Positions 1-64,000 of a DNA stretch of 64,000 nt are shown here, one piece after another; position 1 is the stretch's first letter, and the number at the start of each line of letters is the position of its first letter. The stretch spans positions 450,172 to 514,171 of the forward strand of contig OY970358.1 of assembly GCA_963718575.1 (NCBI GenBank). Reading direction: 5' to 3'. The notes beneath the pieces are model-generated. The model saw only the letters and a program-made list of their open reading frames with translations. It ran no database searches and was not told the origin of the DNA. This stretch comes from an uncultured bacterium. Lineage in GTDB: Bacteria > Patescibacteriota > Minisyncoccia > UBA6257 > 2-01-FULL-56-20. Both the position numbers and the translations under genes were made by a program.

Positions 1-400
1 ACTCTCCCAAATATTTCGAATGTCCATATATATTTGGCGGATTGGGAATATCGCTCTCGGTGTATGCTCCTTTTTTCTCGCCATCAAAAACTCCTGCGGT
101 TGAAACATAGATAAAACGGGCGCCACCCTCCCGGGCCGCAAGTGCGAGATTGTATGTTCCCACCGCGTTGGCCATATAAGCATACGCAGGATCCGCCTCG
201 CACTTACCCATGTCCGTGGCCGCAGCAAGGTGTAAAATCGCCCGGGGCTGAACTTCCTTAAAAACCTTGCGTACAGCTGCTAAATCAGTAATATCGAGCG
301 AATGATGGTCCTTTTTTATCCCAAAATCGGCGTATCCGGCCAACGCTCCACCGGCTCCGGTAATAAGCGTATTTTCCAATATATCATCAGCCATAGCCAT
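1..400 (-). CDS. rfbD: dTDP-4-dehydrorhamnose reductase (RmlD), N-terminal portion; gene runs off the window start
   Basis: Reverse-strand translation from ATG (cat at 398-400) reads MAMADDILENTLITGAGGALAGYADFG...LHLAAATDMGKCEADPAYAYMANAVGTYNLALAAREGGARFIYVSTAGVFDGEKKGAYTESDIPNPPNIYGHSKYLGE. This shows the Rossmann GAGG motif and the YxxxK short-chain reductase motif typical of RmlD. It is absent from the ORF track because there is no stop codon inside the window. Confidence 0.75.
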   Translation of the reverse strand, partial: MAMADDILENTLITGAGGALAGYADFGIKKDHHSLDITDLAAVRKVFKEVQPRAILHLAAATDMGKCEADPAYAYMANAVGTYNLALAAREGGARFIYVSTAGVFDGEKKGAYTESDIPNPPNIYGHSKYLGE

Positions 401-458
401 GATAATACCCCATTTTACAGTTCTTGTTAAAAGCCCTATCATAAGAAGACTTGAGATT

Positions 459-1233
459 ATGGAAGAGTCATTCATCGGAAAATCGGCGCGCATTATACAA
501 CAACAAGGGGTGGGGGTGTTTATAAAGAAAGGGTGGCACGCCTTTTTGCGCCAGCTCGAACCGTTCCGCATCGTTTTCTATCCTTATGCGCGGTGGGACC
601 TCCCCCGACAGACTGAAAAGTCCTATACCGCAGAGACTGCAATTGATTTTGTAAATAAAAAATATGGGGGCTATATAAGGCCTTCTCAGGTTAGGTGGGA
701 GATTGTCAGCCTTGCAAAACTCGTGGAAGATATGCACCCGAAAAATATCCTCGAGATCGGCACATCAAGGGGCGGCACATTATTCGTTCTGGTCGCGCCT
801 CGCCGCAAAAGATGCACACATCATAAGCATCGATATGCCGGGGGGCGAGAATAATTGGGCGTTCCCGCGTTGGAAAGAACCTTTCTATAAAACCTTTGCA
901 TCAAAAGGGCAACATATTGACTTCCTCCGTGGTGATTCCCATGGCGAAGAGATGGTGATCCTGTTTAAAACGGCGATCGGTGACGAAAAGCTAGATTTTC
1001 TTTTTATTGATGGCGATCATTCCTATGAGGGGGTCAGGAACGATTATGTAATGTATTCACCATTTGTGCGGCCGGGCGGAATTATCGCTTTTCATGACGT
1101 GGCACTCCACCCCCCAGTCACCGGATCTGAGGTCCATGTTTTTTGGAATGAATTAAAACAGGGGAAAACCTATCGGGAATTCATCGAGCGTGGGGATCAG
1201 GGATGGGGTGGCATCGGGATAATTTTTGTTTAA
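459..1233 (+). CDS. Class I SAM-dependent methyltransferase (CmcI/cephalosporin-hydroxylase-like fold), split by a single frameshift near 795-805
   Basis: Frame of ORF 399..854 carries the N-terminal part with SAM motif I (NILEIGTSRGGTLFVL). Frame of ORF 703..1233 carries motif II (AKDAHIISIDM) and the C-terminal part (LDFLFIDGDHSYEGVRNDY...GGIIAFHD). The two frames overlap and would join by a 1-nt indel. Start at 459 (MEESF) or 399 is uncertain. Confidence 0.55.
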
Positions 1234-1238
1234 AGGGA

Positions 1239-1267
1239 TTGACATAAACGGTTCGAGATAGTATGTT
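1239..1267 (+). promoter_or_regulatory. Sigma70-like promoter candidate (TTGACA -17- TATGTT) upstream of the small ORF at 1306
   Basis: Perfect -35 TTGACA at 1239-1244, 17-nt spacer, TATGTT at 1262-1267. A hairpin tcccgc-caa-gcggga (1281-1295) sits immediately before a GGAGG Shine-Dalgarno. Confidence 0.4.
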
Positions 1268-1305
1268 CTATTCAGTGACCTCCCGCCAAGCGGGAAGGAG
1301 GATCT

Positions 1306-1536
1306 ATGGAGAGAAATATTGTTGATCTCGCTGTAGTGAGGGAATGGTTTACATCCGCGAAGGCAGGCGACAGTCAGGAATTCCATTTCAACGAAGAAAT
1401 TTCCCAGGAAGTGGCATCCAAATTCGCTCTCGCCATCAACACTGAGGGAGCCCCCAGGAATATTTGGATCACGGTCATAGAAACTTTCCCCAAGCCAAAC
1501 CCCAGAACAAGACTCCAGGCAAGATGTTCTCATTAA
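1306..1536 (+). CDS. Hypothetical small protein (76 aa)
   Basis: ORF preceded by strong RBS GGAAGGAGGATCT-ATG. No recognisable motif. Confidence 0.4.
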   Translation: MERNIVDLAVVREWFTSAKAGDSQEFHFNEEISQEVASKFALAINTEGAPRNIWITVIETFPKPNPRTRLQARCSH

Positions 1537-1592
1537 CACTGCCGAAATATCAATAAAGCGCTGAGCCTCCCCATCCCGAGATCCAGCGCTTT

Positions 1593-2321
1593 TTATTTAT
1601 TTTGCCCACGCTTTTCCGCCGCCCATCCTGCGGTTCTATATAAGGAATCGAATGTCCCAGCATCCGACCAATACCCCCCCACCTCGTCGTAATATAATTT
1701 ATTCTCCTGAATATACATATTGTGTACGTCGGTGATTTCAAGCTCATTCCTTGACGAAGGCGCCAATCTTCCGATTTTCTCGAACACCGTCGAATCGTAA
1801 ATATAAAAACCGACGGTCGCAAGATCCGATTTTGGCTCCTTGGGCTTCTCGATAATATTCTTTATCTTTCCGTTCAATACTTCGGCGACGCCAAAACGCC
1901 ACGGATCAGGAACCTTCTTTAGAAAGACCATTGCACCGCCGGTAGTATTGGCTTCAAACCCCGAAATACTCCCTGAAAAATCGTTCTCAAAGATATTGTC
2001 GCCGAGGATTACCGCAACCTTATCGCCGTTCACAAACTCTTTTGCAAGGTTCAGCGCATCGGCGATGCCACCGGATCCGTGCTGTAGGGCGTATGAAAGT
2101 TTTACTCCATACTCCTTTCCTGAACCCAAAAAATTCATAAAGTGTCCCCCGTGCTCCTTCCCGCATACGATCATAATCTGATCGATCCCCGAGCGCTTCA
2201 GGGTATCGAGCGGATATAAGATCATCGGCTTATCATATATGGGTAAAAGGTGCTTATTCGTAATGAGCGTAAGCGGTGCCAAACGCGTACCCAACCCCCC
2301 AGCCAAAATTACACCTTTCAT
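1593..2321 (-). CDS. rfbA: Glucose-1-phosphate thymidylyltransferase (RmlA, short form)
   Basis: MKGVILAGGLGTRLAPLT...LPIYDKPMI: canonical nucleotidyltransferase signature G(G)xGTRLxP. 242 aa. Confidence 0.9.
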   Translation of the reverse strand: MKGVILAGGLGTRLAPLTLITNKHLLPIYDKPMILYPLDTLKRSGIDQIMIVCGKEHGGHFMNFLGSGKEYGVKLSYALQHGSGGIADALNLAKEFVNGDKVAVILGDNIFENDFSGSISGFEANTTGGAMVFLKKVPDPWRFGVAEVLNGKIKNIIEKPKEPKSDLATVGFYIYDSTVFEKIGRLAPSSRNELEITDVHNMYIQENKLYYDEVGGYWSDAGTFDSLYRTAGWAAEKRGQNK

Positions 2322-2327
2322 AAGAAT

Positions 2328-3362
2328 CTATTTTATCTTGTGCCCCTTCCAAAGGTCAATATGCGGATTGAAAACGCCGGTTCTCTCCCTCACCCGCTTG
2401 ATCCATCGTGGATTTTTCACGTACCAGGTGATCGTTTCGTCGAGAGCGGAAATAAAAGAATATTTCGGACGCCATCCCAGTTCCCGCCGTATCTTCGACG
2501 CATCGATGGCATAGCGAAGATCATGGCCTGGACGGTCCGCCACGAAAACGATCCTGCTCCCACTCTCTTTGAATCGGGCGATGATCCGTTCTGCAATCTC
2601 GAGGTTGGTTCTCTCGTTATCGGCGCCGATATTATAAACCTCGCCGGGTTTTCCTTTGAGCAATATAAGTCGCAACGCTTCGCAATGATCGAGAACATGC
2701 AACCAATCGCGGACATTCCTGCCATTCCCGTAGAGCGGTAATGGTTTTCCCTCAATGGCCTGCGTGATAAAAAACGGGATTAACTTTTCCGGATACTGGT
2801 ATGGACCGTAATTATTTGAGGCGTGCGTGACGGTGACGGGAACCTTGAAGGTCTGAAAATAGGCGCGGCACAACATATCCCCTCCCGCTTTGGTCGCCGA
2901 ATACGGGATGTTTGGAGCGAACGGGGTCTCCTCGGTAAACAACTTTTTTGATGTTAACGGAAGGCTTCCATAGACCTCATCAGTTGATACCTGTAGATAG
3001 TTTTTAATATAGGAATTCGCCTTTACGAGTTCCAAAAAATTAAAAACACCCATGACATTCGTATCGATAAACTCCTTAGCTCCGACATGGATACTCCTAT
3101 CAACGTGCGTTTCCGCGGCAAAATTAATGATAAAATCTGGCTTGAACTTATTTACCGTGAGCGTGAGCTTTTTGTTATTGGTAATATCCCCCCGAACAAA
3201 AAGGTAATTTTTTTTCTTTTCGAGGCCGCGAAGATTATCCAAGTTTCCCGAATAGGTCAATTTGTCATAATTCAGGATCTTTATCTTCGGATCAGCCAGA
3301 AGAAGATGCCTGATAAAGTTCGACCCGATGAAACCTGCCCCGCCTGCGACGAATATTTTCAT
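2328..3362 (-). CDS. rfbB: dTDP-glucose 4,6-dehydratase (RmlB)
   Basis: MKIFVAGGAGFIGSNFIRHLL...YDKLTYSGNL, TDEVYG, YSATKAG: extended SDR dehydratase motifs. The ORF track extends the start to 3419, but MKIFV at 3362 fits the family N-terminus and avoids a 16-nt overlap with the upstream gene. Confidence 0.9.
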   Translation of the reverse strand: MKIFVAGGAGFIGSNFIRHLLLADPKIKILNYDKLTYSGNLDNLRGLEKKKNYLFVRGDITNNKKLTLTVNKFKPDFIINFAAETHVDRSIHVGAKEFIDTNVMGVFNFLELVKANSYIKNYLQVSTDEVYGSLPLTSKKLFTEETPFAPNIPYSATKAGGDMLCRAYFQTFKVPVTVTHASNNYGPYQYPEKLIPFFITQAIEGKPLPLYGNGRNVRDWLHVLDHCEALRLILLKGKPGEVYNIGADNERTNLEIAERIIARFKESGSRIVFVADRPGHDLRYAIDASKIRRELGWRPKYSFISALDETITWYVKNPRWIKRVRERTGVFNPHIDLWKGHKIK

Positions 3363-3403
3363 ACCATGTGAGTATAGCGCACTTACAGAAGTAGTGGAAT
3401 AGC

Positions 3404-4300
3404 TTATATCCGCTTCCACCCGGAGGGAATTATATCATCCTCGCCCGGGCGTCCTCCCATATGCCATATTGCCGGGGCGATCACAATTTTTTCGGGATTC
3501 CGGTTAAGCCATGCTCCCCACCACGAAAAAGTGCTATTTGCGATGATATTATGCTTACAGAGCGACATAAGCTGTAGGTGGTAATTTGCTTTCGGCCCTT
3601 CCGAGTTGCGTTCCATATATTCTGTTGAAAATGCAGGTTTGATATGTTCCTTACACCACGCAATATCATCAGAAAATATGTAGAATTTCGGATCCTTTAC
3701 CTTGTCAGCAATGTTCTTGATTGCGGTTTCATAATAAGAAAGATTGGTCTTTCCGTAGGTCTTTTTATATTTTGCTGTTATGTAATCTGCTCGACGGACG
3801 TGAAGTGCGATGGCGTTGCTGTTTTTTATATCCTCCGCGATTGCGGCAGCCTCTCCTTTAAGCGGATATCTGAAGCGAAATGCCTGAAGCAGCTCATCCT
3901 TTATCCCCTCAAAATATTTCGGCGTCTGCCAAAACCCCCAAAGAAAAAGTTCTTTCTTGCCGCTTACCACTTCGGGATTAAAAATAAAATTTCTCTTTTC
4001 TCTTAGAACCTTCCGTCCGCCAAGCGCACCTCTTAATGTCGCGATAGTAAGATCTATACCAAGCCACACTCCCGGTATAGGAAGGGATTTGGAGATCCTC
4101 GAGAGGGGGGTCATGGCAGGTTGAAGGCAAAAGATATCCAAGTCGTAGGTGCGCGGACTAAAGGCGGGACGCGGAAAACGATCATTCAGATATACAGTAT
4201 CCAAGACCAGCGCCACACCGCCTGCGCGAGCGGCTGCCAGTCCCGCCGCATACTGAAACATCTGATTACCCAATCCGCCACGCAAAGCCACAACAACCAT
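3404..4300 (-). CDS. Alpha-1,2-fucosyltransferase, glycosyltransferase family 11
   Basis: N-terminal GGLGNQMFQYAAG motif, diagnostic of GT11 fucosyltransferases. 298 aa. Confidence 0.85.
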   Translation of the reverse strand: MVVVALRGGLGNQMFQYAAGLAAARAGGVALVLDTVYLNDRFPRPAFSPRTYDLDIFCLQPAMTPLSRISKSLPIPGVWLGIDLTIATLRGALGGRKVLREKRNFIFNPEVVSGKKELFLWGFWQTPKYFEGIKDELLQAFRFRYPLKGEAAAIAEDIKNSNAIALHVRRADYITAKYKKTYGKTNLSYYETAIKNIADKVKDPKFYIFSDDIAWCKEHIKPAFSTEYMERNSEGPKANYHLQLMSLCKHNIIANSTFSWWGAWLNRNPEKIVIAPAIWHMGGRPGEDDIIPSGWKRI

Positions 4301-4302
4301 TG

Positions 4303-6232
<1,930 letters not shown>

Positions 6233-6271
6233 CATATTATCACTTACTGTGTGCTGTCCCCTCGGCACCTC

Positions 6272-6913
6272 TTACTTTTTCGCCGCCGTGCTTGAAGCCA
6301 AGTACATCGCCATGGCCTGCTGGATGGTCGTATCCGTCGGCCAATTCCTCAAAATAGTAGTGCCGACTGCGATCGTATCCGTCGTATCACCCTCGGCGCG
6401 ATAGACATCAAAGAGACCGTAGAGCGATTGCGGGCGGTTGGGGCCGAGCGCGACGCCTTCCTGATACCAATGCTGCGCGGCCGCCAAGTACGTCGGATCA
6501 CCGGTGCCGGCAAACGCGATCTCGTTGATCGCTCCCTCAAGATACAGATCCTGACCAAAGCTCATACCCTTTCCCTGGTTGAGAATCGGATCGTAGTAGC
6601 TATTCAAGAAACCAATGAGCGCGGCAGTGGAGCTCGGATTGCCTCCCTGTTGCACGAACGAGAGCACGCTGTTTGCCATATTACGCACGAGCTCCTCCTG
6701 CCCGATCGGCGAAGGATAGTTGAGCGGCACCGAAAGCTTATTCTCAAGATCCTGCAACGACGTCGCCTGACCCTGCGGAGTCTGGAGGCCCTGCAAGGTT
6801 GCGATGAACATCTGCGCTTTTCGCATCGGCAGGTACGAACCGTAAATGGCGATGCCGAAGATAGCCGCTACGATGATAATTGCTATAACTCTCTGATACG
6901 TTCGATCTTCCAT
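6272..6913 (-). CDS. Hypothetical membrane-anchored protein (N-terminal TM helix, extracytoplasmic domain)
   Basis: Single N-terminal hydrophobic helix VIAIIIVAAIFGIAIYG. No catalytic motif. Sits inside the glycan gene cluster. Confidence 0.5.
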   Translation of the reverse strand: MEDRTYQRVIAIIIVAAIFGIAIYGSYLPMRKAQMFIATLQGLQTPQGQATSLQDLENKLSVPLNYPSPIGQEELVRNMANSVLSFVQQGGNPSSTAALIGFLNSYYDPILNQGKGMSFGQDLYLEGAINEIAFAGTGDPTYLAAAQHWYQEGVALGPNRPQSLYGLFDVYRAEGDTTDTIAVGTTILRNWPTDTTIQQAMAMYLASSTAAKK

Positions 6914-6924
6914 GGGTGTAATGG

Positions 6925-8376
6925 TTATGCTTGAGCTTTTTTATGTACGGAGAAATAGTACGCCGCGAACGCGAGGAAGCTGAACAGGCTTATATACATC
7001 GGGAACACGTCGAAGATCGCAACCCCTTGCACAAGGTAGGCGATAGGAACGGCCAGGATGAGCCCTTTTTGTAATTGGGAAGTCGCGTGCTTGTTCGCTT
7101 TCTTGAAAAACTCCCAATAGAACATAAAGAATATTCCGAGATAGCTAAGAAGTCCGAGCGCGCCCGTCTCTGAAAGATAATCAAAGAACACGCTATGCGC
7201 CCGATCGAACCAGGTTTCGTTGTTTTGCCCAGGAACATAAAAGTTGGGATTAAAGAATTTGTCGAATACTGGCGTAAAGTTTTCCGGACCCCAGCCGAGC
7301 ACCGGCCGTTCCAAAAATCCTTGCCATGCTTCTCCCCAGACCCAGAAACGGGTTTGCGCCGTTGTATCTGAAAAACTGATCTGAAGCAATCTTCCTTCTG
7401 GAAGGTTTTGTACCGTGGGACTATTCCTGACCGCGTAGAGGCTAAGCCCGAGAACAACCAAAATGCCAAGAGTAATCGCACCCCATTTCCGTACGGAACC
7501 CCTACTAGAGAAGATCATGTACAAAACCAATACAAACACTCCTGCAATGAGCCCCAAGAATGCGCCGCGCGTCTGGCCAAGAATAAAGAAAACGAACAAT
7601 ACTGCAAGAAAAACACCATACCCCCATGACTTCAGTGCAGTAAGCTTGCTTTCGAGCTTGCTTGAAAGCCAAAGATACGCGACAAAGAACATTGAGAATA
7701 TGAGATAAGGATCTACATACGCAGGATTTCCGAGAGACCCCTCGAAGCGTCCTTGGATGAGGATATTCCACCAGCCGGTCGGGGCAGCGCTGCCCGCGTA
7801 CGGGCCAATGAAGCCCGGCACGGAATAATTCCCAGCAAGGCCGTAAAGAATCATACCCGCCGCCGAGATCAGCGAGAACCGGAAGAGATTCTTCCAATCC
7901 TTCTCATCATTAAAAATCAGCACGAGGAGCAGGAAAAATAAATAGTAGTGAAGCATCTGGAAACCGCCTTCGCCGCGCTCATAGTTTGACCAGAATGCCG
8001 CGTGAAAATCGTAGGCAAATATGCACGCAAGCTCAAATATCGCCGCAAACACGCTCACTGCGATCACGAGTGGCTTATGGAAAAGCGAAGAAATACGCTT
8101 CTTCGCATCGCCTTTCTTCGCTTCGAACGCCCACCAAAGCACCATGCACGCGAGCGCAAGTTCGGTAGTAAACCTAAAGAAAAAATCCTTTCCTCCGATA
8201 AAAGGGAAAAAGATGGAGTTCATCACGATAAGAACGGAAAAAACAGAAATATAGAGATACCATTTGGCGATACGCTCGAACGAGAATTTCATCAGCTTGC
8301 CAATGACTCCTACGAGTAAAAGTCCTGCGATGACGGCTGCGCTAACGGGATGGCTAAAAATGGTATCGGTAATCAT
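6925..8376 (-). CDS. O-antigen ligase/polymerase-like polytopic membrane protein (Wzy/WaaL family)
   Basis: 483 aa with about 10-12 predicted TM helices and a large periplasmic loop. Lies beside the nucleotide-sugar and fucosyltransferase genes. Family assignment is by architecture and context. Confidence 0.55.
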   Translation of the reverse strand: MITDTIFSHPVSAAVIAGLLLVGVIGKLMKFSFERIAKWYLYISVFSVLIVMNSIFFPFIGGKDFFFRFTTELALACMVLWWAFEAKKGDAKKRISSLFHKPLVIAVSVFAAIFELACIFAYDFHAAFWSNYERGEGGFQMLHYYLFFLLLVLIFNDEKDWKNLFRFSLISAAGMILYGLAGNYSVPGFIGPYAGSAAPTGWWNILIQGRFEGSLGNPAYVDPYLIFSMFFVAYLWLSSKLESKLTALKSWGYGVFLAVLFVFFILGQTRGAFLGLIAGVFVLVLYMIFSSRGSVRKWGAITLGILVVLGLSLYAVRNSPTVQNLPEGRLLQISFSDTTAQTRFWVWGEAWQGFLERPVLGWGPENFTPVFDKFFNPNFYVPGQNNETWFDRAHSVFFDYLSETGALGLLSYLGIFFMFYWEFFKKANKHATSQLQKGLILAVPIAYLVQGVAIFDVFPMYISLFSFLAFAAYYFSVHKKAQA

Positions 8377-8428
8377 ATGGGTTTTATTGTATCACAATCA
8401 GATTTTTTTGGTATGCGCATAGGGGCTA

Positions 8429-9925
8429 CTATCGGGCGTATTCCACCGCGCGCATCTCGCGGATCACATTTACTTTGATCTCACCAGGATATTTTAACTC
8501 TGATTGTATTTTATTTGCAATCTCCCGCGCAAGCTCAAGCGCGCGGAAGTCATCCACTTTTTCAGGGGTGACGAAGACGCGGAGTTCGCGGCCGGCGGCA
8601 ATCGCATAGGCGCTTTTTACGCCACTGAACTCGCCCGCGATTTTTTCAAGGTCGGCGAGGCGCTTTACGTAATTTTCAAGCGTACCGCGACGGGCGCCCG
8701 GGCGTGCCGCCGAGAGCACATCGGCGGCGGTCACCACATATGCTTCGGGCCGTGCGTACGGATAATCGTCGTGATGCGACTGCATTGCCTCGACGACCCG
8801 CTCATCTATATTATATTTGCGGAGCAGCTTCATGCCGAGCTCCACGTGCGTCCCCTCCACTTCGTGATCGATCGCTTTGCCGATGTCGTGAAGCAATGCA
8901 CCCTTCTTTGCCACTTCGGCGTTCAAGCCAAGCTCTCGCGCCATCATCTCGGCGATGTATGCCATCTCGGTCGAGTGCACCAGCACGTTCTGGCCGTAGC
9001 TCGTACGGAAGTGCAGGCGGCCGATCATCTGTAAAAGCTCCTTCGGAAGATCGAATACGCCAAGATCCTGCGCGGCGGCTTCGCCGATCTCCTGGGTGCG
9101 TTTCTGAAGGTCGGCCTTCGCCGTCTCCACGCTCTCTTCGATCTTCGCCGGCTGGATACGGCCGTCCTTCACGAGCCGTTCAAGCGCAAGGCGCGCCACT
9201 TCGCGGCGGAACGGGTCGAATGAGGAAATAATGATGCCGTCCGGTGCCTCGTCTATAATAAACTCCACGCCAGTGGCGCGCTCAAGCGCACGGATATTGC
9301 GACCCTCGCGGCCGATAATCTTGCCTTTCAACTCTTCGTCTTCCAAGTGAAAGATCGTCGTCGTCATTTCCGCAACATGCGAGCGCGCATAGCGTTGGAG
9401 TGCGATCGTGATGATGTCATTGGCCCGCTTCTCCACTTCTTCGCGATTCTCGCGATCGATCTTCTGGATCGATTGCGCAAGGTCATTTGAACGGTCCTCC
9501 TTTGCGCGGCGGAGGATCTCCTCTTTTGCCTCGGCGACAGAAAGGCTCCCTATCTTTTCAATGCGCGACTCGATTTCGTTCTCTTTTTTGGAAACCGTCT
9601 CTTCTTTTGCCTTTGCCGCGTCTTCGCGCGCGCGAAGCCTCGCCTCTTCTGAGGAAAGGTCGGTCAGTTTTTTATCCAGCGTCTCCTCGCGATGCAGCAC
9701 CCGCGCCTCAAGTGCATCGATCTCCTTGCGACGATCCTTCTCTTCGTTCTTTAACTCGACCAAAAGCGAGGCAGACTTCTCCTTTGCCTCTAAAATGATT
9801 TCTTTTGCTTTCGTCTCCGCTTCGGCGAGCTTATTTGCCCCCGAGTATCTGCGCGTGAGATATCCCACGGCTCCCCCGATCACCAAAAACACCACTGCGC
9901 TGAGCGCTATATAGGTTATTTCCAT
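8429..9925 (-). CDS. rny: Ribonuclease Y
   Basis: N-terminal TM helix, long coiled-coil (KEKSASLLVELKNEEKDRRKE...), KH domain (IIGREGRNIRALE) and HD domain (LLHDIGKAIDHEVEGTHVELG). 498 aa. Confidence 0.9.
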   Translation of the reverse strand: MEITYIALSAVVFLVIGGAVGYLTRRYSGANKLAEAETKAKEIILEAKEKSASLLVELKNEEKDRRKEIDALEARVLHREETLDKKLTDLSSEEARLRAREDAAKAKEETVSKKENEIESRIEKIGSLSVAEAKEEILRRAKEDRSNDLAQSIQKIDRENREEVEKRANDIITIALQRYARSHVAEMTTTIFHLEDEELKGKIIGREGRNIRALERATGVEFIIDEAPDGIIISSFDPFRREVARLALERLVKDGRIQPAKIEESVETAKADLQKRTQEIGEAAAQDLGVFDLPKELLQMIGRLHFRTSYGQNVLVHSTEMAYIAEMMARELGLNAEVAKKGALLHDIGKAIDHEVEGTHVELGMKLLRKYNIDERVVEAMQSHHDDYPYARPEAYVVTAADVLSAARPGARRGTLENYVKRLADLEKIAGEFSGVKSAYAIAAGRELRVFVTPEKVDDFRALELAREIANKIQSELKYPGEIKVNVIREMRAVEYAR

Positions 9926-10182
9926 AATAATTGTTAGTTCCCGAAAGTTTCATTGGTTGATTTAATGACTCTTTAATCGTCTTTATGATAGCGCAAAACA
10001 GGCGCTTTGGTCAAGGAAAAACGTGCGACGAGTTTAGATAGTTTTAATGCACTATTTTATAAACTCTCTGCGGGGGTGGCATAGTGCTGAATCTGGACTG
10101 ATAACCGAGATTCACGGGGCGCAAGTCTCCGCACCCCCGCATAAAAATGACAAATGGATATTAAATAAAGATTAAAAACTTT

Positions 10183-10210
10183 TTGACAGACTTTTCTGAA
10201 CTGTTATTAT
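10183..10210 (+). promoter_or_regulatory. Near-consensus sigma70 promoter (TTGACA -16- TATTAT)
   Basis: TTGACA 10183-10188, TATTAT 10205-10210. No protein ORF downstream before the terminator at 10258-10285. Confidence 0.5.
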
Positions 10211-10216
10211 AGTTAA

Positions 10217-10285
10217 GGTTGTCAGTCCAGATCATTCAGCGTTATGTTTGAATCGCAAAGAACCCGGCAACGGGTTTTTTGTTTT
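10217..10285 (+). ncRNA. Candidate small RNA (~70 nt) between a consensus promoter and an intrinsic terminator
   Basis: Predicted transcript gttgtcagtccagatcattcagcg... ends in hairpin aacccg-gcaa-cgggtt plus TTTTTTGTTTT. Segment 10222-10241 is complementary to 10093-10108 on the same strand. An upstream hairpin gcgggggtg/cacccccgc (10071-10143) suggests a longer structured region 10060-10285. Confidence 0.35.
10258..10285 (+). terminator. Rho-independent terminator (possibly bidirectional; A-tract upstream, T-tract downstream)
   Basis: aacccggcaacggg tttttt gtttt. Also lies 3' of the minus-strand ORF 10302..10619. Confidence 0.6.
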
Positions 10286-10301
10286 CTGGACGAGACTCGA
10301 A

Positions 10302-10619
10302 CTACTTTAGCTCTTCGTGATGAGATTTAGACTTTATGAAGTCAATCGTCATAAACCATACGAAGCCAACAATATTGAAAAGCGCGATAAATACGGCCAC
10401 ATCAAAAATTAAAGTCAGGGAACCAGGAATACACGATGCCCTATATACGAGATCCGAACAGGGATATCCTGGCGTGCATGATGGACTTGCTTCGCAGTAT
10501 TGTAAGAATGAAGAATTAGCGACATACGGCAAACTTGCACCCCAATAACCTATTGCCCCAATGACTAAGAGAGCTCCTTCAACCCATAGAAAACGCTTCC
10601 ATGAATGCCATACTTTCAT
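10302..10619 (-). CDS. Hypothetical small Cys-rich membrane protein
   Basis: 105 aa, two hydrophobic segments, AT-rich codon usage unlike its neighbours. Confidence 0.4.
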   Translation of the reverse strand: MKVWHSWKRFLWVEGALLVIGAIGYWGASLPYVANSSFLQYCEASPSCTPGYPCSDLVYRASCIPGSLTLIFDVAVFIALFNIVGFVWFMTIDFIKSKSHHEELK

Positions 10620-10712
10620 AAGTAGACTATAACATAATTAATCTTGTGCTCAGGACAGAATTTGGATTGATAAAAAGATTCCTTGCCCTCGTTTTTTAAA
10701 GAATACCCGGAG

Positions 10713-10833
10713 TTTGGCATAGCCATGCATCGTTTTGAAAGGTGTCTCGGAAGCGCGAAGGCGCTGAGAGCCAAGGCAGCTGGTCAGCAGACCAGAACGC
10801 CGTCCTTTCAAAACGATGCATGGCTATGCCAAA
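10713..10833. repeat. Hairpin element E1: perfect 30-bp inverted repeat (10713-10742 / 10804-10833) around a 61-nt loop carrying the motif TCTCGGAAGCGCGAAGGCGCTGAGAG
   Basis: Arms tttggcatagccatgcatcgttttgaaagg / cctttcaaaacgatgcatggctatgccaaa are exact reverse complements. The loop holds sub-hairpins gcgc-GAAG-gcgc and ctggtc-AGCA-gaccag. Located 27 nt upstream of gpmI. Confidence 0.8.
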
Positions 10834-10859
10834 CGCATCGTTTCATCTAAAATAAAGCA

Positions 10860-12395
10860 ATGGCAAAGAAAATGGCGATTCTCGTGGTGCTGGACGGATG
10901 GGGTATCGGCAAGGACTCATACATTAACCCCGTCTTCGTGGCAAAGCCGCCGACATTCCAATGGCTCGCCGAGAACTATCCCCTCACGAGCCTCCAGGCA
11001 TCGGGCATCTCCGTCGGGCTTCCGTGGGGCGAGACCGGCAACAGCGAGGTCGGCCACCTCACGCTCGGCGCCGGCAAGGTCGTCTATCAATATTATCCAA
11101 AGATCATGATGGCGATCCAAGACGGCACGTTCTTCGAAAATCCAGTGCTGAAAGCCGCCTTCGCGCACGCGCGCGATAATAATTCCGCGATCAACTTTGC
11201 GGGACTGCTCACCAAGGCGAATGTGCACGCATCGCTCGATCATCTCCACGCGCTTTTAAAAATGGCGCAGATGGAGAAGGTCACAAGAATAAATCTCCAT
11301 CTTTTCGCAGACGGAGAGGACAGTCCTCCGCATACTGTCGGCGACTTTCTTAAAGAGATCCCGAAGGAATATTTGGCGAGTCTCACAGGCCGCTATTATG
11401 CGATGGATCGCGAGGGCAATTGGCGCCTCACGCAGACCGCGTACGAAGCGATCCTCGGCAAGAGCGGCACGATCGTGGGCGACCCGACGGCGGCGATCGA
11501 GGCCACCTATAAGCACGATGCGACAGAGGAGTATCTTCCTGCACTCCGCTTTTCGGAGGATAAACACCTGAACGACGGCGACGCGCTCGTGTTCTTCAAT
11601 TATCGCGAAGACAGCATCCGCCAGCTGGCGTCCGCGTTCATCAAAAAAGATTTCTCTGAATTCCCCATCGTCCCATTCAACAATCTCTACGTCGCAACGC
11701 TCACCCACTACGATGACACATTCGATGCGCCGTTCGCATTCGCCGCCGACGGGGTCGAGCATCCGCTGGGACGAGTGATAAGCGATGCCGGCCTCACCCA
11801 GCTCCGCCTGGCCGAGACATATAAATATGCGCACGTCACCTACTTCTTCAACGGATTCCGCGAGGCGCCATTCAAAGGAGAATACCGCACGCTCGTGCCG
11901 TCCGCGTCCGGCCCGCATCCCGAAGAACATCCCGAGATGATGGCCGTCGCGATCACCGACCGCCTGATCGAAGCGATCGACAGCCGCGGATTCGATTTCA
12001 TCCTCGTCAACTATTCGAACGCCGACACGATGGGACACAGCGCCAACTTCAAAGCCGCGCTCGAAGCGATCAACGTGCTCGACACGCAGATCGCGCGCGT
12101 CATCAAAGCGGCGGACAATCCCGACACGCTCCTCTTCATCACCGCCGATCACGGCAACGTGGAAGAGATGATCAATGAACGTACCGGCGAACCCGAAAGC
12201 CAGCACGACCCCAACCCCGTGCCGTTCCACCTCGTCGTGCAGGAATATAAGGGAAGAAAGTTCATCAACGCCGACCGCCTCACCACCGAAACGCTCGGCT
12301 CCCTCGCCGACGTCGCCCCCACCATCCTCGCGCTCATGGGCATCCAAAAACCCGACGAGATGATCGGCACAAGTCTGTTGAATGGCCTGATATAG
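10860..12395 (+). CDS. gpmI: 2,3-bisphosphoglycerate-independent phosphoglycerate mutase
   Basis: MAKKMAILVVLDGWGIG...GLPWGETGNSEVGHLTLGAG...ITADHGN: iPGM metalloenzyme motifs. 511 aa. Confidence 0.9.
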   Translation: MAKKMAILVVLDGWGIGKDSYINPVFVAKPPTFQWLAENYPLTSLQASGISVGLPWGETGNSEVGHLTLGAGKVVYQYYPKIMMAIQDGTFFENPVLKAAFAHARDNNSAINFAGLLTKANVHASLDHLHALLKMAQMEKVTRINLHLFADGEDSPPHTVGDFLKEIPKEYLASLTGRYYAMDREGNWRLTQTAYEAILGKSGTIVGDPTAAIEATYKHDATEEYLPALRFSEDKHLNDGDALVFFNYREDSIRQLASAFIKKDFSEFPIVPFNNLYVATLTHYDDTFDAPFAFAADGVEHPLGRVISDAGLTQLRLAETYKYAHVTYFFNGFREAPFKGEYRTLVPSASGPHPEEHPEMMAVAITDRLIEAIDSRGFDFILVNYSNADTMGHSANFKAALEAINVLDTQIARVIKAADNPDTLLFITADHGNVEEMINERTGEPESQHDPNPVPFHLVVQEYKGRKFINADRLTTETLGSLADVAPTILALMGIQKPDEMIGTSLLNGLI

Positions 12396-12514
12396 GAGGA
12401 GAATAGGTAGTGTCTTTGGATGTGCCCACTGTCCCGGACAGCGAACGAAATTCGAATCTGGTTTATGAGTAAAACCTGAACGATTGATTTTTAAACTGCT
12501 TAAATAAAAACTTT

Positions 12515-13090
12515 TTAATAAATTTCGCTCTTAGTATCTCCATGAATCAATTCTTGATTTTTAAAAATTTCCTCTTGTACCACTTGCAATGCTTGTTCAG
12601 TTTTAAAAGATCCACTTGACCCAGAAGGAAAGTCCGGGTCGCTACCGAAGACATCGACGCCTATCTCAGCATTGACAATCATGTAATGTACCATTTCTTC
12701 GTTGGTAATAGAATTCCGAAAGCTTATACGAATACAATAATAGAGATTCGACGTATCAGCCGTTAAGGAATTCTGCCAATTTTCTATTTTAAAATCGGGT
12801 TTCAGATCGACTCTCAAACTAGCTCCCGGATTCAAAGCCACAAATGAAGATCCATTCCCGCCAGGGGCGTTATATAGACCCATTGGATTGCTGGTGCTTA
12901 TTGGAGAATTAATTACATATGCTGACACCCGTATATATCCATTGTTAATCGGAACTAAGCCTAAATTCTTTATGGTTAAAATCTTTGATGTTGGATCTAC
13001 TGCCATATCCAGCACTACCCTTGAGTTAAGCTGACTCGACAGGGATTGTTGAATAATAAATATCAATATAAAAATAGCTAAGCTTTCCAT
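12515..13090 (-). CDS. Hypothetical secreted protein in an AT-rich segment
   Basis: 191 aa, N-terminal hydrophobic signal-like segment. Local GC is much lower than the flanks (12400-13340). Confidence 0.45.
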   Translation of the reverse strand: MESLAIFILIFIIQQSLSSQLNSRVVLDMAVDPTSKILTIKNLGLVPINNGYIRVSAYVINSPISTSNPMGLYNAPGGNGSSFVALNPGASLRVDLKPDFKIENWQNSLTADTSNLYYCIRISFRNSITNEEMVHYMIVNAEIGVDVFGSDPDFPSGSSGSFKTEQALQVVQEEIFKNQELIHGDTKSEIY

Positions 13091-13363
13091 AAAGAATCCC
13101 CAGAACGAACATGGTATATATATATTATTTTTTTCTCATATTTTTGTAATATTTTTCCAAAAGAAAAAATTAAAATCGCAACCATTCCGGAAGCCCAAAA
13201 CCACCAAGGAATAATTTCTAAATGCATAGAAAAGCGAGAATTAATCTCTTTGTCAGAAAAAGCATTCTATAAATCTTAACAGAATTTCCGCCCTTTCTAT
13301 ATATTTACCATACTTACCCTCTGTGTCCTGGGCAGAATTTGAGCCCAATCTCCTTATCACTCC

Positions 13364-13497
13364 CTTCGCTTTTGCAAGGGTGTGTCCTGAGGTTTTCGGG
13401 GCATTCCGGAGGTGCGAAGGCGCCGAGGCTTAGCGATTTTCCAGCAGGAAAATACGCGGCCCCGAAAACCTCAGGACACACCCTTGCAAAAGCGAAG
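13364..13497. repeat. Hairpin element E2: perfect 38-bp inverted repeat (13364-13401 / 13460-13497) around a 58-nt loop carrying TTCCGGAGGTGCGAAGGCGCCGAGGC
   Basis: Arms cttcgcttttgcaagggtgtgtcctgaggttttcgggg / reverse complement. The loop holds ggtgc-GAAG-gcgcc and ttttcc-AGCA-ggaaaa. Same architecture and loop motif as E1, with completely different stem sequences. Confidence 0.8.
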
Positions 13498-13511
13498 ATT
13501 GCTGATATAAT
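13484..13511 (+). promoter_or_regulatory. Strong sigma70-like promoter (TTGCAA -16- TATAAT) ending 7 nt before the rpsA ATG: predicted leaderless transcript
   Basis: TTGCAA 13484-13489 lies inside the right arm of E2. TATAAT 13506-13511. ATG at 13519 has no Shine-Dalgarno. Confidence 0.5.
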
Positions 13512-13518
13512 CATCCTC

Positions 13519-14613
13519 ATGCCACAAACAGAAGATCCGAAGGCGACCACCATCGCACAGGCGCTGAAAACCGAGATATCGACCACCGACTGGCCAAAGG
13601 AGGGCAGCGTTGTTGAAGTCACGCTTTTAAAGCGCCTCCCCCGCAAAGCCTACTTTGATATGGGCCGCTTTGGCACCGGCATCGTGTTCGGTGCAGAGAT
13701 CGCGAATGCGCGCGAAGCGTTGCGCACCCTAAAGCCCGGCGATTCGCTCCAGGCGAAGATCGTCGTCCTCGACGGCGAGGAAGGACACATCGAGCTCTCG
13801 CTCTCCGAAGCCGGCAAGCAAAAACTCTGGGCGCTCGCCAAGGATTATGCGGAATCGGGCGAAGTGATCAAGGCAAAGATCGTTGCCGCGAACGCGGGCG
13901 GGCTCATGACCGTCGTCGCGGATGACCTCAAGGCGTTCCTTCCCGTGTCTCAGCTTTCACTTGAACACTATCCGAAGGTTCCGGACGGCGACCGCATCAA
14001 GATCGCGGAAGAGTTGAAAAAGTTCGTCGGCCAGGAATTGAACGTCAAGATCATCGACGTCAACCCTCGCACGAATAAAGTGATCGTCTCCGAGCGCGAA
14101 GTGCTTTCCGCAAACGTCAAAGAATTGCTCGCCGCATACACGATCGGCCAGGTCATTGACGTGATGGTCTCCGGCACCGCCGACTTCGGCGTGTTCGTCC
14201 GCTTCACCGACAATCCGCAGATCGAGGGCATGATCCACATCTCCGAGCTGGATTACAAGTTGATCGACAACCCTAAGGAGCTCGTCAAAGTGAACGATCC
14301 GTTGAAAGCAAAAATTATTGATATCAAAGAAGGCCGCGTCTTCCTTTCGCTCAAAGCGCTCAAGGAAGATCCGTGGGTCAAAGCCGGCGACAAGTTCAAA
14401 CCGGGCGAGACCGTCCAGGGCAAAGTCTATAAGTTCAATCCGTTCGGCGCGGTCGTCGCGCTCGACGGCGACCTCCAAGGCATGGTGCACATCTCCGAAT
14501 TCGGCGGCCAGGACGAGATGAAGAAAGCGCTCACCGTCGGCGAGACCTATCCGTTCGTCATTGACACCGTAAAGCAGGAAGAGAAGCGGATCACGTTGAA
14601 GACGAAGAAATAA
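13519..14613 (+). CDS. rpsA: 30S ribosomal protein S1-like protein (four S1 domains, short form)
   Basis: Repeated S1 OB-fold units (GSVVEVTLLK...; GEVIKAKIVAANAGGLMTVV; GQVIDVMVSGTADFGVFVRF; GETVQGKVYKFNPFGAVVAL). The ORF track's start at 13339 would read through the E2 hairpin. MPQTED at 13519 is the likely start. Confidence 0.8.
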   Translation: MPQTEDPKATTIAQALKTEISTTDWPKEGSVVEVTLLKRLPRKAYFDMGRFGTGIVFGAEIANAREALRTLKPGDSLQAKIVVLDGEEGHIELSLSEAGKQKLWALAKDYAESGEVIKAKIVAANAGGLMTVVADDLKAFLPVSQLSLEHYPKVPDGDRIKIAEELKKFVGQELNVKIIDVNPRTNKVIVSEREVLSANVKELLAAYTIGQVIDVMVSGTADFGVFVRFTDNPQIEGMIHISELDYKLIDNPKELVKVNDPLKAKIIDIKEGRVFLSLKALKEDPWVKAGDKFKPGETVQGKVYKFNPFGAVVALDGDLQGMVHISEFGGQDEMKKALTVGETYPFVIDTVKQEEKRITLKTKK

Positions 14614-14631
14614 AAATGGCCCTTTGGGGCT

Positions 14632-14662
14632 ATTTTTTTATCTTTACTTTCGGGTGGAAATC
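14632..14662 (+). terminator. Weak intrinsic terminator candidate after rpsA
   Basis: gccc-tttg-gggc followed by TATTTTTTTAT. Short stem. Confidence 0.35.
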
Positions 14663-14692
14663 CGATATTCTAAGACCTGAATTCAGCACTAT

Positions 14693-14763
14693 GCCGCGAT
14701 AGCTCAATGGTAGAGCACTCGCCTGAAGAGCGAGCTAAGTGAGTTCGATTCTCTCTCGCGGCA
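14693..14763 (+). tRNA. tRNA-Phe (anticodon GAA)
   Basis: Cloverleaf: acceptor GCCGCGA/TCGCGGC, D-arm GCTC-AATGGTA-GAGC, anticodon arm CTCGC-CTGAAGA-GCGAG, T-loop TTCGATT (one T.T mismatch in the T-stem), discriminator A, no encoded CCA. Confidence 0.8.
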
Positions 14764-16276
14764 CAAGAGTAGAAACTAGATTTTTTTCAGAAAAATTTTT
14801 GCGCGATGCGCACAGCGCATCGTTAGGTGGGGTGGGGGTAACGACGAGAGAACGGGAAGAAAGAAAGAGGGTCGAGCCGAAGAATTTTTTTGCCGAGAGT
14901 TTTTTCTGCGTGAGGGTGGGGGCAAGAGCGGTTTCCGTCAGATTTTCTGCGTCTTTTATCCACTCTCTTAGGGGTTCGAGCCAAGCGACCTGTCCTTTTT
15001 GCAAAGAGGCCATTTCTTCCTCCAGCCCCTTCTTGCGGAGAAGAAGCACCGACCTCTGTTCTTGGTATTGCTCTTTGCCGATGCTCTCCTCCAACCGGAC
15101 TTCGAGCAGGATGCTTAGCTTCTTCTCAATGGCCGATATTTCGCCTCTCGTCGCTTGGCTCGCGGCGGCGGACGACTGGATGGCCTCCTGTTCGTCCTTG
15201 TCCGCCATCCTGTTCAATTCCGCCGCCCAATCATGGGGCAAGGCGTATTGGGTCATAATATCTGAAAGCTCGGCTGACAACGCTTCCTCTCGGATGAAGG
15301 GTTGGGAGCAAGTGCCCTTCTTCTTCGTGCATCGGTAGTAGGTGTAGGTATGGACGTTCCCGTTCTTCTGATGCTTGGTCTTTGTTTCGGCCGTGATGCT
15401 CATGCCGCACTCGCCGCAACGCAACAGGCCGCAAAGAGGGCTTGCGTTATTCTCCGGCTCATGGCGCGGTCGGCTTCGCTCTTTCAAAACCTCCTGTACT
15501 TTATCAAAAAGTTTCTTCGAGATGAGCGGCGGATGCTTGCCCTCATATAACTCTCCGGCGTAGCGGAACATACCGATATAGAAGGGGTTGGTGAGAATGG
15601 CTTTCACTTGGTCGCGCTTCAACGGCTTGCCGCCTCCGCCACTCCATCGCTTCGTTGCTCTCGTCTTGATGCCGTGGTTGAAAAGAAACATCGACAAATC
15701 CTCCAAGTGGGATTTGTTCTCGGCGGTAAGTTCAAACAGCTTTACCAAAACAGGAGCTTCGCGCCTGTCCCTTACGACGAGTTTGCGGGCTACATCGTTC
15801 ATATATCCGGGCGGGGCAACCGAAGGATACTCGCCCCGTTTGGCTTTCTCGTGTAGGCCGCGCTTGGTATTCGCGCTCAAGTCGCGGACATATTGGGTAG
15901 CCGCCGCGAACTCAACCGACATGAGAAGCCCGTTGTCCTCGGACTGATAGTCGTGCTCATAGGTGCGGACTTGCTGTATCGTGCCGATTTGGTGAAGCCA
16001 TCGTATTTTCCCGTCGTCCCACGGATTGCGGGCTAACCTGTCGAGTTTCCAACATAAAATACCCTGCGCCTCGCCCCGTTCAATCCTCTCTATCATCTGA
16101 TTGAAGACGGGGCGGCCGGGTTTCTTCGCCGTCTCCTTCTCGGTGAACTCGTGAATGATGCTAAGTCCTTCTTGCTTGGCTAAGGCTCGCAACACGGAAA
16201 GTTGGTCTTCGATAGAGCGTATCTGCCTGTCTTCGGCTTCGGATGATTTGCGGGCGTAGAGGAAATATGAGGTCAT
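14735..16276 (-). CDS. Large serine recombinase (resolvase/invertase catalytic domain + recombinase domain + zinc ribbon)
   Basis: MTSYFLYARKSSEAEDRQIRSIEDQ (catalytic Ser region), ...KLDRLARN..., a Cys-rich CGLLRCGECG...YYRCTKKKGTC zinc ribbon and a C-terminal coiled coil. The 3' end overlaps the tRNA-Phe 3' end. Start taken at MTSYF (16276); ORF track start 16348. Confidence 0.85.
   Translation of the reverse strand: MTSYFLYARKSSEAEDRQIRSIEDQLSVLRALAKQEGLSIIHEFTEKETAKKPGRPVFNQMIERIERGEAQGILCWKLDRLARNPWDDGKIRWLHQIGTIQQVRTYEHDYQSEDNGLLMSVEFAAATQYVRDLSANTKRGLHEKAKRGEYPSVAPPGYMNDVARKLVVRDRREAPVLVKLFELTAENKSHLEDLSMFLFNHGIKTRATKRWSGGGGKPLKRDQVKAILTNPFYIGMFRYAGELYEGKHPPLISKKLFDKVQEVLKERSRPRHEPENNASPLCGLLRCGECGMSITAETKTKHQKNGNVHTYTYYRCTKKKGTCSQPFIREEALSAELSDIMTQYALPHDWAAELNRMADKDEQEAIQSSAAASQATRGEISAIEKKLSILLEVRLEESIGKEQYQEQRSVLLLRKKGLEEEMASLQKGQVAWLEPLREWIKDAENLTETALAPTLTQKKLSAKKFFGSTLFLSSRSLVVTPTPPNDALCASRKNFSEKNLVSTLVPRERIELT
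14762..14935. repeat. IR1-left: 174-bp arm, exact reverse complement of 19343-19516
   Basis: Checked base by base at both ends and in the middle. Begins 2 nt inside the 3' end of tRNA-Phe and contains the last ~57 codons of the serine recombinase. Confidence 0.9.
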
Positions 16277-16333
16277 GCAATAAGTGTATCCCATCTTGGG
16301 ATATGCCGCAAGAGGATATACGATTAAGTTGAA

Positions 16334-16546
16334 ATGACGAACGTTCAAGCAAAAGACTATAGGGATTTTCTAAAACGTCTCCGTAAAGCCCGTGAAGAAG
16401 TTGGGCTACTACAATCCGATGTCGCCAAGAAGCTTGGAAAACCACAATCTTATATTTCAAAAGTGGAATCGGGAGAACGGCGTATTGATTTCATAGAGTT
16501 GAAAAAACTTTCGATGATTTACAAGAAAAAACTAGATTTTTTCTAA
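16334..16546 (+). CDS. XRE-family helix-turn-helix transcriptional regulator (Cro/CI-like)
   Basis: 70 aa; LLQSDVAKKLGKPQSYISKVESGERRIDFIELKKL is a classic HTH_XRE. Divergent from the recombinase gene with a 57-bp shared control region. Confidence 0.8.
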   Translation: MTNVQAKDYRDFLKRLRKAREEVGLLQSDVAKKLGKPQSYISKVESGERRIDFIELKKLSMIYKKKLDFF

Positions 16547-16555
16547 AACCAATTC

Positions 16556-17386
16556 CTATACTCTTGCTCCCGTTAGGTTTGCGCTTTCGTATCGCCGCAC
16601 ACCCTTTCGCAAAACCCAAAGCGCGACGAAAAACCATGCCGCCGCCAACGCCCAGATTAAAGCGACTTCTGCGACGTTGATATTTTTAACTGCTTCTATA
16701 GGTAAGCCGCCAACGGCTATGCTTGGGATAATAAAAATAAAAATAAAACGAATTACTCCTTGGTACACCCCCGAAGGGTAAAGACTTGGGCCGACCAGTA
16801 TATCAAAGGCGTCGTCCGAAAGTTGCGCGGAATCGGGGAGATAAAACGAGATACAGGAAGCCATCAGTGCAAAATTTATAAATATCGTCGTTGCGGGGAT
16901 GATAAGTGAAATTAGCAAAATAATCTGCACAAGCGATGCGTGCGTTATGTAGGTATATATGGCAAAAAGAATAATACCAAATATCGTGTCCCCGATGGCA
17001 CTTGTCATTGTCGTTGTCGTCAAAATTCGCAAATAGAGATTTTTCGGCGTAAGAAGAATTGAGTCAAAAGTTCCATTATTAACAAAAGAATCCAAGTTGT
17101 TTGCGCCGTAACAAAACGAGAACGCAAGTCCGAAAGTTATTGCAACAAAACCTTGCAATCCTATAACCTCTACGCCCGACCAGCCGTTAATAGTCCCAAA
17201 GGCCTTAAAGAACAACAACCAAACCACCACGAACGCAAAATTATTTACAACCATTCCAACGACCTGCATGAGAAAGGAAAACCGAAGTTCCGCCGCCGCC
17301 ATGAGATTTATTTTAATATAGCGACCAGCAACGGAAAGCTCGGAAATAAATTTCTGAAAGGTCGTTTTTTTGGCAAATTTTCTCAT
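16556..17386 (-). CDS. ABC-2 family transporter permease
   Basis: 276 aa, six predicted TM helices, second of two paralogous permeases downstream of the ATPase. Confidence 0.7.
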   Translation of the reverse strand: MRKFAKKTTFQKFISELSVAGRYIKINLMAAAELRFSFLMQVVGMVVNNFAFVVVWLLFFKAFGTINGWSGVEVIGLQGFVAITFGLAFSFCYGANNLDSFVNNGTFDSILLTPKNLYLRILTTTTMTSAIGDTIFGIILFAIYTYITHASLVQIILLISLIIPATTIFINFALMASCISFYLPDSAQLSDDAFDILVGPSLYPSGVYQGVIRFIFIFIIPSIAVGGLPIEAVKNINVAEVALIWALAAAWFFVALWVLRKGVRRYESANLTGARV

Positions 17387-17390
17387 GGCA

Positions 17391-18221
17391 TTATCCTCCG
17401 TTTATCGACAATTTCCTTTGCGCCCTTTGGAAAACAATCTTGATGAGTATGAAAAAGAAAATTACCCAAAAAAGTTGGGCGACAAGCAATAACGGCCATT
17501 GCGACAAAAAGGTGGGGTTGAACATCTGCGTTGCAAACATTGGTGCACCAAAAGGGGTGAAATTAGCAAAAGTTTGAAAAGAAGACGGGAGAAGTGCGAG
17601 CGGAACATATGCTCCTCCAAAAATGAGAATCGCTTTATCAACAATCCAAAAAAACGGTCGGGAATCGTTAATCCACAAAGAAGGTAGTGCAATCAAAATA
17701 TAAAGCCCTGCCGACACCATCGTTCCGGCGGCCGCAAGGAGTAAGGCATATAAAAGACGCGGGAACGAGGCCGAGCTTGGAAAGCCGTGCGTAAAAAGTA
17801 ACAAAATCGGTATGACAACAGCCGCACTCACCAGAAAACTTAGTAACCCCTTGCCAAACTGTTCCCAAAATTTATAAGCGACATACGAATAAGGTTTGTT
17901 GATTTGCAATTCTAGCGTACCTTTCCGCGCTTCTTCGTCAATGGTTTTGAAAACACCTCTGAATTGCATATATAGGAGCAGGTGATAAACCGCGATACTC
18001 CAAACCGCTATCGCCGCATCAACGCCGTTTATGTCTTGGCCGATGTAATGGAAGGCGTAGGTATATATAGCAAGCAATATAAGAATACGAAACGGAACGA
18101 GAATAGCACTCGTTTGAAGTTTCTTGGGATAGTACAAGGTCTCCTTTATGGAAAGGCGATATATAAAAAGATATTTTGAGGCCTGACTAAGCCAGCTACG
18201 ATTAGCTATCCTTATGTTCAT
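17391..18221 (-). CDS. ABC-2 family transporter permease
   Basis: 276 aa, six predicted TM helices. Overlaps the ATPase gene end by 20 nt (translational coupling). Confidence 0.7.
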   Translation of the reverse strand: MNIRIANRSWLSQASKYLFIYRLSIKETLYYPKKLQTSAILVPFRILILLAIYTYAFHYIGQDINGVDAAIAVWSIAVYHLLLYMQFRGVFKTIDEEARKGTLELQINKPYSYVAYKFWEQFGKGLLSFLVSAAVVIPILLLFTHGFPSSASFPRLLYALLLAAAGTMVSAGLYILIALPSLWINDSRPFFWIVDKAILIFGGAYVPLALLPSSFQTFANFTPFGAPMFATQMFNPTFLSQWPLLLVAQLFWVIFFFILIKIVFQRAQRKLSINGG

Positions 18222-19194
18222 AAATTTTTCCGATAACCTCCTCTAGCGGCGGGTCTTCGATGGTAATGTCTTGAATATCCTTGCCGTGAATTACGTCTTT
18301 GAGCACCTCGTCTATCGAAGTGATGCTGGTATCAACAGTAAATTTGACTCCGCCACCTTTATTTTTGAGGATGTCGATGCCAGCAGGCATCTCTTTCACG
18401 TCAAGCTTATCTTTTTCCCCGAGAGCAATACGGACTACTTTCTTATTGAGATATTTTCTCTTGAGATTAGATGTCTTGTCATCGAAAATTATCTTGCCTT
18501 GATTGACGATGATTGTTCTGTCGCACAGCGTTTCAATATCGCCAGCGTCATGCGAAGTCAAAAAAATGGTGGTCTTGAGGTTTTTGTTTATGGATTTCAA
18601 ATTCTCTCGCAACTTTCGTTTTGCTACAATATCAAGCCCGATGGTCGGCTCATCAAGAAATACAATCGGCGGTTCGTGGATGAGTGCCACGGCGATTTCC
18701 GCCCTCATCCGTTGTCCCAACGATAACTTTCGCACGGGTTGGTCAAAAATCTCTGCAAGGTCAAAAAGCTCAATGAGTTTCTCTCGCTGTGTCGTATATT
18801 GTGTTGTTTCAACTTCGTATACCTTGGCGAACAAATCAAATGAATCCCTAATGGGGAGATTAAAAATCAACTGCGAACGCTGACCGAATACCGTACCGAT
18901 GTTAAGTGCTAATTCTTTTCTATCTTTTTGAGGATTGAGTCCAAGAACTGATGCGTTGCCGGAAGTTGGCGACAGTATACCCGTAAGCATCTTTATAGTC
19001 GTTGATTTACCCGCTCCATTCGGGCCGATAAATGCCAGCGACTCGCCTTCAAAAGCAGAGAATGAAATGTCATCAACTGCGGTTATAGAACGGGTTTGCG
19101 GCGAAAAAAGATTTTTAAGAAAACCACTCTTTTGGTCTTTCACGGGAAACACAAAAACTTTTGTAAGATGCCGCACTTCAACAGCTTTTTCCAT
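18202..19194 (-). CDS. ABC transporter ATP-binding protein
   Basis: Walker A GPNGAGKST, signature LSLGQRMR, Walker B IVFLDEPTIGLD, H-loop. 330 aa. Confidence 0.85.
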   Translation of the reverse strand: MEKAVEVRHLTKVFVFPVKDQKSGFLKNLFSPQTRSITAVDDISFSAFEGESLAFIGPNGAGKSTTIKMLTGILSPTSGNASVLGLNPQKDRKELALNIGTVFGQRSQLIFNLPIRDSFDLFAKVYEVETTQYTTQREKLIELFDLAEIFDQPVRKLSLGQRMRAEIAVALIHEPPIVFLDEPTIGLDIVAKRKLRENLKSINKNLKTTIFLTSHDAGDIETLCDRTIIVNQGKIIFDDKTSNLKRKYLNKKVVRIALGEKDKLDVKEMPAGIDILKNKGGGVKFTVDTSITSIDEVLKDVIHGKDIQDITIEDPPLEEVIGKIYEHKDS

Positions 19195-19342
19195 ATCCCA
19201 TAATTGTATGGCTTTTTATCGCTTCTTGCCACCTTCAAAGTTCTTCAAGGGAGTTTGCCGACGCTTCGTCGGCAAAAAATAAGATTGTTCAATACTGCGC
19301 GCGCGGTTTGGGTGGGGAAGCAGTATTGTCCGCTAGTAAATC

Positions 19343-19516
19343 GAAACCGCTCTTGCCCCCACCCTCACGCAGAAAAAACTCTCGGCAAAAAAATTCTTCG
19401 GCTCGACCCTCTTTCTTTCTTCCCGTTCTCTCGTCGTTACCCCCACCCCACCTAACGATGCGCTGTGCGCATCGCGCAAAAATTTTTCTGAAAAAAATCT
19501 AGTTTCTACTCTTGTG
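19343..19516. repeat. IR1-right (partner of 14762-14935)
   Basis: Exact reverse complement of IR1-left. Confidence 0.9.
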
Positions 19517-19698
19517 AGTTTGTATCAGTCGGCTCGCAACCATTTTAGCCGAAATCAATGAGTTTTGACACCCCGCAGGGTAGTCGTTAGGGGGGTCGTT
19601 ACGCAACGACTACCCCTACCCACCCGAAGGGCTGATGGATACTGACTTTCTTCCTTCTCGCCGCCTCATTTTGGTTGCTGACATATATGACTTTTCGC
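19514..19698. repeat. IR2-left: ~185-bp arm, exact reverse complement of 20206-20389; abuts IR1-right with a 3-nt overlap (GTG)
   Basis: Boundaries and interior verified. Contains the internal palindrome gggtagtcgtt...aacgactaccc. Confidence 0.85.
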
Positions 19699-19937
19699 CA
19701 TGCAAAACCTTTCATCCATTTCCCTTACCCCTCCGTCCCTCGGAAGACCTCGGGACTTCGGGGGCGGCCGTGCTCGGCCGCATCAGGCCCTCGGCTTCCC
19801 GCTCTCCGTGCCGCAGTCGGTTTTGTATACGCGCTGGGGGGATAAAAAGATTATCGAAGATACAATAAATAAGACAAGCTCATGGCCGCATGGCCGAGGA
19901 GCGCGTCAGCCGCGAAAAATGGGCTTGCATAATTTGG

Positions 19938-20228
19938 TCAGGCAAACCATTTTTCGATTTTGGTTTCCACTTCTAATCTTGGTTGCGCGAAACGCTCTCG
20001 TGATACCCGTATGACATTCTCCATTGTTGCCTCGTCGCCGTTCAAGGCGATGGGCGGGAGCGTTTCCGCCGTGAATGGCTTGCTCCGCTTCCCGTCTATC
20101 ATCAATTTTGTATAAAATTGGTAGTTCTCCGTATGCCCCATGTCCTCGCTCCCGAACTCCGGCTTGAACTCCTCCGCAAGCTCTTTGGCGTCCAACGAGC
20201 CGACCCGAAAAGTCATATATGTCAGCAA
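19938..20228 (-). CDS. Hypothetical protein (96 aa) in the ~0.5-kb unique core between the IR2 arms
   Basis: ORF mostly in unique sequence 19699-20205. No motif recognised. ORFs 19635..19868(+) and 19906..20268(-) start with the same residues because they start inside the two IR2 arms. Confidence 0.3.
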   Translation of the reverse strand: MLTYMTFRVGSLDAKELAEEFKPEFGSEDMGHTENYQFYTKLMIDGKRSKPFTAETLPPIALNGDEATMENVIRVSRERFAQPRLEVETKIEKWFA

Positions 20229-20389
20229 CCAAAATGAGGCGGCGAGAAGGAAGAAAGTCAGTATCCATCAGCCCTTCGGGTGGGTAGGGGTAGTCGTTGC
20301 GTAACGACCCCCCTAACGACTACCCTGCGGGGTGTCAAAACTCATTGATTTCGGCTAAAATGGTTGCGAGCCGACTGATACAAACTCAC
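20206..20389. repeat. IR2-right (partner of 19514-19698)
   Basis: Exact reverse complement of IR2-left. Confidence 0.85.
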
Positions 20390-20805
20390 CACCGTAATAA
20401 TCTTCGGTATAATTAAAAATGGAAATTCTGGATAAAACGATAGGAGCGGAATGGATCGAAGCCATGATTGGTTATATAAAGACCCATCGGTCAAAGTAAG
20501 AGTTCATTGACGTTCTTGGAGCTCCGCAAAACTCTCTCGAAGCAACGAACGTCGAGTTAAAACCAAAGAATCCTGCCATCAATTCGATCGTCCTCTCATC
20601 GAACGCGATCACCCTCAATATGATCCCGAAAAAATTTCACCGGGGAGAAAACGCTTCGAACCAAGATAACCGCATCACCGCTTATCGCACGGAAGTTGAG
20701 GACGTCACCATTCAATCGATCATACACCTTGGGATTTTCCCTCCGAGCGGTTTCGTTGACGAAGTGGATATCCTCTTTTATTAGCCGAACATTTATTTTT
20801 TTGTG

Positions 20806-20877
20806 TGCCCCGGGCAGGAATCGAACCCGCATCAAAGCCTTAGAAGAGCTCTGCTTTATCCATTAAGCTACCAGGGC
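20806..20877 (-). tRNA. tRNA-Arg (anticodon TCT)
   Basis: Reverse complement folds as acceptor GCCCTGG/CCGGGGC (one G.T), D-arm GCTT-AATGGATA-AAGC, anticodon arm GAGCT-CTTCTAA-GGCTT, T-loop TTCGATT. Confidence 0.75.
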
Positions 20878-20977
20878 AATTTCTTGTTGAGTTTAATGTA
20901 AAAATAAGGAAAATGGAAGTATTAAAAATATATTAAAATTTTTTTACTGAATAGAGATTTTTAACGATAATGATTTT

Positions 20978-21382
20978 ATGGATCAAGAAGCGAGAAAAAT
21001 CGCCGGTTTAATTATATGGTGGACGGAGGGAACTAAAGCCTATAAAAAGAAGAGTGGAAACTGGGTTAAAAATGTGGACGTCACCAACACAAATCCGGGA
21101 ATTATTATGGCTTTTTTAGGCTTTTTAAGATATGATGTTGGTGTTGATGAGGAGAGGCTGAGAATACAACTTCAGATACATAAAGGGGACGATCAGGATG
21201 ATTTAGAATCTTTTTGGTCTACAACGACCAATATCCCGCGAGAGCGGTTCACAAAAACTATAATTCGCCCTCGGGGAAATAAAATTGGTAAAAACAGAGG
21301 CACTTGTAAGGTTAGATACTCCGACAGACTAACCTACGAAAAGCTTGAAAAGCAGCTAAAAGAGGTTTTAAATAAGTCATAA
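20978..21382 (+). CDS. Hypothetical protein (134 aa), AT-rich gene between tRNAs
   Basis: ORF with no recognisable motif. Low-GC local composition. Confidence 0.4.
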   Translation: MDQEARKIAGLIIWWTEGTKAYKKKSGNWVKNVDVTNTNPGIIMAFLGFLRYDVGVDEERLRIQLQIHKGDDQDDLESFWSTTTNIPRERFTKTIIRPRGNKIGKNRGTCKVRYSDRLTYEKLEKQLKEVLNKS

Positions 21383-21387
21383 TTCTT

Positions 21388-21458
21388 CGGGATGTCGTAT
21401 ACCGGTAGTACGATTGCTTTGGGAGCAATTAGACAGGGTTCAATTCCCTGCATCCCGA
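21388..21458 (+). tRNA. tRNA-Pro (anticodon TGG)
   Basis: Acceptor CGGGATG/CATCCCG, anticodon arm ATTGC-TTTGGGA-GCAAT (G37), T-arm CAGGG-TTCAATT-CCCTG. The D-arm is slightly irregular. Confidence 0.6.
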
Positions 21459-21878
21459 CAAAAAGAGAAAAGTGCGAGCCCCGAAAGAATCGGGGCTCAA
21501 AAAAGATTGATGGCGAGACATCAATCAATGTGGCGCTTGTGAACATTGAAATCAATGAATCTACGCCACAGGCCCTGAGGGCAACGGCGACCGAAGCGCG
21601 GTCGACGTGGCTTGTCTCTGTCCGCAAAATTCCGGACAGCTCTTCGTGCTGACGCTTTCATATCATCTGGCTTCGACCCATCTTTCGGCCATTCTGGATC
21701 CCACCATTGAAACGCCGCTGCGCTCATCGGTATTACCTCCGTGGATAAAAATTTCGCTACTGATTTTAGTATAACGCACCCCCTCTGGAAAACATGTGCA
21801 TAACTCGCACTCTTCTATAAAATAGAGGCAATGATGGATTGCAAAATGCCCGCGTTTTCGTTACCATTCTCCTCAATG

Positions 21879-21953
21879 GCGCGCTTAGCTCAGCGGTAGA
21901 GCAACTCGTTTACACCGAGTGGGCCGGGGGTTCAACTCCCTCAGCGCGCACCA
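21879..21953 (+). tRNA. tRNA-Val (anticodon TAC), CCA encoded
   Basis: Acceptor GCGCGCT/AGCGCGC, D-arm GCTC-AGCGGTA-GAGC, anticodon arm ACTCG-TTTACAC-CGAGT, T-loop TTCAACT, discriminator A followed by CCA. Confidence 0.85.
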
Positions 21954-22783
21954 CTATTCAGCGTATAAAAATTCTCGAACAGCTTTGCCGTTACAATCCT
22001 CCCTGGGCCGCTTGGTGCCTGCGAATATTTAATATTCTTTTTTTCTGCACCGGCAGAATCAAAATCACCGGCCATCTTCCCATTTTTATCGTTACTAAAA
22101 CCAAAGTCTATCACAATCGTTTCCTCTTTTAAGTGTTCTGCGCTAAAAAGCCCCACATGCCCGGCGCCGGCGATCACGATGTCCGCATCGCCCAGCTTCT
22201 CGTGGATGTTCTTAACGCTCGCATCGAGCACGACAAGCTCCGCCACGCGGTTCTGCAGCCAGAAGCCCACCGGCTTGCCGATCAAGAATCCTGCGCCGAT
22301 GACGACCGCTTTCAATCCGCGCAATGCGCTTGGATTGCCAACAAGGTCGCCGCACTCGCGCGCTAATATTTCTTCCACGGTTGCTACTGCTGGCGGAACG
22401 ATCTTGCCGCGCTCAGTGTAGAACGCGCCGAGCGCCGCCTCGCTGAGGCAGTCGACATCTTTTTCCTTCGGGATCGCATTCAACGCGTAGTAACGATTGA
22501 TGGCGGCCGGCAACGGCAGCTGCACGATGAACGCCCCGCACGTCTTCGGCTCGGCGAGCCGGCCGATCTCGGCGCGGAGCGCGTCGGTCGTGGTGCCAAG
22601 CGGAAGTTGGTGCAGCCGAAACTCGATGCCGAGCTCGCGCGCGACGCGCTCTTTTTGCTTCAAAAAATTGAGCGATGCCGGATCGTCACCCACGAGCGCC
22701 GCGCCGAAGAACTTCTCCGGCTTCGGCTGTGAGCGCAAGCGCTCAACAATATTCTCCGCAATGATTTTTCCGTCGATGATCAT
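21941..22783 (-). CDS. folD: Bifunctional methylenetetrahydrofolate dehydrogenase/cyclohydrolase
   Basis: MIIDGKIIAENI...GAALVGDDPASLNFLKQKERVARELGI...VQLPLP...VVIGAGFLIGKPV...DIVIAGAG: FolD motifs. Stop codon is TGA, so TGA is a true stop in this genome. Confidence 0.85.
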   Translation of the reverse strand: MIIDGKIIAENIVERLRSQPKPEKFFGAALVGDDPASLNFLKQKERVARELGIEFRLHQLPLGTTTDALRAEIGRLAEPKTCGAFIVQLPLPAAINRYYALNAIPKEKDVDCLSEAALGAFYTERGKIVPPAVATVEEILARECGDLVGNPSALRGLKAVVIGAGFLIGKPVGFWLQNRVAELVVLDASVKNIHEKLGDADIVIAGAGHVGLFSAEHLKEETIVIDFGFSNDKNGKMAGDFDSAGAEKKNIKYSQAPSGPGRIVTAKLFENFYTLNSGAR

Positions 22784-22811
22784 GTATGTTTTATGATGTT
22801 AACGTCTCGTG

Positions 22812-23423
22812 TTATTTATTATCCAGGCTTGCCCACAGATATCGCGATCCAAGACTGCGATACGGTTTCCACTTTGCCGTGATCTTCTCCGCCTGCGCGG
22901 GCGTCGGCGCCTTCCTCAACTTATATATCTTTTTGAGGGCATTTCGCAAGCCGAGGTCGCCGTATGAGAACACGTCATCGCGCTGCAACGAGAAGATCAA
23001 AAACATTTCCGCAGTCCATCGCCCGATCCCCTTCACGCCGGTCAGGTGGCCTATCACTTCTTCATCAGTCATCACATCCATATGCTTGAAGTCGAGCGTG
23101 CCATCGAGCGTCTTCTTGGCAAGATCCTTGATAAAGCTCACCTTCATGCGCGACAAGCCGCATTTGCGCATCTTGGCGGCCGGCATCTTCATGATCTCGC
23201 GCGGCGTGGGAAATTTGCGGCCCGGCGTGAGCGCCACGAATCAATTGAAGATCGTGTCGGCAGCCTTGATCGAAAGTTGCTGGCTCACGATCGCCTCGAC
23301 AAGCGCCTCGAACGGCCCGCGCGTGACGGTAAGCTCCCGCAGGACAACTCCCTCCATGAGAGTCCTCAAGGCGGGGTCACTCTTTTTCAAGTGGGCGATC
23401 TTTTTGCGATGCGAAGTTGCCAT
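22812..23423 (-). CDS. HhH-GPD superfamily DNA glycosylase (3-methyladenine glycosylase / endonuclease-III-like), interrupted by one in-frame TGA at 23241-23243
   Basis: ORF 23241..23423 (MATSHRKK...LVEAIVSQQLSIKAADTIFN) and ORF 22812..23237 (...GIGRWTAEMFLIFSL, helix-hairpin-helix GIG plus conserved Asp) are in the same frame, separated by a single TGA (...TIFN-TGA-FVALTPGRK...). Combined length ~202 aa is normal for the family. Confidence 0.55.
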
Positions 23424-23425
23424 GA

Positions 23426-24712
23426 TTACTCGATCCCCGGAACCGGAAATCGCAATGAGAATTTTTTAACTTTTTCTTTGATCGCGCCGAGCGCTGTCTC
23501 GTCCTCGCGGTGCGCGAGCGTCTCGTCGATCAAGTCCGCCACCGTCTTCATGTCAGCCGCGCCGCATCCGCGCGTGGTGAGCGCGGGCGTCCCGAGGCGC
23601 ACCCCCGACGGATCGAGCGGCTTGCGCGGATCGAACGGGATCATATTTTTGTTGATCGAGATGCCCACTTTTTCCAAAGCCTTCTCCGCTTCCTTGCCGG
23701 TGATACCCTTACTGCCGAATACGTCGACGAGCATCAGATGGTTGTCCGTGCCGCCGGAGATGATGCGATAGCCCTTCTCTTGCAACGCCGCCGCGAGCGC
23801 CCGCGCGTTCGCGATCACCGCCTTGGAATACTCCGCGAATTCCGGCTTGAGCGCCTCGCCGTACGCGATCGCTTTCGCCGCATTGATATGATCGTGGGGA
23901 CCGCCCTGCACGCCGGGGAACACCGCCTTGTCGATCGCGGACGCGAACTGCTCGCGGCACATGATCATCGCACCGCGCGGCCCGCGCAACGTCTTGTGGG
24001 TGGTCGTCGAAACGACATCGCAGAACGGGATCGGGTTCTCGAGCTGCTTCCCGGCCACGAGCCCTGCAATGTGCGCGATGTCGGCAAACAAATACGCGCC
24101 GCACTTGTCCGCGATCGCGCGGAAGCGCGCCCAGTCCATCGAACGCGAGTATGCGGAAAATCCCGCGAGGATCATCTTCGGCTTCTCGCGCATCGCGATC
24201 GCCTCCACTTCGTCCATGTCGATGATCTCCGTCTCGCGGTTCACAAAGTACGGAATAATAGCGTAAAGCTTTCCGGAAAAATTCAGCGGATGCCCGTGTG
24301 AAAGATGTCCACCTTGGTCGAGAGAAAATCCCAATACTTTATCACCCGGCTGCAATAGTGCCATGTAGACCGCCAGGTTCGCCGGCGAACCGGAAAGCGG
24401 TTGTACGTTCACATGCTCCGCGCCAAACAGTTCCTTCGCGCGCTCGATCGCGAGTGTTTCTGCCTGGTCGATGATCTCATTGCCGCCGTAGTAACGCTTT
24501 CCCGGATACCCTTCGCTGTATTTATTGGTAAGGATCGAACCCATCGCGGTGAGCACCGCGGTCGAAACGTAGTTCTCGCTCGCGATCAGCTCGATACCCT
24601 CTTTCTGCCGCTGTTCCTCGCGCTTGACGATCTCATACACCTGCGGGTCTTCTTTTTGTATCGCTGAGTAATTCATTGGAGTGTGTAAAATTAACCGGTT
24701 AATATGGCCCAA
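23426..24712 (-). CDS. glyA: Serine hydroxymethyltransferase
   Basis: ...IELIASENYVS..., PLP-lysine region TTTHKTLRGPRG. Probable true start MNYSAIQKEDP at 24676. Confidence 0.9.
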   Translation of the reverse strand: MGHINRLILHTPMNYSAIQKEDPQVYEIVKREEQRQKEGIELIASENYVSTAVLTAMGSILTNKYSEGYPGKRYYGGNEIIDQAETLAIERAKELFGAEHVNVQPLSGSPANLAVYMALLQPGDKVLGFSLDQGGHLSHGHPLNFSGKLYAIIPYFVNRETEIIDMDEVEAIAMREKPKMILAGFSAYSRSMDWARFRAIADKCGAYLFADIAHIAGLVAGKQLENPIPFCDVVSTTTHKTLRGPRGAMIMCREQFASAIDKAVFPGVQGGPHDHINAAKAIAYGEALKPEFAEYSKAVIANARALAAALQEKGYRIISGGTDNHLMLVDVFGSKGITGKEAEKALEKVGISINKNMIPFDPRKPLDPSGVRLGTPALTTRGCGAADMKTVADLIDETLAHREDETALGAIKEKVKKFSLRFPVPGIE

Positions 24713-24819
24713 GGTATCCGTAAGAAGTGTTACACCATGCCATAATCATACTCCCAAAATGTTGAAAAATCAGCCAAAGCCGTGTACATTAAGGATGCGG
24801 ACGAGCCGCAGTTAATGAT

Positions 24820-24891
24820 GGTGCCTATAGCTTAATGGTAAAGCTCCGCTCTGTGGCAGCGGCAATACGGGTTCAATTCCCGTTAGGCACC
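24820..24891 (+). tRNA. tRNA-His (anticodon GTG) with genome-encoded G-1
   Basis: Extra 5' G pairs with discriminator C73, which is unique to tRNA-His. Acceptor GTGCCTA/TAGGCAC, anticodon arm CCGCT-CTGTGGC-AGCGG, T-loop TTCAATT. Confidence 0.85.
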
Positions 24892-25104
24892 CGGCGATTT
24901 TTAGATAGATTTTATAGGAGTATTGCAGAACCTATATAGTTTTTGCAAGTCCGCACAAACGACTGAGGAGCCGTCATGGTGAAACTAATGAAAAACACCG
25001 GCCGAAGGTGACCGAACTAACGCGCTCTACGATGACAAGAACAAGGCATATCTCGGCGACCGCAGGGTGATCGTAAAATAACGACCGATCTCAACCGAGC
25101 CCTC

Positions 25105-25662
25105 CTACCAGACGAACGGAATCAGTGCCTTCGTCCGTTTTTTATATTCCGCATACTGGTCGGGGAAAAGTTGCATCATATACCGCTCCTCCACCGGGAT
25201 CCGGTAGAAAAAGTTTGCGGTGAATATCATGAATACGGCGAGCCAGATGACGCCGGCCACGAGCGCGGATCCGAAGAGCGCGAGCAACATGCCGGTATAG
25301 ATCGGGTGGCGCACAAGATGATACGGCCCGGAGGTCACAAGTTCGTGTCCTTCCTTTATGGACGGCATTCCGCTCCAATTTTTCCCCAAATGTACGCGCG
25401 CCCAGATCGCACAAGCGAGACCCATAGCGCAAAGGACGACGCCGATCGCCTGCACGCTTATAGGGAATTGATAACTGAAGATCCGCCAGAACTCGCTTAA
25501 TTGCAGCAGGATGACCACGATAATGATAAGAAATATTCTAATACCCGCATCGCGGCGCCATTCATCCGTGCGGACATTTTTCTTGACCCCGATCGCAGAA
25601 ATAATCCAATAAAGGATGAACACCGCCCAGAAGGCGAAGATAAGATGGTCAAGGAATAGCAT
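25105..25662 (-). CDS. Isoprenylcysteine carboxyl methyltransferase (ICMT)/phospholipid methyltransferase family membrane protein
   Basis: Four or five TM helices and the C-terminal motif HELVTSGPYHLVRHPIYTG...E shared by ICMT-family enzymes. Confidence 0.7.
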   Translation of the reverse strand: MLFLDHLIFAFWAVFILYWIISAIGVKKNVRTDEWRRDAGIRIFLIIIVVILLQLSEFWRIFSYQFPISVQAIGVVLCAMGLACAIWARVHLGKNWSGMPSIKEGHELVTSGPYHLVRHPIYTGMLLALFGSALVAGVIWLAVFMIFTANFFYRIPVEERYMMQLFPDQYAEYKKRTKALIPFVW

Positions 25663-25710
25663 GTCCGCATCTTACCATGAAAGTGTGCGCGATGTTACAC
25701 TACAGGTATC

Positions 25711-26787
25711 ATGTCCGGTATTTTCTGGAAGTTTTACGTGCGCTCCGCGGATGCATGGGAAGCCATGCTTGCCGACTGCGCCGCGGCGCGCGAATGCATA
25801 GATATAGAGCAATATATTTTTGAAGACGATGCCGTCGGACAAAAATTTTTTGAAGTCTTGAAGAAGAAGAGCGGCGAGGGTATAAAAGTAAGGATATTTT
25901 GCGACGCGGTGGGGAGTTTCAGCCTGCTCAATTCAAAGAGCGCCAAGGCGCTTATGGCAGCCGGCATCGCAATAAAATTCTTCAATCCCATCCAGCCATG
26001 GCGCGTCGGCAATGTGTTCTCGTGGTTCTTGCGCGATCACCGGAAGCTTTTATTGGTGGACAGAGCGATCGTGCACACCGGCGGCGCGGCGATCGACGGG
26101 CGCATGGCGGAGTGGCGCGACACGAACGTGCGGATGACCGGCCCGGTCGTGGCCGAAGCACAGGCGAGCTTCGATCAGATGTGGATCGCCGCGCCGCGGC
26201 ATAAATTCTTCAGATTCAAGCCGACGTTCCACGCCGGAGAGGATTTTTCCTTCCTCGCCAACTCGCCGCGCCTCCACGGCCGCTATATCTACCACGACCT
26301 GCGCCGCACCATACGCAAAGCAAGGCACTCTATATATCTCACCACGCCATACTTCGTACCGAGCATAAAAATATTCACCTCGCTCACGAAAGCCGCTCGA
26401 CGCGGCGTCGACGTCCGGATACTCCTGCCCGGATTATCCGATGTCCGCATCGCAAATATCGCCACCGGCTCCACCTTTGTCCTGGCATTGAATGCCGGCA
26501 TTAAACTCTACTTTTATGACGATAGAACGATCCTACATGCAAAGACGGGCGTCATCGACGATGTTTGGGGAAGCATTGGCAGTGCAAACATCGATAACCT
26601 CAGCCTCCTTCTTAACTATGAAGGCAATATAAGAAGCTCCGACCCGGATTTCATCGCCGAACTGAAGCGGCAATTTTTGGAAGATCTCGCGCGAGCAAAG
26701 GAAGTAAAGAAAGAAGACTGGGTGCGCCGCCCATTTTCTCTGAAAGTACTGGAAGTGCTCACCTGGCCGCTTCACGGGATTCTGTAG
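25711..26787 (+). CDS. Phospholipase D family protein / cardiolipin-synthase-like (two HKD motifs)
   Basis: HRKLLLVD... and HAKTGVIDDVWGSIGSANID: the duplicated HxKx4Dx6GSxN motifs. 358 aa. Confidence 0.8.
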   Translation: MSGIFWKFYVRSADAWEAMLADCAAARECIDIEQYIFEDDAVGQKFFEVLKKKSGEGIKVRIFCDAVGSFSLLNSKSAKALMAAGIAIKFFNPIQPWRVGNVFSWFLRDHRKLLLVDRAIVHTGGAAIDGRMAEWRDTNVRMTGPVVAEAQASFDQMWIAAPRHKFFRFKPTFHAGEDFSFLANSPRLHGRYIYHDLRRTIRKARHSIYLTTPYFVPSIKIFTSLTKAARRGVDVRILLPGLSDVRIANIATGSTFVLALNAGIKLYFYDDRTILHAKTGVIDDVWGSIGSANIDNLSLLLNYEGNIRSSDPDFIAELKRQFLEDLARAKEVKKEDWVRRPFSLKVLEVLTWPLHGIL

Positions 26788-26813
26788 TCTCCGCAAAGCC
26801 CCGTTCGCGATAC

Positions 26814-26841
26814 TTGACAATTTATAGCTATATGCTATAGT
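26814..26841 (+). promoter_or_regulatory. Sigma70-like promoter (TTGACA -16- TATAGT) for the small secreted-protein gene
   Basis: TTGACA 26814-26819, TATAGT 26836-26841; RBS AGGAG ~10 nt before the ATG at 26893. Confidence 0.5.
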
Positions 26842-26892
26842 ACTTACAGCAGATTTAAGGCGGAAAGCTTTGAATCCATAGGAGAAAGACCG

Positions 26893-27201
26893 ATGAAGTT
26901 TTCGAACGTAATGATGTTGGTCGTTGCCTTCTCTACGGCGATATTTGCCCAAGCGCAGAATAAACCGCAAGTAATGAGCGTGGCATCACAGCTGCAACAA
27001 CGGCCCGCGAACCTCTATTACGCCGGAATGAAAACCTGGAGCGTGGCAGGGGAGTTTCAGCCGCAGCCCGCCGACCTCTATTACGCCGGCGCAACAGCAG
27101 AACGGCCGTCGAACCATGTTACCGATCCAGTAGACGGAACAACCCGCACTGCACCAGTGAAGGCATCCTTCATCCCCGCGCTGGTCGCTCCGAAAAAGTA
27201 A
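26893..27201 (+). CDS. Small secreted protein with duplicated (A/P)(N/D)LYYAG motif
   Basis: Signal peptide MKFSNVMMLVVAFSTAIFAQA; internal repeat PANLYYAGMKTWSVAGEFQPQPADLYYAG. Confidence 0.5.
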   Translation: MKFSNVMMLVVAFSTAIFAQAQNKPQVMSVASQLQQRPANLYYAGMKTWSVAGEFQPQPADLYYAGATAERPSNHVTDPVDGTTRTAPVKASFIPALVAPKK

Positions 27202-27233
27202 CCGGCCCCTCTTTCATAACCTGATTCCATACA

Positions 27234-27270
27234 CGCCCCTGCCGAGATTCTTCGGTGGGGGCGTTTTTAT
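27234..27270 (+). terminator. Intrinsic terminator after the small secreted-protein gene
   Basis: cgcccc...ggggcg stem followed by TTTTTATTTCTT. Confidence 0.5.
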
Positions 27271-27284
27271 TTCTTATTCGTTTT

Positions 27285-27313
27285 TTGACCATGAAGCAAA
27301 TTCTTTATATAAT
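27285..27313 (+). promoter_or_regulatory. Sigma70-like promoter (TTGACC -17- TATAAT) upstream of ftsH
   Basis: TTGACC 27285-27290, TATAAT 27308-27313, about 26 nt before the ftsH ATG. Confidence 0.55.
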
Positions 27314-27339
27314 TGTATTACATTAATTAACTCTCACCC

Positions 27340-29170
27340 ATGTCCAACCTCACCAAGAATATCATCTGGGGAATCATCACCCTGATCATCGTCGCGCTTA
27401 TCTTTTCGTATTTCGTCGGGCCGCAAACCCAGCCGACCACGCTCAACCTCAACCAGGTCGTTGCGGACATCAACGCCGGAACCATCAAGCAGATAAAAGT
27501 GAACGGCGACGAGCTTGATATCATGATGACCAATGGCAGCGCGGCAGTCGCGCAGAAAGAAGATGAGTCGGGCGTGACGGAAACCCTGAACAACCTCGGA
27601 GTGAACCAGCAGGCCATGCAAAAAGTGGACCTCGAGGTAGTGAACCAGTCAGGCTGGGAATATTGGCTGGGCCTTCTCGCTCCGGATCTGCTCACGCTCC
27701 TCGCGATCGGATTCATCTTCTGGCTCATGTTCCGCCAGGCCAAGACCGGCGTCAACCAGGCATTCCAATTCGGCCGGTCAAACCTTAAGCTTTCAACCGT
27801 CAAAGATAAGGTGATGTTCAAGGATGTCGCCGGATTGAAGGAAGCGAAAGAAGAATTGATAGAGGTCGTCGATTTCTTAAAAAATCCTCAAAAATTCCTT
27901 GACCTCGGCGCACGCATCCCACGCGGTATTCTCTTGATGGGACCTCCGGGCACGGGCAAAACGCTCGTCGCACGCGCGGTCGCGGGCGAAAGCAATGTCC
28001 CCTTCTTCTATATATCAGCGTCGGAGTTCGTGGAAATGTTCGTCGGCGTCGGCGCCTCGCGCACGCGCGACGCCTTTATGCAGGCCAAGCGCGCCTCGCC
28101 CGCCATCCTGTTCATTGATGAGATCGACGCCGTCGGCCGCCAGCGCGGCGCGGGCATGGGCGGCGGCAGCGACGAGCGCGAACAGACGCTGAACCAGATC
28201 CTCGTCGAGATGGACGGCTTTGACCGCGACACGCGCGTGATAGTGCTGGCGGCCACCAATCGTCCTGACATCCTTGACCCCGCGCTCCTCCGTCCCGGCC
28301 GCTTCGACCGCCGCGTCATCCTCGACCTCCCCGACATGAACGACCGCGAATCGATCCTCCGCATCCATTCCGACGGGAAGACCCTCGAAAAGAACGTCGA
28401 CCTGCGCCGCGTCGCGGCCCGCACGCCGGGATTCTCCGGTGCCGATCTTGCAAACTTGATGAACGAGGCCGCGATCGCCTCCGCACGACAGAATAAAAAA
28501 GTCGATCGGCCAGGCAGAACTGCTCGAGGCCGCCGAGAAAGTGATCATGGGACCGGAGCGCAAGAGCCGCGTCATCTCGCAGAAAGAAAAAGAGATCACG
28601 GCGTATCACGAAGGCGGCCACGCGCTCGTCGCCGCGTCCGTCAAAGACGCCGACCCGGTGCAAAAAGTTTCGATCATCTCCCGCGGCTTTGCCGGCGGCT
28701 ACACGATGAAACTGCCGAACGAGGATCAGCACCTTAAGACCCGCAACCAGTTCCTCGCCGACCTCTCGATGATGATGGGCGGCTACGTCTCGGAGAAGCT
28801 CACCTTCGGCGATGTCTCGACCGGCGCATCAAGCGATCTTAAAGAAGCATCCGAGCTCGCGCGGCGGATGGTCGTCAAATACGGCATGAGCGACCTCGGC
28901 CCGATCGTCTTCGGCAAGAGCGAACAGATGATGTTCCTCGGCCAGGAGATCTCGAACGACAAGAACTATTCCGAGCGCGTCGCGTCGGAGATCGACGAAC
29001 AGATCCGCAAGCTCCTCATTCATGCCCAGGACATCGCGGAAAAAATATTGAAGACGCACAAAACGGCGCTTAAAAAGATCGCGGACACGCTGATGGAAAA
29101 AGAGGTCCTCGAGCAGGATGATTTCAACGCAGTACTGAAGCCGTTCAGGATCAAACCGATCGCCGCATAA
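27340..29170 (+). CDS. ftsH: ATP-dependent zinc metalloprotease FtsH; reading frame shifts by +1 inside an A6 run at 28495-28500
   Basis: ORF 27340..28737 carries the N-terminal TM helices plus the AAA module ([31 protein letters not shown] region). ORF 28541..29170 carries the peptidase domain with HEGGHAL. Removing one A from AATAAAAAAGTC gives the canonical ...[30 protein letters not shown]... junction. Confidence 0.85.
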
Positions 29171-29197
29171 GGTAAGATTGCGCGGGATAAAAAAGAA

Positions 29198-29237
29198 GGT
29201 GTGCAGAGAAAATCCTCTGCACACCTTTTATATTTTT
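29198..29237. terminator. Bidirectional intrinsic terminator between ftsH (+) and the MFS gene (-)
   Basis: ggtgtgcagag-aaaatc-ctctgcacacc flanked by an A-tract upstream and TTTTATATTTTT downstream. Confidence 0.7.
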
Positions 29238-30483
29238 ATCCTTTGACGAACGCGGGGTATCGTTTATTCCTTACTGCAACGATAACCGCTAGAATGAGCA
29301 ATACCATCCCAAAACATCCCATTGCAGGGAATACGCCGATCACTTTTGAAACAGAGCCGAGGGCCAGATAGCCGAATGCGCTCCCCATAAAGAAGATAGA
29401 CGCTCCACACCCCATAACCCTCCCAATCATCACCGGATTGCTCTGCTTAGTAATGATTGAGGTGGCAGACTGGACGGTAAGCACAACAAGATCAAGCCCA
29501 AATCCTGCTATCCCAAGGAGCACCATTCCCGCAACGAAATTTCTCAGAAAGAAAAATGTCACGAGTGTCCCGGCGAGCGAGGATATTCCGAGCAGGAGAA
29601 ATCTCCTGACCGGAAGTGCTTGCGTCGATCGTGAAACCACCGCAGCGGCAACCAGCGTACCGATCCCCGGAGCTGCCGATAGCCATCCAAATCCAACCGG
29701 ACCCAGATGGAGATACTCAGCGACCGCAGGAAGCATTCCCCGGTATGAAAATCCGAAAAATGTCGCGGCTCCCAGGAGTAAAATAAGTGGCCGTATTGCT
29801 CCATCGCTTACGCATAGACGGAATCCGTCGATGACGTCTTTGATGATGCCCGAAACACTTATAGCTCCACCTCTTGCCCTCGCCTTCGGCTTTATTACCT
29901 TTATTATGAAGATCAGCATCGGGATGAAACTTATGGCGTTCAGAAAAAACGCCATGCCAACGCCCCAATGCGCAACGACGATACCGCCAACACTGGGGCC
30001 GAGGATAAATCCAAGGCCAACCAGCGTGCCGTTTAAGGCCATTGCCGATGGCACCAGACTGGGATCGGAATCGACGATCTCCTTGATACAGACGAATCGC
30101 GCGGGAGTTTCAAGTCCATTGATAATCCCCCACGCGAGTGCCATACCGCAGATGCCTGCCGGTGATAAATGACCGCTGACAAACGCTCCATAGAACAGCG
30201 ACGCCTGCAAGATCCCAAGGATGCTCGTCGTTACCAGCATAAAGCGAGCTGACGTTTTATCGACGATCGCTCCCGCGAGGGGGGCGATCACGACAACAGG
30301 AATGACGGCCAAAAAATTCACCAGTCCCATTGAAAAAGCGGAACCGGTAAGTTGGAACATCAACCATCCCTGCACGACGACCTGCATCCACGTTCCAATG
30401 AACGAGATGCTTTGGCCGAGGAAGTAAAGGCGAAAGTCGCGGCTCCGAAAAGCCGGATATGTCTTTAGAAGCTGATTGAACAC
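29236..30483 (-). CDS. MFS transporter
   Basis: 415 aa with 12 predicted TM helices and the usual two-fold repeat organisation. Confidence 0.8.
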   Translation of the reverse strand: MFNQLLKTYPAFRSRDFRLYFLGQSISFIGTWMQVVVQGWLMFQLTGSAFSMGLVNFLAVIPVVVIAPLAGAIVDKTSARFMLVTTSILGILQASLFYGAFVSGHLSPAGICGMALAWGIINGLETPARFVCIKEIVDSDPSLVPSAMALNGTLVGLGFILGPSVGGIVVAHWGVGMAFFLNAISFIPMLIFIIKVIKPKARARGGAISVSGIIKDVIDGFRLCVSDGAIRPLILLLGAATFFGFSYRGMLPAVAEYLHLGPVGFGWLSAAPGIGTLVAAAVVSRSTQALPVRRFLLLGISSLAGTLVTFFFLRNFVAGMVLLGIAGFGLDLVVLTVQSATSIITKQSNPVMIGRVMGCGASIFFMGSAFGYLALGSVSKVIGVFPAMGCFGMVLLILAVIVAVRNKRYPAFVKG

Positions 30484-30585
30484 AAAGCACCTCTTTTACG
30501 CACAGAGAATAAATGACAAAGAACGTTCCCCTATTATATATAATATATAAGATTAAGTCAACTTTGCGTTCGGCCAGTGGCCGTT

Positions 30586-31722
30586 CTACCCCGTCCAATA
30601 ATAGAGCATAATGCTCAGATCCTGAAGGTCTACCTTGCTGCCGCCATCGAACTCGGCGGGCGGATAGTTCGTCCCCCAATAATAGAGGAGTATGGAGAAG
30701 TCGGCGAGATTGACCTTGCCGTCACCGTTAAGATCGGCGAGGTAGCTTTTGCTCGCGCTTCCGGCACCGACAAAGAACGAGACCGACTGACTGACCTCGC
30801 TCCGGGCGGAGGCGCCGTTCGCGGTGGTCACAAAATCCGCATCCACCGTATGAAGTTCGTTGTTTTGAAGCGGCGAGGTGTCGAATAATATCTTCCAATT
30901 CCCGCCGGTATCGGTACTCGTCGTGACGACGATATTATTACCCGAATGGATATGCGTCTCGACCGTCACCGAAGGCGCGGACTGGCCCGAAATAGTGAGA
31001 GTGTCCCCCTTCTGTAATTGCCGCTTATCGATAGTGATCGTCGGTGGCAGATATTCCCCCGATATGGTGGTCGCGGCATTCGCAGTGATCGTCACGGTCG
31101 TCGTGAGCGCGATCGATTTCAGCCCGTCGGAATCCTGTGCCCAAAATCCGAATGTCGCCACGCCCGGCGATACGTTCGTGGTGGAAAAATAAAAATCTCC
31201 GCTCGAGTCCGCCTTGACGAGACCGATCGTGGCGCCGTCGTCCAAAATGTTCACGCTCGATTCCGGATATGCCGTCCCCTCGATGATGACTTCCGTGGGA
31301 TTGGGAGGGGTATATGCTCCCGGCGAATAGCTCCCGCCACCGGAGGGCGACGTACCCGGACCCGGCAATGGCGCCGTTGATACTATCTGGCATGTGGCGG
31401 AACATCCGTCGCCCGGCGTGCCATTCAACGCACCGTCATCGCATTGTTCGCCATATGCTTCCTGCAATATCCCATCGCCGCAATACGGACCATATCCGCT
31501 GCAATCCGGAAGGCAGTTTTTTCCTGCCGACGATGTCGCATATTGTCCGTTGTCGGTGCCGTCATCGCAGACTTCTCCGGGGTCGACAATGCCATTCCCG
31601 CAGATGCTCACATACACCGTCGTTGTCGCGATGTATTGCGCATGCGCGATGCGTGAAAAGGGCAGCGCTAAAAATACTCCGAGAAATAATGCAAAGAGAA
31701 GCGATTTATATCCATGCCACAT
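30586..31722 (-). CDS. Secreted protein with N-terminal Cys-rich repeats (CxxGxxDxGExCDDGxxNG) and a C-terminal type-I dockerin pair
   Basis: Signal peptide. Repeated CGNGIVDPGEVCDDGTDNG / CGDGILQEAYGEQCDDGALNG units. C-terminus DLNGDGKVNLADFSILLYYWG...DGGSKVDLQDLSIMLYYWTG is a duplicated Ca-binding dockerin motif. Confidence 0.7.
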   Translation of the reverse strand: MWHGYKSLLFALFLGVFLALPFSRIAHAQYIATTTVYVSICGNGIVDPGEVCDDGTDNGQYATSSAGKNCLPDCSGYGPYCGDGILQEAYGEQCDDGALNGTPGDGCSATCQIVSTAPLPGPGTSPSGGGSYSPGAYTPPNPTEVIIEGTAYPESSVNILDDGATIGLVKADSSGDFYFSTTNVSPGVATFGFWAQDSDGLKSIALTTTVTITANAATTISGEYLPPTITIDKRQLQKGDTLTISGQSAPSVTVETHIHSGNNIVVTTSTDTGGNWKILFDTSPLQNNELHTVDADFVTTANGASARSEVSQSVSFFVGAGSASKSYLADLNGDGKVNLADFSILLYYWGTNYPPAEFDGGSKVDLQDLSIMLYYWTG

Positions 31723-31751
31723 GATCCTTCATCTGTTGTTTTTTTTGACGA

Positions 31752-32771
31752 TCACCGATAATCCGGAGGGGGCGGAGGGGGCATTGTTCTACCACGGCCT
31801 CTGTGGCGCCATTTCCCTGCCATTTTACGAGCGCCCCAGAAGATCAAGTAAAGCAGGGCTAAAATAAGGATGATAACGCCGAACGTCATGAATTTTTCGC
31901 TCCATCGAAGCCCCCAGAAACCATATCCAACATATCCAAGGAGCGTTCCCGGCGGCAGGATCGCGAGATCCAGCGTCCCTTGTCCGATGACGTTCGCACT
32001 ATCCGCTCCGTAGATCTGATAGAAGACCCGGTAGCTTCCCTGCGGCAGATATGTCGGCATTTCTGCCGTCACCGTCTTTGCTTCGAACGGCTGGACGGAA
32101 TCAAGTCCGTTGGTATTTTGCTCCGTTTCGAGGACGTTTCCCGTAAGATATTCCTGATATTGGAAGACCACCTTGCCCGGCGTGCCTGCAATGTTCCCGG
32201 TATTGTCCAGATCCATGGCAAAAAGGATCTTTCCGGGGAAGTGCATCCACCAAAGCGTATGGCCGACTTCGGTGTTCGTCATCGTGACGCGTTTGACCGA
32301 GAGATTCGCCATCTTGCCGCTCACCACCTGAAGGCTTACGTCGATCTGCGCACCGATCGTGATGCCGACCGTTCCCTTTGCCGGACCGCCGAGCGGCGAA
32401 ACGACCACCTGAATGTTCCCGGTATAACTTCCGAGCTTTGCGTCACTCGGAACGTTCACGCTTACCGTCATCGGCTCCTGCTGAGTTCCGGCAGGCATGA
32501 TGAACTGCGTCCCCCTGTCTATCAATATCCAGCTATCCGCTCCGGGAACATTGATCGTCACATTCGTCTGAAGGTCCTCGGTGGGATCGCTCCGCACAAG
32601 CGTGATCACCTGTTCGTAATGCGAATTTTGCGTAAGCTGCGCGTTCGTCACATATGGCGGCGTGATGCCGAATCCGTCCGCATGAGCTTGAAGAACCGGC
32701 GGCAATCCCGCCGCTGTCATTCCCGCCGCAGCGAGCAATACCGCAATAATGGAAAATATTTTTTTCATCAC
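31752..32771 (-). CDS. Membrane-anchored surface protein, CARDB/DUF916-DUF3324-like (same family as 47868, 51603, 52648)
   Basis: Signal peptide, beta-rich ectodomain (...NTGNIAGTPGKVVFQYQEYLTGNVL...GSYRVFYQIYGAD...), C-terminal TM helix and a short basic/Pro-rich tail. Confidence 0.45.
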   Translation of the reverse strand: MMKKIFSIIAVLLAAAGMTAAGLPPVLQAHADGFGITPPYVTNAQLTQNSHYEQVITLVRSDPTEDLQTNVTINVPGADSWILIDRGTQFIMPAGTQQEPMTVSVNVPSDAKLGSYTGNIQVVVSPLGGPAKGTVGITIGAQIDVSLQVVSGKMANLSVKRVTMTNTEVGHTLWWMHFPGKILFAMDLDNTGNIAGTPGKVVFQYQEYLTGNVLETEQNTNGLDSVQPFEAKTVTAEMPTYLPQGSYRVFYQIYGADSANVIGQGTLDLAILPPGTLLGYVGYGFWGLRWSEKFMTFGVIILILALLYLIFWGARKMAGKWRHRGRGRTMPPPPPPDYR

Positions 32772-32886
32772 GACATCTCCCCAAAAATAAATTCGCGAGC
32801 CTGTGCGCGAATCCCAACGCTTCTCATAATAATACCACAGGCGAAGACGCTTATGATAAGCACTGGGGAAATCCCGTGGATAAGGA

Positions 32887-34689
32887 TTACCAGGTCGAAG
32901 GCGCGCTTCTCACGGCGACGAACGTGTTCTGTCCGGTATAGGCGCCGGACAACTGAATCGTTGAGGGGATCGAGATACCCCAGAATGTAGTTCCGAGCGA
33001 TGAGGTCGCCGTCGAGGTGGATTTTGGTATCTGTATCGAGAATAGGGTTCCGGGATTGACCGCCAATGTGAATCCGGATCCGTACGCGACAACCGAACTC
33101 GCGAACACAAGCTGGTTGACGGGGATGGTTGATGTCGTGGAGACCGGACAACCCGGGTAATTGGAACACATGCTCGTTCCATAAAGCTGTTCATTCAGGC
33201 CTACGTTGCCGAGCTCGGAAAGGGTCGTCGTCGCAGAAGTGGTAGGGGTCGTCGATCCCGGAGCCAACGCCCCGAAGCTGATGCCCGGCGTATTCAACTG
33301 CGAAGCAAGGAAACTCATTACGGTATTGGTGCTCGCACTCTGAGTGGTCACTCCCGCAGAACCAAGATAGTTCGTCGCCTGAGCCGCAGCGGCCCATGCC
33401 TGATTATAATATTGCGTGCTCGTTGCCGTGCCATCGGTCGGATCTGCCATGTACCACAGCGGGAATGTGCATGTCCACTGCGAAGTGATGGAACTTGAGC
33501 CAGCGCACGATCCGCCATTCTGAGAACAGCTGTAAGCCCACGTGCTCGTTCCTACCGCTGCAGGATAGCAATTATTCGCATTGTAATTTCCCGAGGACGA
33601 ACAGTTCGAAAGGCCGATGCCCGTCCGGAACACATCGATGCTTGCGGTTGCCACCTCCTGTCCGCCAACGGAGTTCAAACAACTATTGTTATCGGTCGCC
33701 GTGAATGTAACCTGGAATCCCGATGTCTGTCCGCCGGGATTGGTGAGAGAGAGCGGGGTGCTTGATCCGCCGACGTTCAAAAGATTGATGCTCGAAGAAG
33801 CGATGGTCGGTGCAACCGCACTCACCGTCTCCGTCGCGTCAGTTGCTTCGGCGCCGCCCGCCGCTGCGAACTGGTGGTTATCAATGATATATCCGTAGGA
33901 AGCATATCCCTGATCCTGGGTCGGGATCGCGATAGTGGACGTGCAGCTCGGATTTGCAAGCGACGCAGCCGAGGAACAATAGGTGCCCGCAGGGCCGCAC
34001 GCGGTGCCGGTGAAGTCGGTTGCCTTACACACAAAAAGTTGTACGGTGTCGGTCGCACCGGTGAAGTTGTCGGTGTCGGACGCATTGGTCGACCACGTCA
34101 CCGTGGCGCCCGGGATCGCCGGAGAGTTATTGGTAAAACTACTGAAATTCGGCCGATGGTTGACAACAAACGTACCCGTATACGACGTTGTATTGCATTT
34201 GGCCCCGCCCGCATTGCCATCGCAGATCCAGGCGTAGTAGGTGTTTATCTGCGCGTCGGCTGCGGATGTCGTGTAAAATGCGGTAGAGGTTGCCGCGCTC
34301 GTCGTCGAGGTCGAGACGGTCCATTGTCCGCCGTTGCAGTTCGGGGCTGCCGAATTGTTCGCCGTCGGCGTGCTGCTCGTCTTGCAAAGCAAAAGGTAAT
34401 AATTGTCACTGTTCGGATCCGTGCCGATCGCGTACCACGTCACTGCATTTCCCGCATTGGTAGGGGAAGAGGTTGCGGAGACCGGATTCTCATACGCGAT
34501 CACCGTCCACAGCGGCGGGGTGTTCAGAACGTTCACCGTTGTCGTCGCCGTGCTTTGTGCGATGGCGAACCGGGCATGCTGTATAGAATCGGTCGCAAAA
34601 AAATAGGTCACCAAGATGACCACGGCCACCAAACACCCGGAGACCAGAACGGAGATACCGATTTTTTTTCTCGAATCAGAGGAGTTCAT
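32887..34689 (-). CDS. Large Thr/Ser/Ala-rich secreted protein (600 aa)
   Basis: N-terminal signal anchor, low-complexity Thr/Ser-rich sequence throughout, many Cys pairs. Confidence 0.5.
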   Translation of the reverse strand: MNSSDSRKKIGISVLVSGCLVAVVILVTYFFATDSIQHARFAIAQSTATTTVNVLNTPPLWTVIAYENPVSATSSPTNAGNAVTWYAIGTDPNSDNYYLLLCKTSSTPTANNSAAPNCNGGQWTVSTSTTSAATSTAFYTTSAADAQINTYYAWICDGNAGGAKCNTTSYTGTFVVNHRPNFSSFTNNSPAIPGATVTWSTNASDTDNFTGATDTVQLFVCKATDFTGTACGPAGTYCSSAASLANPSCTSTIAIPTQDQGYASYGYIIDNHQFAAAGGAEATDATETVSAVAPTIASSSINLLNVGGSSTPLSLTNPGGQTSGFQVTFTATDNNSCLNSVGGQEVATASIDVFRTGIGLSNCSSSGNYNANNCYPAAVGTSTWAYSCSQNGGSCAGSSSITSQWTCTFPLWYMADPTDGTATSTQYYNQAWAAAAQATNYLGSAGVTTQSASTNTVMSFLASQLNTPGISFGALAPGSTTPTTSATTTLSELGNVGLNEQLYGTSMCSNYPGCPVSTTSTIPVNQLVFASSVVAYGSGFTLAVNPGTLFSIQIPKSTSTATSSLGTTFWGISIPSTIQLSGAYTGQNTFVAVRSAPSTW

Positions 34690-34780
34690 CGGTCATTCAT
34701 CAATATCATGCTTACCATCAGTATACCGTCAAACCTTCCATAGAAAAAGGAAAGTTATCCACAGCCCTCGCATAAAAATA

Positions 34781-35989
34781 TTATTTATAACGGATGGCTT
34801 CGAGAGGGCTGATCGATGATGCGCGCTTTGCAGGGAAAATGCCGGTGATAAATCCCACAATCGCCGAAAAGAACGTGATGAATCCCAAAAATGCTCCCGG
34901 GAAGGCAAAGAGCGCTACGGCAGCTCCGCCGAAATGGGCCGCAACAAGGTTCAGTGCGTAATTAATGATGAGACCTCCGGCGATGCCCATTGCCATGCCG
35001 GTCATGCCGCCTAAAAATCCGACCACGACCGCCTCCGAAAGGAACAATATCTGGATATCCCGCGGCGAAGCGCCGAGCGTGCGCATGACACCGATTTCGT
35101 TTGTACGTTCGAGTAGGGTCACGGTCATGGTGTTGAACATGCCGATCGCCGAAACGACGAGTGCGATGCCTCCGAAGCCGGCAAGGAGCACTTGGACGCC
35201 GCTGAATATCTGGTTTGCCTGAGCGACCGTCTGGGAAAGGGCCGAGACGATGAACCCCTGCCCGACGATCGCGGCCTGGACCGCGCTCAAAAAATTGCTC
35301 GCCGAAACGCGGACCTGCACCTTGCTGTACGAGGTGATGCCAACCTGTGAAGAAAGCGTTGCAAGCGGGATCATCGCATAGATGGCCGCCGTATCGTTCG
35401 ACACGCCGACCACCGTGAAGGTCCCGTTCAGAGGAACCTCGTCGGTGGCGCCCGTCGCCGATCCGGCCGACGGAGCGACCACGCTGAAGGACACCGGCTT
35501 TCCCAATATCTGGCTCGGATCGGTCACGCCGAAAAGTTGCAATGCGGCGCTCGAGAGAACGATGTCGTTGCCGTCTCCCTGGGCGTCGGTGAACGACTGC
35601 CCCGCCGCCATCGCGATGCCCGCATATTTAAAATATGACGCTTTGACGCCCTGCAGGTCGGTGTTTGCGGAAAGTCCGTTGAACGTGACGACCGACGAGA
35701 GGTCCGCGAGCGGCGATACGTCGATCACGTTCGGCATCGCTTTGAACGACGCGAGCGTCGCGTCGGTCAGCACCACCGCGTTCGACGGAGGGTTGGTGAC
35801 GGTGAGACTGAGGAGTGTATCGCCGAACACGATCTTCTCGAGAAGAATATTCTGCAATCCGAATCCGAGCCCGACGAGCATGACGACCGCCGATGTCCCC
35901 ACGCCCATGCCAAGGATCGTAAGCCATGTCCTTGCAGGATTGGTCTTGAACATTCTTGTTGAAAGTTTAAGTGCGTCCCTTGCTCTCAT
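34781..35989 (-). CDS. ABC transporter permease, FtsX/MacB-like
   Basis: 402 aa: N-terminal TM helix, large extracytoplasmic domain, three C-terminal TM helices (FtsX fold). Paired with the ATPase immediately upstream. Confidence 0.75.
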   Translation of the reverse strand: MRARDALKLSTRMFKTNPARTWLTILGMGVGTSAVVMLVGLGFGLQNILLEKIVFGDTLLSLTVTNPPSNAVVLTDATLASFKAMPNVIDVSPLADLSSVVTFNGLSANTDLQGVKASYFKYAGIAMAAGQSFTDAQGDGNDIVLSSAALQLFGVTDPSQILGKPVSFSVVAPSAGSATGATDEVPLNGTFTVVGVSNDTAAIYAMIPLATLSSQVGITSYSKVQVRVSASNFLSAVQAAIVGQGFIVSALSQTVAQANQIFSGVQVLLAGFGGIALVVSAIGMFNTMTVTLLERTNEIGVMRTLGASPRDIQILFLSEAVVVGFLGGMTGMAMGIAGGLIINYALNLVAAHFGGAAVALFAFPGAFLGFITFFSAIVGFITGIFPAKRASSISPLEAIRYK

Positions 35990-36007
35990 GAGAATAATTT
36001 ATCCATG

Positions 36008-37363
36008 TTACAGATACATCCCCTGCCCCAATAATTTTTCCAGGTAGCGCGAGACCTCGCGCGCACCGTCCGAATCGATGCCGATCCCGTCATTATCAAA
36101 ACTCGCTTCCAGCCGGCGGCGCATGTCTTCCTGCTGGATGAATCCGCGGATCCGGAATTTCAGAAGTTCATCCATCCGCGCGGTCTGCTCCGGGCTGAGC
36201 GAGAAATGACATTCGCGCATAAGGTCGTCGCGCACCTCGGCGATCCGGTCCGCCTGCCGGGGCGAGGCGACCCGTGCCTTGAAGTTATCGCGGTAAACCC
36301 TGATCTCTCGAGCCTCCTTTAGGATAGTGTTTATCCGGCCGGAGAACAAATTCGCCTGCTCCGCGCTGATCTCGGGGCCTCCCGCCTCCAGTTTCTTCGT
36401 GAGCATACTCACGAAACTGCTGTCGTTGTATTTCCCGTTGATGTACATGCCAACGCACTTCTCGAGGCGTTCAATCTGATCGAACCCGATGTCCTGCGTC
36501 AAGAAATTGACGATGCTCTTGACCCGCAATTCCTCGGCTGACGCATACGGATAGATGCGCGCCAGCTTTTCGATCTCCGAAAGGATCGATGTGCCGGGAT
36601 CCGTCTGCTTGATCTGTTTTTTTTCGGGGTTGATCACTTCGCGCTCCACCTGGCCGTCGCGCAAATAATAGACGCGGTGCGCATACGGCAACAGCTTCGC
36701 GTCGTGCGTGACGAGAATGACGGTCTTCTTGTCCTTCATGTTGATCTCCTCCAGCGTGCCCATAACCTGATCGGACGATAACGAGTCGAGGTTGCCGACC
36801 GGTTCATCGGCGAATAATATTTCCGGATCGTTCACGAGTGAGCGCGCGACCGCCACGCGCTGTGATTGTCCTCCGGAAAGATTTGTGGAAAGTTTGTACG
36901 CCTGCTGGTCCACGCCGAATCTTTTCAAAAGCACCATCGCGCGGCGATCGCGCTCCGCTTTCGGAATTCCGGCAAAGATAAGCGGCAGTGCCACGTTATC
37001 AATGACGGTGAGCGACGGGATCAGGTTGAACGATTGATAGATGATACCCACGACCGAACGCTGGAACCGAACCATGTCTTTCACGTTGTACTTGTACGGA
37101 TTCTCGTTCTTCACGAGCACCTCCCCGGAGCTCGGCGGAAGAATGCCGAGCAATGAATAGAGCAGCGTCGATTTTCCGCAGCCGGACGGCCCGAAGAGAA
37201 TGATGTATTCGTTCGGATAGATCTCAAGGCTTTCGTCGCGCAACGCATAATATTCGTTCGCCTTCCCTTCGTTGTAGACGATCTTGATGTTCTTGACGCG
37301 GATGATGGGTTCGATCATGGTTGCTCTTATTATTTCTTCGCGCCGCCGACGCCGTTCAGCCAA
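36008..37363 (-). CDS. ABC transporter ATP-binding protein (MacB/LolD-like) with a ~200-aa C-terminal extension
   Basis: Walker A GPSGCGKST, signature LSGGQSQRVAVAR, Walker B ILFADEPVGNLD. Long C-terminal domain of unknown function. Possible start MIEPIIRVKN at 37318. Confidence 0.85.
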   Translation of the reverse strand: MAERRRRREEIIRATMIEPIIRVKNIKIVYNEGKANEYYALRDESLEIYPNEYIILFGPSGCGKSTLLYSLLGILPPSSGEVLVKNENPYKYNVKDMVRFQRSVVGIIYQSFNLIPSLTVIDNVALPLIFAGIPKAERDRRAMVLLKRFGVDQQAYKLSTNLSGGQSQRVAVARSLVNDPEILFADEPVGNLDSLSSDQVMGTLEEINMKDKKTVILVTHDAKLLPYAHRVYYLRDGQVEREVINPEKKQIKQTDPGTSILSEIEKLARIYPYASAEELRVKSIVNFLTQDIGFDQIERLEKCVGMYINGKYNDSSFVSMLTKKLEAGGPEISAEQANLFSGRINTILKEAREIRVYRDNFKARVASPRQADRIAEVRDDLMRECHFSLSPEQTARMDELLKFRIRGFIQQEDMRRRLEASFDNDGIGIDSDGAREVSRYLEKLLGQGMYL

Positions 37364-38814
37364 CCGAAAGTACCCTGGAAATTTTCGATAATGATATCAA
37401 TGATGCTCTTCTGTTGTTGTGGCGTAAGCAGGACGAAATCCTGCGAGCTCGTCGTGTTGCCGTCAGCATCCGTGCAGGTCACCCAATATTTATACACCGT
37501 CGCCGGCTGGAAGTTCGTCACCACGCTTACGTGCTTTGTCAGGAATGCCGTTTCCATCGTGGACGATTCCACGCCGGATCCGGCCGCCGACACGCCGCTC
37601 ACATATGACATGTTGCACTCGGACGGCTCATCGGTCTGCCACGATACGACGGTCTGCACCGTGGTGTCCTGCCCCGGATACAACGTCGAGTCGTCATTCA
37701 CCTGCGAGATCGTCGGCGGAATATTGTTTTTTGTCGTCACAAAATAGAGCGGCGTGCTCGTCACGATGTCCCCCGCCTGATTCGTCGCCTGGATCGTGAG
37801 GGAGTATCTGGTTTCAAAGACAAGGTTGGTAAGCTGCACGATGTGAGTGACGAGGAACGCCGGGTCGCCGGCCGAGAGCGATTGCCTTGAGTCGAGGTCC
37901 TCATACGTCACCGTCCCCGCCGATGGCAATGGCGTTCCCCAGCTCACCGTCGCATCATGTTCGTCCACCTTCACGAGATGCGGGTTCAGGATAGTGGGCA
38001 GTACCGCTTTTGTCGTGAACGTGAGATCCTGGCTCGTCCCCGCATCACCAAGCGATCCCTGCGACGATACTTTGTAATGATATTCAGTTTCCGGAGTGAG
38101 TCCGTATACGACGACCGAGTGGGTTTGCGTACTATTATTAGTATCCTGCTCCTGGCGCGGATAGGGATTCGCGGATCCCGGATTATATTCCGCATCGGAA
38201 GCGATATAGACCACTCCGTTCGAATCCTGGTCGGTGTTCCACGTGAACGACGCCTGGTCGGTGCCGATATCGATCTGCGGATTCCCTAAAATCTTCGGCG
38301 GCCCGACCACCTGGCTTGCCTGGCTATTGAGCGCCTGCTGAACGGCGCTGAGCGCCTGGGCGCTCGTGATATTCTGTATCGCCGCTACCGCATCCGACGC
38401 CAATGCCTGTTGCTGCGGACTGGCGATCGAGCTCAGATTGGCGGCACCGGGAGTGCTCGTCGTCGTAAAATTATAATTCCCCGAGAGCGCCTGATTTCCA
38501 TCCTGATCGGTCGCGCTGATACGGAAGAAATAAGACGTGTCGGGAGTAAGATTCGGAATGACCACCGAATGCTGGGTGCTGAGACTCCCTGTATTTCTGA
38601 CCCCGCAATAATTCGTATCCTGACTGAAATTTACAAAACTGTCCGTGCCTTCATTGGTCGTCCACGTGACCGTGGTCGATGTGGCTCCGACGCTGGCGAC
38701 GGAAACATCCGAAATGACGGGGGAGGTGTTCGCCGAAGCATGCCGGACGACGCCTATCGCGACGACGACCCCCGACACCAGGATGATCCCCCCTATAAAA
38801 TCACGCAGACGCAT
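37330..38814 (-). CDS. Secreted protein with fibronectin type III-like repeats
   Basis: Signal peptide; repeats such as ISDVSVASVGATSTTVTWTTNEGTDSFVNF...LTPDTSYFFRISATDQDGN resemble FN3 (purple-acid-phosphatase N-terminal type) domains. Confidence 0.55.
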   Translation of the reverse strand: MRLRDFIGGIILVSGVVVAIGVVRHASANTSPVISDVSVASVGATSTTVTWTTNEGTDSFVNFSQDTNYCGVRNTGSLSTQHSVVIPNLTPDTSYFFRISATDQDGNQALSGNYNFTTTSTPGAANLSSIASPQQQALASDAVAAIQNITSAQALSAVQQALNSQASQVVGPPKILGNPQIDIGTDQASFTWNTDQDSNGVVYIASDAEYNPGSANPYPRQEQDTNNSTQTHSVVVYGLTPETEYHYKVSSQGSLGDAGTSQDLTFTTKAVLPTILNPHLVKVDEHDATVSWGTPLPSAGTVTYEDLDSRQSLSAGDPAFLVTHIVQLTNLVFETRYSLTIQATNQAGDIVTSTPLYFVTTKNNIPPTISQVNDDSTLYPGQDTTVQTVVSWQTDEPSECNMSYVSGVSAAGSGVESSTMETAFLTKHVSVVTNFQPATVYKYWVTCTDADGNTTSSQDFVLLTPQQQKSIIDIIIENFQGTFGWLNGVGGAKK

Positions 38815-38839
38815 TGTTCTTTCATTTTAGCACGCTCCC

Positions 38840-41386
38840 TTACGGCCACGGTAATGGATTTTCCACGCCGATAAAAGTGTTCACGCCGGTAAAGTTTCCC
38901 GACGGCTGGGGATCGGGAACGGAAAGCCCCCAATCGAGCGTCTCGCTCGCCGGAATCGTTGATGTCGTCTTCGGGATCGCGAGCATGACGGTCGTCCCGG
39001 GATTGGCGAGCAGCGTGGTGCCCGATGAAAAAGACAGCACCGACGTCGCATAGCTCTGGTCCCCGACCGGAATGCTATTCGCCCCGTTCGTCATATTGGT
39101 GCCATAGATGGTCGCGTTCATGGAAACATTTCCGACGGAAGTGATGGTGACGGGGGTATTCAATGAGGCCGTCGTCGATCCCGGACTCAACGAACCATAG
39201 TTTATAGATGAAGCGACCTGGATGCCAAGGAGAGAAAGAAGTTCCACGCTCGTACTCGTGGCGGTGCCTGTCGCATTCTCAAAATCCGAGACGTTCATCG
39301 CCGCGGACCACGTGTCCGATGCCCACGGCGAACCCGCGTCGGTGGGCTGCGCAAAATACCATATATTGGCATTGCATGTGGCGGTGCATGAGGTCCCGAA
39401 GCATAAACTCAATGAGCACGACGGCACTATGTAGCAGTCATTGTTATTGGCCGTGCAGCTCGTTCCCGAACTCGTACGGAAAATGACCGCCGACGTCGTT
39501 GCGATATCCGTGTATCCGTTTCCATCGCTTACCGTGGCCGTCGCCTGAACGAGCGTCGTCGTCCCGATGATCAGGGATATATTACTATTCCCGTTGAGCG
39601 TCACTCCGGAGACGGTGGGCGCAACATTTCCGATAACGACCGTCGGGTACACTCCATAGGAAGAGAACGCGGTGCCGCTCGCGGTGACCGCGCGAAAGCA
39701 ATAGGTTTCACCTACCTTTGCGCCGCTGTCCGTAAGCGCAAAATCCCATTTTCCGTCCGCGCCGGCCGCGATCGCACCCTGGGAATCGGTGAACGGATTC
39801 GATTGATCATACGTTTCATTGACGACCGTACTCGTCCCGTCCACCGGATCGGTGCTCGTCGGCACAAGGGCGCCCCCGTCGGTAATCCCGTCGTTCAAAT
39901 ACTGGAACAGGCCGGTCGAAGTGGAAATGTTCGTGTAGCTCGCAGGATTTCCGCCCGACGGAGACCCGCAATTTCCTGTTCCGGCATCGACATACTGGAG
40001 GTTGAATGATTGCGAACTCGAGTTGACCTGGCTCCCCGTCACCCGGATAAGCATGCGCAAGCGGAACGTGGAACTGCTCACGAGCTGTGCGGTCGTCGTC
40101 GTGTTCTGCGCGGCGAGCGGCGCTCCGACGGAGCTTGAAGCGATGTTCGTGAACCATCGGTATGCGGATTGCGTGAACGCCGGCGGCGTTTCCTGCGCCG
40201 CCACCGTTATGAACGTCAAAGGGGATTTTTCGTTGTTGTACTCCGTGGCGATCCAGGCGAACGGACGGACGATCTTCGAGATGCGCAGCTCGTCGATCCC
40301 TCCGGTATAGTATGCGTTCCATGCCGGATGGTACCCGATCGTCGTACTCGCAAGGCCCGTGAGCGGCGACGTGTCCGTGCCGGTATTGCCGGATGTTGCG
40401 TTGACAATATTTGCGCCATCAAGATAAACATGGAACTGGCTCGGCGCTATGGCAACCCCCGACGTCGCCGCCCACGTGCCCACAATATAATGCCATGTGC
40501 CATCGCTCGTCTTCGTGGTGCTCGCTTCCTCGCCGATCCAAATATTCGCGGAGTCATCACCGAACATCACCTTGCCGGTAGGGCTGGGAACGCTTCCCAA
40601 CGTTCCTCCGCAACTCGTGCTTCCGCACGCAAGATCCCCGTCGAGTGCGAGCGTAAGGGAATGCCCTGCGCCCGATCCTCTGTTTTGCACGACGACCGCC
40701 ACGTTCGTCGTCGAGCTCGGCACATTCACCCAGGCCTCGTACGTGACCGCGGTGGACGACTGCTGAAGATAGGTGTTCGAAATATATTGGCTCGTACCGT
40801 TGAAATTTCCCGCGCCGTCGACCTGTCCCGCCGTGCTCGTCGCGCCGCCGGTGATCACGCCGTTATTCCCATTCACGGTCGAATCCTTGGTGTTGATCGT
40901 TGTCGACCCGTTCACGCTCGCCATGTGCCAGACGCCGAGGTAATTGCTGTCCCACGTATTGGTCGCGCTTTGAAGGCTCGTCGTCGCGGAGGGATTTCCG
41001 TAATACATATAGAGAGGCGTATTGGTGGATGTCGCGATGGTCGGCATTTTTACCCACGCCTCAAGCTCTCCCGTACTGCTCACATAGCGCTCCATTTCAA
41101 AATTCAAAAGGTTTGCGCCGGTGCCGTCGGTAAAAAGAATATCGGTACCGCTCGCCTGCGCTCCGGCCTTGAGCTGGCTGCTTGAAGAAAAGCTGACGAG
41201 TACGGTGAAATTGGTATACGTGGAAGAAGTGACGCTCGAGGTCGATACCTGCGACGCGTTGATGGTGAGAAGATTCCGATACCCCCACGCCGTGTTATAC
41301 CACGTTGCCGCCCGGGCGTGCGGGACAAAAAAAGCAGCTCCGACCACGGCCATTATTATGGCGAGAACTAAAAAAAAGCGGTTCAT
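38840..41386 (-). CDS. Large secreted protein (848 aa) with concanavalin/LamG-like lectin domain(s)
   Basis: Signal peptide MNRFFLVLAIIMAVVGAAFFVPHARA. Segment GTSQYISNTYLQQSSTAVTYEAWVNVPSS...LDGDLACG...ELRISKIVRPFAWIATEYNN matches the LamG jelly-roll pattern. Otherwise Thr/Ser-rich. Confidence 0.55.
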   Translation of the reverse strand: MNRFFLVLAIIMAVVGAAFFVPHARAATWYNTAWGYRNLLTINASQVSTSSVTSSTYTNFTVLVSFSSSSQLKAGAQASGTDILFTDGTGANLLNFEMERYVSSTGELEAWVKMPTIATSTNTPLYMYYGNPSATTSLQSATNTWDSNYLGVWHMASVNGSTTINTKDSTVNGNNGVITGGATSTAGQVDGAGNFNGTSQYISNTYLQQSSTAVTYEAWVNVPSSTTNVAVVVQNRGSGAGHSLTLALDGDLACGSTSCGGTLGSVPSPTGKVMFGDDSANIWIGEEASTTKTSDGTWHYIVGTWAATSGVAIAPSQFHVYLDGANIVNATSGNTGTDTSPLTGLASTTIGYHPAWNAYYTGGIDELRISKIVRPFAWIATEYNNEKSPLTFITVAAQETPPAFTQSAYRWFTNIASSSVGAPLAAQNTTTTAQLVSSSTFRLRMLIRVTGSQVNSSSQSFNLQYVDAGTGNCGSPSGGNPASYTNISTSTGLFQYLNDGITDGGALVPTSTDPVDGTSTVVNETYDQSNPFTDSQGAIAAGADGKWDFALTDSGAKVGETYCFRAVTASGTAFSSYGVYPTVVIGNVAPTVSGVTLNGNSNISLIIGTTTLVQATATVSDGNGYTDIATTSAVIFRTSSGTSCTANNNDCYIVPSCSLSLCFGTSCTATCNANIWYFAQPTDAGSPWASDTWSAAMNVSDFENATGTATSTSVELLSLLGIQVASSINYGSLSPGSTTASLNTPVTITSVGNVSMNATIYGTNMTNGANSIPVGDQSYATSVLSFSSGTTLLANPGTTVMLAIPKTTSTIPASETLDWGLSVPDPQPSGNFTGVNTFIGVENPLPWP

Positions 41387-41430
41387 GAAACGGTATTACC
41401 TAATAATTCTATCACACAAAAAATGTGTCC

Positions 41431-43200
41431 TCAGAAGGAAACCGGGGTCACCACCAGATTGAATTGGCAAAAATTTGGCGCAACGGTTCCGTCGTGCTGC
41501 CGCTCTTTGTAGACAACGACCGCATTGTAAGAACCCGGAGCGACGGTCGCCGCAGCAGTGACTCCGATCGTGTCCATTCCCGGACCTTCCGGAATGACCG
41601 TCGCAGATATGCCGGTCGGCAACGATCCGACCGAAGCATCATAGAGAAAAGGAGTTTTTACATTATGGACGGGAGAACTACCAGCGGACGAGGTGCTGTC
41701 GGCCGGCGGCGTCAGCGTGAGAAGGAATGATCCGCCGCCGCCCGCGGCGATCGATTCAGAAAACGGCGTGACGGAACATTCTTGTCCGGCAAAAGGATCG
41801 AACACCTGCTTGAAGGCCTGTACCGGCGGAAGTTCCGCGGGAGGAGGCGGTGCGGCGACCGCAGGCGCGGGTGTGACGTCCTCGGTGGTATCCGACGCGA
41901 CGACATCCGGCTGTGGTTGTGGCGCATCCGCATAACTCACCTCAACGCCCGCGGCATCAAGAAATATCTGCGGAGAACTCGACGCCCCAAGCCCGATGAA
42001 CGCGACCTGAAGATGCTCCAGCTCGGCCCAGGAATCTATTGGGATCGGATACCGCTCTTCCTGCCAGTTCGCGCTGTCGATATTCACCAGCGGCTGCCAT
42101 GTGACGCCGTCCGTCGAGTAGACGACCGAGAGCACCGCATCGCCCGTGCTCGACGGCACGGCGATATTTTGAAACGCCGCCGTATCCACGCTGATGGGCG
42201 CCGATTCCGGAATGCTGGAGGTTCCTACCTGTATATATGAGGTTCCCGTCGGCGTGTCGGACGAATCGTCGCCGGACGTGCTCGTGTCGATCGCCATCGA
42301 CGATGTTTCATCCGCGTATGCAACCCCCACGAGAGCGTGAAGCCATGACGTTGGCGAGGATGCGTCGGAATCCGACGGGTCGCTCACGGGAGCAGGGGCG
42401 GGGGGTTGAACATCGGTATCGTCCGTATTGTTATCCGAACTATTATCTGCTGGCGCACTTTGCGGGACGACGCTTGATGCATCCTCGGTCGGCGCGGGAG
42501 AAGCTTGCGTGGGCGGCGAACTCGAAGCATCGAAAGAGGTATCATCTGATGACGTTGATACGATCGGTACCGGGGCGATGGCGGAACTCGAGGCGTCGGA
42601 AGAAGTATCACTTGCCATGCTCGTACTCGCATCCGCGTCATCCGCAGCAGTTGATGATGCGCTGATAACATCGCCTCCTTCGTCCGAGGAGGAAACATCC
42701 TGAGTTGATGTCGTCACCGATGGGGATGTGGACGAAGATGAGGCAATCACGTCACTGCTACTACTGTCGACATCGCCACCATCATCACCGCCACCACCGC
42801 CGTCGCCCGATGTGATTATGCTCGTGGAAGCGTCTCCCGGAAATATGAACGCCCACGAGACCACAAGGTCGGCGCTCTGAAACGATTCTCCGGTAAGCGT
42901 ATTGATATCCGTATCGCCGGAAAAATTTCCGCAGAACATTTGCGCGGTGCTCGTTCCCATCACTGCGGAATTGAACGTGTTGAATGCCGATACGTCGGCC
43001 CCGGGAGGAAGGTCGGGCTTGCCGAGCGCGTTCTGGACATTCTCCCAATTTCCAAGGCACGATGACGGATAGAAATCCGCAGTGCTCGCAAATCCGACGA
43101 GGACGTACCGCGTCACGGCGCCGGCAACGAGCACCGCGAGCACGGCGACCAGCGCTATCTTATGCCGCCCCCAAAAACGCTTCATCCCCTCCGCGCTCAT
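41431..43200 (-). CDS. Membrane-anchored hyper-acidic Ser/Asp/Thr-rich surface protein
   Basis: Signal anchor IALVAVLAVLVAGAV followed by ~250 aa of S/D/T/A low complexity (SSSDVIASSSSTSPSV...DDADASTSMASDTSSDASSS...). The ORF track start at 43569 adds an Arg-rich 123-aa extension, probably spurious. ATG at 43200 has AGGAAG/GGAAGA upstream. Confidence 0.5.
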   Translation of the reverse strand: MSAEGMKRFWGRHKIALVAVLAVLVAGAVTRYVLVGFASTADFYPSSCLGNWENVQNALGKPDLPPGADVSAFNTFNSAVMGTSTAQMFCGNFSGDTDINTLTGESFQSADLVVSWAFIFPGDASTSIITSGDGGGGGDDGGDVDSSSSDVIASSSSTSPSVTTSTQDVSSSDEGGDVISASSTAADDADASTSMASDTSSDASSSAIAPVPIVSTSSDDTSFDASSSPPTQASPAPTEDASSVVPQSAPADNSSDNNTDDTDVQPPAPAPVSDPSDSDASSPTSWLHALVGVAYADETSSMAIDTSTSGDDSSDTPTGTSYIQVGTSSIPESAPISVDTAAFQNIAVPSSTGDAVLSVVYSTDGVTWQPLVNIDSANWQEERYPIPIDSWAELEHLQVAFIGLGASSSPQIFLDAAGVEVSYADAPQPQPDVVASDTTEDVTPAPAVAAPPPPAELPPVQAFKQVFDPFAGQECSVTPFSESIAAGGGGSFLLTLTPPADSTSSAGSSPVHNVKTPFLYDASVGSLPTGISATVIPEGPGMDTIGVTAAATVAPGSYNAVVVYKERQHDGTVAPNFCQFNLVVTPVSF

Positions 43201-43291
43201 CTCGATCTTCCACGCTTCCTTTTTTTTCAGTACGAGCGTGTGCGGTTCCGTCCCCGGCCTAAAGTCACTCGTCTTTCTTTCCGGCGCACGC

Positions 43292-45115
43292 TTATTCTTC
43301 ATTGAGAGCCTTATCCACATCTTCAATCTCTTTCTGAATGGTGGTCTCCGAAATGACGAGCGCGTTGCGTACCGCATCAAGCACGTTCTCCGGCTCAAGC
43401 TTTGCCTCCCCTTGCGCCTGCGCCGCCCCGCCTTCCATATGGCTGATCTTCTCATCCACCTCTTCGCGCAACGCTTCGAACACCACCTTGGTCCTTTCCC
43501 GCGCCTCATCGTTCTCGCGTTTCGCAAGCTGGAGCTGTAGGGTGTGGATTTTTTTCTTATAGAAGCCATAGGTGGCCATGCCGCTGATACATGCCAGCAA
43601 AAGGATGATCAGTATCCATCCAAACCGGTCGAGGAACGGCGCCGAGATGACATCAATGGAATATTTGTCGGTGGACGATGCGACCGCCCCCTGCGTCGTC
43701 ACCATAGTGGCGACGAGCGCATATTTTCCATCCGAGAGTCCGCCCTCCACCGCATACAACCAGTGTCCCGTCTGGTCGGCCACCATTTTCCCCTCAGAGA
43801 CCGTCTTCCCGTCGCTGTCATTGATATCCACGGTAACATTCGCGCCGCTATCGGCAGTGCCTTCGAGCACGATCGGCGAATGCTCAATCACTGTTTCCGG
43901 GAAATTCGTGATCTCCGGCATCCCCACGCCCGAGATGGAGAACTGGACGTTTTCGCTGGTATAATTCCCCGCCTTATCGAACGCCGATATCTGTACGATG
44001 TGATCTCCCGGAAGGAGCGGCGGAGCGGTGTACACCCCATTCTGCAGATCAGAAAGCGCGACGGTCGAGGAATTCACGCCGTCGAACGTTGCAACATAAT
44101 GATCGATGCCGGAGACGGTGTCGGTCGCGTTGAACATAAGGTTGGTCCGTCCGCTGATGCCCTCTCCCGGAGCGGCGGTCACCGTGAATGGCAATGGCGC
44201 CGAGGTGTCGATATTGACCTGGAAGTTCACCGGGTCGCTCCAGTCGCCGACGGAATCTTCGAACCGAGCATGGAAGTACCACGTGCCGTCGGCTACGTTT
44301 GAATATTGTTTCGAGGACAACAGGCCTGCCGATGTCCGCTTCGGATACGTATCGGGGTTCTGGTCGAATGCGACGCTTACCCCGGCGACATCCGGCGTGA
44401 GCGTCCATGTGAAGCTCGGGCTGTTGTTGTTATACCATTGCGTGGGGTCGGGATCCGTCGGGGACGAGATGGTGATCGTCACCGTGTACGGAGTTTGTGA
44501 TGAGGTATCGGCGGATGCCTGAGACTGCGCCGCGCTATTGTCCGCAGAGGCCGCAGGGGGATTCACTGCGGGAGCGGAAGCCGCCGCTCCGCCGATCGTA
44601 AAGGTCGCCCCGGTATTACTGCCGAGCACATTCGTCCCCTGCCCGTCCGCCGCAAGCACGGACGCGGAAGAGAATTTTATCGACGTCGATCCCGCGCTCA
44701 ATGCTTGAAATGTCACATCAACGACATCCCCAGCACTGCCCGTATACGCGTTATTGCTGCCGCCACTATAATCGACGGTTCCCGCAGTGTTCGAGAATGA
44801 AGGATTGCTGGTCCAAAGATTGAAAACTGAATTGTCCTTCGAAACGCTTTGCACGGCGAGCATCGTCGGATCAAAGCTCAACTCCCCGTCCGCGGCATTC
44901 ACTCCCACTCCTCCGCCGCTGTTCACCATCACGCTTACCGTGAACGTTCCGCCCGTGGCATAGGAACCGCTTGCGGGAGAAAGAGAAAGGCTCGCGCCCC
45001 CCGTCGACTGGGCGCGAACGATCGGGATGATCCCCGCGCTAACCGCAAGACAGCCGAGCGCGAAAACGAAGAGTGCCCGGCAGACAGCGACCGTTCGATG
45101 ATGGTGCTTTCTCAT
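43292..45115 (-). CDS. Cohesin-like domain surface protein with Ig-like repeats, C-terminal TM helix and coiled-coil tail
   Basis: After the signal peptide: SLSLSPASGSYATGGTFTVSVMVNSGGGVGVNAADGELSFDPTMLAVQSVSKDNSVFNLW...GDVVDVTFQALSAGSTSIKFSSASVLAADG follows the cohesin pattern (Gd.vtV.V...g..a.d..lsyDp..L.v.sv.k). C-terminal helix WILIILLLACISGMATYGF then a KRENDEARERTK... coiled coil. Confidence 0.5.
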   Translation of the reverse strand: MRKHHHRTVAVCRALFVFALGCLAVSAGIIPIVRAQSTGGASLSLSPASGSYATGGTFTVSVMVNSGGGVGVNAADGELSFDPTMLAVQSVSKDNSVFNLWTSNPSFSNTAGTVDYSGGSNNAYTGSAGDVVDVTFQALSAGSTSIKFSSASVLAADGQGTNVLGSNTGATFTIGGAAASAPAVNPPAASADNSAAQSQASADTSSQTPYTVTITISSPTDPDPTQWYNNNSPSFTWTLTPDVAGVSVAFDQNPDTYPKRTSAGLLSSKQYSNVADGTWYFHARFEDSVGDWSDPVNFQVNIDTSAPLPFTVTAAPGEGISGRTNLMFNATDTVSGIDHYVATFDGVNSSTVALSDLQNGVYTAPPLLPGDHIVQISAFDKAGNYTSENVQFSISGVGMPEITNFPETVIEHSPIVLEGTADSGANVTVDINDSDGKTVSEGKMVADQTGHWLYAVEGGLSDGKYALVATMVTTQGAVASSTDKYSIDVISAPFLDRFGWILIILLLACISGMATYGFYKKKIHTLQLQLAKRENDEARERTKVVFEALREEVDEKISHMEGGAAQAQGEAKLEPENVLDAVRNALVISETTIQKEIEDVDKALNEE

Positions 45116-45687
45116 TTCTTATTTTCATCCTGTCGGACCTCCTGAACGATAAGTTTCTTGCCCACTCCCGGATGTTTTGCCGGGAGGGTCACCACAAGAA
45201 CGCCGTTCCCGAGGGTCGCCGTGGCGGCACCGCCGTCGAACGATGCGGGAAGATATATCTTACGATACAGCGCTTTCCATTTTATCTCCTGCTTCACGTA
45301 TATTCCTTTTTCCGGAGGATTGCCGTCCTTCGGAACGGCAATCGCGGGAAGTTCCGGCCTCTTTTGGGTCGCCTCAACGACGAGCGTGTTTGATTCCTCG
45401 CTGATCGTTATATCAAAACCGCCGGCGGGAATCCCGCTCGCCTTCAGAAAAACGACCATCCGCGAATCGGATTGAAAAAGATCCACATCGATCGGATCCG
45501 TGCCATCGGGCGCCTTCTCCACCGCCGGCGTCATCACCTGCGCGGGATCATCCTTTTTTATGGAAACAGCCTTGTTGCCGGTGGCGGTATAGGTAACGCT
45601 CTTTGGCGGAGCGACCGCCTTCTCGTCCCCTCCGGCATCATCGTCACCCTGAAGCCTCATCGACAATTTTTCATAAAAGGAACTCAT
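45112..45687 (-). CDS. Hsp20/alpha-crystallin family small heat-shock protein
   Basis: Alpha-crystallin domain: VDLFQSDSRMVVFLKASGI...DITISEESNTLVVEA...GVLVVTLPK. Confidence 0.8.
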   Translation of the reverse strand: MSSFYEKLSMRLQGDDDAGGDEKAVAPPKSVTYTATGNKAVSIKKDDPAQVMTPAVEKAPDGTDPIDVDLFQSDSRMVVFLKASGIPAGGFDITISEESNTLVVEATQKRPELPAIAVPKDGNPPEKGIYVKQEIKWKALYRKIYLPASFDGGAATATLGNGVLVVTLPAKHPGVGKKLIVQEVRQDENKK

Positions 45688-45738
45688 GCGTATTATATAA
45701 GTCAGTATACCAAATCGAACTCGCCGTTTCCATGAAAA

Positions 45739-47427
45739 TTATCCCGTCCAGTGCGCAAGCATGATGCTCAAATCCGGAAGGTCGACTTTCCCATCGCCGT
45801 TCAGGTCCGCGGGAGCATAATCGGTGCCCCAGTGCGCAAGCATGATGGAAAAATCAACGAGGTTCACCTTTCCGTCGCCATTCAGATCCCCGATCTTCAG
45901 ATTTGCCGCCGCCTCTCCCACTCCGAGAAACGAAGGAGAGGAAAAACTGCTCTCGGCAAGCGACTGCACCAACGAGCGGGCCTTCACTTGATAGGTTCCC
46001 ATCGGAAGTCCGACGGTGGAAAGAGGATATGACCAGACGCCGTTCGGATCCGCGGTCGTCGTCGCCTCGAGCGGAACTCCTCCGTTCGCCTGACTCGTCA
46101 CGAGGATGTCAACCGTGGACGAAGGCTCGCCAAGCCCCGATACAAAGAATGGCTTCCCGAGCGCGACCGTGCTTGTGACAAAGCCGATCGAAGGAGGAAG
46201 AACGACGCCGGTAATATTGTTCGTTGTCCCCGAGATCAAGGTTATCGTCGTGGTGTAAAAAGAGATCGGGGTGGGGCTGCCGTCCGTCACCTCTATCGTA
46301 AATGAATAGGTTCCCTGCGGCAGCGAAGGGATGCTGACGGAAAAATTTCCATAGCTATCCGTCGATGCCGTGGTCGGAATCTGCGACCCGTCCTGAAGTA
46401 CGGCAATGGTCGCGTCGGGCATAGCGATCCCGCTGATCACAAGAGAGGGCGATGGCGGCAACGCCGCGTACGGCGCTCCACCCCCCCCGCCTCCTCCGCC
46501 GCTACTGCCGGACCCGGGAGCTCCTCCCCCGGTCCCTGTTCCCGTCGGGTTGCCGGCGTAAAAAGATATTATGTAATCCGTCGTGTTTTTATTGCCGGCA
46601 TAATCACTGCAACGCGCATAGAAGGTGTACGTGTTTCCCAAGACGATATTCCCGACAATGAACGTATGGAACAAGTCGGATGACTGGTCATCGGTAACAC
46701 CGGCCATCGCATCGTAAGAAACACCGGAGGACGTCGCATATCTACAGGTGGCATATATATTCGTATCAAAGGAGACGAGAACATTTCCGGCGTTGGAAGG
46801 AATCGTGCCCGACGGGAGGCCGTCCGAAAGCACCGGCACGCTTCCATTCGTATTCGCATCGACACCGACCGCCGGAATGATCGCCACCATCGCCGCTCCA
46901 TAGTCGAGCGGAGCGCTCATCGCAGTATAGGTATCGATGAATATCCGGTACGATGCCGGCGCGGAGGGATTGGTGATCTGATAGACGCCGGCCGGAGCGT
47001 TGGTGCCGAGCAAGACGCGCACATACGATCCTGCCGGGATGCCCGAGCCGGACGAGAGCGTGATCGTGATCGGACCCGTCACCGGCGACACCGCGACGCC
47101 GTCATCCGTCCCGTCGGGAATCGCCGCGAGCGTACGTTCGGTGGCGTCGGAAAGAGAGGAGCTTGTCGAAACGGCGAGATCCATATCGGTATAACTGAAA
47201 AGCGGGTCGATGGAGAAGGGGGTGTTCTCAAAAGAGATGACGATCTGTCCCGATGCCGGGATGCCGCTCGTCGTCCTGAAAACGATCGCGTGATTGACTG
47301 AGACCGACGGGCGGGAATCGCTTATCGTATCGCTTACATAGCTCAATTGTGTTTGCGCCTGCGCGGCGCGCGCGACCGGCATCCAAGCAAAAGAAAAAGC
47401 AGCCAAAAACAATAAGGCTGCACTCAT
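45739..47427 (-). CDS. Dockerin-containing surface protein; N-terminal module shared with the 49081/50406 paralogs, Gly-rich linker
   Basis: C-terminus DLNGDGKVNLVDFSIMLAHWGTDYAPADLNGDGKVDLPDLSIMLAHWTG is a type-I dockerin duplicate. N-terminal module LSYVSDTISDSRPSVSVNHAIVFRTTSG... parallels LTNVSDTLSDARPGYPANHTIVFTNPSS. Start taken at MSAALLFLAAF (47427); ORF track start 47580. Confidence 0.65.
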   Translation of the reverse strand: MSAALLFLAAFSFAWMPVARAAQAQTQLSYVSDTISDSRPSVSVNHAIVFRTTSGIPASGQIVISFENTPFSIDPLFSYTDMDLAVSTSSSLSDATERTLAAIPDGTDDGVAVSPVTGPITITLSSGSGIPAGSYVRVLLGTNAPAGVYQITNPSAPASYRIFIDTYTAMSAPLDYGAAMVAIIPAVGVDANTNGSVPVLSDGLPSGTIPSNAGNVLVSFDTNIYATCRYATSSGVSYDAMAGVTDDQSSDLFHTFIVGNIVLGNTYTFYARCSDYAGNKNTTDYIISFYAGNPTGTGTGGGAPGSGSSGGGGGGGGAPYAALPPSPSLVISGIAMPDATIAVLQDGSQIPTTASTDSYGNFSVSIPSLPQGTYSFTIEVTDGSPTPISFYTTTITLISGTTNNITGVVLPPSIGFVTSTVALGKPFFVSGLGEPSSTVDILVTSQANGGVPLEATTTADPNGVWSYPLSTVGLPMGTYQVKARSLVQSLAESSFSSPSFLGVGEAAANLKIGDLNGDGKVNLVDFSIMLAHWGTDYAPADLNGDGKVDLPDLSIMLAHWTG

Positions 47428-47479
47428 GATATAAATGGATCGATGCCTCACCCCTCTATTATATAGGATAGAGAAAAAA

Positions 47480-47860
47480 TTATTCTTCCGGAGGACCCTT
47501 CGGAGTGCGGCGGAAATATTGCCACTCGAAGTAGAAGTTGAGAAAAACAAGGATACCGATGATGGCGATCGCAATGGCAAGATACCAGATCACGGGAGAC
47601 TCCGCAGCGGTAGCCGCCCCGGTGCTGCTCGCGAACGCCGCCTCGCGCGCGGCGAGATCCGCCGCCTGCTGGTTCAGCTCGGTCTGTTGCTGTTGCAATT
47701 GCTCGTTCAGCGTATTGTAAGGGTTCGGCGCGATGCCGACCGCAATGCCGATTTGTGCCAACAACCTCGAAGGAGCCGCCACCCTTCCGCCGGAAAAAAG
47801 GAGGAGGGATGAAATGGCTCCGAGAAGCATTATCAGAAACCAGACCGTCCGTTTATTCAT
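47480..47860 (-). CDS. Small membrane protein with Gln-rich coiled-coil segment
   Basis: Two hydrophobic helices flank LNEQLQQQQTELNQQAADLAAREAAF. Confidence 0.4.
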   Translation of the reverse strand: MNKRTVWFLIMLLGAISSLLLFSGGRVAAPSRLLAQIGIAVGIAPNPYNTLNEQLQQQQTELNQQAADLAAREAAFASSTGAATAAESPVIWYLAIAIAIIGILVFLNFYFEWQYFRRTPKGPPEE

Positions 47861-47867
47861 GCGGCCT

Positions 47868-48992
47868 CTATCCAAAGAAGAACAAGAGGATGAGAAGGAA
47901 GACGAGGGCGAACACCGCCGTCGCGATCACAATAAAGACAAGCCGTGAGAGCGGGAGTCCTCCGCCCGAAAGCAATTTTTCCTCTTCTGATGCGGAAGAA
48001 CGAACTTCTTTGCCGGATTCGCCGATCATGGCACTCACGCGCTTGCGAACGTACGCCTTGACCGCCCAGACGAATATCAGGATGAAGAAAATGATGCTTC
48101 CGAGTACGGCGGCGATCGGAACGACCGGGATGACCCAGAACGTCGCCGATGCGGAAACGGTTTTGTTCTCCGTATCTCCATAATTCAATGTGGTGATGGC
48201 AGTGAATTGCCCGAACGCAAAACCATTGCCTCCCCACGATGCAGTGAATGATCGCTGGGTGCCGGGGAATATTGAGGCTGCCTGATCGTTTACGATCACC
48301 GTCCCCACCTTCTGACCGAACATATTAGTGATATCAATCGGGCCGCGCGGCTGGATCAGTACGTTGCCTTCGTTCGCGATCGATGCGGTAAACGTGACGC
48401 TCGGCGTCTGATAGAGCGATTTGTCGGTCGAGAACTCCTTGATCTCCGCCTGTTCCGTGGCATTACCCGCAATGCGAAGCTCGATGAGCGCGCCAACATT
48501 ATATCCAAGCCCCGATCCGTTGGATGTCGGCCTACTCGCGCCGGACGAAATGAAGATCGCGCCGTAATGTCCTCCGGGTCCGGCGTTCTTCGGAACCGTG
48601 ATCGTGAAAGGGACGGTGACGTTGCCTCCTGCCGGAATCGATATCTCCGTCTCGCCGAGCGAGACCCACGAGCTCAGGCCGTATTCCGGAACTGAAGAAG
48701 TGGTGAAGATCGGTTCGCCGGATCCCTGCATTCCCGAGATATCCTGGACGCCGACCGAGAATTGATGGGCAACGGTATCCGGATTGCTGATGGTTATCGA
48801 GGTCGAAAACTGATCGCCGGGGTTCACGGTCTGCTCAAAAAGGGCGGGCGCCACTTTTATGTTCAGTCCGATTCCGGCAGTCTGCGCGCGAGAAACACCC
48901 CCGAAAAGGACAACTCCCGCCAAGAGAACAAAGCCGGCTCCGGCCGCTAAAGCGATTCGACGCCCCACCCCCCTTTTTGATGTATCCATCAT
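47868..48992 (-). CDS. Membrane-anchored surface protein, CARDB/DUF916-DUF3324-like (family A, member 1)
   Basis: Signal peptide; PALFEQTVNPGDQFSTSITISNPDTVAHQFSVGV (the YFxLxVxPGxxxxxxIxVxN pattern); second beta domain; C-terminal TM helix; cytoplasmic tail. Confidence 0.5.
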   Translation of the reverse strand: MMDTSKRGVGRRIALAAGAGFVLLAGVVLFGGVSRAQTAGIGLNIKVAPALFEQTVNPGDQFSTSITISNPDTVAHQFSVGVQDISGMQGSGEPIFTTSSVPEYGLSSWVSLGETEISIPAGGNVTVPFTITVPKNAGPGGHYGAIFISSGASRPTSNGSGLGYNVGALIELRIAGNATEQAEIKEFSTDKSLYQTPSVTFTASIANEGNVLIQPRGPIDITNMFGQKVGTVIVNDQAASIFPGTQRSFTASWGGNGFAFGQFTAITTLNYGDTENKTVSASATFWVIPVVPIAAVLGSIIFFILIFVWAVKAYVRKRVSAMIGESGKEVRSSASEEEKLLSGGGLPLSRLVFIVIATAVFALVFLLILLFFFG

Positions 48993-49080
48993 TGTTTCGG
49001 CCTGGTTAATAGTTTGAGTCTAGCATATCAGTGCCACCCCGCAAATATCATTTTTCAAGAAGGACGTCCGAGATAATTCC

Positions 49081-50220
49081 CTAGAAGATCGGCGTCGCCA
49101 CGTAAATCTGGTTGTTCACGTAGTCGTTCGCGGCTGCCTGCAGAGGACCGATCTCGATGCGCGTCGTTACCTTCGCGGCGCCAACGTTCTGCGTTGTTCC
49201 ATCCGCAGGGCCAGTCCATCCGAAGACGATGAGCGTGGAGGTCGGATTGAAGCTTCCCGCATAGAGCGGAGTGCTGCTTCCAAAGAACGGACCTCCCACT
49301 GCCGTACTGCTCGTATCGTCGCTCGTGATGCCGACATGTCCGTAGGTATTCGGATTGTTGATGACATTCGTAGGCGATGTCCACGGGGAAGGCGTTGATG
49401 TCGCGTTGGCATTGGAAAACAAGTGGATGATATTGCCTTTGTTGCTCGTAAGATCCTGATCCTCATGCACGGTGACGGCAAATCCGTTCGACGCATTCGT
49501 CGTCACGTTGAGCTGAAGGCCCAATTCGTTATGGGTGGCCGGGGCGATCGTGCCGAACGGAAGGCTTGAGGAGGTATCCGTGCCGGTCGTCGTTGCATTA
49601 TTCCCAAGCGTGGTAGAGGTCGAGAGCGGAGAGATCGTAAAGGTGAAGGTGGTCGCAATGGCGGCGGTGACGTTGACGCCGTTTATGATAGCAATTCTCG
49701 TATCCGCCGAGCTCGGCTGTGTGCCTCCGATGCGGATGATGTATGAACCGGTGCTCGTCGGGTTCGTGATCGTATTGCCCAGGATCTTGAGGGATATCGT
49801 CCCCGAAGCGATCGTGTTGCTCGGGCAAACGGTAAAGGTGAGCACATTATATGAGGTCGTCGCCATCTGAACATTGTTTCCGCTGCCGGGGCAGGTCGAT
49901 GTGGCGATCGTCATCCCCGTCGAGGTCACGTTGGCGATCGAGGTTGAAGTGACACTGCCGAATGCGCTCGTATTGGGATCGAACGTGTACGTGATGCTCT
50001 GACCGGCGGTCGTCGATGAAGGGTTAGTGAACACGATCGTGTGGTTCGCGGGATATCCCGGACGGGCATCGCTCAGCGTATCGCTTACATTCGTCAAACT
50101 TGCCGCGTGAGCAAGCTGAAGGATGCGGAATCCGACCGTCCATGCGAGGAGGCTTATGACCAACCCGATGGTGATTGCGACTATAATATCTTTTTTTACT
50201 ATCTGATGTTCGGTAAACAT
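49081..50220 (-). CDS. Surface protein family B, member 1 (N-terminal signal anchor, Thr/Ser/Asn-rich beta-rich ectodomain, conserved C-terminal ...NDYVNNQIYVATPIF)
   Basis: 379 aa. Tandem paralog of 50406..51536 (~90% nucleotide identity with identical blocks). The C-terminal tail motif is shared with 53670..55022. Confidence 0.5.
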   Translation of the reverse strand: MFTEHQIVKKDIIVAITIGLVISLLAWTVGFRILQLAHAASLTNVSDTLSDARPGYPANHTIVFTNPSSTTAGQSITYTFDPNTSAFGSVTSTSIANVTSTGMTIATSTCPGSGNNVQMATTSYNVLTFTVCPSNTIASGTISLKILGNTITNPTSTGSYIIRIGGTQPSSADTRIAIINGVNVTAAIATTFTFTISPLSTSTTLGNNATTTGTDTSSSLPFGTIAPATHNELGLQLNVTTNASNGFAVTVHEDQDLTSNKGNIIHLFSNANATSTPSPWTSPTNVINNPNTYGHVGITSDDTSSTAVGGPFFGSSTPLYAGSFNPTSTLIVFGWTGPADGTTQNVGAAKVTTRIEIGPLQAAANDYVNNQIYVATPIF

Positions 50221-50405
50221 TTATCTAATCTGAGTTATTTATTTGTAGGCAACTAAAAGTATGGCGACCTTTTTAATTAATTTTTATTATTTGGAAATCA
50301 TTATGATTTCTCGTTGAAATAATTGTACCATAACAAGTTGTAAACATTTCAAGGCCACTTATCCACAGGCAGTCAAGAGAACCGTCCACAGGATAGTTCG
50401 GATTA

Positions 50406-51536
50406 CTAGAACACCGGCGTCGCCACGTAAATGAGATTGTTCTGATAGTCGTTCGCGGCTGCCTGCAGAGGACCGATCTCGATGCGCACCGCTACTTTCG
50501 CGGCGCCAACGTTCTGCGTTACGCCATCCGCCGGACCGTTCCATCCAAACACCATCAGTGTCGATGTCGGATTGAAGCTTCCCGCATAGAGCGGAGTGCT
50601 GGTGCCGAAATTCTTTCCTCCGACAAGCGTACTGCTCGTATCGTCGCTCGTGATGCCGACATGTCCGTAGGTATTCGGATTGTTGATGACATTCGTAGGC
50701 GATGTCCACGGGGAAGGCGTTGATGTCGCGTTGGCATTGGAAAACAAGTGGATGATATTGCCTTTGTTGCTCGTAAGATCCTGATCCTCATGCACGGTGA
50801 CGGCAAATCCGTTCGACGCATTCGTCGTCACGTTGAGCTGAAGGCCCAATTCGTTATGGGTGGCCGGGGCGATCGTGCCGAACGGAAGGCTTGAGGAGGT
50901 ATCCGTGCCGGTCGTCGTTGCATTATTCCCAAGCGTGGTAGAGGTCGAGAGCGGAGAGATCGTAAAGGTGAAGGTGGTCGCAATGGCGGCGGTGACGTTG
51001 ACGCCGTTTAATATCACCACGCGGGTGTCAGCGGAATTTGCCTGCGTGCCTCCGATGCGGATGATGTATGAACCGGTGCTCGTCGGGTTCGTGATCGTAT
51101 TGCCCAGGATCTTGAGGGATATCGTCCCCGAAGAGATCGTGTTGCACGCGGTAAAGGTGAGCACATTATATGAGGTCGTCGCCATGGAAGCGGTGTTGAT
51201 CGCTCCTGCACAGGTTGCGACGACGGACATGCCGGTCGATGTGACGTTCGCGAGAACGGTTGAAGTGACACTGCCGAATGCGCTCGTATTGGGATCGAAC
51301 GTGTACGTGATGCTCTGACCGGCGGTCGTCGATGAAGGGTTAGTGAACACGATCGTGTGGTTCGCGGGATATCCCGGACGGGCATCGCTCAGCGTATCGC
51401 TTACATTCGTCAAACTTGCCGCGTGAGCAAGCTGAAGGATGCGGAATCCGACCGTCCATGCGAGGAGGCTTATGACCAACCCGATGGTGAGCGAGGCAGC
51501 GAGATCTTTTCTAAATGTCCTGTACTGAGAAAACAT
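50406..51536 (-). CDS. Surface protein family B, member 2 (tandem paralog)
   Basis: 376 aa, ends ...NDYQNNLIYVATPVF. Confidence 0.5.
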   Translation of the reverse strand: MFSQYRTFRKDLAASLTIGLVISLLAWTVGFRILQLAHAASLTNVSDTLSDARPGYPANHTIVFTNPSSTTAGQSITYTFDPNTSAFGSVTSTVLANVTSTGMSVVATCAGAINTASMATTSYNVLTFTACNTISSGTISLKILGNTITNPTSTGSYIIRIGGTQANSADTRVVILNGVNVTAAIATTFTFTISPLSTSTTLGNNATTTGTDTSSSLPFGTIAPATHNELGLQLNVTTNASNGFAVTVHEDQDLTSNKGNIIHLFSNANATSTPSPWTSPTNVINNPNTYGHVGITSDDTSSTLVGGKNFGTSTPLYAGSFNPTSTLMVFGWNGPADGVTQNVGAAKVAVRIEIGPLQAAANDYQNNLIYVATPVF

Positions 51537-51602
51537 TTTTTTGATTTTTATCGAGAGCCTCCTTGTAAGAGTATTTTAAAACGGACCATCTGGTTTTGTA
51601 AA

Positions 51603-52655
51603 CTATCGGTCGTGTGGATTCCTGAGATCAAGCGTCCCGTCATCATGGCGGGAAAGCGATGCTTTTCTTTTTTCCTTCGGAACATGCCCGTATCTTTGCA
51701 ATTCGTGCGCAAGCATGTTCCTCACGGCACGCCTTAAGAGATACATACAGGCCATGGCGGCGATAAGGATGCCGAATCCCACCTCTAATAACTGATCAAT
51801 GGGCAGAACCCAGAATCCGATCGTCCGGGTGATGCTTTTTGTTCCATTTTCACCATACCCGAGGCTGAGAACCGCAGTATAAGGCCCGATATCCAGCAGA
51901 CTTGGCTGGCCCTGCCACTCGACATCGAATTCCCGGCTGCTTGACGGGAGGACATACCCAAGCGTCCCCGTCCCGTTGATGGGAATCTCCCCGCGTTCCT
52001 TACCGAAGGCATTGTATATCTGGATCATGCCCGACGGACGGATATGTACATTGCCGGTATTCTGCACATTGACCGAAAAATGCACATCGGGCGTCTGATA
52101 GGAGGGATGGTCGGTCGAAAAATCATGTATCTGTGCCGACTCGATGATATTTCCCGAGACCCGGACGAAGATGAGCGCGGAAATAAAACTGCTCACGCCG
52201 ACCTGGGATTGTCCGGATGGTCCGCTTAACCCTCCTGTCCCGATGAGGATCGCGCCGTAGTGTCCGCCGGGAGATGCGTCGGCGGGCACGGAGATCGAAA
52301 AGGGAACGTCCGCCGTGCCGCCCGCCGGCACATTGACCGATGAACCCGAGACGGTGATCCAATTGGCGAGCGCATCGTCATCACCTGCGAGCGCTGAGAG
52401 CGGAATGAAACTTCCGTGTCCCAGATCGTCCGACGCTTCGAATCCCATGGCTATCGCATGGACCTGCAGGTCGGTCGCATTCGTATTCACCACCCTGATC
52501 GAACTCGACCATATATCCCCGGGATCCACATTCAATTCAAAAAACGGGGGGGTGATCGTGAGCGATGTCGAATCCGCCGTTTGCGCGCGGGATGTCATCG
52601 GCAACAATATCGCCATGGCGACGGCAATGATAAAAAGTTTGCTGATCTTATTCAT
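51603..52655 (-). CDS. Membrane-anchored surface protein, CARDB/DUF916-DUF3324-like (family A, member 2)
   Basis: Signal peptide; PPFFELNVDPGDIWSSSIRVVNTNATDLQVHAIAM; GNVHIRPSGMIQIYNAFG...GPYTAVLSLGYG; C-terminal TM helix and tail. Confidence 0.5.
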   Translation of the reverse strand: MNKISKLFIIAVAMAILLPMTSRAQTADSTSLTITPPFFELNVDPGDIWSSSIRVVNTNATDLQVHAIAMGFEASDDLGHGSFIPLSALAGDDDALANWITVSGSSVNVPAGGTADVPFSISVPADASPGGHYGAILIGTGGLSGPSGQSQVGVSSFISALIFVRVSGNIIESAQIHDFSTDHPSYQTPDVHFSVNVQNTGNVHIRPSGMIQIYNAFGKERGEIPINGTGTLGYVLPSSSREFDVEWQGQPSLLDIGPYTAVLSLGYGENGTKSITRTIGFWVLPIDQLLEVGFGILIAAMACMYLLRRAVRNMLAHELQRYGHVPKEKRKASLSRHDDGTLDLRNPHDR

Positions 52656-53670
52656 GGGGATGGCGAAGGTCTATCGTTGTTTCGAAATTTTTCCTCTTGA
52701 GAAGATTTTCGATCGCGCGGCGGCGGCGATGATGGCGCTTCTCATATTCATGATGGAGCCAGATCGCGAACGCTATTGTCAGAATGAACAACGTCGTGAA
52801 TAGCACGAGTATTTTTTTCCACGGGAGCACCCAGACAAGCGCGGTGTCCTGGAGGTCGCTGTTCTCTCCGCCGTAAGAAAGATCAAGCACCGCCCTGTAC
52901 TGGCCGAGACCCTCCTGCCCCTGCCATGGCGCGGTGAACGATTGTTTCGCGCCGGGCGCAAGTGGAATATTTTCCGGGTTCGCGTCGATCGATCCAAGTT
53001 CGTGTCCAGACCGGTCGTAGAACGTCATCTGGCCGGAAGGGGTGGAGGAAACCTGCCCGTTATTCTCTATTATATAGGTGAACACTACCGGAAACCCCGT
53101 ATAAAAGCTCTTTACTGAGGAAAAAGCGTCGATACGCAGGCTCGCGGTAAGGCCGGATGCGACGGACATATCAATGAGCGTCTGCGGAGCTCCGTTCAGA
53201 TGTTGTTCCGCATCGTCGCGCGTGCCGCCCTCGACGAACGCAATCACCGCATGATAATCCCCCGCCGCGGCGTACGGGCTGATCTGTATCTCGACGGGAG
53301 TGGTGGTCGATTGTCCGGGCTGCAGCAATATGGCTCCGCGCGAGACACCGATCCACGCCGCGAGCAATGTGGCGCGGTCGTCCTGTGAGGGATTTGCAAA
53401 CACCTGCGTACCGCTCGCGGTGAGCTCGCACACCGTGGCAAAGATATTCTCCTGGACGTTCGAAGTATTCGTGATGGTGAGCGAGTAATTCAAAATATCG
53501 TTCGGCACACCGCTGCCGTCGATCACTGCGGGGAGCACGGTGACGGTGTCGGTGTCGGCGTGCGCGACGGGGGGCGTATGCAAGCCGAAGAAAAAAAGAA
53601 TCGCCGCGGCGACGACGGCCGCCGCCATCGTTCCTTCTGTTATTTTTTCATAAAAAAAAGTTTTTTTCAT
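52648..53670 (-). CDS. Membrane-anchored surface protein, CARDB/DUF916-DUF3324-like (family A, member 3)
   Basis: Signal anchor; LNYSLTITNTSNVQENIFATV; GQMTFYDRSGHELGSI...GQYRAVLDLSYGG; C-terminal TM helix plus His/Arg-rich tail. Confidence 0.5.
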   Translation of the reverse strand: MKKTFFYEKITEGTMAAAVVAAAILFFFGLHTPPVAHADTDTVTVLPAVIDGSGVPNDILNYSLTITNTSNVQENIFATVCELTASGTQVFANPSQDDRATLLAAWIGVSRGAILLQPGQSTTTPVEIQISPYAAAGDYHAVIAFVEGGTRDDAEQHLNGAPQTLIDMSVASGLTASLRIDAFSSVKSFYTGFPVVFTYIIENNGQVSSTPSGQMTFYDRSGHELGSIDANPENIPLAPGAKQSFTAPWQGQEGLGQYRAVLDLSYGGENSDLQDTALVWVLPWKKILVLFTTLFILTIAFAIWLHHEYEKRHHRRRRAIENLLKRKNFETTIDLRHPHE

Positions 53671-55022
53671 CAGAATGAAGGGGCGACGACGTAAATAATA
53701 TTGTTCTGATATGCACCCGTGCCCTGTGTCGCCCCGATCTGTGCGCGATAGACCATATCCATCGTACTGCTTACCGCAGGAGACCCGCCATATCCGACCT
53801 CCGCGATCGTTGAAGTAAGCGCCGCGTAACTGTCATCGGCCGCGAAACGCACCGACCCTCCGGACAGCACCGGACTGCCGGCGTGATAGCCGTAACATCC
53901 CGCCGACGTGACGGTACATCCGCTCGACCATGCGACCGGACTCGCATTCGTTCCCGCAACGCCGGGCAGCTGATCGCCGCGCGCATCAGTAAGCTGCTGA
54001 TCCTGTTCGGCATATATCTCATACCCTTCCGCTGCATCCGTCGTGATCAAGAGCCGCTGCGCGGCGATCGTGCTCGTCCCGATAATAAGCGACCCGAAGG
54101 GAATGCCGGTAGCCGTCGTCGAAACGTTCGTCATGACGCCGTTCGTGCTCGTGCTCTGCGGAAGCCCGCTCACGGAAAAGGTCAGTGTCGCTCCCTGCAT
54201 GACCAGGCTCGGATAACTCGACGTGGCGCCGAGCGGGATCACCGTGCTATCGGCGGCAAGGATCGGACGGAAGAAGTAAGCGGTCCCGTTCGATGCGCCG
54301 GATGCCATGATGGTAAATTCATATTCCGTCGTCGCGCCGGCATTCTGCGTTGATGTCGACGTGCTTATGCCCGAAGTATTGTGCGTGCCGCATCCGTTGC
54401 CGACCCCTCCGCTGCACGCGTCGCTTGTCGAGAGCACCGCGGTCGAGATGACCTGATTGTCATTCCCGCCGGTGCTCGTTGCATAGCACCACGTCGAACT
54501 CGCGGTGCAAGCGCTCCCCGCTTCCGCCACAAGCCCGGGGGAAACCGTAAAATCTGACGACTGCGCAAATTGTAAACGAAACTTCAGGTTCGCGCTCCCC
54601 GTGATGCCGCTCATCTCTTTTATATTGAGCCGCAGTTTTATCACCTGCGCGTTCGCGATGTTCGAAGGCGCGACATTCTCCGCGGCAAGCGAACTGGTCG
54701 GCGTCTCGTCGTTCGCATCGCCGTACCATCGCCACGTCTGCGATACCGGTGCGAAGTCGCTCTCGTTCACCGGGCCGGTGTCGGCAGCGAAATCCGTACT
54801 TGCCGCGTTGCCGTTCATCATCGGCGCACCGCCCGAGATCACCTGGAAGTCAGTGGATGAGGCGTTCCCGCCGAACATCCCGACGAAACCATCCTGCACG
54901 ATGAAATCCGTGCTTGTCGCGGTGTCCGCAAATGAAAACACGAACGGTCCCGCGAAGAATGCGATGAGCGTTCCCGCGACCGCGGCGATGATCCATTTAT
55001 GGGGTGGTTTGATTTTGGCCAT
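53670..55022 (-). CDS. Surface protein family B, member 3 (ends ...GAYQNNIIYVVAPSF)
   Basis: 450 aa, N-terminal signal anchor, repeated ASSTDF units. The C-terminal tail matches the family-B motif. Confidence 0.5.
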   Translation of the reverse strand: MAKIKPPHKWIIAAVAGTLIAFFAGPFVFSFADTATSTDFIVQDGFVGMFGGNASSTDFQVISGGAPMMNGNAASTDFAADTGPVNESDFAPVSQTWRWYGDANDETPTSSLAAENVAPSNIANAQVIKLRLNIKEMSGITGSANLKFRLQFAQSSDFTVSPGLVAEAGSACTASSTWCYATSTGGNDNQVISTAVLSTSDACSGGVGNGCGTHNTSGISTSTSTQNAGATTEYEFTIMASGASNGTAYFFRPILAADSTVIPLGATSSYPSLVMQGATLTFSVSGLPQSTSTNGVMTNVSTTATGIPFGSLIIGTSTIAAQRLLITTDAAEGYEIYAEQDQQLTDARGDQLPGVAGTNASPVAWSSGCTVTSAGCYGYHAGSPVLSGGSVRFAADDSYAALTSTIAEVGYGGSPAVSSTMDMVYRAQIGATQGTGAYQNNIIYVVAPSF

Positions 55023-55458
55023 TGTTGATCGTCGTTACGATCGCGCTGTCGGAGCGGAGTGTTTCCCAGAAAAGCACCTGCGATATGGGGATCATCATTT
55101 CGTCGGTAGGACCATGGATCTCACTGCCGAGCTTAACCAACTTCAATGGTGACTGGTTCTGCGCGCTCAGATCCTGCCCGGGCTGTGAGAGTTCCAAATA
55201 ATAAACATCCCTCAAGGTGATGACCCCCTCGAACGGGACATCCCAAAAATGGCCGAAGTACACCTGATTGTTGGTGAGAAAGACCGCCTTCCATTGCGTT
55301 GCGCCATTCACCAGCCACCATCCGACAAGGACGATAATAATAGTGACCACCAGCCAGAGAAATATCTTTCCGCGGCGCGGACGGTATCTTTTATGCGATG
55401 CCCCGTCTGCCGATCCCTGATATTGTTCTTCCCCTTTTAAATTTATTGTTTCTCTCAT
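54997..55458 (-). CDS. Hypothetical single-pass membrane protein (153 aa)
   Basis: Basic N-terminus, TM helix IFLWLVVTIIIVLVGWWLV, small extracytoplasmic domain. Confidence 0.4.
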   Translation of the reverse strand: MRETINLKGEEQYQGSADGASHKRYRPRRGKIFLWLVVTIIIVLVGWWLVNGATQWKAVFLTNNQVYFGHFWDVPFEGVITLRDVYYLELSQPGQDLSAQNQSPLKLVKLGSEIHGPTDEMMIPISQVLFWETLRSDSAIVTTINNGQNQTTP

Positions 55459-55486
55459 TTTTTTATAGCATTATTCGCACCATTTC

Positions 55487-58264
55487 TTATTGCGTGGTCC
55501 CGGTCGAATCCGTTCCCGTCGCGTCCGTGATCACGTCTGCGGTTGTGTCCGAAGAAGAACTGTCTGTATCCGGCACGGCAATCGTTGTGTCGGTTGAGGT
55601 CGGAGCCGACACGCTACTATCAATATCGTCGGTCGTTCCGCTTGTTGCATCTGTTGAGCTGCTGTCATCATCAGAAGTCACGACCGTGGTTGTCGCTGCC
55701 CCGGTATCGGTTGTGGTTGCCGCTTGCATGTTGCCGTCAGTAGCATCACCACCTCCTCCACCGCTGGTATCTGCGGGGGGGGTATTTTGGTTCCATGAAA
55801 CATCGGCTCCTCCCACGTGATAACTTTGCACCATGACCCAGTCGAACGGGACGTCGTTCGCCTGCGGCACTGCGACACCCACGGAAAATCCGACGCCGTC
55901 CTGCTCGCTTATCACCACCAATGGTACGGCGGTGAGTGCAGTCGGCGTGATGAAAATTTTCGACGATGATGTCACTTGTGTATTGGATATGAAAACCGCC
56001 GAGGAGAGAGCGCCGAGCGTCGCAATGCCGGAAATCTGATCCGGGCCGGATGGCACTTTGATGTTTCCTCCGGGAAGTATCACCTCCGTCTTCACGAAAA
56101 GATTTTCCACGGCGATCATCGATGCCCGTATGAATGTCTGCACCGCATCGCCGATGTTCGCGAAGATGCCGAAAAAATTACGGAGGTCGTCCCCGATCGA
56201 GAAAGAAGACGAAGCGGTGCTTGTCGTACCAATAAGGTCCCCCGGTTCCCACCCGACATCCACGAATGCCAGAATGGAGCCCGTAGTGGTGCCTTCCGAC
56301 GGATCGGGGGTAAAACTTTGCATTGCGATGGCGACCACCCGGCCCGGTCCCGTCGCGCGCATGGCGATGCCGGGGATGTCCGACGACGTAAGATAGTCGC
56401 CGGCATTGATATCGCCGTTTTCGTTCGTCACATTGATGGGAACGCGGCCGGCGAGAGCAACAAGCTCCTGGACGCCCGATGGCGGATCCGAGTTGCCGAG
56501 CGTGGCACCCGGCTGCGTGGAGATGATGCCCATGAGAGTGTTGTCGTAGGGGCTTTCTGATTGCTTCACGCCGTCGCTGATAGAAGGGTCTAAACTTATC
56601 ACATCCCCCGCCGTGAGCTGCGTACCGGTCGCGGCATAATATACTTCCGCGACATCCGAACCGGCGCGGATTTCCTGCAGGGTGAGCTCCGCATAGCTAA
56701 GGTTCGAAACCGTGCCGGCGTAATCGGCACAGAGCCAGTAATTCTGCTTGGTTGTCGAGGCGGGAGCGTCCACCACGTTCAACGTCATATTGAAAATGCC
56801 CGGGATCGTGGTGCTTGCGCGATCGAACGTGCTTGTCACCACGCTGCCGACAAGGGAGGTGCATGTCGCCGTTTTATACACGCCGATGCCGACCGAACTG
56901 GTGGCCGCGGTCGTACTTGCCATGACGTTCGCCGTGATCCACACCTCCGAATTCAGGCTTGATGGCGTGATGCCTGCGGTAGTATCCGACGCCATGGCAA
57001 CCGTGAGCACTTTGTTCACGGAGGTGCTCGCGATCACGGTGAATCCCGTGCTTCCCCAGGAAAGATTGCCGTTGCCATCGGTAACAAGCGACTGCCCCGC
57101 CGTGCCGGTCGAGTTCGGTAATGTCAGCGTAAAACTTCTCGGCGTGCTCGTGCTCCCCTGAAGGGTCACGGTAGAGCTCGTGAGGGAATTATAGAAGAGG
57201 AGCTGGCCCTCCGTTGATGAGGAAACGCCCAATGCTTCCGGCCCCACCACCTGCAATTGCGTGGACGGGGAGGATGTGCCGATCCCGATATCGCCGTTGC
57301 TCATAACGGTGAAGATATTCGACGAGGTGGCAATATAAAAAAGCGAGTTTGAAATATTCGTCGTCGTGGCGATGGTCAGTTGTCCGGAAGAGGCCACCTC
57401 GAGCACCGTGGATGAATTATTTTCGAACTCCAGATAATCGCCGTTGTATGTTCCCGAGGTATTGATACCGATGAACGTCCCCGAGGCGACACCGTTCTTT
57501 ATCGGCAACTGCCCGAGCGATATGAGCGACGCGTTTGCGGATTGGGTCGGAGCCACCGCCATCTGCAACATGTTCGCCGACACCATGCCGGCGACCCGGA
57601 ACGTGGATGAAGTGATATAGTTGTTCGCCGAAAAGAATTGTATCGCACCGGTGCCGGCACCTCCCTGCAATGTCAGCGTGTTGGTGCCGGTCGCGTTGAT
57701 CTCCGGATTCACGCCCGCGAGCGTGAGCGTGTCGGACGCGATCACGGGGATCATCGTGCCCGATGCATTTGTGGAAGCGCTGTATCCATCCACGGAATAC
57801 GAATTGATCGCATACCCCGACGCGACCACCCTCTCGCGCGGAGAGAGCGTTTCGAATACCTCGCTTCCGCCCGTGCACGTCGGGTCCACGAGCGTGGCGA
57901 CCTGGACATTCAAATAGACCGTGTTGCTATCCTGAAAATCATATGTCAGCGCGTCGCCGCCCGCACTCGTATCGCCCACGCCGATATCAAAGACCCCGTT
58001 TGCCACCGTGGCGCTCATGATCAATGCGGTCGCGGCGGGCCACACCTGCGACCCCCCGGACGACGCATTGAAAAGGGAAAATCGGAAACAATAGGTCGTA
58101 CCCGCGCCGCCCAAGAGATTGCCGCTCGAGCTTAAAAGCCTTCCCTGATAACTAAGGATTCTCGGGACGCCGGCCGTTTGGGCAAAAGCAAGATGTGCCC
58201 ACGCCGCAGAAAGAAGGATGACGGCGAGGGAAAGGATAATTCCGATAGTATGCTTTAGTTTCAT
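55487..58264 (-). CDS. Giant secreted/surface protein (~925 aa) with acidic Ser/Thr/Asp-rich C-terminus
   Basis: Signal peptide MKLKHTIGIILSLAVILLSAAWAHLAFA (start 58264). Long beta-rich body. C-terminal ...TDTGAATTTVVTSDDDSSSTDATSGTTDDIDSS... low-complexity region. Confidence 0.5.
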   Translation of the reverse strand: MKLKHTIGIILSLAVILLSAAWAHLAFAQTAGVPRILSYQGRLLSSSGNLLGGAGTTYCFRFSLFNASSGGSQVWPAATALIMSATVANGVFDIGVGDTSAGGDALTYDFQDSNTVYLNVQVATLVDPTCTGGSEVFETLSPRERVVASGYAINSYSVDGYSASTNASGTMIPVIASDTLTLAGVNPEINATGTNTLTLQGGAGTGAIQFFSANNYITSSTFRVAGMVSANMLQMAVAPTQSANASLISLGQLPIKNGVASGTFIGINTSGTYNGDYLEFENNSSTVLEVASSGQLTIATTTNISNSLFYIATSSNIFTVMSNGDIGIGTSSPSTQLQVVGPEALGVSSSTEGQLLFYNSLTSSTVTLQGSTSTPRSFTLTLPNSTGTAGQSLVTDGNGNLSWGSTGFTVIASTSVNKVLTVAMASDTTAGITPSSLNSEVWITANVMASTTAATSSVGIGVYKTATCTSLVGSVVTSTFDRASTTIPGIFNMTLNVVDAPASTTKQNYWLCADYAGTVSNLSYAELTLQEIRAGSDVAEVYYAATGTQLTAGDVISLDPSISDGVKQSESPYDNTLMGIISTQPGATLGNSDPPSGVQELVALAGRVPINVTNENGDINAGDYLTSSDIPGIAMRATGPGRVVAIAMQSFTPDPSEGTTTGSILAFVDVGWEPGDLIGTTSTASSSFSIGDDLRNFFGIFANIGDAVQTFIRASMIAVENLFVKTEVILPGGNIKVPSGPDQISGIATLGALSSAVFISNTQVTSSSKIFITPTALTAVPLVVISEQDGVGFSVGVAVPQANDVPFDWVMVQSYHVGGADVSWNQNTPPADTSGGGGGDATDGNMQAATTTDTGAATTTVVTSDDDSSSTDATSGTTDDIDSSVSAPTSTDTTIAVPDTDSSSSDTTADVITDATGTDSTGTTQ

Positions 58265-58275
58265 TGCATATTCGC

Positions 58276-58650
58276 TCACTTGAGGATATTTGCGACAATG
58301 GCATATATCAGGAAGATGCACAGCATAAAAAGAAGTGCGATGGTGATATAGATGACCTTCCGCGCGAGGCGCAGGACCTCTTCTCCCGAGCTATGCGCCA
58401 TAAGCCAGCGGCGGACTTTATTCCTCATCCCCGATCCTGCGCCCGGCTTCGCGCCGCCGGATTTATTCTTTTCAAGATACTCTCCCAAAGCCTCTTCGGT
58501 CGTCACCCATGCAATATTCAAATAGATCTGCTTCCCCGAGAGCTTTCCTTTTCTGATAAGTTGCCCTAAATAATCCGGAGTATATCCGGATATTTTGGAA
58601 GCTTCCTTCAGGGTGATGTAACGAGTCCCTCCTTTTTTATTTTCGACCAT
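58276..58650 (-). CDS. Small membrane-tethered helix-turn-helix protein
   Basis: N-terminal YITLKEASKISGYTPDYLGQLIRKGKL resembles a MerR/excisionase-type HTH. C-terminal TM helix VIYITIALLFMLCIFLIYAIVANIL. Confidence 0.4.
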   Translation of the reverse strand: MVENKKGGTRYITLKEASKISGYTPDYLGQLIRKGKLSGKQIYLNIAWVTTEEALGEYLEKNKSGGAKPGAGSGMRNKVRRWLMAHSSGEEVLRLARKVIYITIALLFMLCIFLIYAIVANILK

Positions 58651-58862
58651 AATCCTTTAAAACACTGCATTTCCCGCAATCTCGGGGGGCGATATTTCCC
58701 CAAACTCGACCGCCGAGATATCTGATTTCATTATACACGACTCTGATTTGACTGCTTGTGGATAAATAGTTTTTGTAAAAACCCAAGGGAGCGCATCCGC
58801 TGAAAGTAATGCACACAATTCTTCTTGCGGGAAGAATGCTCGTGTCTTACAATGAATCGTAT

Positions 58863-59333
58863 ATGGATAATATGTCGTTTTTTAGAAGACTCGCATCCGT
58901 CAGGTCGAATATGGAAGCTCCGGATATTAATATTGATCTCGCGAAGGCCACGTTACCGATTCCGGCTCCGCCGAAATCCGCCGAGCAAGATACCGACGGA
59001 CCCGTTGGGCAGCTTACGGTGGATATCTATCATACGCCCAACGATATCGTCGTTGAATCCGCGATAGCGGGGGCGCACCCCGAAGATATCAATGTTGTCG
59101 TGGCAACCGATTCGATATCAATAAAGGGCCTCCGGAGGCGCGATCCCGAATCCCCTGAGGCTGAATATCTGCACCAGGAATGCTATTGGGGTAAATTTAC
59201 CCGCTCCATCATCCTTCCGGAAGAAGTAGACCCGGAAAACGCATCTGTTAAGTTCAAGAACGGCATTCTTTCTGTGCGAATGCCAAAAACGAATCGCAAA
59301 AAGACCCGGAAATTGGAGGTTCGAATGGATTAA
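58863..59333 (+). CDS. Hsp20/alpha-crystallin family small heat-shock protein
   Basis: TVDIYHTPNDIVVESAIAGAHPEDINVVVATDSISIKG...FKNGILSVRMPK. Start MDNMSFF (58863) or MSFF; ORF track start 58809. Confidence 0.8.
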   Translation: MDNMSFFRRLASVRSNMEAPDINIDLAKATLPIPAPPKSAEQDTDGPVGQLTVDIYHTPNDIVVESAIAGAHPEDINVVVATDSISIKGLRRRDPESPEAEYLHQECYWGKFTRSIILPEEVDPENASVKFKNGILSVRMPKTNRKKTRKLEVRMD

Positions 59334-59411
59334 GGGAAGGGAGTCTTTTCGGCGAGACAAAAAAGCGGCTTTCGAGCCGCTTTTTTACTTATCTATTTTA
59401 TCCGGCTATCG

Positions 59412-60392
59412 CTATAACAGAAAGTGGACAATAAGCTGGAAGATCGCGAGTCCGGAGATCCCTATGATGGCCAGGTACGGGAGCATCGCAGCTGCCCAAT
59501 TCTTCTGTACCGGAGCCGCCGCAGGCGCCGTCGGCGTATATTCTTCGACACGCGTGTTCCCGGCCATATCTATGGCACGCACCGCGATGACATCGTTCAG
59601 ACTTTGATCCTGAATGAGATAGGGGCTTATCGCACGGATCCAGTTCCACTGATTCTGTGGGGTGTTCAGTTGTGAAGGCGGTACTTCAGCCACTTCATAA
59701 TGATCGATCCCCGTCTGCTTATCCACCGTCGAGAAGATGGCGAACCATTGGCCGTTGAAGAGCGACGGGTCATGATACACTCCCACAGTGAAAGGTTCGG
59801 GCGGCGTCGTGTCGTTCTGGATCGCCTCCTGCATCGCGTCCACTGAAACATAACTTCCTTTCAGCATTTGAGGAGTATAGGTTGCGGTTGCGGTCTGCAG
59901 CGCCGCGGGAGTTCCCAGTCCGTCGTTCAATATCGCCTGCGTGCTGCTGAGGAAAGAAAGATGCGCAGCCTGGAACAGTGTTGAGGTTGCTAGGGGAGTG
60001 GATGAGGTCGGGAATTTGAAATATATCGTGGCAAGCTGATTGCTCAAGCTCGGATCGCCGGCCACGCGCCCGCAATATCCGCCGGGCAATCCACCTACGA
60101 AAGAAATAACTCCGTATGATGAATATATCGTAGGCTGTTTTACCCACAGCGTGAGAATCGAATCGCCGTCACTTACGCCGACCGCCTGGAGTATATTGGC
60201 AGGATAAGCAAGGTCAACCTGAGCGGCGTTGATGCACTGACCCTGGTTGTCTAAGCGGACATTAACCGCGAACGTGACCCCCGGCGGATACTTTCCCGTC
60301 GCCGGATCCAGATAGATCTGGGCGGCATGAGCAAGTAAGGGAACCGCAAATATGGAAAGTATAAAACTGAAACCAGCCAGATATTTTTTCAT
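59412..60392 (-). CDS. Cohesin-like surface protein with C-terminal TM anchor
   Basis: Signal peptide. IYLDPATGKYPPGVTFAVNVRLDNQGQCINAAQVDLAYPANILQAVGVSDGDSILTLW...LATIYFKF follows the cohesin pattern. C-terminal helix AAMLPYLAIIGISGLAIFQLIV. Confidence 0.45.
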   Translation of the reverse strand: MKKYLAGFSFILSIFAVPLLAHAAQIYLDPATGKYPPGVTFAVNVRLDNQGQCINAAQVDLAYPANILQAVGVSDGDSILTLWVKQPTIYSSYGVISFVGGLPGGYCGRVAGDPSLSNQLATIYFKFPTSSTPLATSTLFQAAHLSFLSSTQAILNDGLGTPAALQTATATYTPQMLKGSYVSVDAMQEAIQNDTTPPEPFTVGVYHDPSLFNGQWFAIFSTVDKQTGIDHYEVAEVPPSQLNTPQNQWNWIRAISPYLIQDQSLNDVIAVRAIDMAGNTRVEEYTPTAPAAAPVQKNWAAAMLPYLAIIGISGLAIFQLIVHFLL

Positions 60393-60438
60393 CTATAAAC
60401 ATAAGTATAGCACGGCAACTACGATATTTGAGAAAACG

Positions 60439-60510
60439 TCCGCCCGGTAGGATTCGAACCTACGACCAGTCGTGTATAAGACGACGGCTCTACCACTGAG
60501 CTACAGGCGG
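60439..60510 (-). tRNA. tRNA with anticodon TAT (reads AUA; tRNA-Ile(UAU))
   Basis: Reverse complement: acceptor CCGCCTG/CGGGCGG (one T.G), D-arm GCTC-AGTGGTA-GAGC, anticodon arm GTCGT-CTTATAC-ACGAC (U33, A37), T-arm GTAGG-TTCGAAT-CCTAC, discriminator A. Confidence 0.7.
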
Positions 60511-60526
60511 AAACTTATTAATCTTT

Positions 60527-60686
60527 GGAATCCAGCAGCCTGCACTGCTTTGAAGGGCGTCTCTCGGAGCCGCGAAGGCGGGTCCCGCCCAAGGGGCGGG
60601 CAAGCCAGGTTGCGCGTAAGCGCTCCGAGGCGCGAACCCCGTGGCTCAACGCCGCACCCACGAAGTAGCGCGGACTACTGATTCCC
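60527..60686. repeat. Hairpin element E3: degenerate relative of E1/E2 carrying TCTCGGAGCCGCGAAGGCGGG plus GC-rich sub-hairpins
   Basis: Shares the core TCTCGGAR..GCGAAGGCG and a CCAAGG box with E1. Outer inverted repeat only partial (ggaatccagcag... / ...ctactgattcc). Internal hairpins cccgcc-caagg-ggcggg and gcgc-GTAA-gcgc. Confidence 0.45.
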
Positions 60687-61277
60687 CTTCTCTATAGTAT
60701 CAAACTGGTCCATTGCCTGCCCAGCCTGCGCATTGAAGTTATTGATCGCATTCACGTCGGTGTTGATCTGATTCACAATTCCCGTCACCTCATCGTTTGG
60801 CACCGGCGTTCCGCTGAACCGAGATTGAAGCACGCCAAGAAGATGATCGAGGTCGTTGCTGTATGTGATGAGTTCGTTGATGACGGCAAGACGGCTCGAA
60901 ATCGATTCGAGCGCCGCTTGCTGTGCGGACGGCGAAGTGATGTCCGGAAGAGCACTCGTCATTTGGCTCACCTGCGCGGAAAGCTGGATCGCTTCGGCGC
61001 GCAACCCCGCGCTTTGGTTGATAAGGTCGGTCGTTGAAGCGAGAGCTGCCGAGTAATCGCCATCCTGATCGTCTTTATTGATTCCCTGAAGCTCGGCCGT
61101 GGACTGGTTGGAATTGTTGACGATTGTTTGGGCAATGATAGCGCCCTGCAGCCGCGCGGCAGTGAAGTCCGCCGGGACTTTGTTTTCCGCCCGCCAAAAC
61201 AGGACGAGACCATATCCCACAGCAATAAGGATGATAAAAGCCGCAATGATCTTTGTGCGACGAGAGAATGTGGGCAT
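60675..61277 (-). CDS. Membrane-anchored coiled-coil protein (200 aa)
   Basis: N-terminal TM helix IIAAFIILIAVGYGLVLFW, then a Gln/Ala/Asn-rich helical region. Confidence 0.45.
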   Translation of the reverse strand: MPTFSRRTKIIAAFIILIAVGYGLVLFWRAENKVPADFTAARLQGAIIAQTIVNNSNQSTAELQGINKDDQDGDYSAALASTTDLINQSAGLRAEAIQLSAQVSQMTSALPDITSPSAQQAALESISSRLAVINELITYSNDLDHLLGVLQSRFSGTPVPNDEVTGIVNQINTDVNAINNFNAQAGQAMDQFDTIEKGNQ

Positions 61278-61373
61278 GAATTGGATTTCCTATTTTTACC
61301 AAAAATAATTGAAAAAAGCAAGTAAGAATGGTAGATTAAATCACGCAGAGCGCGCCGGAGAACCGGCGGCACT

Positions 61374-61444
61374 GCGGGTATTGTATAACGGTATTACGTC
61401 ACCCTTCCAAGGTGAAGTCAGGGGTTCGACTCCCCTTACCCGCT
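61374..61444 (+). tRNA. tRNA-Gly (anticodon TCC)
   Basis: Acceptor GCGGGTA/TACCCGC, anticodon arm TCACC-CTTCCAA-GGTGA, T-arm AGGGG-TTCGACT-CCCCT. Confidence 0.8.
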
Positions 61445-61729
61445 CAGAACAGGAAACTTTTGCCTCATATCTACAACCGTCATAGGAATGGCGCTTGTTT
61501 CGAGAGGTTCAAACCATTCCAATTCTTTCTCAATAATTTCTCGCTTCTCTTCAATGAATTTGAATGGACGCCGAAGGGTTAATGCGATCTTTTGGGCTTT
61601 AAGGATGTGGTTGTAACCAATACAGGCGAATATCGCTTTTTTCGTTTCCAAATCGCCGTGCTTGAACCATACGCGGGCATAGCGTGCAAAGTTGAAAGTC
61701 CTCTCGCTCAGCTCAACCCAATTCTCCAA
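61436..61729 (-). CDS. Hypothetical protein (97 aa) whose 3' end overlaps tRNA-Gly
   Basis: ORF only; lower-GC segment. Confidence 0.3.
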   Translation of the reverse strand: MENWVELSERTFNFARYARVWFKHGDLETKKAIFACIGYNHILKAQKIALTLRRPFKFIEEKREIIEKELEWFEPLETSAIPMTVVDMRQKFPVLSG

Positions 61730-61823
61730 TTCCTTGCCCTGATCCGTGTTTAGGCCCTAATAAAAAAGAAAAGCGGCCCGACATTACTGCCGGACGCTGT
61801 CAAGCTGTCGGAATCATAACTAC

Positions 61824-62174
61824 CTATCTTCGCGTCATTTGATTGACGCCCTGGATGCTTTTTAAGCGATAGGGTAGTTTATGTTTCTTCAGGTGGTTAT
61901 TGATAGTCACATATTCACTCAACCAAAAGTCGTCGATTGCCCTGCTGCGCACCTTGTAGAACCCATACTCACGGATCCATTCAAGCGCTTTGCGATGATT
62001 ATACTTCCAGTCCTCCGCGGAAAGAATCGCATCCCACTCCGCATTGGTTAATGGTTCCGATGGGGAGCGGATGATTTTTATAAACGCGACGACGTGTTCG
62101 CCGGGTTTACAATACTGGCAAAGCCGTGCCTTCACGCCTTCAATCTCCCGTGCGACGATCTCATCTAAATTCAT
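61824..62174 (-). CDS. Hypothetical protein (116 aa)
   Basis: ORF with plausible codon usage; no motif. Confidence 0.35.
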   Translation of the reverse strand: MNLDEIVAREIEGVKARLCQYCKPGEHVVAFIKIIRSPSEPLTNAEWDAILSAEDWKYNHRKALEWIREYGFYKVRSRAIDDFWLSEYVTINNHLKKHKLPYRLKSIQGVNQMTRR

Positions 62175-62267
62175 TTTTCCCTCCGCTTAAAGCTGCCTGT
62201 CCGCATTCTACCGATTGACGGATAGACTGTCAAATGATATGATGCCTCCAGTCAAAAGGAGGTCTTT

Positions 62268-62654
62268 GTGCCCACTTGTAATACCGCATGGAATATCTTC
62301 CTCAGATGGAAGCGGCGCAATGAAGAGGGTGAAGACTTGCGCGGAGTTACCAACGAGATAGCGCTATCTGCCCTGGCTCACATCGCGGAATGTCCGTTGT
62401 GTCTGGTACGATGGGAGGTATTTATGCAGACATTTCGTCCGCCTAAACTCGATCCCTGGGCCTCCCTTTTGCCGTTTCTCGCTAGGGCGACGGGAATCCC
62501 ACCGGAAGAAATTTCCCGTGATACCCCTCTTGGATCTATTCAGATTGCCAACATTATTATGCTTCTCCACAGGGTTAAACGTTGCCGTGTGAAATGCTTT
62601 CCCGACAAGATGACTGTCGGTAAGCTCATTGCCCGATGGGCGACATCTTCGTAG
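62268..62654 (+). CDS. Hypothetical protein (128 aa)
   Basis: ORF; Cys pairs (CPLC, CRVKC) hint at a small metal-binding fold. Confidence 0.3.
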   Translation: MPTCNTAWNIFLRWKRRNEEGEDLRGVTNEIALSALAHIAECPLCLVRWEVFMQTFRPPKLDPWASLLPFLARATGIPPEEISRDTPLGSIQIANIIMLLHRVKRCRVKCFPDKMTVGKLIARWATSS

Positions 62655-62784
62655 AGGGAGCGAATAGAAAGCCCGTTTGTCGCGCCATGCGACGAACGGG
62701 CTCTTTTTTATTGCCGCGGTTTTCTTTAGTCAAAAATAGCTCGCGTTGCCGTGTTATACTACTCCTAAATATAGCGCTCATTGC

Positions 62785-64000
62785 ATGATTCATCTCATTA
62801 TTTATCTTATTGCGGCGTATTTGATTGTCGGGACTGTCATTTATGTCCTAGGACATCCCCTGCGTGAGCGGGTCGCAACGACTGCAGAGACGGAGCATTC
62901 TGAAGGAAAAACGAATATGTTATATCGCCACCTTGCCCATTCCGCGCAGGCAATCAATTTCTTGGTGCATTCGTCCGTCTCGGTGGTCACGCGCGAGCCG
63001 ACATCGGCGCCGATTGCGCAGTTATATGAGGAAAGCGTCCGCCGGGCGTTCGACCCTAAACACCTTTTCATCACGACCGGCGCGCCGCATTCCCGCGGCA
63101 TGTATCTGCGAAATTTTGCGTGGTTCTATCCGGATCTTCTTAGCCCGGCAACGATCATAGATGAGGCGGATCGCGAAAACCGCATCGTTTTGCTCGAGCG
63201 GAGTATTCGCACCGCGCTCGAGACGATGGGCACGCGGGCGTATACGACGACGATCATCCCGCTCACCGCGCGCCGCTTCGCCGCCGTCAATTACGTGACG
63301 CCGCCGTCCGACTCCCTGCTCGGCATTCTGGCAGGGCTCGAACAGCTCACTGACGCATCGCGCGAGACCGGCTACACCGCGACGGAGATCATCGCGCAAT
63401 ATAAAAAGAACATCGAGCGCGAGCTCGCACGCATCGCCGCACATCTCGAACCGATCATTATCAATAGAAAGAAATACCTCCTCCTCGACGCGCGGAAAAA
63501 TATGTCGAGCGCGACGGATACGCGCAACGAGCGCATGCGCTTCGTCGTGAGCGCGAACGTTTGGGCCACATTTGCAAAAGCCGAGCGCCTTGGTCTTATG
63601 GATGGAAAAGTATTCGCCGCGTTCGGCCTCGATAAGACGCAATATAAAAAAGATATTCTCGAACTCTTCGGTGCGGAAGGATACATCTGCGACTCGCTCG
63701 CTCCTTCGTTGCGTCCGGCGCGCGCCACCGACAACATCACACTCGACTTCGCGCATATCCATAACGGCTTTTGGAATTTCTCCGATCCTGACGAGCAAAT
63801 ACTTTTTAAAAATACGGTCGATCTGATATTCTCCGACCCGACCTTCCGCGACATTTCCAATAATTGTTATTTTGTCTCACGCAAAGATCCCGACTGTGAT
63901 CTTATTCACCGATACGCCACGCCGTCGTATCATGGCCGCACCGTGTGGTCGTCATTCAATGTTGAGCTCGCCGATCGCCTGCTCGACCTTGCGCACGCGG
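62785..64000 (+). CDS. Hypothetical membrane protein, 5' part (runs past the window end; not in the ORF track)
   Basis: Manual translation from ATG 62785 gives more than 405 codons without a stop (MIHLIIYLIAAYLIVGTVIYVLGHPLRERV...), with an N-terminal TM helix. The listed minus-strand ORFs 63022..63798 and 63372..63860 are its antisense shadows. Confidence 0.6.
   Translation, partial: MIHLIIYLIAAYLIVGTVIYVLGHPLRERVATTAETEHSEGKTNMLYRHLAHSAQAINFLVHSSVSVVTREPTSAPIAQLYEESVRRAFDPKHLFITTGAPHSRGMYLRNFAWFYPDLLSPATIIDEADRENRIVLLERSIRTALETMGTRAYTTTIIPLTARRFAAVNYVTPPSDSLLGILAGLEQLTDASRETGYTATEIIAQYKKNIERELARIAAHLEPIIINRKKYLLLDARKNMSSATDTRNERMRFVVSANVWATFAKAERLGLMDGKVFAAFGLDKTQYKKDILELFGAEGYICDSLAPSLRPARATDNITLDFAHIHNGFWNFSDPDEQILFKNTVDLIFSDPTFRDISNNCYFVSRKDPDCDLIHRYATPSYHGRTVWSSFNVELADRLLDLAHA

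What the first reader, a model, noticed from the sequence alone, without database searches (positions are those of the whole stretch)
47868..55022. Interleaved A/B paralog array resembling a Csc/WxL-type surface-complex locus
Six consecutive genes alternate between two families. Family A (47868, 51603, 52648; plus 31752 elsewhere) has a signal peptide, a beta-sandwich with the PxFExxVxPGD...IxVxN pattern, a second beta domain, a C-terminal TM helix and a short charged tail. Family B (49081, 50406, 53670) has an N-terminal anchor, a Thr/Ser/Asn-rich beta-rich body and a strictly conserved C-terminal ...Y(V/Q)NN(Q/L/I)IYV(A/V)(T/A)P(I/V/S)F. The arrangement mirrors Gram-positive csc clusters, where a membrane-anchored DUF916 protein is paired with WxL proteins that dock non-covalently via a C-terminal motif. 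Here the tail motif differs, and it may be a new docking signal.
Basis: inference. Interest (0 to 1): 0.75.

Follow-up and report, generated by a model that had tools for sequence, protein, structure and literature searches.

The report
WxL-like surface-protein cassette in Patescibacteria
This stretch of an ultrasmall (Paceibacteria/CPR) bacterium's genome encodes a conserved set of cell-surface proteins that is a very distant, tryptophan-less cousin of the WxL/Csc surface complexes of lactic acid bacteria, so it is a candidate for how these bacteria display proteins on, and perhaps attach through, their surface.

Summary
Six consecutive minus-strand genes (47868-55022) belong to two paralog families. 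The order is B-A-A-B-B-A, not strict alternation.

Family A is a genuine distant homolog of WxL-interacting proteins (WxLIP, DUF916/DUF3324):
- Profile-profile E is 1.3e-15 against canonical WxLIPs.
- The profile hits the E. faecium WxLIP crystal structures at E 3e-7.
- Those structures (9i25_C, 9i1y) are also the best Foldseek matches of the AlphaFold model.

Family B has no database annotation. Its about 190-residue C-terminal domain (Bc) ends in Y-x3-L-x-Y-[VI]-A-T-P-x-[FY]-COOH.
- Bc has 804 cluster representatives and lies at the extreme C-terminus in 141 of 147 examined.
- It comes in small and large forms.
- It sits beside A genes in 61-70 of 79 Patescibacteria loci.

Three ordered motifs line up with the FDFG, first WxL and second WxL motifs of canonical WxL domains. 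The statistics are weak (hhalign P about 0.005; reciprocal HMM enrichment), and the solved WxL chain was not among the top structural matches.

Best reading (about 0.65): a CPR version of the WxL/WxLIP surface complex. The conserved cassette also includes a small membrane protein, a dockerin protein and a cohesin membrane protein.

Main rival: a donor-strand-exchange fibre. No paper in the searched library describes this cassette, so I class it as a new variant of a known kind.

The parts
53670..55022 (-). B3, the 'large-type' B protein (450 aa): signal peptide, family-specific N-terminal region, C-terminal Bc domain (about residues 260-450).
   Evidence: Orthologs at this position are 320-2388 aa with variable, mostly Pfam-dark N-terminal regions and a Bc domain at the end.
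52648..53670 (-). A3, a WxLIP-like protein (340 aa): signal peptide, two Ig-like domains, one TM helix, basic cytoplasmic tail ending in ...IDLRHPHE.
   Evidence: It forms a position-specific orthogroup upstream of small B (47 loci).
51603..52655 (-). A2, a WxLIP-like protein (350 aa).
   Evidence: Pfam PF06030 subthreshold hit covering profile positions 18-118 of 121. Orthogroup upstream of small B in 49 loci.
50406..51536 (-). B2, a 'small-type' B protein (376 aa): signal peptide, Bn Ig-like domain, Bc domain.
   Evidence: Tandem duplicate of B1 with mosaic tracts of 100% DNA identity.
49081..50220 (-). B1, a 'small-type' B protein (379 aa): helix 5-34, Bn domain about 43-180, Bc domain about 186-379.
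   Evidence: AlphaFold model with pLDDT 90.6. Fold searches. 664 homologs found.
49084..49122 (-). C-terminal tail of B1 (YVNNQIYVATPIF-COOH). The equivalent tails are 50409-50447 in B2 and 53673-53711 in B3.
   Evidence: It forms the last strand (residues 371-377) of the Bc domain in the model.
47868..48992 (-). A1, a WxLIP-like protein (374 aa) with two C-terminal TM helices (290-324 and 348-373).
   Evidence: AlphaFold model. Best PDB matches are 9i25_C and 9i1y, E 7e-13. Orthogroup always downstream of small B (60/63), with two TM helices in 55/63.
47480..47875 (-). Small (131 aa) membrane protein with a Gln-rich central segment. A syntenic member of the cassette.
   Evidence: tblastn finds it between the A1-type and Bn-only genes in 26 loci. 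It is called as a 126-aa gene in a public assembly. No Pfam hit.
45739..47580 (-). Bn-only protein: signal peptide, Bn domain with the same mature N-terminal motif (L-x-x-VSDT[LI]SDS), Big_13 domain, C-terminal dockerin. The true start is probably the internal Met (MSAALLF...).
   Evidence: (Dockerin_1 33.1 bits against a cutoff of 22.9). Bn-only ORFs lie downstream of the A1-type gene in most loci; tblastn finds them in 71 loci.
43292..45115 (-). Cohesin-domain protein with Big_13 domains, a C-terminal TM helix and a cytoplasmic coiled-coil tail. A possible membrane dock for the dockerin protein.
   Evidence: Cohesin 37.6 bits against a cutoff of 24.1. Syntenic in 35 loci. Binding to the dockerin protein is inferred only.
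45112..45687 (-). Hsp20-family protein lying between the dockerin and cohesin genes. Membership of the system is uncertain.
   Evidence: Pfam HSP20. Syntenic in 19 loci.
31752..32771 (-). A4, a divergent WxLIP-like paralog in a second, related cassette. That cassette comprises 32887-34689 (600-aa protein), A4, and 30586-31722 (DUF4215-Big_6-dockerin protein).
   Evidence: The same trio sits directly next to a B1-type gene in 9 loci, e.g. L063 and L068.

Best explanation
The region is the core of a conserved Patescibacteria cell-surface cassette that works like, and probably descends from the same ancestor as, the WxL/Csc clusters of Firmicutes.

Three membrane-anchored WxLIP-like proteins (A1-A3) each have two Ig-like ectodomains followed by one or two TM helices. 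They are proposed to hold secreted B proteins non-covalently at the cell surface.

Every B protein ends in the same ~190-residue beta-sandwich (Bc). Its last strand is the conserved tail Y-x3-L-x-Y-[VI]-A-T-P-x-[FY]-COOH. Bc is the likely counterpart of the WxL domain, with F/Y replacing the two tryptophans.

By analogy with E. faecium WxLIP bound to long WxL (PDB 9i25; AlphaFold models in PMC10599100), a loop or hairpin of the first A domain would insert as a strand into the Bc sandwich.

The outward-facing parts would carry the function, presumably adhesion to a host cell or substrate or formation of a surface coat. These parts are the Bn Ig-like domain of the abundant 'small' B1/B2 and the variable N-terminal region of the 'large' B3.

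What is shown:
- the paralogy;
- A-WxLIP homology;
- the C-terminal position and conservation of Bc;
- the conserved synteny.

What is inferred:
- Bc-WxL homology;
- A-B binding and its strand-insertion mode;
- surface display;
- the biological role.
For: Family A is a WxLIP homolog:
- PF06030 (WxLIP_PGBD) is hit by 32/38 family members, best E 8.6e-9.
- The family profile hits EfmWxLIP1 chains 9i25_C and 9i1y_A at E 3e-7.
- hhalign of 170 A sequences against 8 canonical WxLIPs gives Prob 98.6%, E 1.3e-15 over 240 columns spanning both domains.
- Domain 1 alone gives E 8.6e-12. Domain 2 gives P 0.001 at the correct place.
- The A1 model's top Foldseek PDB hits are 9i25_C, 9i1y_A and 9i1y_B (E 7e-13 to 8e-12, 259-266 columns).
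- The architecture (signal peptide, two Ig domains, TM helix) matches that described for WxLIP (PMC10599100).

The cassette is conserved:
- 233 relatives of B were found in one-genome-per-species GTDB contigs. The best 79 loci are all from Patescibacteria MAGs apart from one labelled Gammaproteobacteria.
- 61/79 loci carry strong A genes next to B, and 9 more carry an A4-type gene.
- The gene order large-B, A3, A2, small-B x1-3, A1, Bn-only protein recurs.

Bc resembles WxL in its organisation:
- It is always C-terminal (141/147).
- It exists as small (median 375 aa) and large (up to 2388 aa) proteins, as WxL does (PMC9772566).

Bc resembles WxL in sequence, weakly:
- hhalign gives P 0.005-0.007 with three versions of the Bc profile (not independent of one another). 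It aligns LPFGT with FDFG and NG[FY]xVxV..Q.L....G with GWxLxVSQ..F.D..G.
- With relaxed settings the alignment is colinear over 165-172 columns and puts the tail on the second WxL motif. Most controls give P 0.08-0.8.
- The canonical WxL HMM ranks Bc proteins at 13 of the top 20 among 2518 CPR ORFs.
- Bc HMMs rank WxL proteins first among 142 Firmicute-locus ORFs.
- A canonical WxL protein of B. anthracis pXO1 already has Y for W in the second motif (YESKLTYSIVTGP).
- Hydrophobic positions that PMC9772566 lists as conserved around the motifs (W1+4, W2-2) are hydrophobic in Bc; this can be read directly from the sequences.
Against: - No B sequence hits Pfam WxL (PF13731) even at E <= 1: 0 of 80. 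There is no PDB sequence hit either.
- The hhalign P-values are marginal. One negative control reached 0.011 (A vs reversed WxLIP, caused by a TM helix).
- The Bc tail is two residues shorter between Y and P than the WxL motif and is pinned to the exact C-terminus. Canonical WxL has 0-16 trailing residues.
- The conserved NQIDKxxxYFDLK motif of WxLIP is missing from family A; an 11-residue gap takes its place in the alignment.
- There are three WxLIP paralogs per cassette, against one in the commonest Firmicute cluster.
- No LPXTG protein or sortase motif was found in the window.
- No direct evidence for A-B binding was obtained.
Confidence: 0.65

Rival explanations
1. The cassette builds a pilus-like fibre by donor-strand exchange.

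- Small B (Bn+Bc) would be the polymerising shaft subunit. Its conserved mature N-terminal strand (LTxVSDTLSD) would complete the Bc or Bn sandwich of the neighbouring subunit.
- Large B (Bc only) would be the tip.
- The Bn-only dockerin protein would be the terminator, docked on the cohesin membrane protein.
- The WxLIP-like A proteins would act as membrane-bound chaperones or assembly platforms, analogous to PapD-type chaperones or TapA.
For: - There is a Foldseek match to the TasA fibre 8aur_A, E 2e-3.
- After WxLIP, the A1 model's matches include chaperone-usher chaperones CfaA, CsuC and EcpB, with TM-scores of 0.46-0.57 normalised to the target.
- The three classes of Bn/Bc proteins (Bc only, Bn+Bc, Bn only) fit a tip/shaft/base logic.
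- The shaft-like gene is present in 1-3 tandem copies.
- The strictly terminal aromatic residue recalls the C-terminal recognition of pilins by their chaperones (established knowledge of chaperone-usher systems).
- The N-terminal motif is found only in Bn-bearing proteins: 58 of 59 matches.
Against: - The monomer model is confident and self-complete (pLDDT 90.6). The N-terminal strand 43-49 has pLDDT about 96.
- The fold matches have low Z or TM scores and are typical of generic Ig-like or jelly-roll domains.
- No usher, SipW-type peptidase or sortase was seen in the window. This was only partly searched.
- Nothing tested here shows polymerisation.
- This rival is compatible with the WxLIP homology of A, because WxLIP itself is reported to donate a strand to WxL. 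It therefore partly overlaps with the main explanation.
Confidence: 0.2
2. A and B are co-regulated but physically independent envelope proteins, for example components of a surface layer or coat. The Bc tail would be only a structural core strand, and the resemblance of Bc to WxL would be convergent or due to chance.
For: - The Bc-WxL statistics are weak.
- There are no Pfam or PDB sequence hits.
- The B proteins are Ser/Thr/Asn-rich (about 37% in B1) with few charged residues, like many surface-coat proteins.
- No A-B gene fusions were found among 147 representatives.
Against: - Gene order is fixed, with three position-specific A orthogroups flanking the B genes across many candidate phyla.
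- In Firmicutes, full-length WxLIP is tightly associated with WxL partners and binds them (PMC10599100; PDB 9i25).
- Three motifs coincide in order with the WxL motifs, and the HMM enrichment is reciprocal.
Confidence: 0.12

Closest known systems
WxL / Csc cell-surface clusters of Firmicutes (L. plantarum cscA-D; E. faecium WxL loci A-C; E. faecalis Elr; Listeria lmo0549-0552): WxLIP (DUF916+DUF3324+TM) plus small and large WxL proteins
   Same: - A membrane-anchored protein with two Ig-like domains, homologous to WxLIP.
- Partner proteins that come as a small form and as a large form with variable N-terminal regions.
- A shared domain that is always at the C-terminus.
- Three ordered sequence motifs in that domain: FG, G-aromatic-x-hydrophobic, and Y-x3-L-x-aromatic...P.
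- Tight gene clustering.
- All proteins are secreted or membrane-anchored.
   Different: - The host is Patescibacteria, not Firmicutes. About 91% of known WxL sequences are from Firmicutes (PMC9772566).
- Both tryptophans are replaced by F or Y.
- There is no Pfam WxL match.
- The tail is two residues shorter and pinned to the exact C-terminus, with a terminal aromatic residue.
- There are three distinct WxLIP paralogs per cassette, one of them with two TM helices.
- The NQIDKxxxYFDLK motif is absent.
- Small B carries an extra N-terminal Ig-like domain (Bn).
- There is no LPXTG protein. Instead the cassette has a small TM protein, a Bn-dockerin protein and a cohesin-TM protein.
Donor-strand-exchange fibres: TasA/TapA of Bacillus, TLP-1a/b pond fibrils (CryoSeek), chaperone-usher pili
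   Same: - The Bc domain gives weak structural matches to TLP-1b and TasA.
- The A model resembles two-domain periplasmic chaperones.
- The subunits carry conserved N- and C-terminal strands.
- The subunit classes suggest a tip/shaft/base arrangement.
   Different: - No evidence of polymerisation was obtained.
- The monomer model is self-complete.
- No usher or SipW was seen.
- Sequence identity in the structural alignments is 11-12%.
Cohesin-dockerin surface anchoring (cellulosome-type)
   Same: The extended cassette pairs a dockerin-ending protein (45739-47580) with a cohesin-bearing membrane protein (43292-45115). Both score above the Pfam thresholds.
   Different: No glycoside hydrolases are present. 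The pair appears to serve as an anchoring device within a surface cassette. Binding was not tested.

Membership tests
WxLIP (WxL-interacting protein; DUF916/PF06030 + DUF3324/PF11797 + TM helix) | First domain homologous to the DUF916 / WxLIP_PGBD domain | tested here: met
   - The window copies are below the Pfam cutoff (20.5 and 19.8 bits against 27.3).
- 32/38 family members hit PF06030, best E 8.6e-9.
- The family profile hits EfmWxLIP1 at E 3e-7.
- hhalign of domain 1 gives Prob 97.5%, E 8.6e-12.
WxLIP | Second domain homologous to the DUF3324 / WxLIP_HBD domain, directly after the first | tested here: inconclusive
   - No PF11797 hit.
- hhalign of domain 2 gives P 0.001 at the correct region, 208-277 of the Listeria WxLIP.
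- The full-length alignment covers both domains.
- The Foldseek alignment to 9i25_C spans 259 columns.
WxLIP | Signal peptide and C-terminal transmembrane helix | tested here: met
   The A1 model has an N-terminal hydrophobic helix and C-terminal helices. A TM heuristic was applied to the orthologs. No dedicated signal-peptide predictor was available.
WxLIP | Conserved NQIDKxxxYFDLK sequence near the N-terminus of the first domain (PMC10599100) | tested here: not met
   The hhalign alignment shows an 11-residue gap in family A where NQIDK lies. Only the YFDL-like 'LFEQ/FFEL' followed by P-G-D remains.
WxLIP | Fold match to a solved WxLIP structure | tested here: met
   9i25_C, 9i1y_A and 9i1y_B are ranks 1-3 in Foldseek against the PDB: E 7e-13 to 8e-12, target-normalised TM-score 0.46-0.50.
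WxL domain (PF13731) | Match to the Pfam WxL model | tested here: not met
   0 of 80 B homologs and none of the window copies hit PF13731 at E <= 1. A canonical control scored E 1e-38.
WxL domain | Two Trp-x-Leu motifs | tested here: not met
   The equivalent positions read G-F-A-V or G-Y-E-I (motif 1) and I-Y-V-A (motif 2). Some annotated WxL proteins also have Y at motif 2, e.g. B. anthracis pXO1.
WxL domain | Domain always at the C-terminus; both small and large forms exist | tested here: met
   141/147 representatives end with Bc. Lengths run from 154 to 2388 aa, with a small class (median 375 aa) and a large class.
WxL domain | Encoded next to a WxLIP gene | tested here: met
   61/79 loci have strong A genes and 9 more have an A4-type gene.
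WxL domain | Detectable profile-profile homology to canonical WxL | tested here: inconclusive
   hhalign P is 0.005-0.007 against 0.08-0.8 for most controls, with one control at 0.011. HMM rank enrichment is reciprocal but individual E-values are non-significant.
WxL domain | Fold match to solved WxL (9i25_A), with the two motif strands adjacent, antiparallel and forming a buried platform | tested here: inconclusive
WxL domain | Non-covalent binding to peptidoglycan | not testable with these tools
   Requires biochemistry.
TasA/TLP-1-type donor-strand-exchange fibre subunits | Fold similarity to a fibre subunit | tested here: inconclusive
TasA/TLP-1-type donor-strand-exchange fibre subunits | Intermolecular strand donation and polymerisation | not testable with these tools
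   No multimer prediction was available.
Cohesin-dockerin pair | Pfam Cohesin and Dockerin_1 domains above the gathering thresholds in neighbouring genes | tested here: met
   Dockerin_1 scores 33.1 bits (cutoff 22.9) in 45739-47580. Cohesin scores 37.6 bits (cutoff 24.1) in 43292-45115. Whether they bind each other was not tested.

The most novel reading that the evidence does not exclude
The cassette encodes a previously unrecognised class of surface fibre of monoderm ultrasmall bacteria.

- A variable tip protein (large B).
- A shaft of small-B subunits joined by strand exchange between Bn and Bc.
- A Bn-dockerin base plugged into a cohesin membrane anchor.
- Three WxLIP-like membrane proteins acting as dedicated strand-donating chaperones or assembly platforms.

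If so, WxL/WxLIP systems in general would be evolutionary relatives of donor-strand-complementation machines. Some of the unidentified fibrils seen in filtered fresh water could come from such cassettes.
Probability: 0.15. Interest if true: 0.85.

Novelty: new variant of a known kind. Interest (0 to 1): 0.6.

Why it matters
Patescibacteria (the candidate phyla radiation) are a large part of bacterial diversity. Most appear to live attached to other cells, yet apart from type IV pili little is known about the proteins on their surface.

- This cassette is conserved in gene order across Paceibacteria, Lloyd-, Kaiser-, Nomura-, Harrison- and Sungbacteria MAGs. It has hundreds of sequence clusters and a hypervariable 'large' member. 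That makes it a concrete, testable candidate for surface display or host attachment.
- It extends the WxLIP/WxL module, so far treated as a speciality of lactic acid bacteria, Listeria and Bacillus, to a very distant monoderm lineage.
- If the B-WxL link is confirmed, the name-giving tryptophans are dispensable, and current Pfam models miss a whole branch of the family.
- Full texts holding WxL together with Patescibacteria, or DUF916 together with CPR, were sought in the held library. Each pair occurred in one paper and neither is relevant.

Tried and rejected
1. Pfam and NCBIfam on the B proteins and on 80 homologs gave nothing.
2. A PDB sequence search with the B profile gave nothing.
4. 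The afdb50 library, which would contain many predicted WxL structures, was not installed.
5. A metagenome scan meant to diversify the canonical WxL alignment returned a single locus. I used plasmid records instead.
6. I tested whether the C-terminal domain shared by 32887-34689 and 38840-41386 (tails ...NTFVAVRSAPSTW and ...NTFIGVENPLPWP) is another WxL-like module. hhalign gave P about 0.05 against WxL and Bc. One database protein carries this domain together with Bc. I therefore rejected it as a Bc substitute.
7. N-glycosylation sequons are not enriched in B beyond what its composition predicts.
8. The 'peptidoglycan-binding domain' proteins reported as highly expressed in cultured Paceibacteria (PMC10936435) turned out to be of the PG_binding_1 type (PDB 1lbu), not WxLIP_PGBD. 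They give no expression evidence for this cassette.
9. No A-B fusion proteins were found.
10. No LPXTG or sortase signature was found in the window.
11. The promoter and terminator scans did not exceed the shuffled expectation.

Full report
**Organism and setting.** The window comes from a Candidatus Paceibacterota (Parcubacteria, candidate phyla radiation) genome. Identical proteins occur on a public contig of 881,652 bp, and close homologs are named 'Candidatus Paceibacterota bacterium' or 'Minisyncoccia bacterium'. The part of the window from about 30 kb to 58 kb is almost entirely minus-strand genes for secreted or membrane proteins with Ig-like, fibronectin-III, cohesin and dockerin domains.

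**Observation.** Six adjacent minus-strand ORFs occupy 47868-55022.
- BLASTP groups them into family A: A1 47868-48992, A2 51603-52655, A3 52648-53670. Pairwise identity is 27-34%, E 1e-26 to 3e-56.
- Family B comprises B1 49081-50220 and B2 50406-51536, which are 88% identical. B3 53670-55022 shares only the C-terminal ~190 residues with them (31-32%, E 1e-11 to 1e-13).
- A4 (31752-32771) is a weak relative of A (E about 3e-5).
- In the direction of transcription the order is B3-A3-A2-B2-B1-A1. The families are interleaved, not alternating.
- Gene spacing is tight. B3/A3, A3/A2 and A1/next gene overlap, and the other gaps are 66, 185 and 88 nt, which suggests an operon. Consensus promoter and terminator scans did not exceed shuffled expectation.
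- The conserved B tail is real. In 80 homologs Y-13, Y-7 and P-3 are invariant and F-1 is present in 79/80.

**Family A is a WxLIP homolog.** The window copies give only subthreshold hits to Pfam PF06030, WxLIP_PGBD/DUF916 (E 5e-4 and 8.5e-4). Stronger evidence comes from four directions:
- 32 of 38 family members hit that model, best E 8.6e-9.
- A profile of the family hits the PDB chains of Enterococcus faecium WxLIP1 (9i25_C, 9i1y_A) at E 3e-7.
- A profile of 170 A sequences collected from related loci aligns with eight canonical WxLIPs from Listeria, Bacillus, Lactococcus, Lactiplantibacillus, Melissococcus and Enterococcus. HHalign probability is 98.6%, E 1.3e-15, over 240 columns that span both Ig-like domains.
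- The first domain alone gives E 8.6e-12. The second gives P 0.001 at the right place.

The AlphaFold model of A1 (pLDDT 83) has an N-terminal helix, two beta-sandwich domains and C-terminal helices. Its three best Foldseek matches in the PDB are the WxLIP crystal structures (E 7e-13 to 8e-12). Further down the list are two-domain pilus chaperones CfaA, CsuC and EcpB.

Differences from canonical WxLIP:
- the NQIDKxxxYFDLK motif is deleted;
- there is no PF11797 sequence hit;
- A1 has a second TM helix.

**Family B.** None of 80 B homologs hits any informative Pfam family, including WxL PF13731. The family profile finds no PDB sequence.

The AlphaFold model of B1 is confident (pLDDT 90.6). It has a helix at 5-34, an Ig-like N-terminal domain (Bn, about 43-180) and a larger beta domain (Bc, about 186-379). 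The last strand of Bc (371-377) is the conserved tail. The helix ends in a conserved A-x-A, so a cleavable signal peptide is likely; this is an inference.

- Foldseek gave generic two-Ig adhesins, BslA and a weak TasA-fibre match.
- The solved long WxL chain 9i25_A was not in either list.

**Distribution and synteny.**
- A pattern scan of one genome per GTDB species found 233 stretches encoding B relatives. The best 79 loci are all from Patescibacteria MAGs (Paceibacterota, Lloyd-, Kaiser-, Nomura-, Harrison- and Sungbacteria, and others), apart from one bin labelled Gammaproteobacteria.
- Scoring every ORF of these loci with HMMs for A, Bn and Bc revealed a recurrent cassette. In order it comprises a large protein (320-2388 aa) ending in Bc, an A3-type gene, an A2-type gene, one to three small Bn+Bc genes, an A1-type gene, and a Bn-only protein.
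- 61 of 79 loci have strong A genes. Nine more have an A4-type gene about 1.4 kb upstream. Nine have none; some of these are extra B copies in MAGs that also own the full cassette.
- The three A types are position-specific orthogroups. A1-type lies downstream of small B in 60/63 cases and has two C-terminal TM helices in 55/63.
- tblastn shows that further genes are syntenic: the small 131-aa membrane protein (47480-47875; 26 loci), the Bn-Big-dockerin protein (45739-47580; 71 loci), an Hsp20 (19 loci) and the cohesin-TM protein (43292-45115; 35 loci).
- A full HMMER scan of 1.84 billion cluster representatives with a Bc profile found 804 proteins at E <= 1e-3 and 421 at E <= 1e-10.
- Bc ends exactly at the C-terminus in 141 of 147 representatives.
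- The tail pattern Y-x3-[LIVMF]-x-[YFW]-[VIL]-x-[TVI]-P-x-[FYW]-COOH occurs in 138/147 representatives and 115/127 Bc ORFs, and in 0/2391 other ORFs of the loci.
- 121 of the 147 are small Bn+Bc proteins (median 375 aa). The rest include proteins up to 2228 aa whose N-terminal parts are almost all Pfam-dark.

**Is Bc a WxL domain?** I fetched canonical WxL clusters from plasmid records and checked them with Pfam.

Their second motif reads Y/F-x3-[LIV]-x-W-x-L-x3-P, followed by 0-16 residues. A B. anthracis pXO1 protein annotated as WxL has Y instead of W, YESKLTYSIVTGP. The family-wide Bc tail, D-Y-x-x-T-L-T-Y-[VI]-A-T-P-x-[FY], is the same pattern, two residues shorter and fixed at the terminus.

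HHalign results:
- Bc profiles against 20 diverse WxL sequences give P 0.0069, 0.005 and 0.0073 for three versions of the Bc profile. These versions are not independent.
- Each run aligns the same 51 columns: (L/I)PFGT with FDFG, and NG[FY]x[VI]x[VA].Q.Q.L....G with GWxLxVSQ..F.D..G.
- With a permissive threshold the alignment is colinear over 165-172 columns and places the Bc tail on the second WxL motif.
- Controls (reversed profiles, Bn, WxLIP, A) gave P 0.08-0.8. The exception is one control at 0.011, caused by a TM helix.

HMM ranking results:
- The canonical WxL HMM, run without filters on all 2518 ORFs of the CPR loci, put Bc proteins at 13 of the top 20 ranks. Bc proteins make up 5% of the ORFs. 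Each hit is individually non-significant.
- Those alignments fall on the same two motif regions.
- In the reverse direction, Bc HMMs ranked WxL proteins first among 142 ORFs of the Firmicute loci. For the B3-type HMM the top three were all WxL.
- WxL itself is very divergent: a small-WxL HMM finds the solved long WxL 9i25_A only at E 0.085.

Together with the genomic partnership with true WxLIP homologs, the C-terminal position and the small/large dichotomy, I put the probability that Bc is a divergent WxL domain at about 0.7. It fails the literal family definition, because it has no Trp-x-Leu and no Pfam match.

**Mechanism.** In Firmicutes, WxLIP is reported to bind WxL by inserting a hairpin strand that completes the WxL sandwich. 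Support for this binding:
- the AlphaFold models in PMC10599100;
- the title of PDB entry 9i25, 'WxLIP ... bound to long WxL';
- binding of a DUF916 protein to SwpA and LwpA measured by Galloway-Pena et al., as cited in PMC9772566.

The A1 model has a low-confidence Gly-rich loop (residues 153-163, pLDDT below 50). It aligns with the charged loop of WxLIP1, so it is a candidate for the same role; this is an inference.

I therefore propose that A1-A3 hold B proteins at the membrane surface through their Bc domains. Bn, or the variable N-terminal regions, would point outward. The conserved dockerin-cohesin pair downstream would give a second anchoring route for the Bn-only protein (inference).

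The main rival is a donor-strand-exchange fibre with tip, shaft and base subunits, with the A proteins as chaperones. It is suggested by four observations:
- the TLP-1b and TasA matches;
- the chaperone-like matches of A;
- the three Bn/Bc architectures;
- the strictly terminal aromatic residue.

It could not be tested without multimer prediction.

**Novelty.** WxL clusters are described almost only from Firmicutes (PMC9772566, PMC10599100). I searched the held library for full texts that contain WxL together with Patescibacteria, or DUF916 together with CPR. Each pair occurred in a single paper, and neither paper is relevant. The finding is best described as a new, strongly diverged variant of a known kind of system, with extra components.

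Noticed in passing
window 49081-51536: B1 and B2 are mosaic at the DNA level. Tracts of 100% identity (about 235 nt and about 380 nt) alternate with clearly diverged patches in the Bn domain and in two Bc loops. This suggests gene conversion between the tandem copies, with a few surface patches kept variable.
   Followed up: partly
window 30586-41386: There is a second, related cassette:
- two large S/T-rich proteins (38840-41386 and 32887-34689) sharing a ~320-aa C-terminal domain with tails ...NTFIGVENPLPWP and ...NTFVAVRSAPSTW;
- a four-FN3 protein (37330-38814);
- a MacB/FtsX-type ABC transporter (36008-37363 ATPase, 34781-35989 permease);
- the WxLIP-like A4 (31752-32771);
- a DUF4215-Big_6-dockerin protein (30586-31722).

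In nine other genomes (e.g. L063, L068) the trio 'large protein - A4 - dockerin protein' sits directly upstream of a B1-type gene.
   Followed up: partly
window 43292-47580: A dockerin-ending protein (45739-47580) and a cohesin-bearing membrane protein (43292-45115) are conserved neighbours of the cassette, with an Hsp20 gene between them. This is a cohesin-dockerin pair with no carbohydrate-active enzymes nearby.
   Followed up: partly
window 52648-53670 and 51603-52655 (C-terminal codons); orthologs in L003-L035: The cytoplasmic tails of A3-type proteins, and of some A2-type proteins, carry a short conserved motif [VI][IV][DN]L[KR] near the C-terminus (IDLRHPHE, LDLRNPHDR, VINLKNGS and similar). 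This hints at a cytoplasmic partner.
   Followed up: partly
window 47868-47960 (A1 C-terminus); A1-type orthologs: A1-type proteins have a conserved second TM helix (...SRLxFxxxAxxxFxxxFLxxLFFFFG). The chain should therefore re-cross the membrane and end outside the cell, unlike canonical single-helix WxLIPs.
   Followed up: partly
window 27340-29170: The FtsH gene appears split by a frameshift near 28540-28737. The 465-aa ORF ends in Arg-rich out-of-frame sequence, and the protease domain (HEGGH) continues in another frame as a 209-aa ORF. This could be an assembly error, a pseudogene or programmed frameshifting.
   Followed up: no
L089 (ENA contig_32193) against window 47081-52220: A second public assembly of a near-identical strain differs by several single-base indels in the A2/B2 region, and B2 is called there as two shorter genes. 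This is probably due to long-read indel errors or strain variation.
   Followed up: partly
window 54997-55458: A 153-aa protein with one TM helix lies directly upstream of B3 and overlaps its start. It is conserved at the same position in 10 related loci and has no Pfam hit.
   Followed up: partly
L001 6180-6788 and 3748-5292 (Enterococcus gilvus plasmid): Two proteins of a canonical WxL cluster that NCBI does not annotate as WxL, and that miss Pfam WxL, end in ...ISYQLYNTADAQ and ...INYQLYNTPNAD and have RTWSVKASV as a first motif. Tyr-for-Trp variants of the second motif therefore also exist in Firmicutes and escape current models.
   Followed up: partly

Follow-up and report, generated by a model that had tools for sequence, protein, structure and literature searches.

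The 64,000-nucleotide stretch of DNA that we analysed (the window, or W in comparisons between genomes) carries two adjacent open reading frames, called here genes A and B, which are neighboured by genes encoding WxLIP-like proteins:

47868..48992, minus strand: WxLIP-like gene downstream of A, 374 aa; Pfam WxLIP_PGBD match at E 5e-4, below the gathering threshold
49081..50220, minus strand: gene A, the downstream copy, an ORF of 379 aa with the same predicted architecture as gene B
50221..50405, minus strand: inter-copy spacer, 185 bp, AT-rich
50406..51536, minus strand: gene B, the upstream copy, an ORF of 376 aa with a predicted signal peptide and two predicted beta-sandwich domains
51603..52655, minus strand: WxLIP-like gene upstream of B, 350 aa, 34% identical to the product of 47868..48992
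52648..53670, minus strand: third WxLIP-like paralogue, 340 aa
53670..55022, minus strand: paralogue of the C-terminal domain, 450 aa, sharing only this domain with A/B (31-32% identity) and ending in '...NNIIYVVAPSF'

Gene B starts 66 nt downstream of the WxLIP-like gene at 51603..52655. The two copies are 89.6% identical over their coding sequences and 88% identical as proteins, with a start-to-start offset of 1316-1325 bp, in agreement with the original prediction of adjacent genes about 90% identical at a period of ~1325 bp; the tandem duplication of a surface-type gene that it proposed is a true one, with two intact genes for predicted secreted proteins. Similarity between the copies is patchy, since perfectly identical tracts of a MAFFT alignment are interspersed with diverged segments:

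A 49303..49685 = B 50628..51010, minus strand: perfect block, 383 bp, 100% identical; codons ~177-304, start of domain 2; dS ~0
A 49721-49808 = B 51046-51133, minus strand: perfect run, 88 bp
A 49942..50174 = B 51258..51490, minus strand: perfect block, 233 bp, 100% identical, encoding the signal-peptide h-region and the first ~55 mature residues; dS = 0 over 58 synonymous sites
A 49809..49941, minus strand: variable loop 1 of A, diverged, residues ~94-135, between conserved Cys110 and Cys132; type-1 loop 'ATSTCPGSGNNVQ'; dS 0.90, dN/dS 0.29
B ~51134-51257, minus strand: counterpart of variable loop 1, type-2 loop
A 49081..49302 (residues 305-379), B counterpart 50406-50627, minus strand: diverged 3' segment; dS 0.48

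Further perfect runs in this alignment measure 42, 37 and 36 bp. Among the cysteines bordering loop 1, C132 is invariant family-wide and C110 is conserved in at least 90% of the family. The first ~45 nt of the coding sequences and the regions upstream of them are unrelated or diverged to saturation (dS 2.5), and the ~30 nt beyond the stop codons are still weakly alignable. The larger block had been correctly recognised in the original prediction, except that its length (382 bp) and its start in B (50629) were each off by one; the second one, given as 148 bp (50026-50175 = 51345-51492), is indeed identical and lies inside the 233-bp block, but it had been drawn too short and its B coordinates were off by 2-3 nt.

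Permutation of the 122 differing columns among the 1137 aligned (20000 permutations) gave a longest perfect run of 47 bp on average and 115 bp at most, compared with the 383 bp observed. Synonymous divergence follows the same pattern, with dS values of 0-0.02 in the identical blocks against 0.48-2.5 in the diverged segments, and values between species of 1.3-1.9. In the diverged segments, dN/dS was 0.2-0.3, so that there is no sign of diversifying or positive selection on them.

The spacer between the two copies likely acts as the promoter and 5' UTR of gene A, judging from its sequence, which contains:

50359-50367, in the inter-copy spacer: DnaA-box-like motif TGTGGATAA
50322-50330, in the inter-copy spacer: extended -10-like element TGgTACAAT
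50294-50310, in the inter-copy spacer: hairpin GAAATCA-TAA-TGATTTC

A consensus promoter scan did not flag it because the spacing is non-canonical, and its promoter-like core was recognised only through conservation across species: the spacer is homologous in W and in three related genomes (L003, L007 and L010), at 68-77% identity and with a nearly invariant core.

Genes A and B belong to a family of 2067 clusters at 50% identity, for which searches of Pfam, NCBIfam and PDB sequences, using A/B singly or as a 55-sequence profile, returned no match. In the AF2 model of A (pLDDT 89), an N-terminal helix leads to a conserved AHA|AS site, after which come two beta-sandwich domains; the product is thus predicted to be a Sec-secreted protein with two such domains. 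Among solved folds, MSCRAMM adhesins and BslA come closest. Top Foldseek matches were MSCRAMM adhesins (SdrE, ClfB, FnBPA, CNA; E 1e-7 to 1e-6, probability 1.0); since they align with a TM of ~0.2, an rmsd of ~25 A and only 8-10% identity, the likeness to their tandem IgG-like N2-N3 domains indicates a generic resemblance between two-beta-sandwich models. When the C-terminal domain was searched alone, no fold match was significant. Its best, non-significant matches were the TasA fibre (E 5e-3, TM 0.3) and the PapG pilin domain and EcpA (E 0.02-0.05), in a comparison that asked about donor-strand-complemented fibre subunits (TasA, chaperone-usher pilins). The A/B protein ends in '...IYVATPIF' and has no LPxTG sortase signal.

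The neighbouring genes are WxLIP homologues. The product of 47868..48992 has a signal peptide, a DUF916-like domain, a second Ig-like domain and a C-terminal TM helix. Single-sequence Pfam matches of these neighbours are sub-threshold (E 5e-4 and 8.5e-4); their family profile matches Enterococcus faecium WxLIP1 (EfmWxLIP1; 9i25_C, 9i1y_A) at E 3.4e-7, in a match that extends over the PGBD and, weakly, over the second domain, and one homologue (P0211) passes the gathering score. A WxLIP-like neighbour is found within 4 kb at 70 of the 79 related loci. [quoted passage not shown] The island is like such clusters, whose WxLIP proteins comprise DUF916/PGBD + DUF3324/HBD + a C-terminal TM helix, in that WxLIP homologues are present next to A/B, and in that small proteins of the A/B family consist of the module alone while larger ones have it at the C-terminus, preceded by lectin, propeller or repeat domains, all of them with signal peptides. 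It differs from them in having no LPxTG protein, in its host phylum (Patescibacteria, not Bacilli) and in the A/B proteins themselves. No Pfam WxL domain was found in A, B, any island protein or 55 family members, no WxL tripeptide occurs in A or B, and the A1 profile searched against PDB sequences, including the 9i25 WxL complex, gave nothing at E<=10; the sole 9i25 chain among the fold matches listed for the C-terminal domain is the WxLIP chain (E 0.14). Lacking the motif, the Pfam match and a fold match to the solved complex, A and B were rejected as WxL proteins, and a supposed likeness of their C-terminal '...Y.N..IYVATP.F' to the second WxL motif found no support. A literature search on WxL in Patescibacteria found nothing relevant. 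We infer that the adjacent membrane-anchored WxLIP homologues most likely keep the A/B protein at the cell surface.

Comparison with related genomes showed that five lineages, one of which is the outgroup L009, have two copies at this syntenic position. Copies within one genome are 78-92% identical (W, L003, L007, L009 and L010), whereas for the same five genomes the identity between copies of different genomes is no higher than 55-75%, a level also seen between genomes for the flanking single-copy genes. Perfect tracts vary in position from genome to genome: the L007 pair has a perfect 3' half of 690 bp, the L003 pair a 201-bp perfect tract, and the distant L069 pair one of 601 bp, yet the latter is 78.5% identical overall. 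Loop type 1 is present in W_A, L007_up, L009_up and L010, loop type 2 in W_B, L003, L004 and L007_dn, and two C-terminal types are likewise common to several species. The closer likeness within genomes than between them shows that the pair has evolved in concert. With a spacer that is homologous in four species and loop types that recur in several of them, the duplication must be old and precede speciation. Two observations call for additional events. L004 has one copy only, for which loss, or assembly collapse, has to be invoked, and the loop types are not consistent in position (type 1 is downstream in W and upstream in L007 and L009), which requires extra exchanges or reciprocal events. Across the A/B family as a whole, 73 of the 78 species loci are single-copy.

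Other assemblies contain the same genes. L001, a long-read-style assembly of a different sample, runs collinear with the window across both copies and has the same mosaic; the Illumina contig L002 covers all of A and the 3' end of B with 1 mismatch in 1978 bp, and the Illumina contig L011 covers all of B. The protein of A is an exact match of P0001, and that of B is found in public collections, also exactly, as P0121. In L011, B positions 50488-50627 have the A sequence, with 31 of 31 differences in the A state. In L013, the middle segment of A has the B sequence, and L012 would correspond to a three-copy molecule. Each of these three contigs departs from the window at A/B-informative sites alone (~118 such sites exist); the changes form contiguous tracts and include zero private SNPs. 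All three are short-read contigs that cross repeats longer than k, and the ends of L012 overlap by 141 bp, as is usual for a looped unitig. These alternative mosaics suggest that conversion is ongoing in the population, although the contigs may instead be assembly chimeras, since chimeric assembly of one haplotype would also give zero private SNPs. A metagenome scan for more population variants, using a 41-mer from the 383-bp block, retrieved a single contig, identical to L013.

Altogether, A and B very probably represent an old tandem pair whose coding regions have been recurrently and partially homogenised by gene conversion, and whose predicted secreted product is presumably held at the surface via WxLIP homologues. 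The arrangement of copy, promoter-bearing spacer and copy would be older than the divergence of at least four related Paceibacteria species. Non-reciprocal homologous recombination between the copies would then have repeatedly homogenised parts of the coding regions, each event copying a tract of a few hundred bp and thereby also resetting synonymous sites to 100% identity, so that segments spared by recent conversion would retain the old divergence. Gene B would be expressed in an operon behind the WxLIP-like gene and gene A from its own conserved promoter-like element; as conversion cannot enter non-homologous upstream DNA, each copy would keep its own 5' end and regulation. That the patchy identity reflects gene conversion or recombination, as the original prediction had it, is borne out by a dS of 0 in the blocks and high values elsewhere, by paralogues that are always closer within than between genomes, and by tract positions that differ between genomes.

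Could the second copy or the identical blocks come instead from mis-assembly, or from consensus polishing with mis-mapped reads? Repeats of this type are error-prone, and short-read contigs here do end inside identical blocks or close into a loop by k-mer overlap, as expected from the assembly hotspot that had been foreseen; moreover, a frameshift in ftsH suggests that the source contig was assembled from long reads. We give this explanation virtually no weight, because both copies and their mosaic recur in the independent assembly L001 of another sample, the identical blocks are also seen in the Illumina contigs L002 and L011, and relatives have the same tandem arrangement. An artefactual origin of the pair is thus effectively ruled out, and the outcome that the original prediction had named as counting against it, a single copy in long reads, did not occur. 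It is just as hard to credit that A and B are independently evolving paralogues in which the identical blocks are simply the parts under strongest purifying selection. Residues that differ between A and B do tend to vary more family-wide (2.05 vs 1.34 bits), but synonymous sites are identical too, over 616 bp of the blocks, and family-wide entropy is higher in the identical 233-bp block (1.68 bits) than in the diverged C-terminal segment (1.17 bits). The blocks are therefore not where the family is most conserved, and protein constraint cannot account for the pattern; dS = 0 within them refutes it.

A recent duplication, with diverged patches brought into one copy by recombination with other strains or species, would explain why A is closer in loop 1 to L010 (0.19-0.22) and L007_up (0.25) than to B (0.28), and why B is as close there to L003 and L004 (0.26) as to A. 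We nevertheless consider it improbable: the two-copy slot is common to five lineages with the outgroup among them, the homologous spacer shared by four species is not expected from independent recent duplications, and between A and B the 5' ends and the DNA upstream of them are either unrelated or diverged to saturation. Programmed variation, in which one copy would be the donor cassette for high-frequency switching of an expressed surface protein, has in its favour a predicted secreted and adhesin-like product, a variable loop flanked by two conserved cysteines and the alternative mosaics in three contigs. It is also quite unlikely, and the original view of the locus as typical of phase- or antigen-variable surface proteins did not hold up. 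Simple-sequence repeats and invertible elements are absent, with no inverted repeats found within 46-55 kb and TRF reporting nothing but a 19-bp AT-rich match of 1.9 copies in the spacer, and phase variation was rejected for that reason. Cassette-type antigenic variation (of the pilE/pilS, vlsE or msp2 type) was rejected because there are just two copies, both full length with a start codon and a signal peptide, and no silent or truncated cassettes. Furthermore, copy A has its own conserved promoter-like element, dN/dS is low in the diverged parts, conversion mostly removes differences rather than creating them, and most species loci of the family have a single copy. Long-term concerted evolution of an old paralogue pair is a better description of the locus than the phase- or antigen-variable label.

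In the outer-membrane adhesin genes babA/babB of Helicobacter pylori and the cassette system pilE/pilS of Neisseria, non-reciprocal tract transfer between surface-protein paralogues gives rise to chimeric alleles. The A/B pair resembles these systems in its tract transfer between paralogous surface-protein genes; unlike them, it has neither silent cassettes nor evidence of high-frequency switching or immune selection, and its copies are adjacent and both apparently expressible. The lpl lipoprotein-like cluster of S. aureus, in which recombination at conserved cores diversifies and homogenises tandem paralogues (Tsuru & Kobayashi 2008, PMC2568036), is similar in that tandem genes encode exported proteins of a host-interaction type and in that conserved internal blocks serve as recombination substrates while 5' and 3' variable regions are shuffled. 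In lpl, the 3' end of an ORF, the spacer and the next 5' end act as a unit, and the A/B spacer is conserved across species. The present case differs from lpl in its two copies rather than a larger array, its lineage (Patescibacteria), its protein family and its evidence, which comes from between species and a few metagenome contigs rather than from many isolate genomes. Long-lasting concerted evolution through recurrent gene conversion is known for prokaryotic paralogues (PMC6053082), and A/B are likewise more alike within a genome than orthologues are, over long spans; the differences are that they encode an uncharacterised secreted protein and that homogenisation affects only part of each gene at a time.

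Gene conversion between tandem paralogues is a textbook mechanism, of which A/B offer an unusually clean case, and what is new is its occurrence in a little-studied CPR lineage and protein family. One practical consequence is that copy number and allele calls from short-read MAGs are untrustworthy here, since such assemblies collapse, break or chimerise at A/B. The work also flags a large family without a Pfam or NCBIfam model that travels together with WxLIP homologues outside Firmicutes. Surface proteins of CPR/Patescibacteria are thought to mediate host attachment, and to our knowledge almost none of them has been characterised. The finding implies that homologous recombination is effective enough in reduced CPR genomes for concerted evolution to persist across species splits. 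More speculatively, and in our view rather doubtfully, the A/B family may be the Patescibacteria counterpart of WxL proteins, a partner module held on the cell surface by WxLIP homologues, with balancing selection keeping two ancient loop types while conversion shuffles the rest; if this were true, conversion would alter the specificity with which these presumed episymbionts adhere to or contact their hosts.

Genes A and B are two adjacent, intact minus-strand genes separated by an AT-rich spacer of 185 bp, and their coding sequences are 89.6% identical in DNA and 88% in protein. The mosaic tandem duplication of a surface-protein gene put forward in the original prediction was borne out by these open reading frames, by a MAFFT alignment of both units and by the perfect runs read from it.

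Genes of the pair and their longest perfect runs in the MAFFT alignment
49081..50220, minus strand, gene A (downstream copy), intact, 379 aa
50406..51536, minus strand, gene B (upstream copy), intact, 376 aa
A 49303-49685 = B 50628-51010, minus strand, perfect run of 383 bp (core block)
A 49942-50174 = B 51258-51490, minus strand, perfect run of 233 bp (5' block)
A 49721-49808 = B 51046-51133, minus strand, perfect run of 88 bp

Smaller perfect runs measure 42, 37 and 36 bp, and the two units are unlike in their upstream DNA and in the first ~45 nt of the coding sequence. Both larger blocks had been seen before, but the core was given as 382 bp and the 5' block as 148 bp, with B coordinates 2-3 nt off.

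Independent assemblies confirmed the copy number. The exact A protein is also encoded on a 276-kb contig, L001 (ENA ERZ25039484, 'contig_32193'), which is collinear with the window across both copies and carries the same mosaic; it is 99.4% identical over 12.2 kb with 26 gap openings, and its differences in the 2.6 kb around the pair are dispersed substitutions and small indels. Two Illumina contigs confirmed the sequence: L002 matches window 50754..48777 apart from a single mismatch, and L011 equals 51898..50130 except for one tract (50627-50488). Since L002 begins inside the 383-bp block and L011 stops inside the 233-bp block, the locus is a short-read assembly breakpoint, as the original prediction had anticipated. 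The sister genome L003/L015 is MFD00082.bin.1.43; the Microflora Danica MAGs were built from Nanopore reads (PMC12313526).

We then considered chance and constraint as sources of the identical blocks. With 122 differing columns in 1137, the longest perfect run in 20000 permutations was 115 bp, compared to the 383 bp observed. By Nei-Gojobori estimates, dS between A and B is 0 for the 233-bp block and about 0.02 for the 383-bp block; for the variable loop it is 0.90, for the 3' segment 0.48 and for the first 16 codons 2.5 (saturated). Between species, dS of this gene is 1.3-1.9. In a set of 53 homologues, variability was higher in the identical 233-bp block (1.68 bits) than in the diverged C-terminal segment (1.17 bits). 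Selection was ruled out as the cause of the identical blocks because synonymous sites are identical in regions without special constraint, which indicates recent copying instead. The diverged segments showed no sign of diversifying selection, with dN/dS of 0.2-0.3.

Comparisons with syntenic loci extended this history. Two copies are found in L003, L007, L009 and L010, and one each in L004, L005 and L006; 73 of the 78 species-representative loci have a single copy, a figure that short-read collapse may inflate. Paralogues within each two-copy genome are 78-92% identical in nucleotides, whereas they are 55-75% identical to any copy elsewhere. The flanking single-copy genes, which resemble enterococcal WxL-interacting proteins (WxLIP), are 55-75% identical between genomes and suggest the grouping ((W, L004, L010), (L003, L007)), L009, where W is the window genome. 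W shares a homologous spacer with L003, L007 and L010 (68-77% identity); a nearly invariant core, CCTGTGGATAAGTGCCCTTGAAATGTTGACAACTTGTTATGATACAAT, is followed in it by a conserved hairpin, so the copy-spacer-copy layout is ancestral to these species. Segment-wise distances separated two types of the loop between conserved cysteines, 'ATSTCPGSGNNVQ' in W_A, L007_up, L009_up and both L010 copies, and a second type in W_B, both L003 copies, L004 and L007_dn (_up and _dn being upstream and downstream copies). Of the two C-terminal types, W_B and L010_up have 'KNFGT..WNGPADGV..TPVF', which L003 nearly matches, and W_A, L004 and L010_dn have 'PFFGS..WTGPADGT..TPIF'; these distributions show ancient alleles crossing species boundaries. 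Conversion tracts vary by genome, covering 690 bp (the whole 3' half) in L007 and 201 bp in L003, and two distant pairs have perfect runs of 601 bp (L069, although 78.5% identical overall) and 155 bp (L076). Closer paralogues, a homologous spacer, trans-species types and genome-specific tracts together point to long-term concerted evolution. An old duplication followed by recurrent partial gene conversion is thus the reading strongly supported by sequence comparison, and it goes further than the conversion first proposed by adding the age of the duplication, the conserved spacer, the trans-species types and conversion in several lineages.

Whether conversion is still going on depends on three short-read contigs from other samples (L011, L012 and L013), which carry alternative mosaics and differ from the window at A/B-informative sites only. 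L011 covers the B locus and its two flanks, and its 31 differences are contiguous and all in the A state (B gene positions 910-1049, window 50627-50488). At the A locus, L013 (= L014) carries B sequence throughout the middle segment. L012 (ENA ERZ27249798 k141_632736; 1457 bp) is a chimeric A-B-A-B gene with the spacer at both ends and a terminal overlap of 141 bp, as looped unitigs typically have; it is either an assembler's collapsed tandem-repeat loop or a three-copy array formed by unequal crossing-over. These mosaics fit extended conversion tracts, possibly with a three-copy array, but all three contigs traverse repeats longer than the assembly k, and a chimeric assembly of one haplotype would likewise show no private SNPs. 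However, two switch points fall in shared runs of just 42 and 88 bp, shorter than the 141-nt k-mer implied by the name of L012 ('k141'), and 42 bp is also below the largest k-mers usual in short-read assemblers, though L011 may have been assembled with other settings. This argues for real molecules without proving them, and ongoing conversion between A and B is therefore likely but unproven.

The suggestion of phase or antigenic variation did not hold up. No simple-sequence repeats or inverted repeats were found in or around the pair, and neither copy is truncated. A conserved promoter-like element of its own precedes A, B begins 66 nt after the upstream WxLIP-like gene, and most species-representative loci have a single copy; a programmed switching system at this locus is not supported by anything in the sequence.

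The spacer also contains TGTGGATAA, the reverse complement of the DnaA-box consensus TTATCCACA, of which the window has four perfect copies, all by position upstream of a gene and reading in its direction.

Perfect copies of the motif
34755-34763, minus strand
43311-43319, minus strand
50359-50367, minus strand
58757-58765, plus strand

Counting one-mismatch matches, 21 were observed against 10.6 expected. The motif is kept in the inter-copy spacer of L003, L007 and L010, and L003, L007 and L009 have near-perfect copies of it upstream of their first gene copy. In this lineage it may act as a promoter-associated or regulator-binding element. Just 3' of a -10-like TACAAT in the spacer is the hairpin GAAATCA-TAA-TGATTTC (50294-50310, minus strand); since it is conserved, with stem and loop changes, in L003, L007 and L010, it may be a 5'-UTR regulatory structure of A.

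A and B have no match in Pfam, NCBIfam or PDB sequences. Their family gave more than 664 matches at 90% clustering, always 'hypothetical' where the source names them and, whenever an organism is stated, assigned to Paceibacteria, Parcubacteria or Minisyncoccia; an exhaustive profile search found 2067 clusters at 50% identity, with species representatives spread over many Patescibacteria groups. An AF2 model (pLDDT 89) shows an N-terminal hydrophobic helix ending at a conserved AHA|AS site, then two beta-sandwich domains. By Foldseek, the nearest folds to the whole model are the two-domain MSCRAMM adhesins SdrE, ClfB, FnBPA and CNA (E 1e-7 to 1e-6, but TM about 0.2), and one domain is near BslA (TM 0.69). 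A fold search with the C-terminal domain alone found no significant solved relative, the best being the TasA fibre (E 5e-3) and donor-strand-complemented pilins. In some relatives the two-domain module is C-terminal, behind LVIVD, Laminin_G_3, Flg_new or Y_Y_Y domains.

The pair lies within a ~28-kb minus-strand island of secreted proteins, which also encodes a 450-aa protein with the A/B C-terminal domain and a 613-aa protein that combines the A/B N-terminal domain with Ig and dockerin domains. A MacB-type ABC transporter is encoded there too, along with cohesin, fibronectin type III (FN3) and lectin proteins.

WxLIP-like paralogues of the island
31752..32771, minus strand, fourth paralogue
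47868..48992, minus strand, beside the pair
51603..52655, minus strand, beside the pair
52648..53670, minus strand, near the pair

A profile of the three paralogues around the pair matched E. faecium WxLIP1 (9i25_C, 9i1y_A; E 3.4e-7) as its sole significant PDB matches, identifying them as WxL-interacting protein homologues. The role proposed for WxLIP in Firmicutes is to bind WxL proteins and stabilise them at the surface of the peptidoglycan (PMC10599100). A WxLIP-like gene lies within 4 kb of a module gene in 70 of 79 related loci, and one homologue joins both (a fusion or a read-through gene call). As in WxL clusters, WxLIP homologues adjoin A and B; unlike in such clusters, A and B fail the defining tests: neither a WxL motif nor a Pfam WxL hit was found in them, and their fold does not match the solved complex. 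The locus would work in the manner of a WxL cluster whose partner module is another one, and we do not claim membership. The window genome has four WxLIP (DUF916-DUF3324-TM) homologues and no WxL-domain protein detectable here, WxL domains being described as an overwhelmingly Firmicutes feature (PMC9772566).

A cohesin-domain protein and two dockerin-bearing proteins (43292-45115, 45739-47580 and 30586-31722), with an HSP20 gene (45112-45687) between cohesin/dockerin genes, form an arrangement kept in L003, L004, L007 and L009; they may point to a surface assembly of the cohesin-dockerin kind in a CPR bacterium. The longest ORF at 41431-43569 has an Arg/Lys-rich N-terminal extension overlapping the 3' end of 43292..45115; translation probably starts some 120 codons further downstream, near 'MSAEGMKRFW...', and one TGTGGATAA motif would then fall in its promoter region. 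Two large secreted proteins, 32887-34689 (600 aa) and 38840-41386 (848 aa, DUF2341 + Laminin_G_3), have in common a ~300-aa C-terminal domain (34% identity; ends '...NTFVAVRSAPSTW' and '...NTFIGVENPLPWP'), a further anchor-like module of the island without Pfam match. Elsewhere in the window, ftsH (27340-29170, plus strand) is split by a frameshift near 28.5 kb: ORF 27340..28737 ends in Arg-rich nonsense, and the HEGGH protease motif is found in ORF 28541..29170, which carries the gene on in a different frame. A long-read indel error is the probable cause, a true pseudogene the alternative. ARAGORN predicted a tRNA-Ile at 60438-60510 (minus strand) with anticodon TAT (UAU), an uncommon bacterial way to read AUA codons.

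The type of mechanism seen at A and B is already well known, with the S. aureus lpl cluster as one comparison (PMC2568036) and the long-lasting concerted evolution of prokaryotes as another (PMC6053082). What is new is the setting, a phylum of which little is known and a protein family that lacks a family model.
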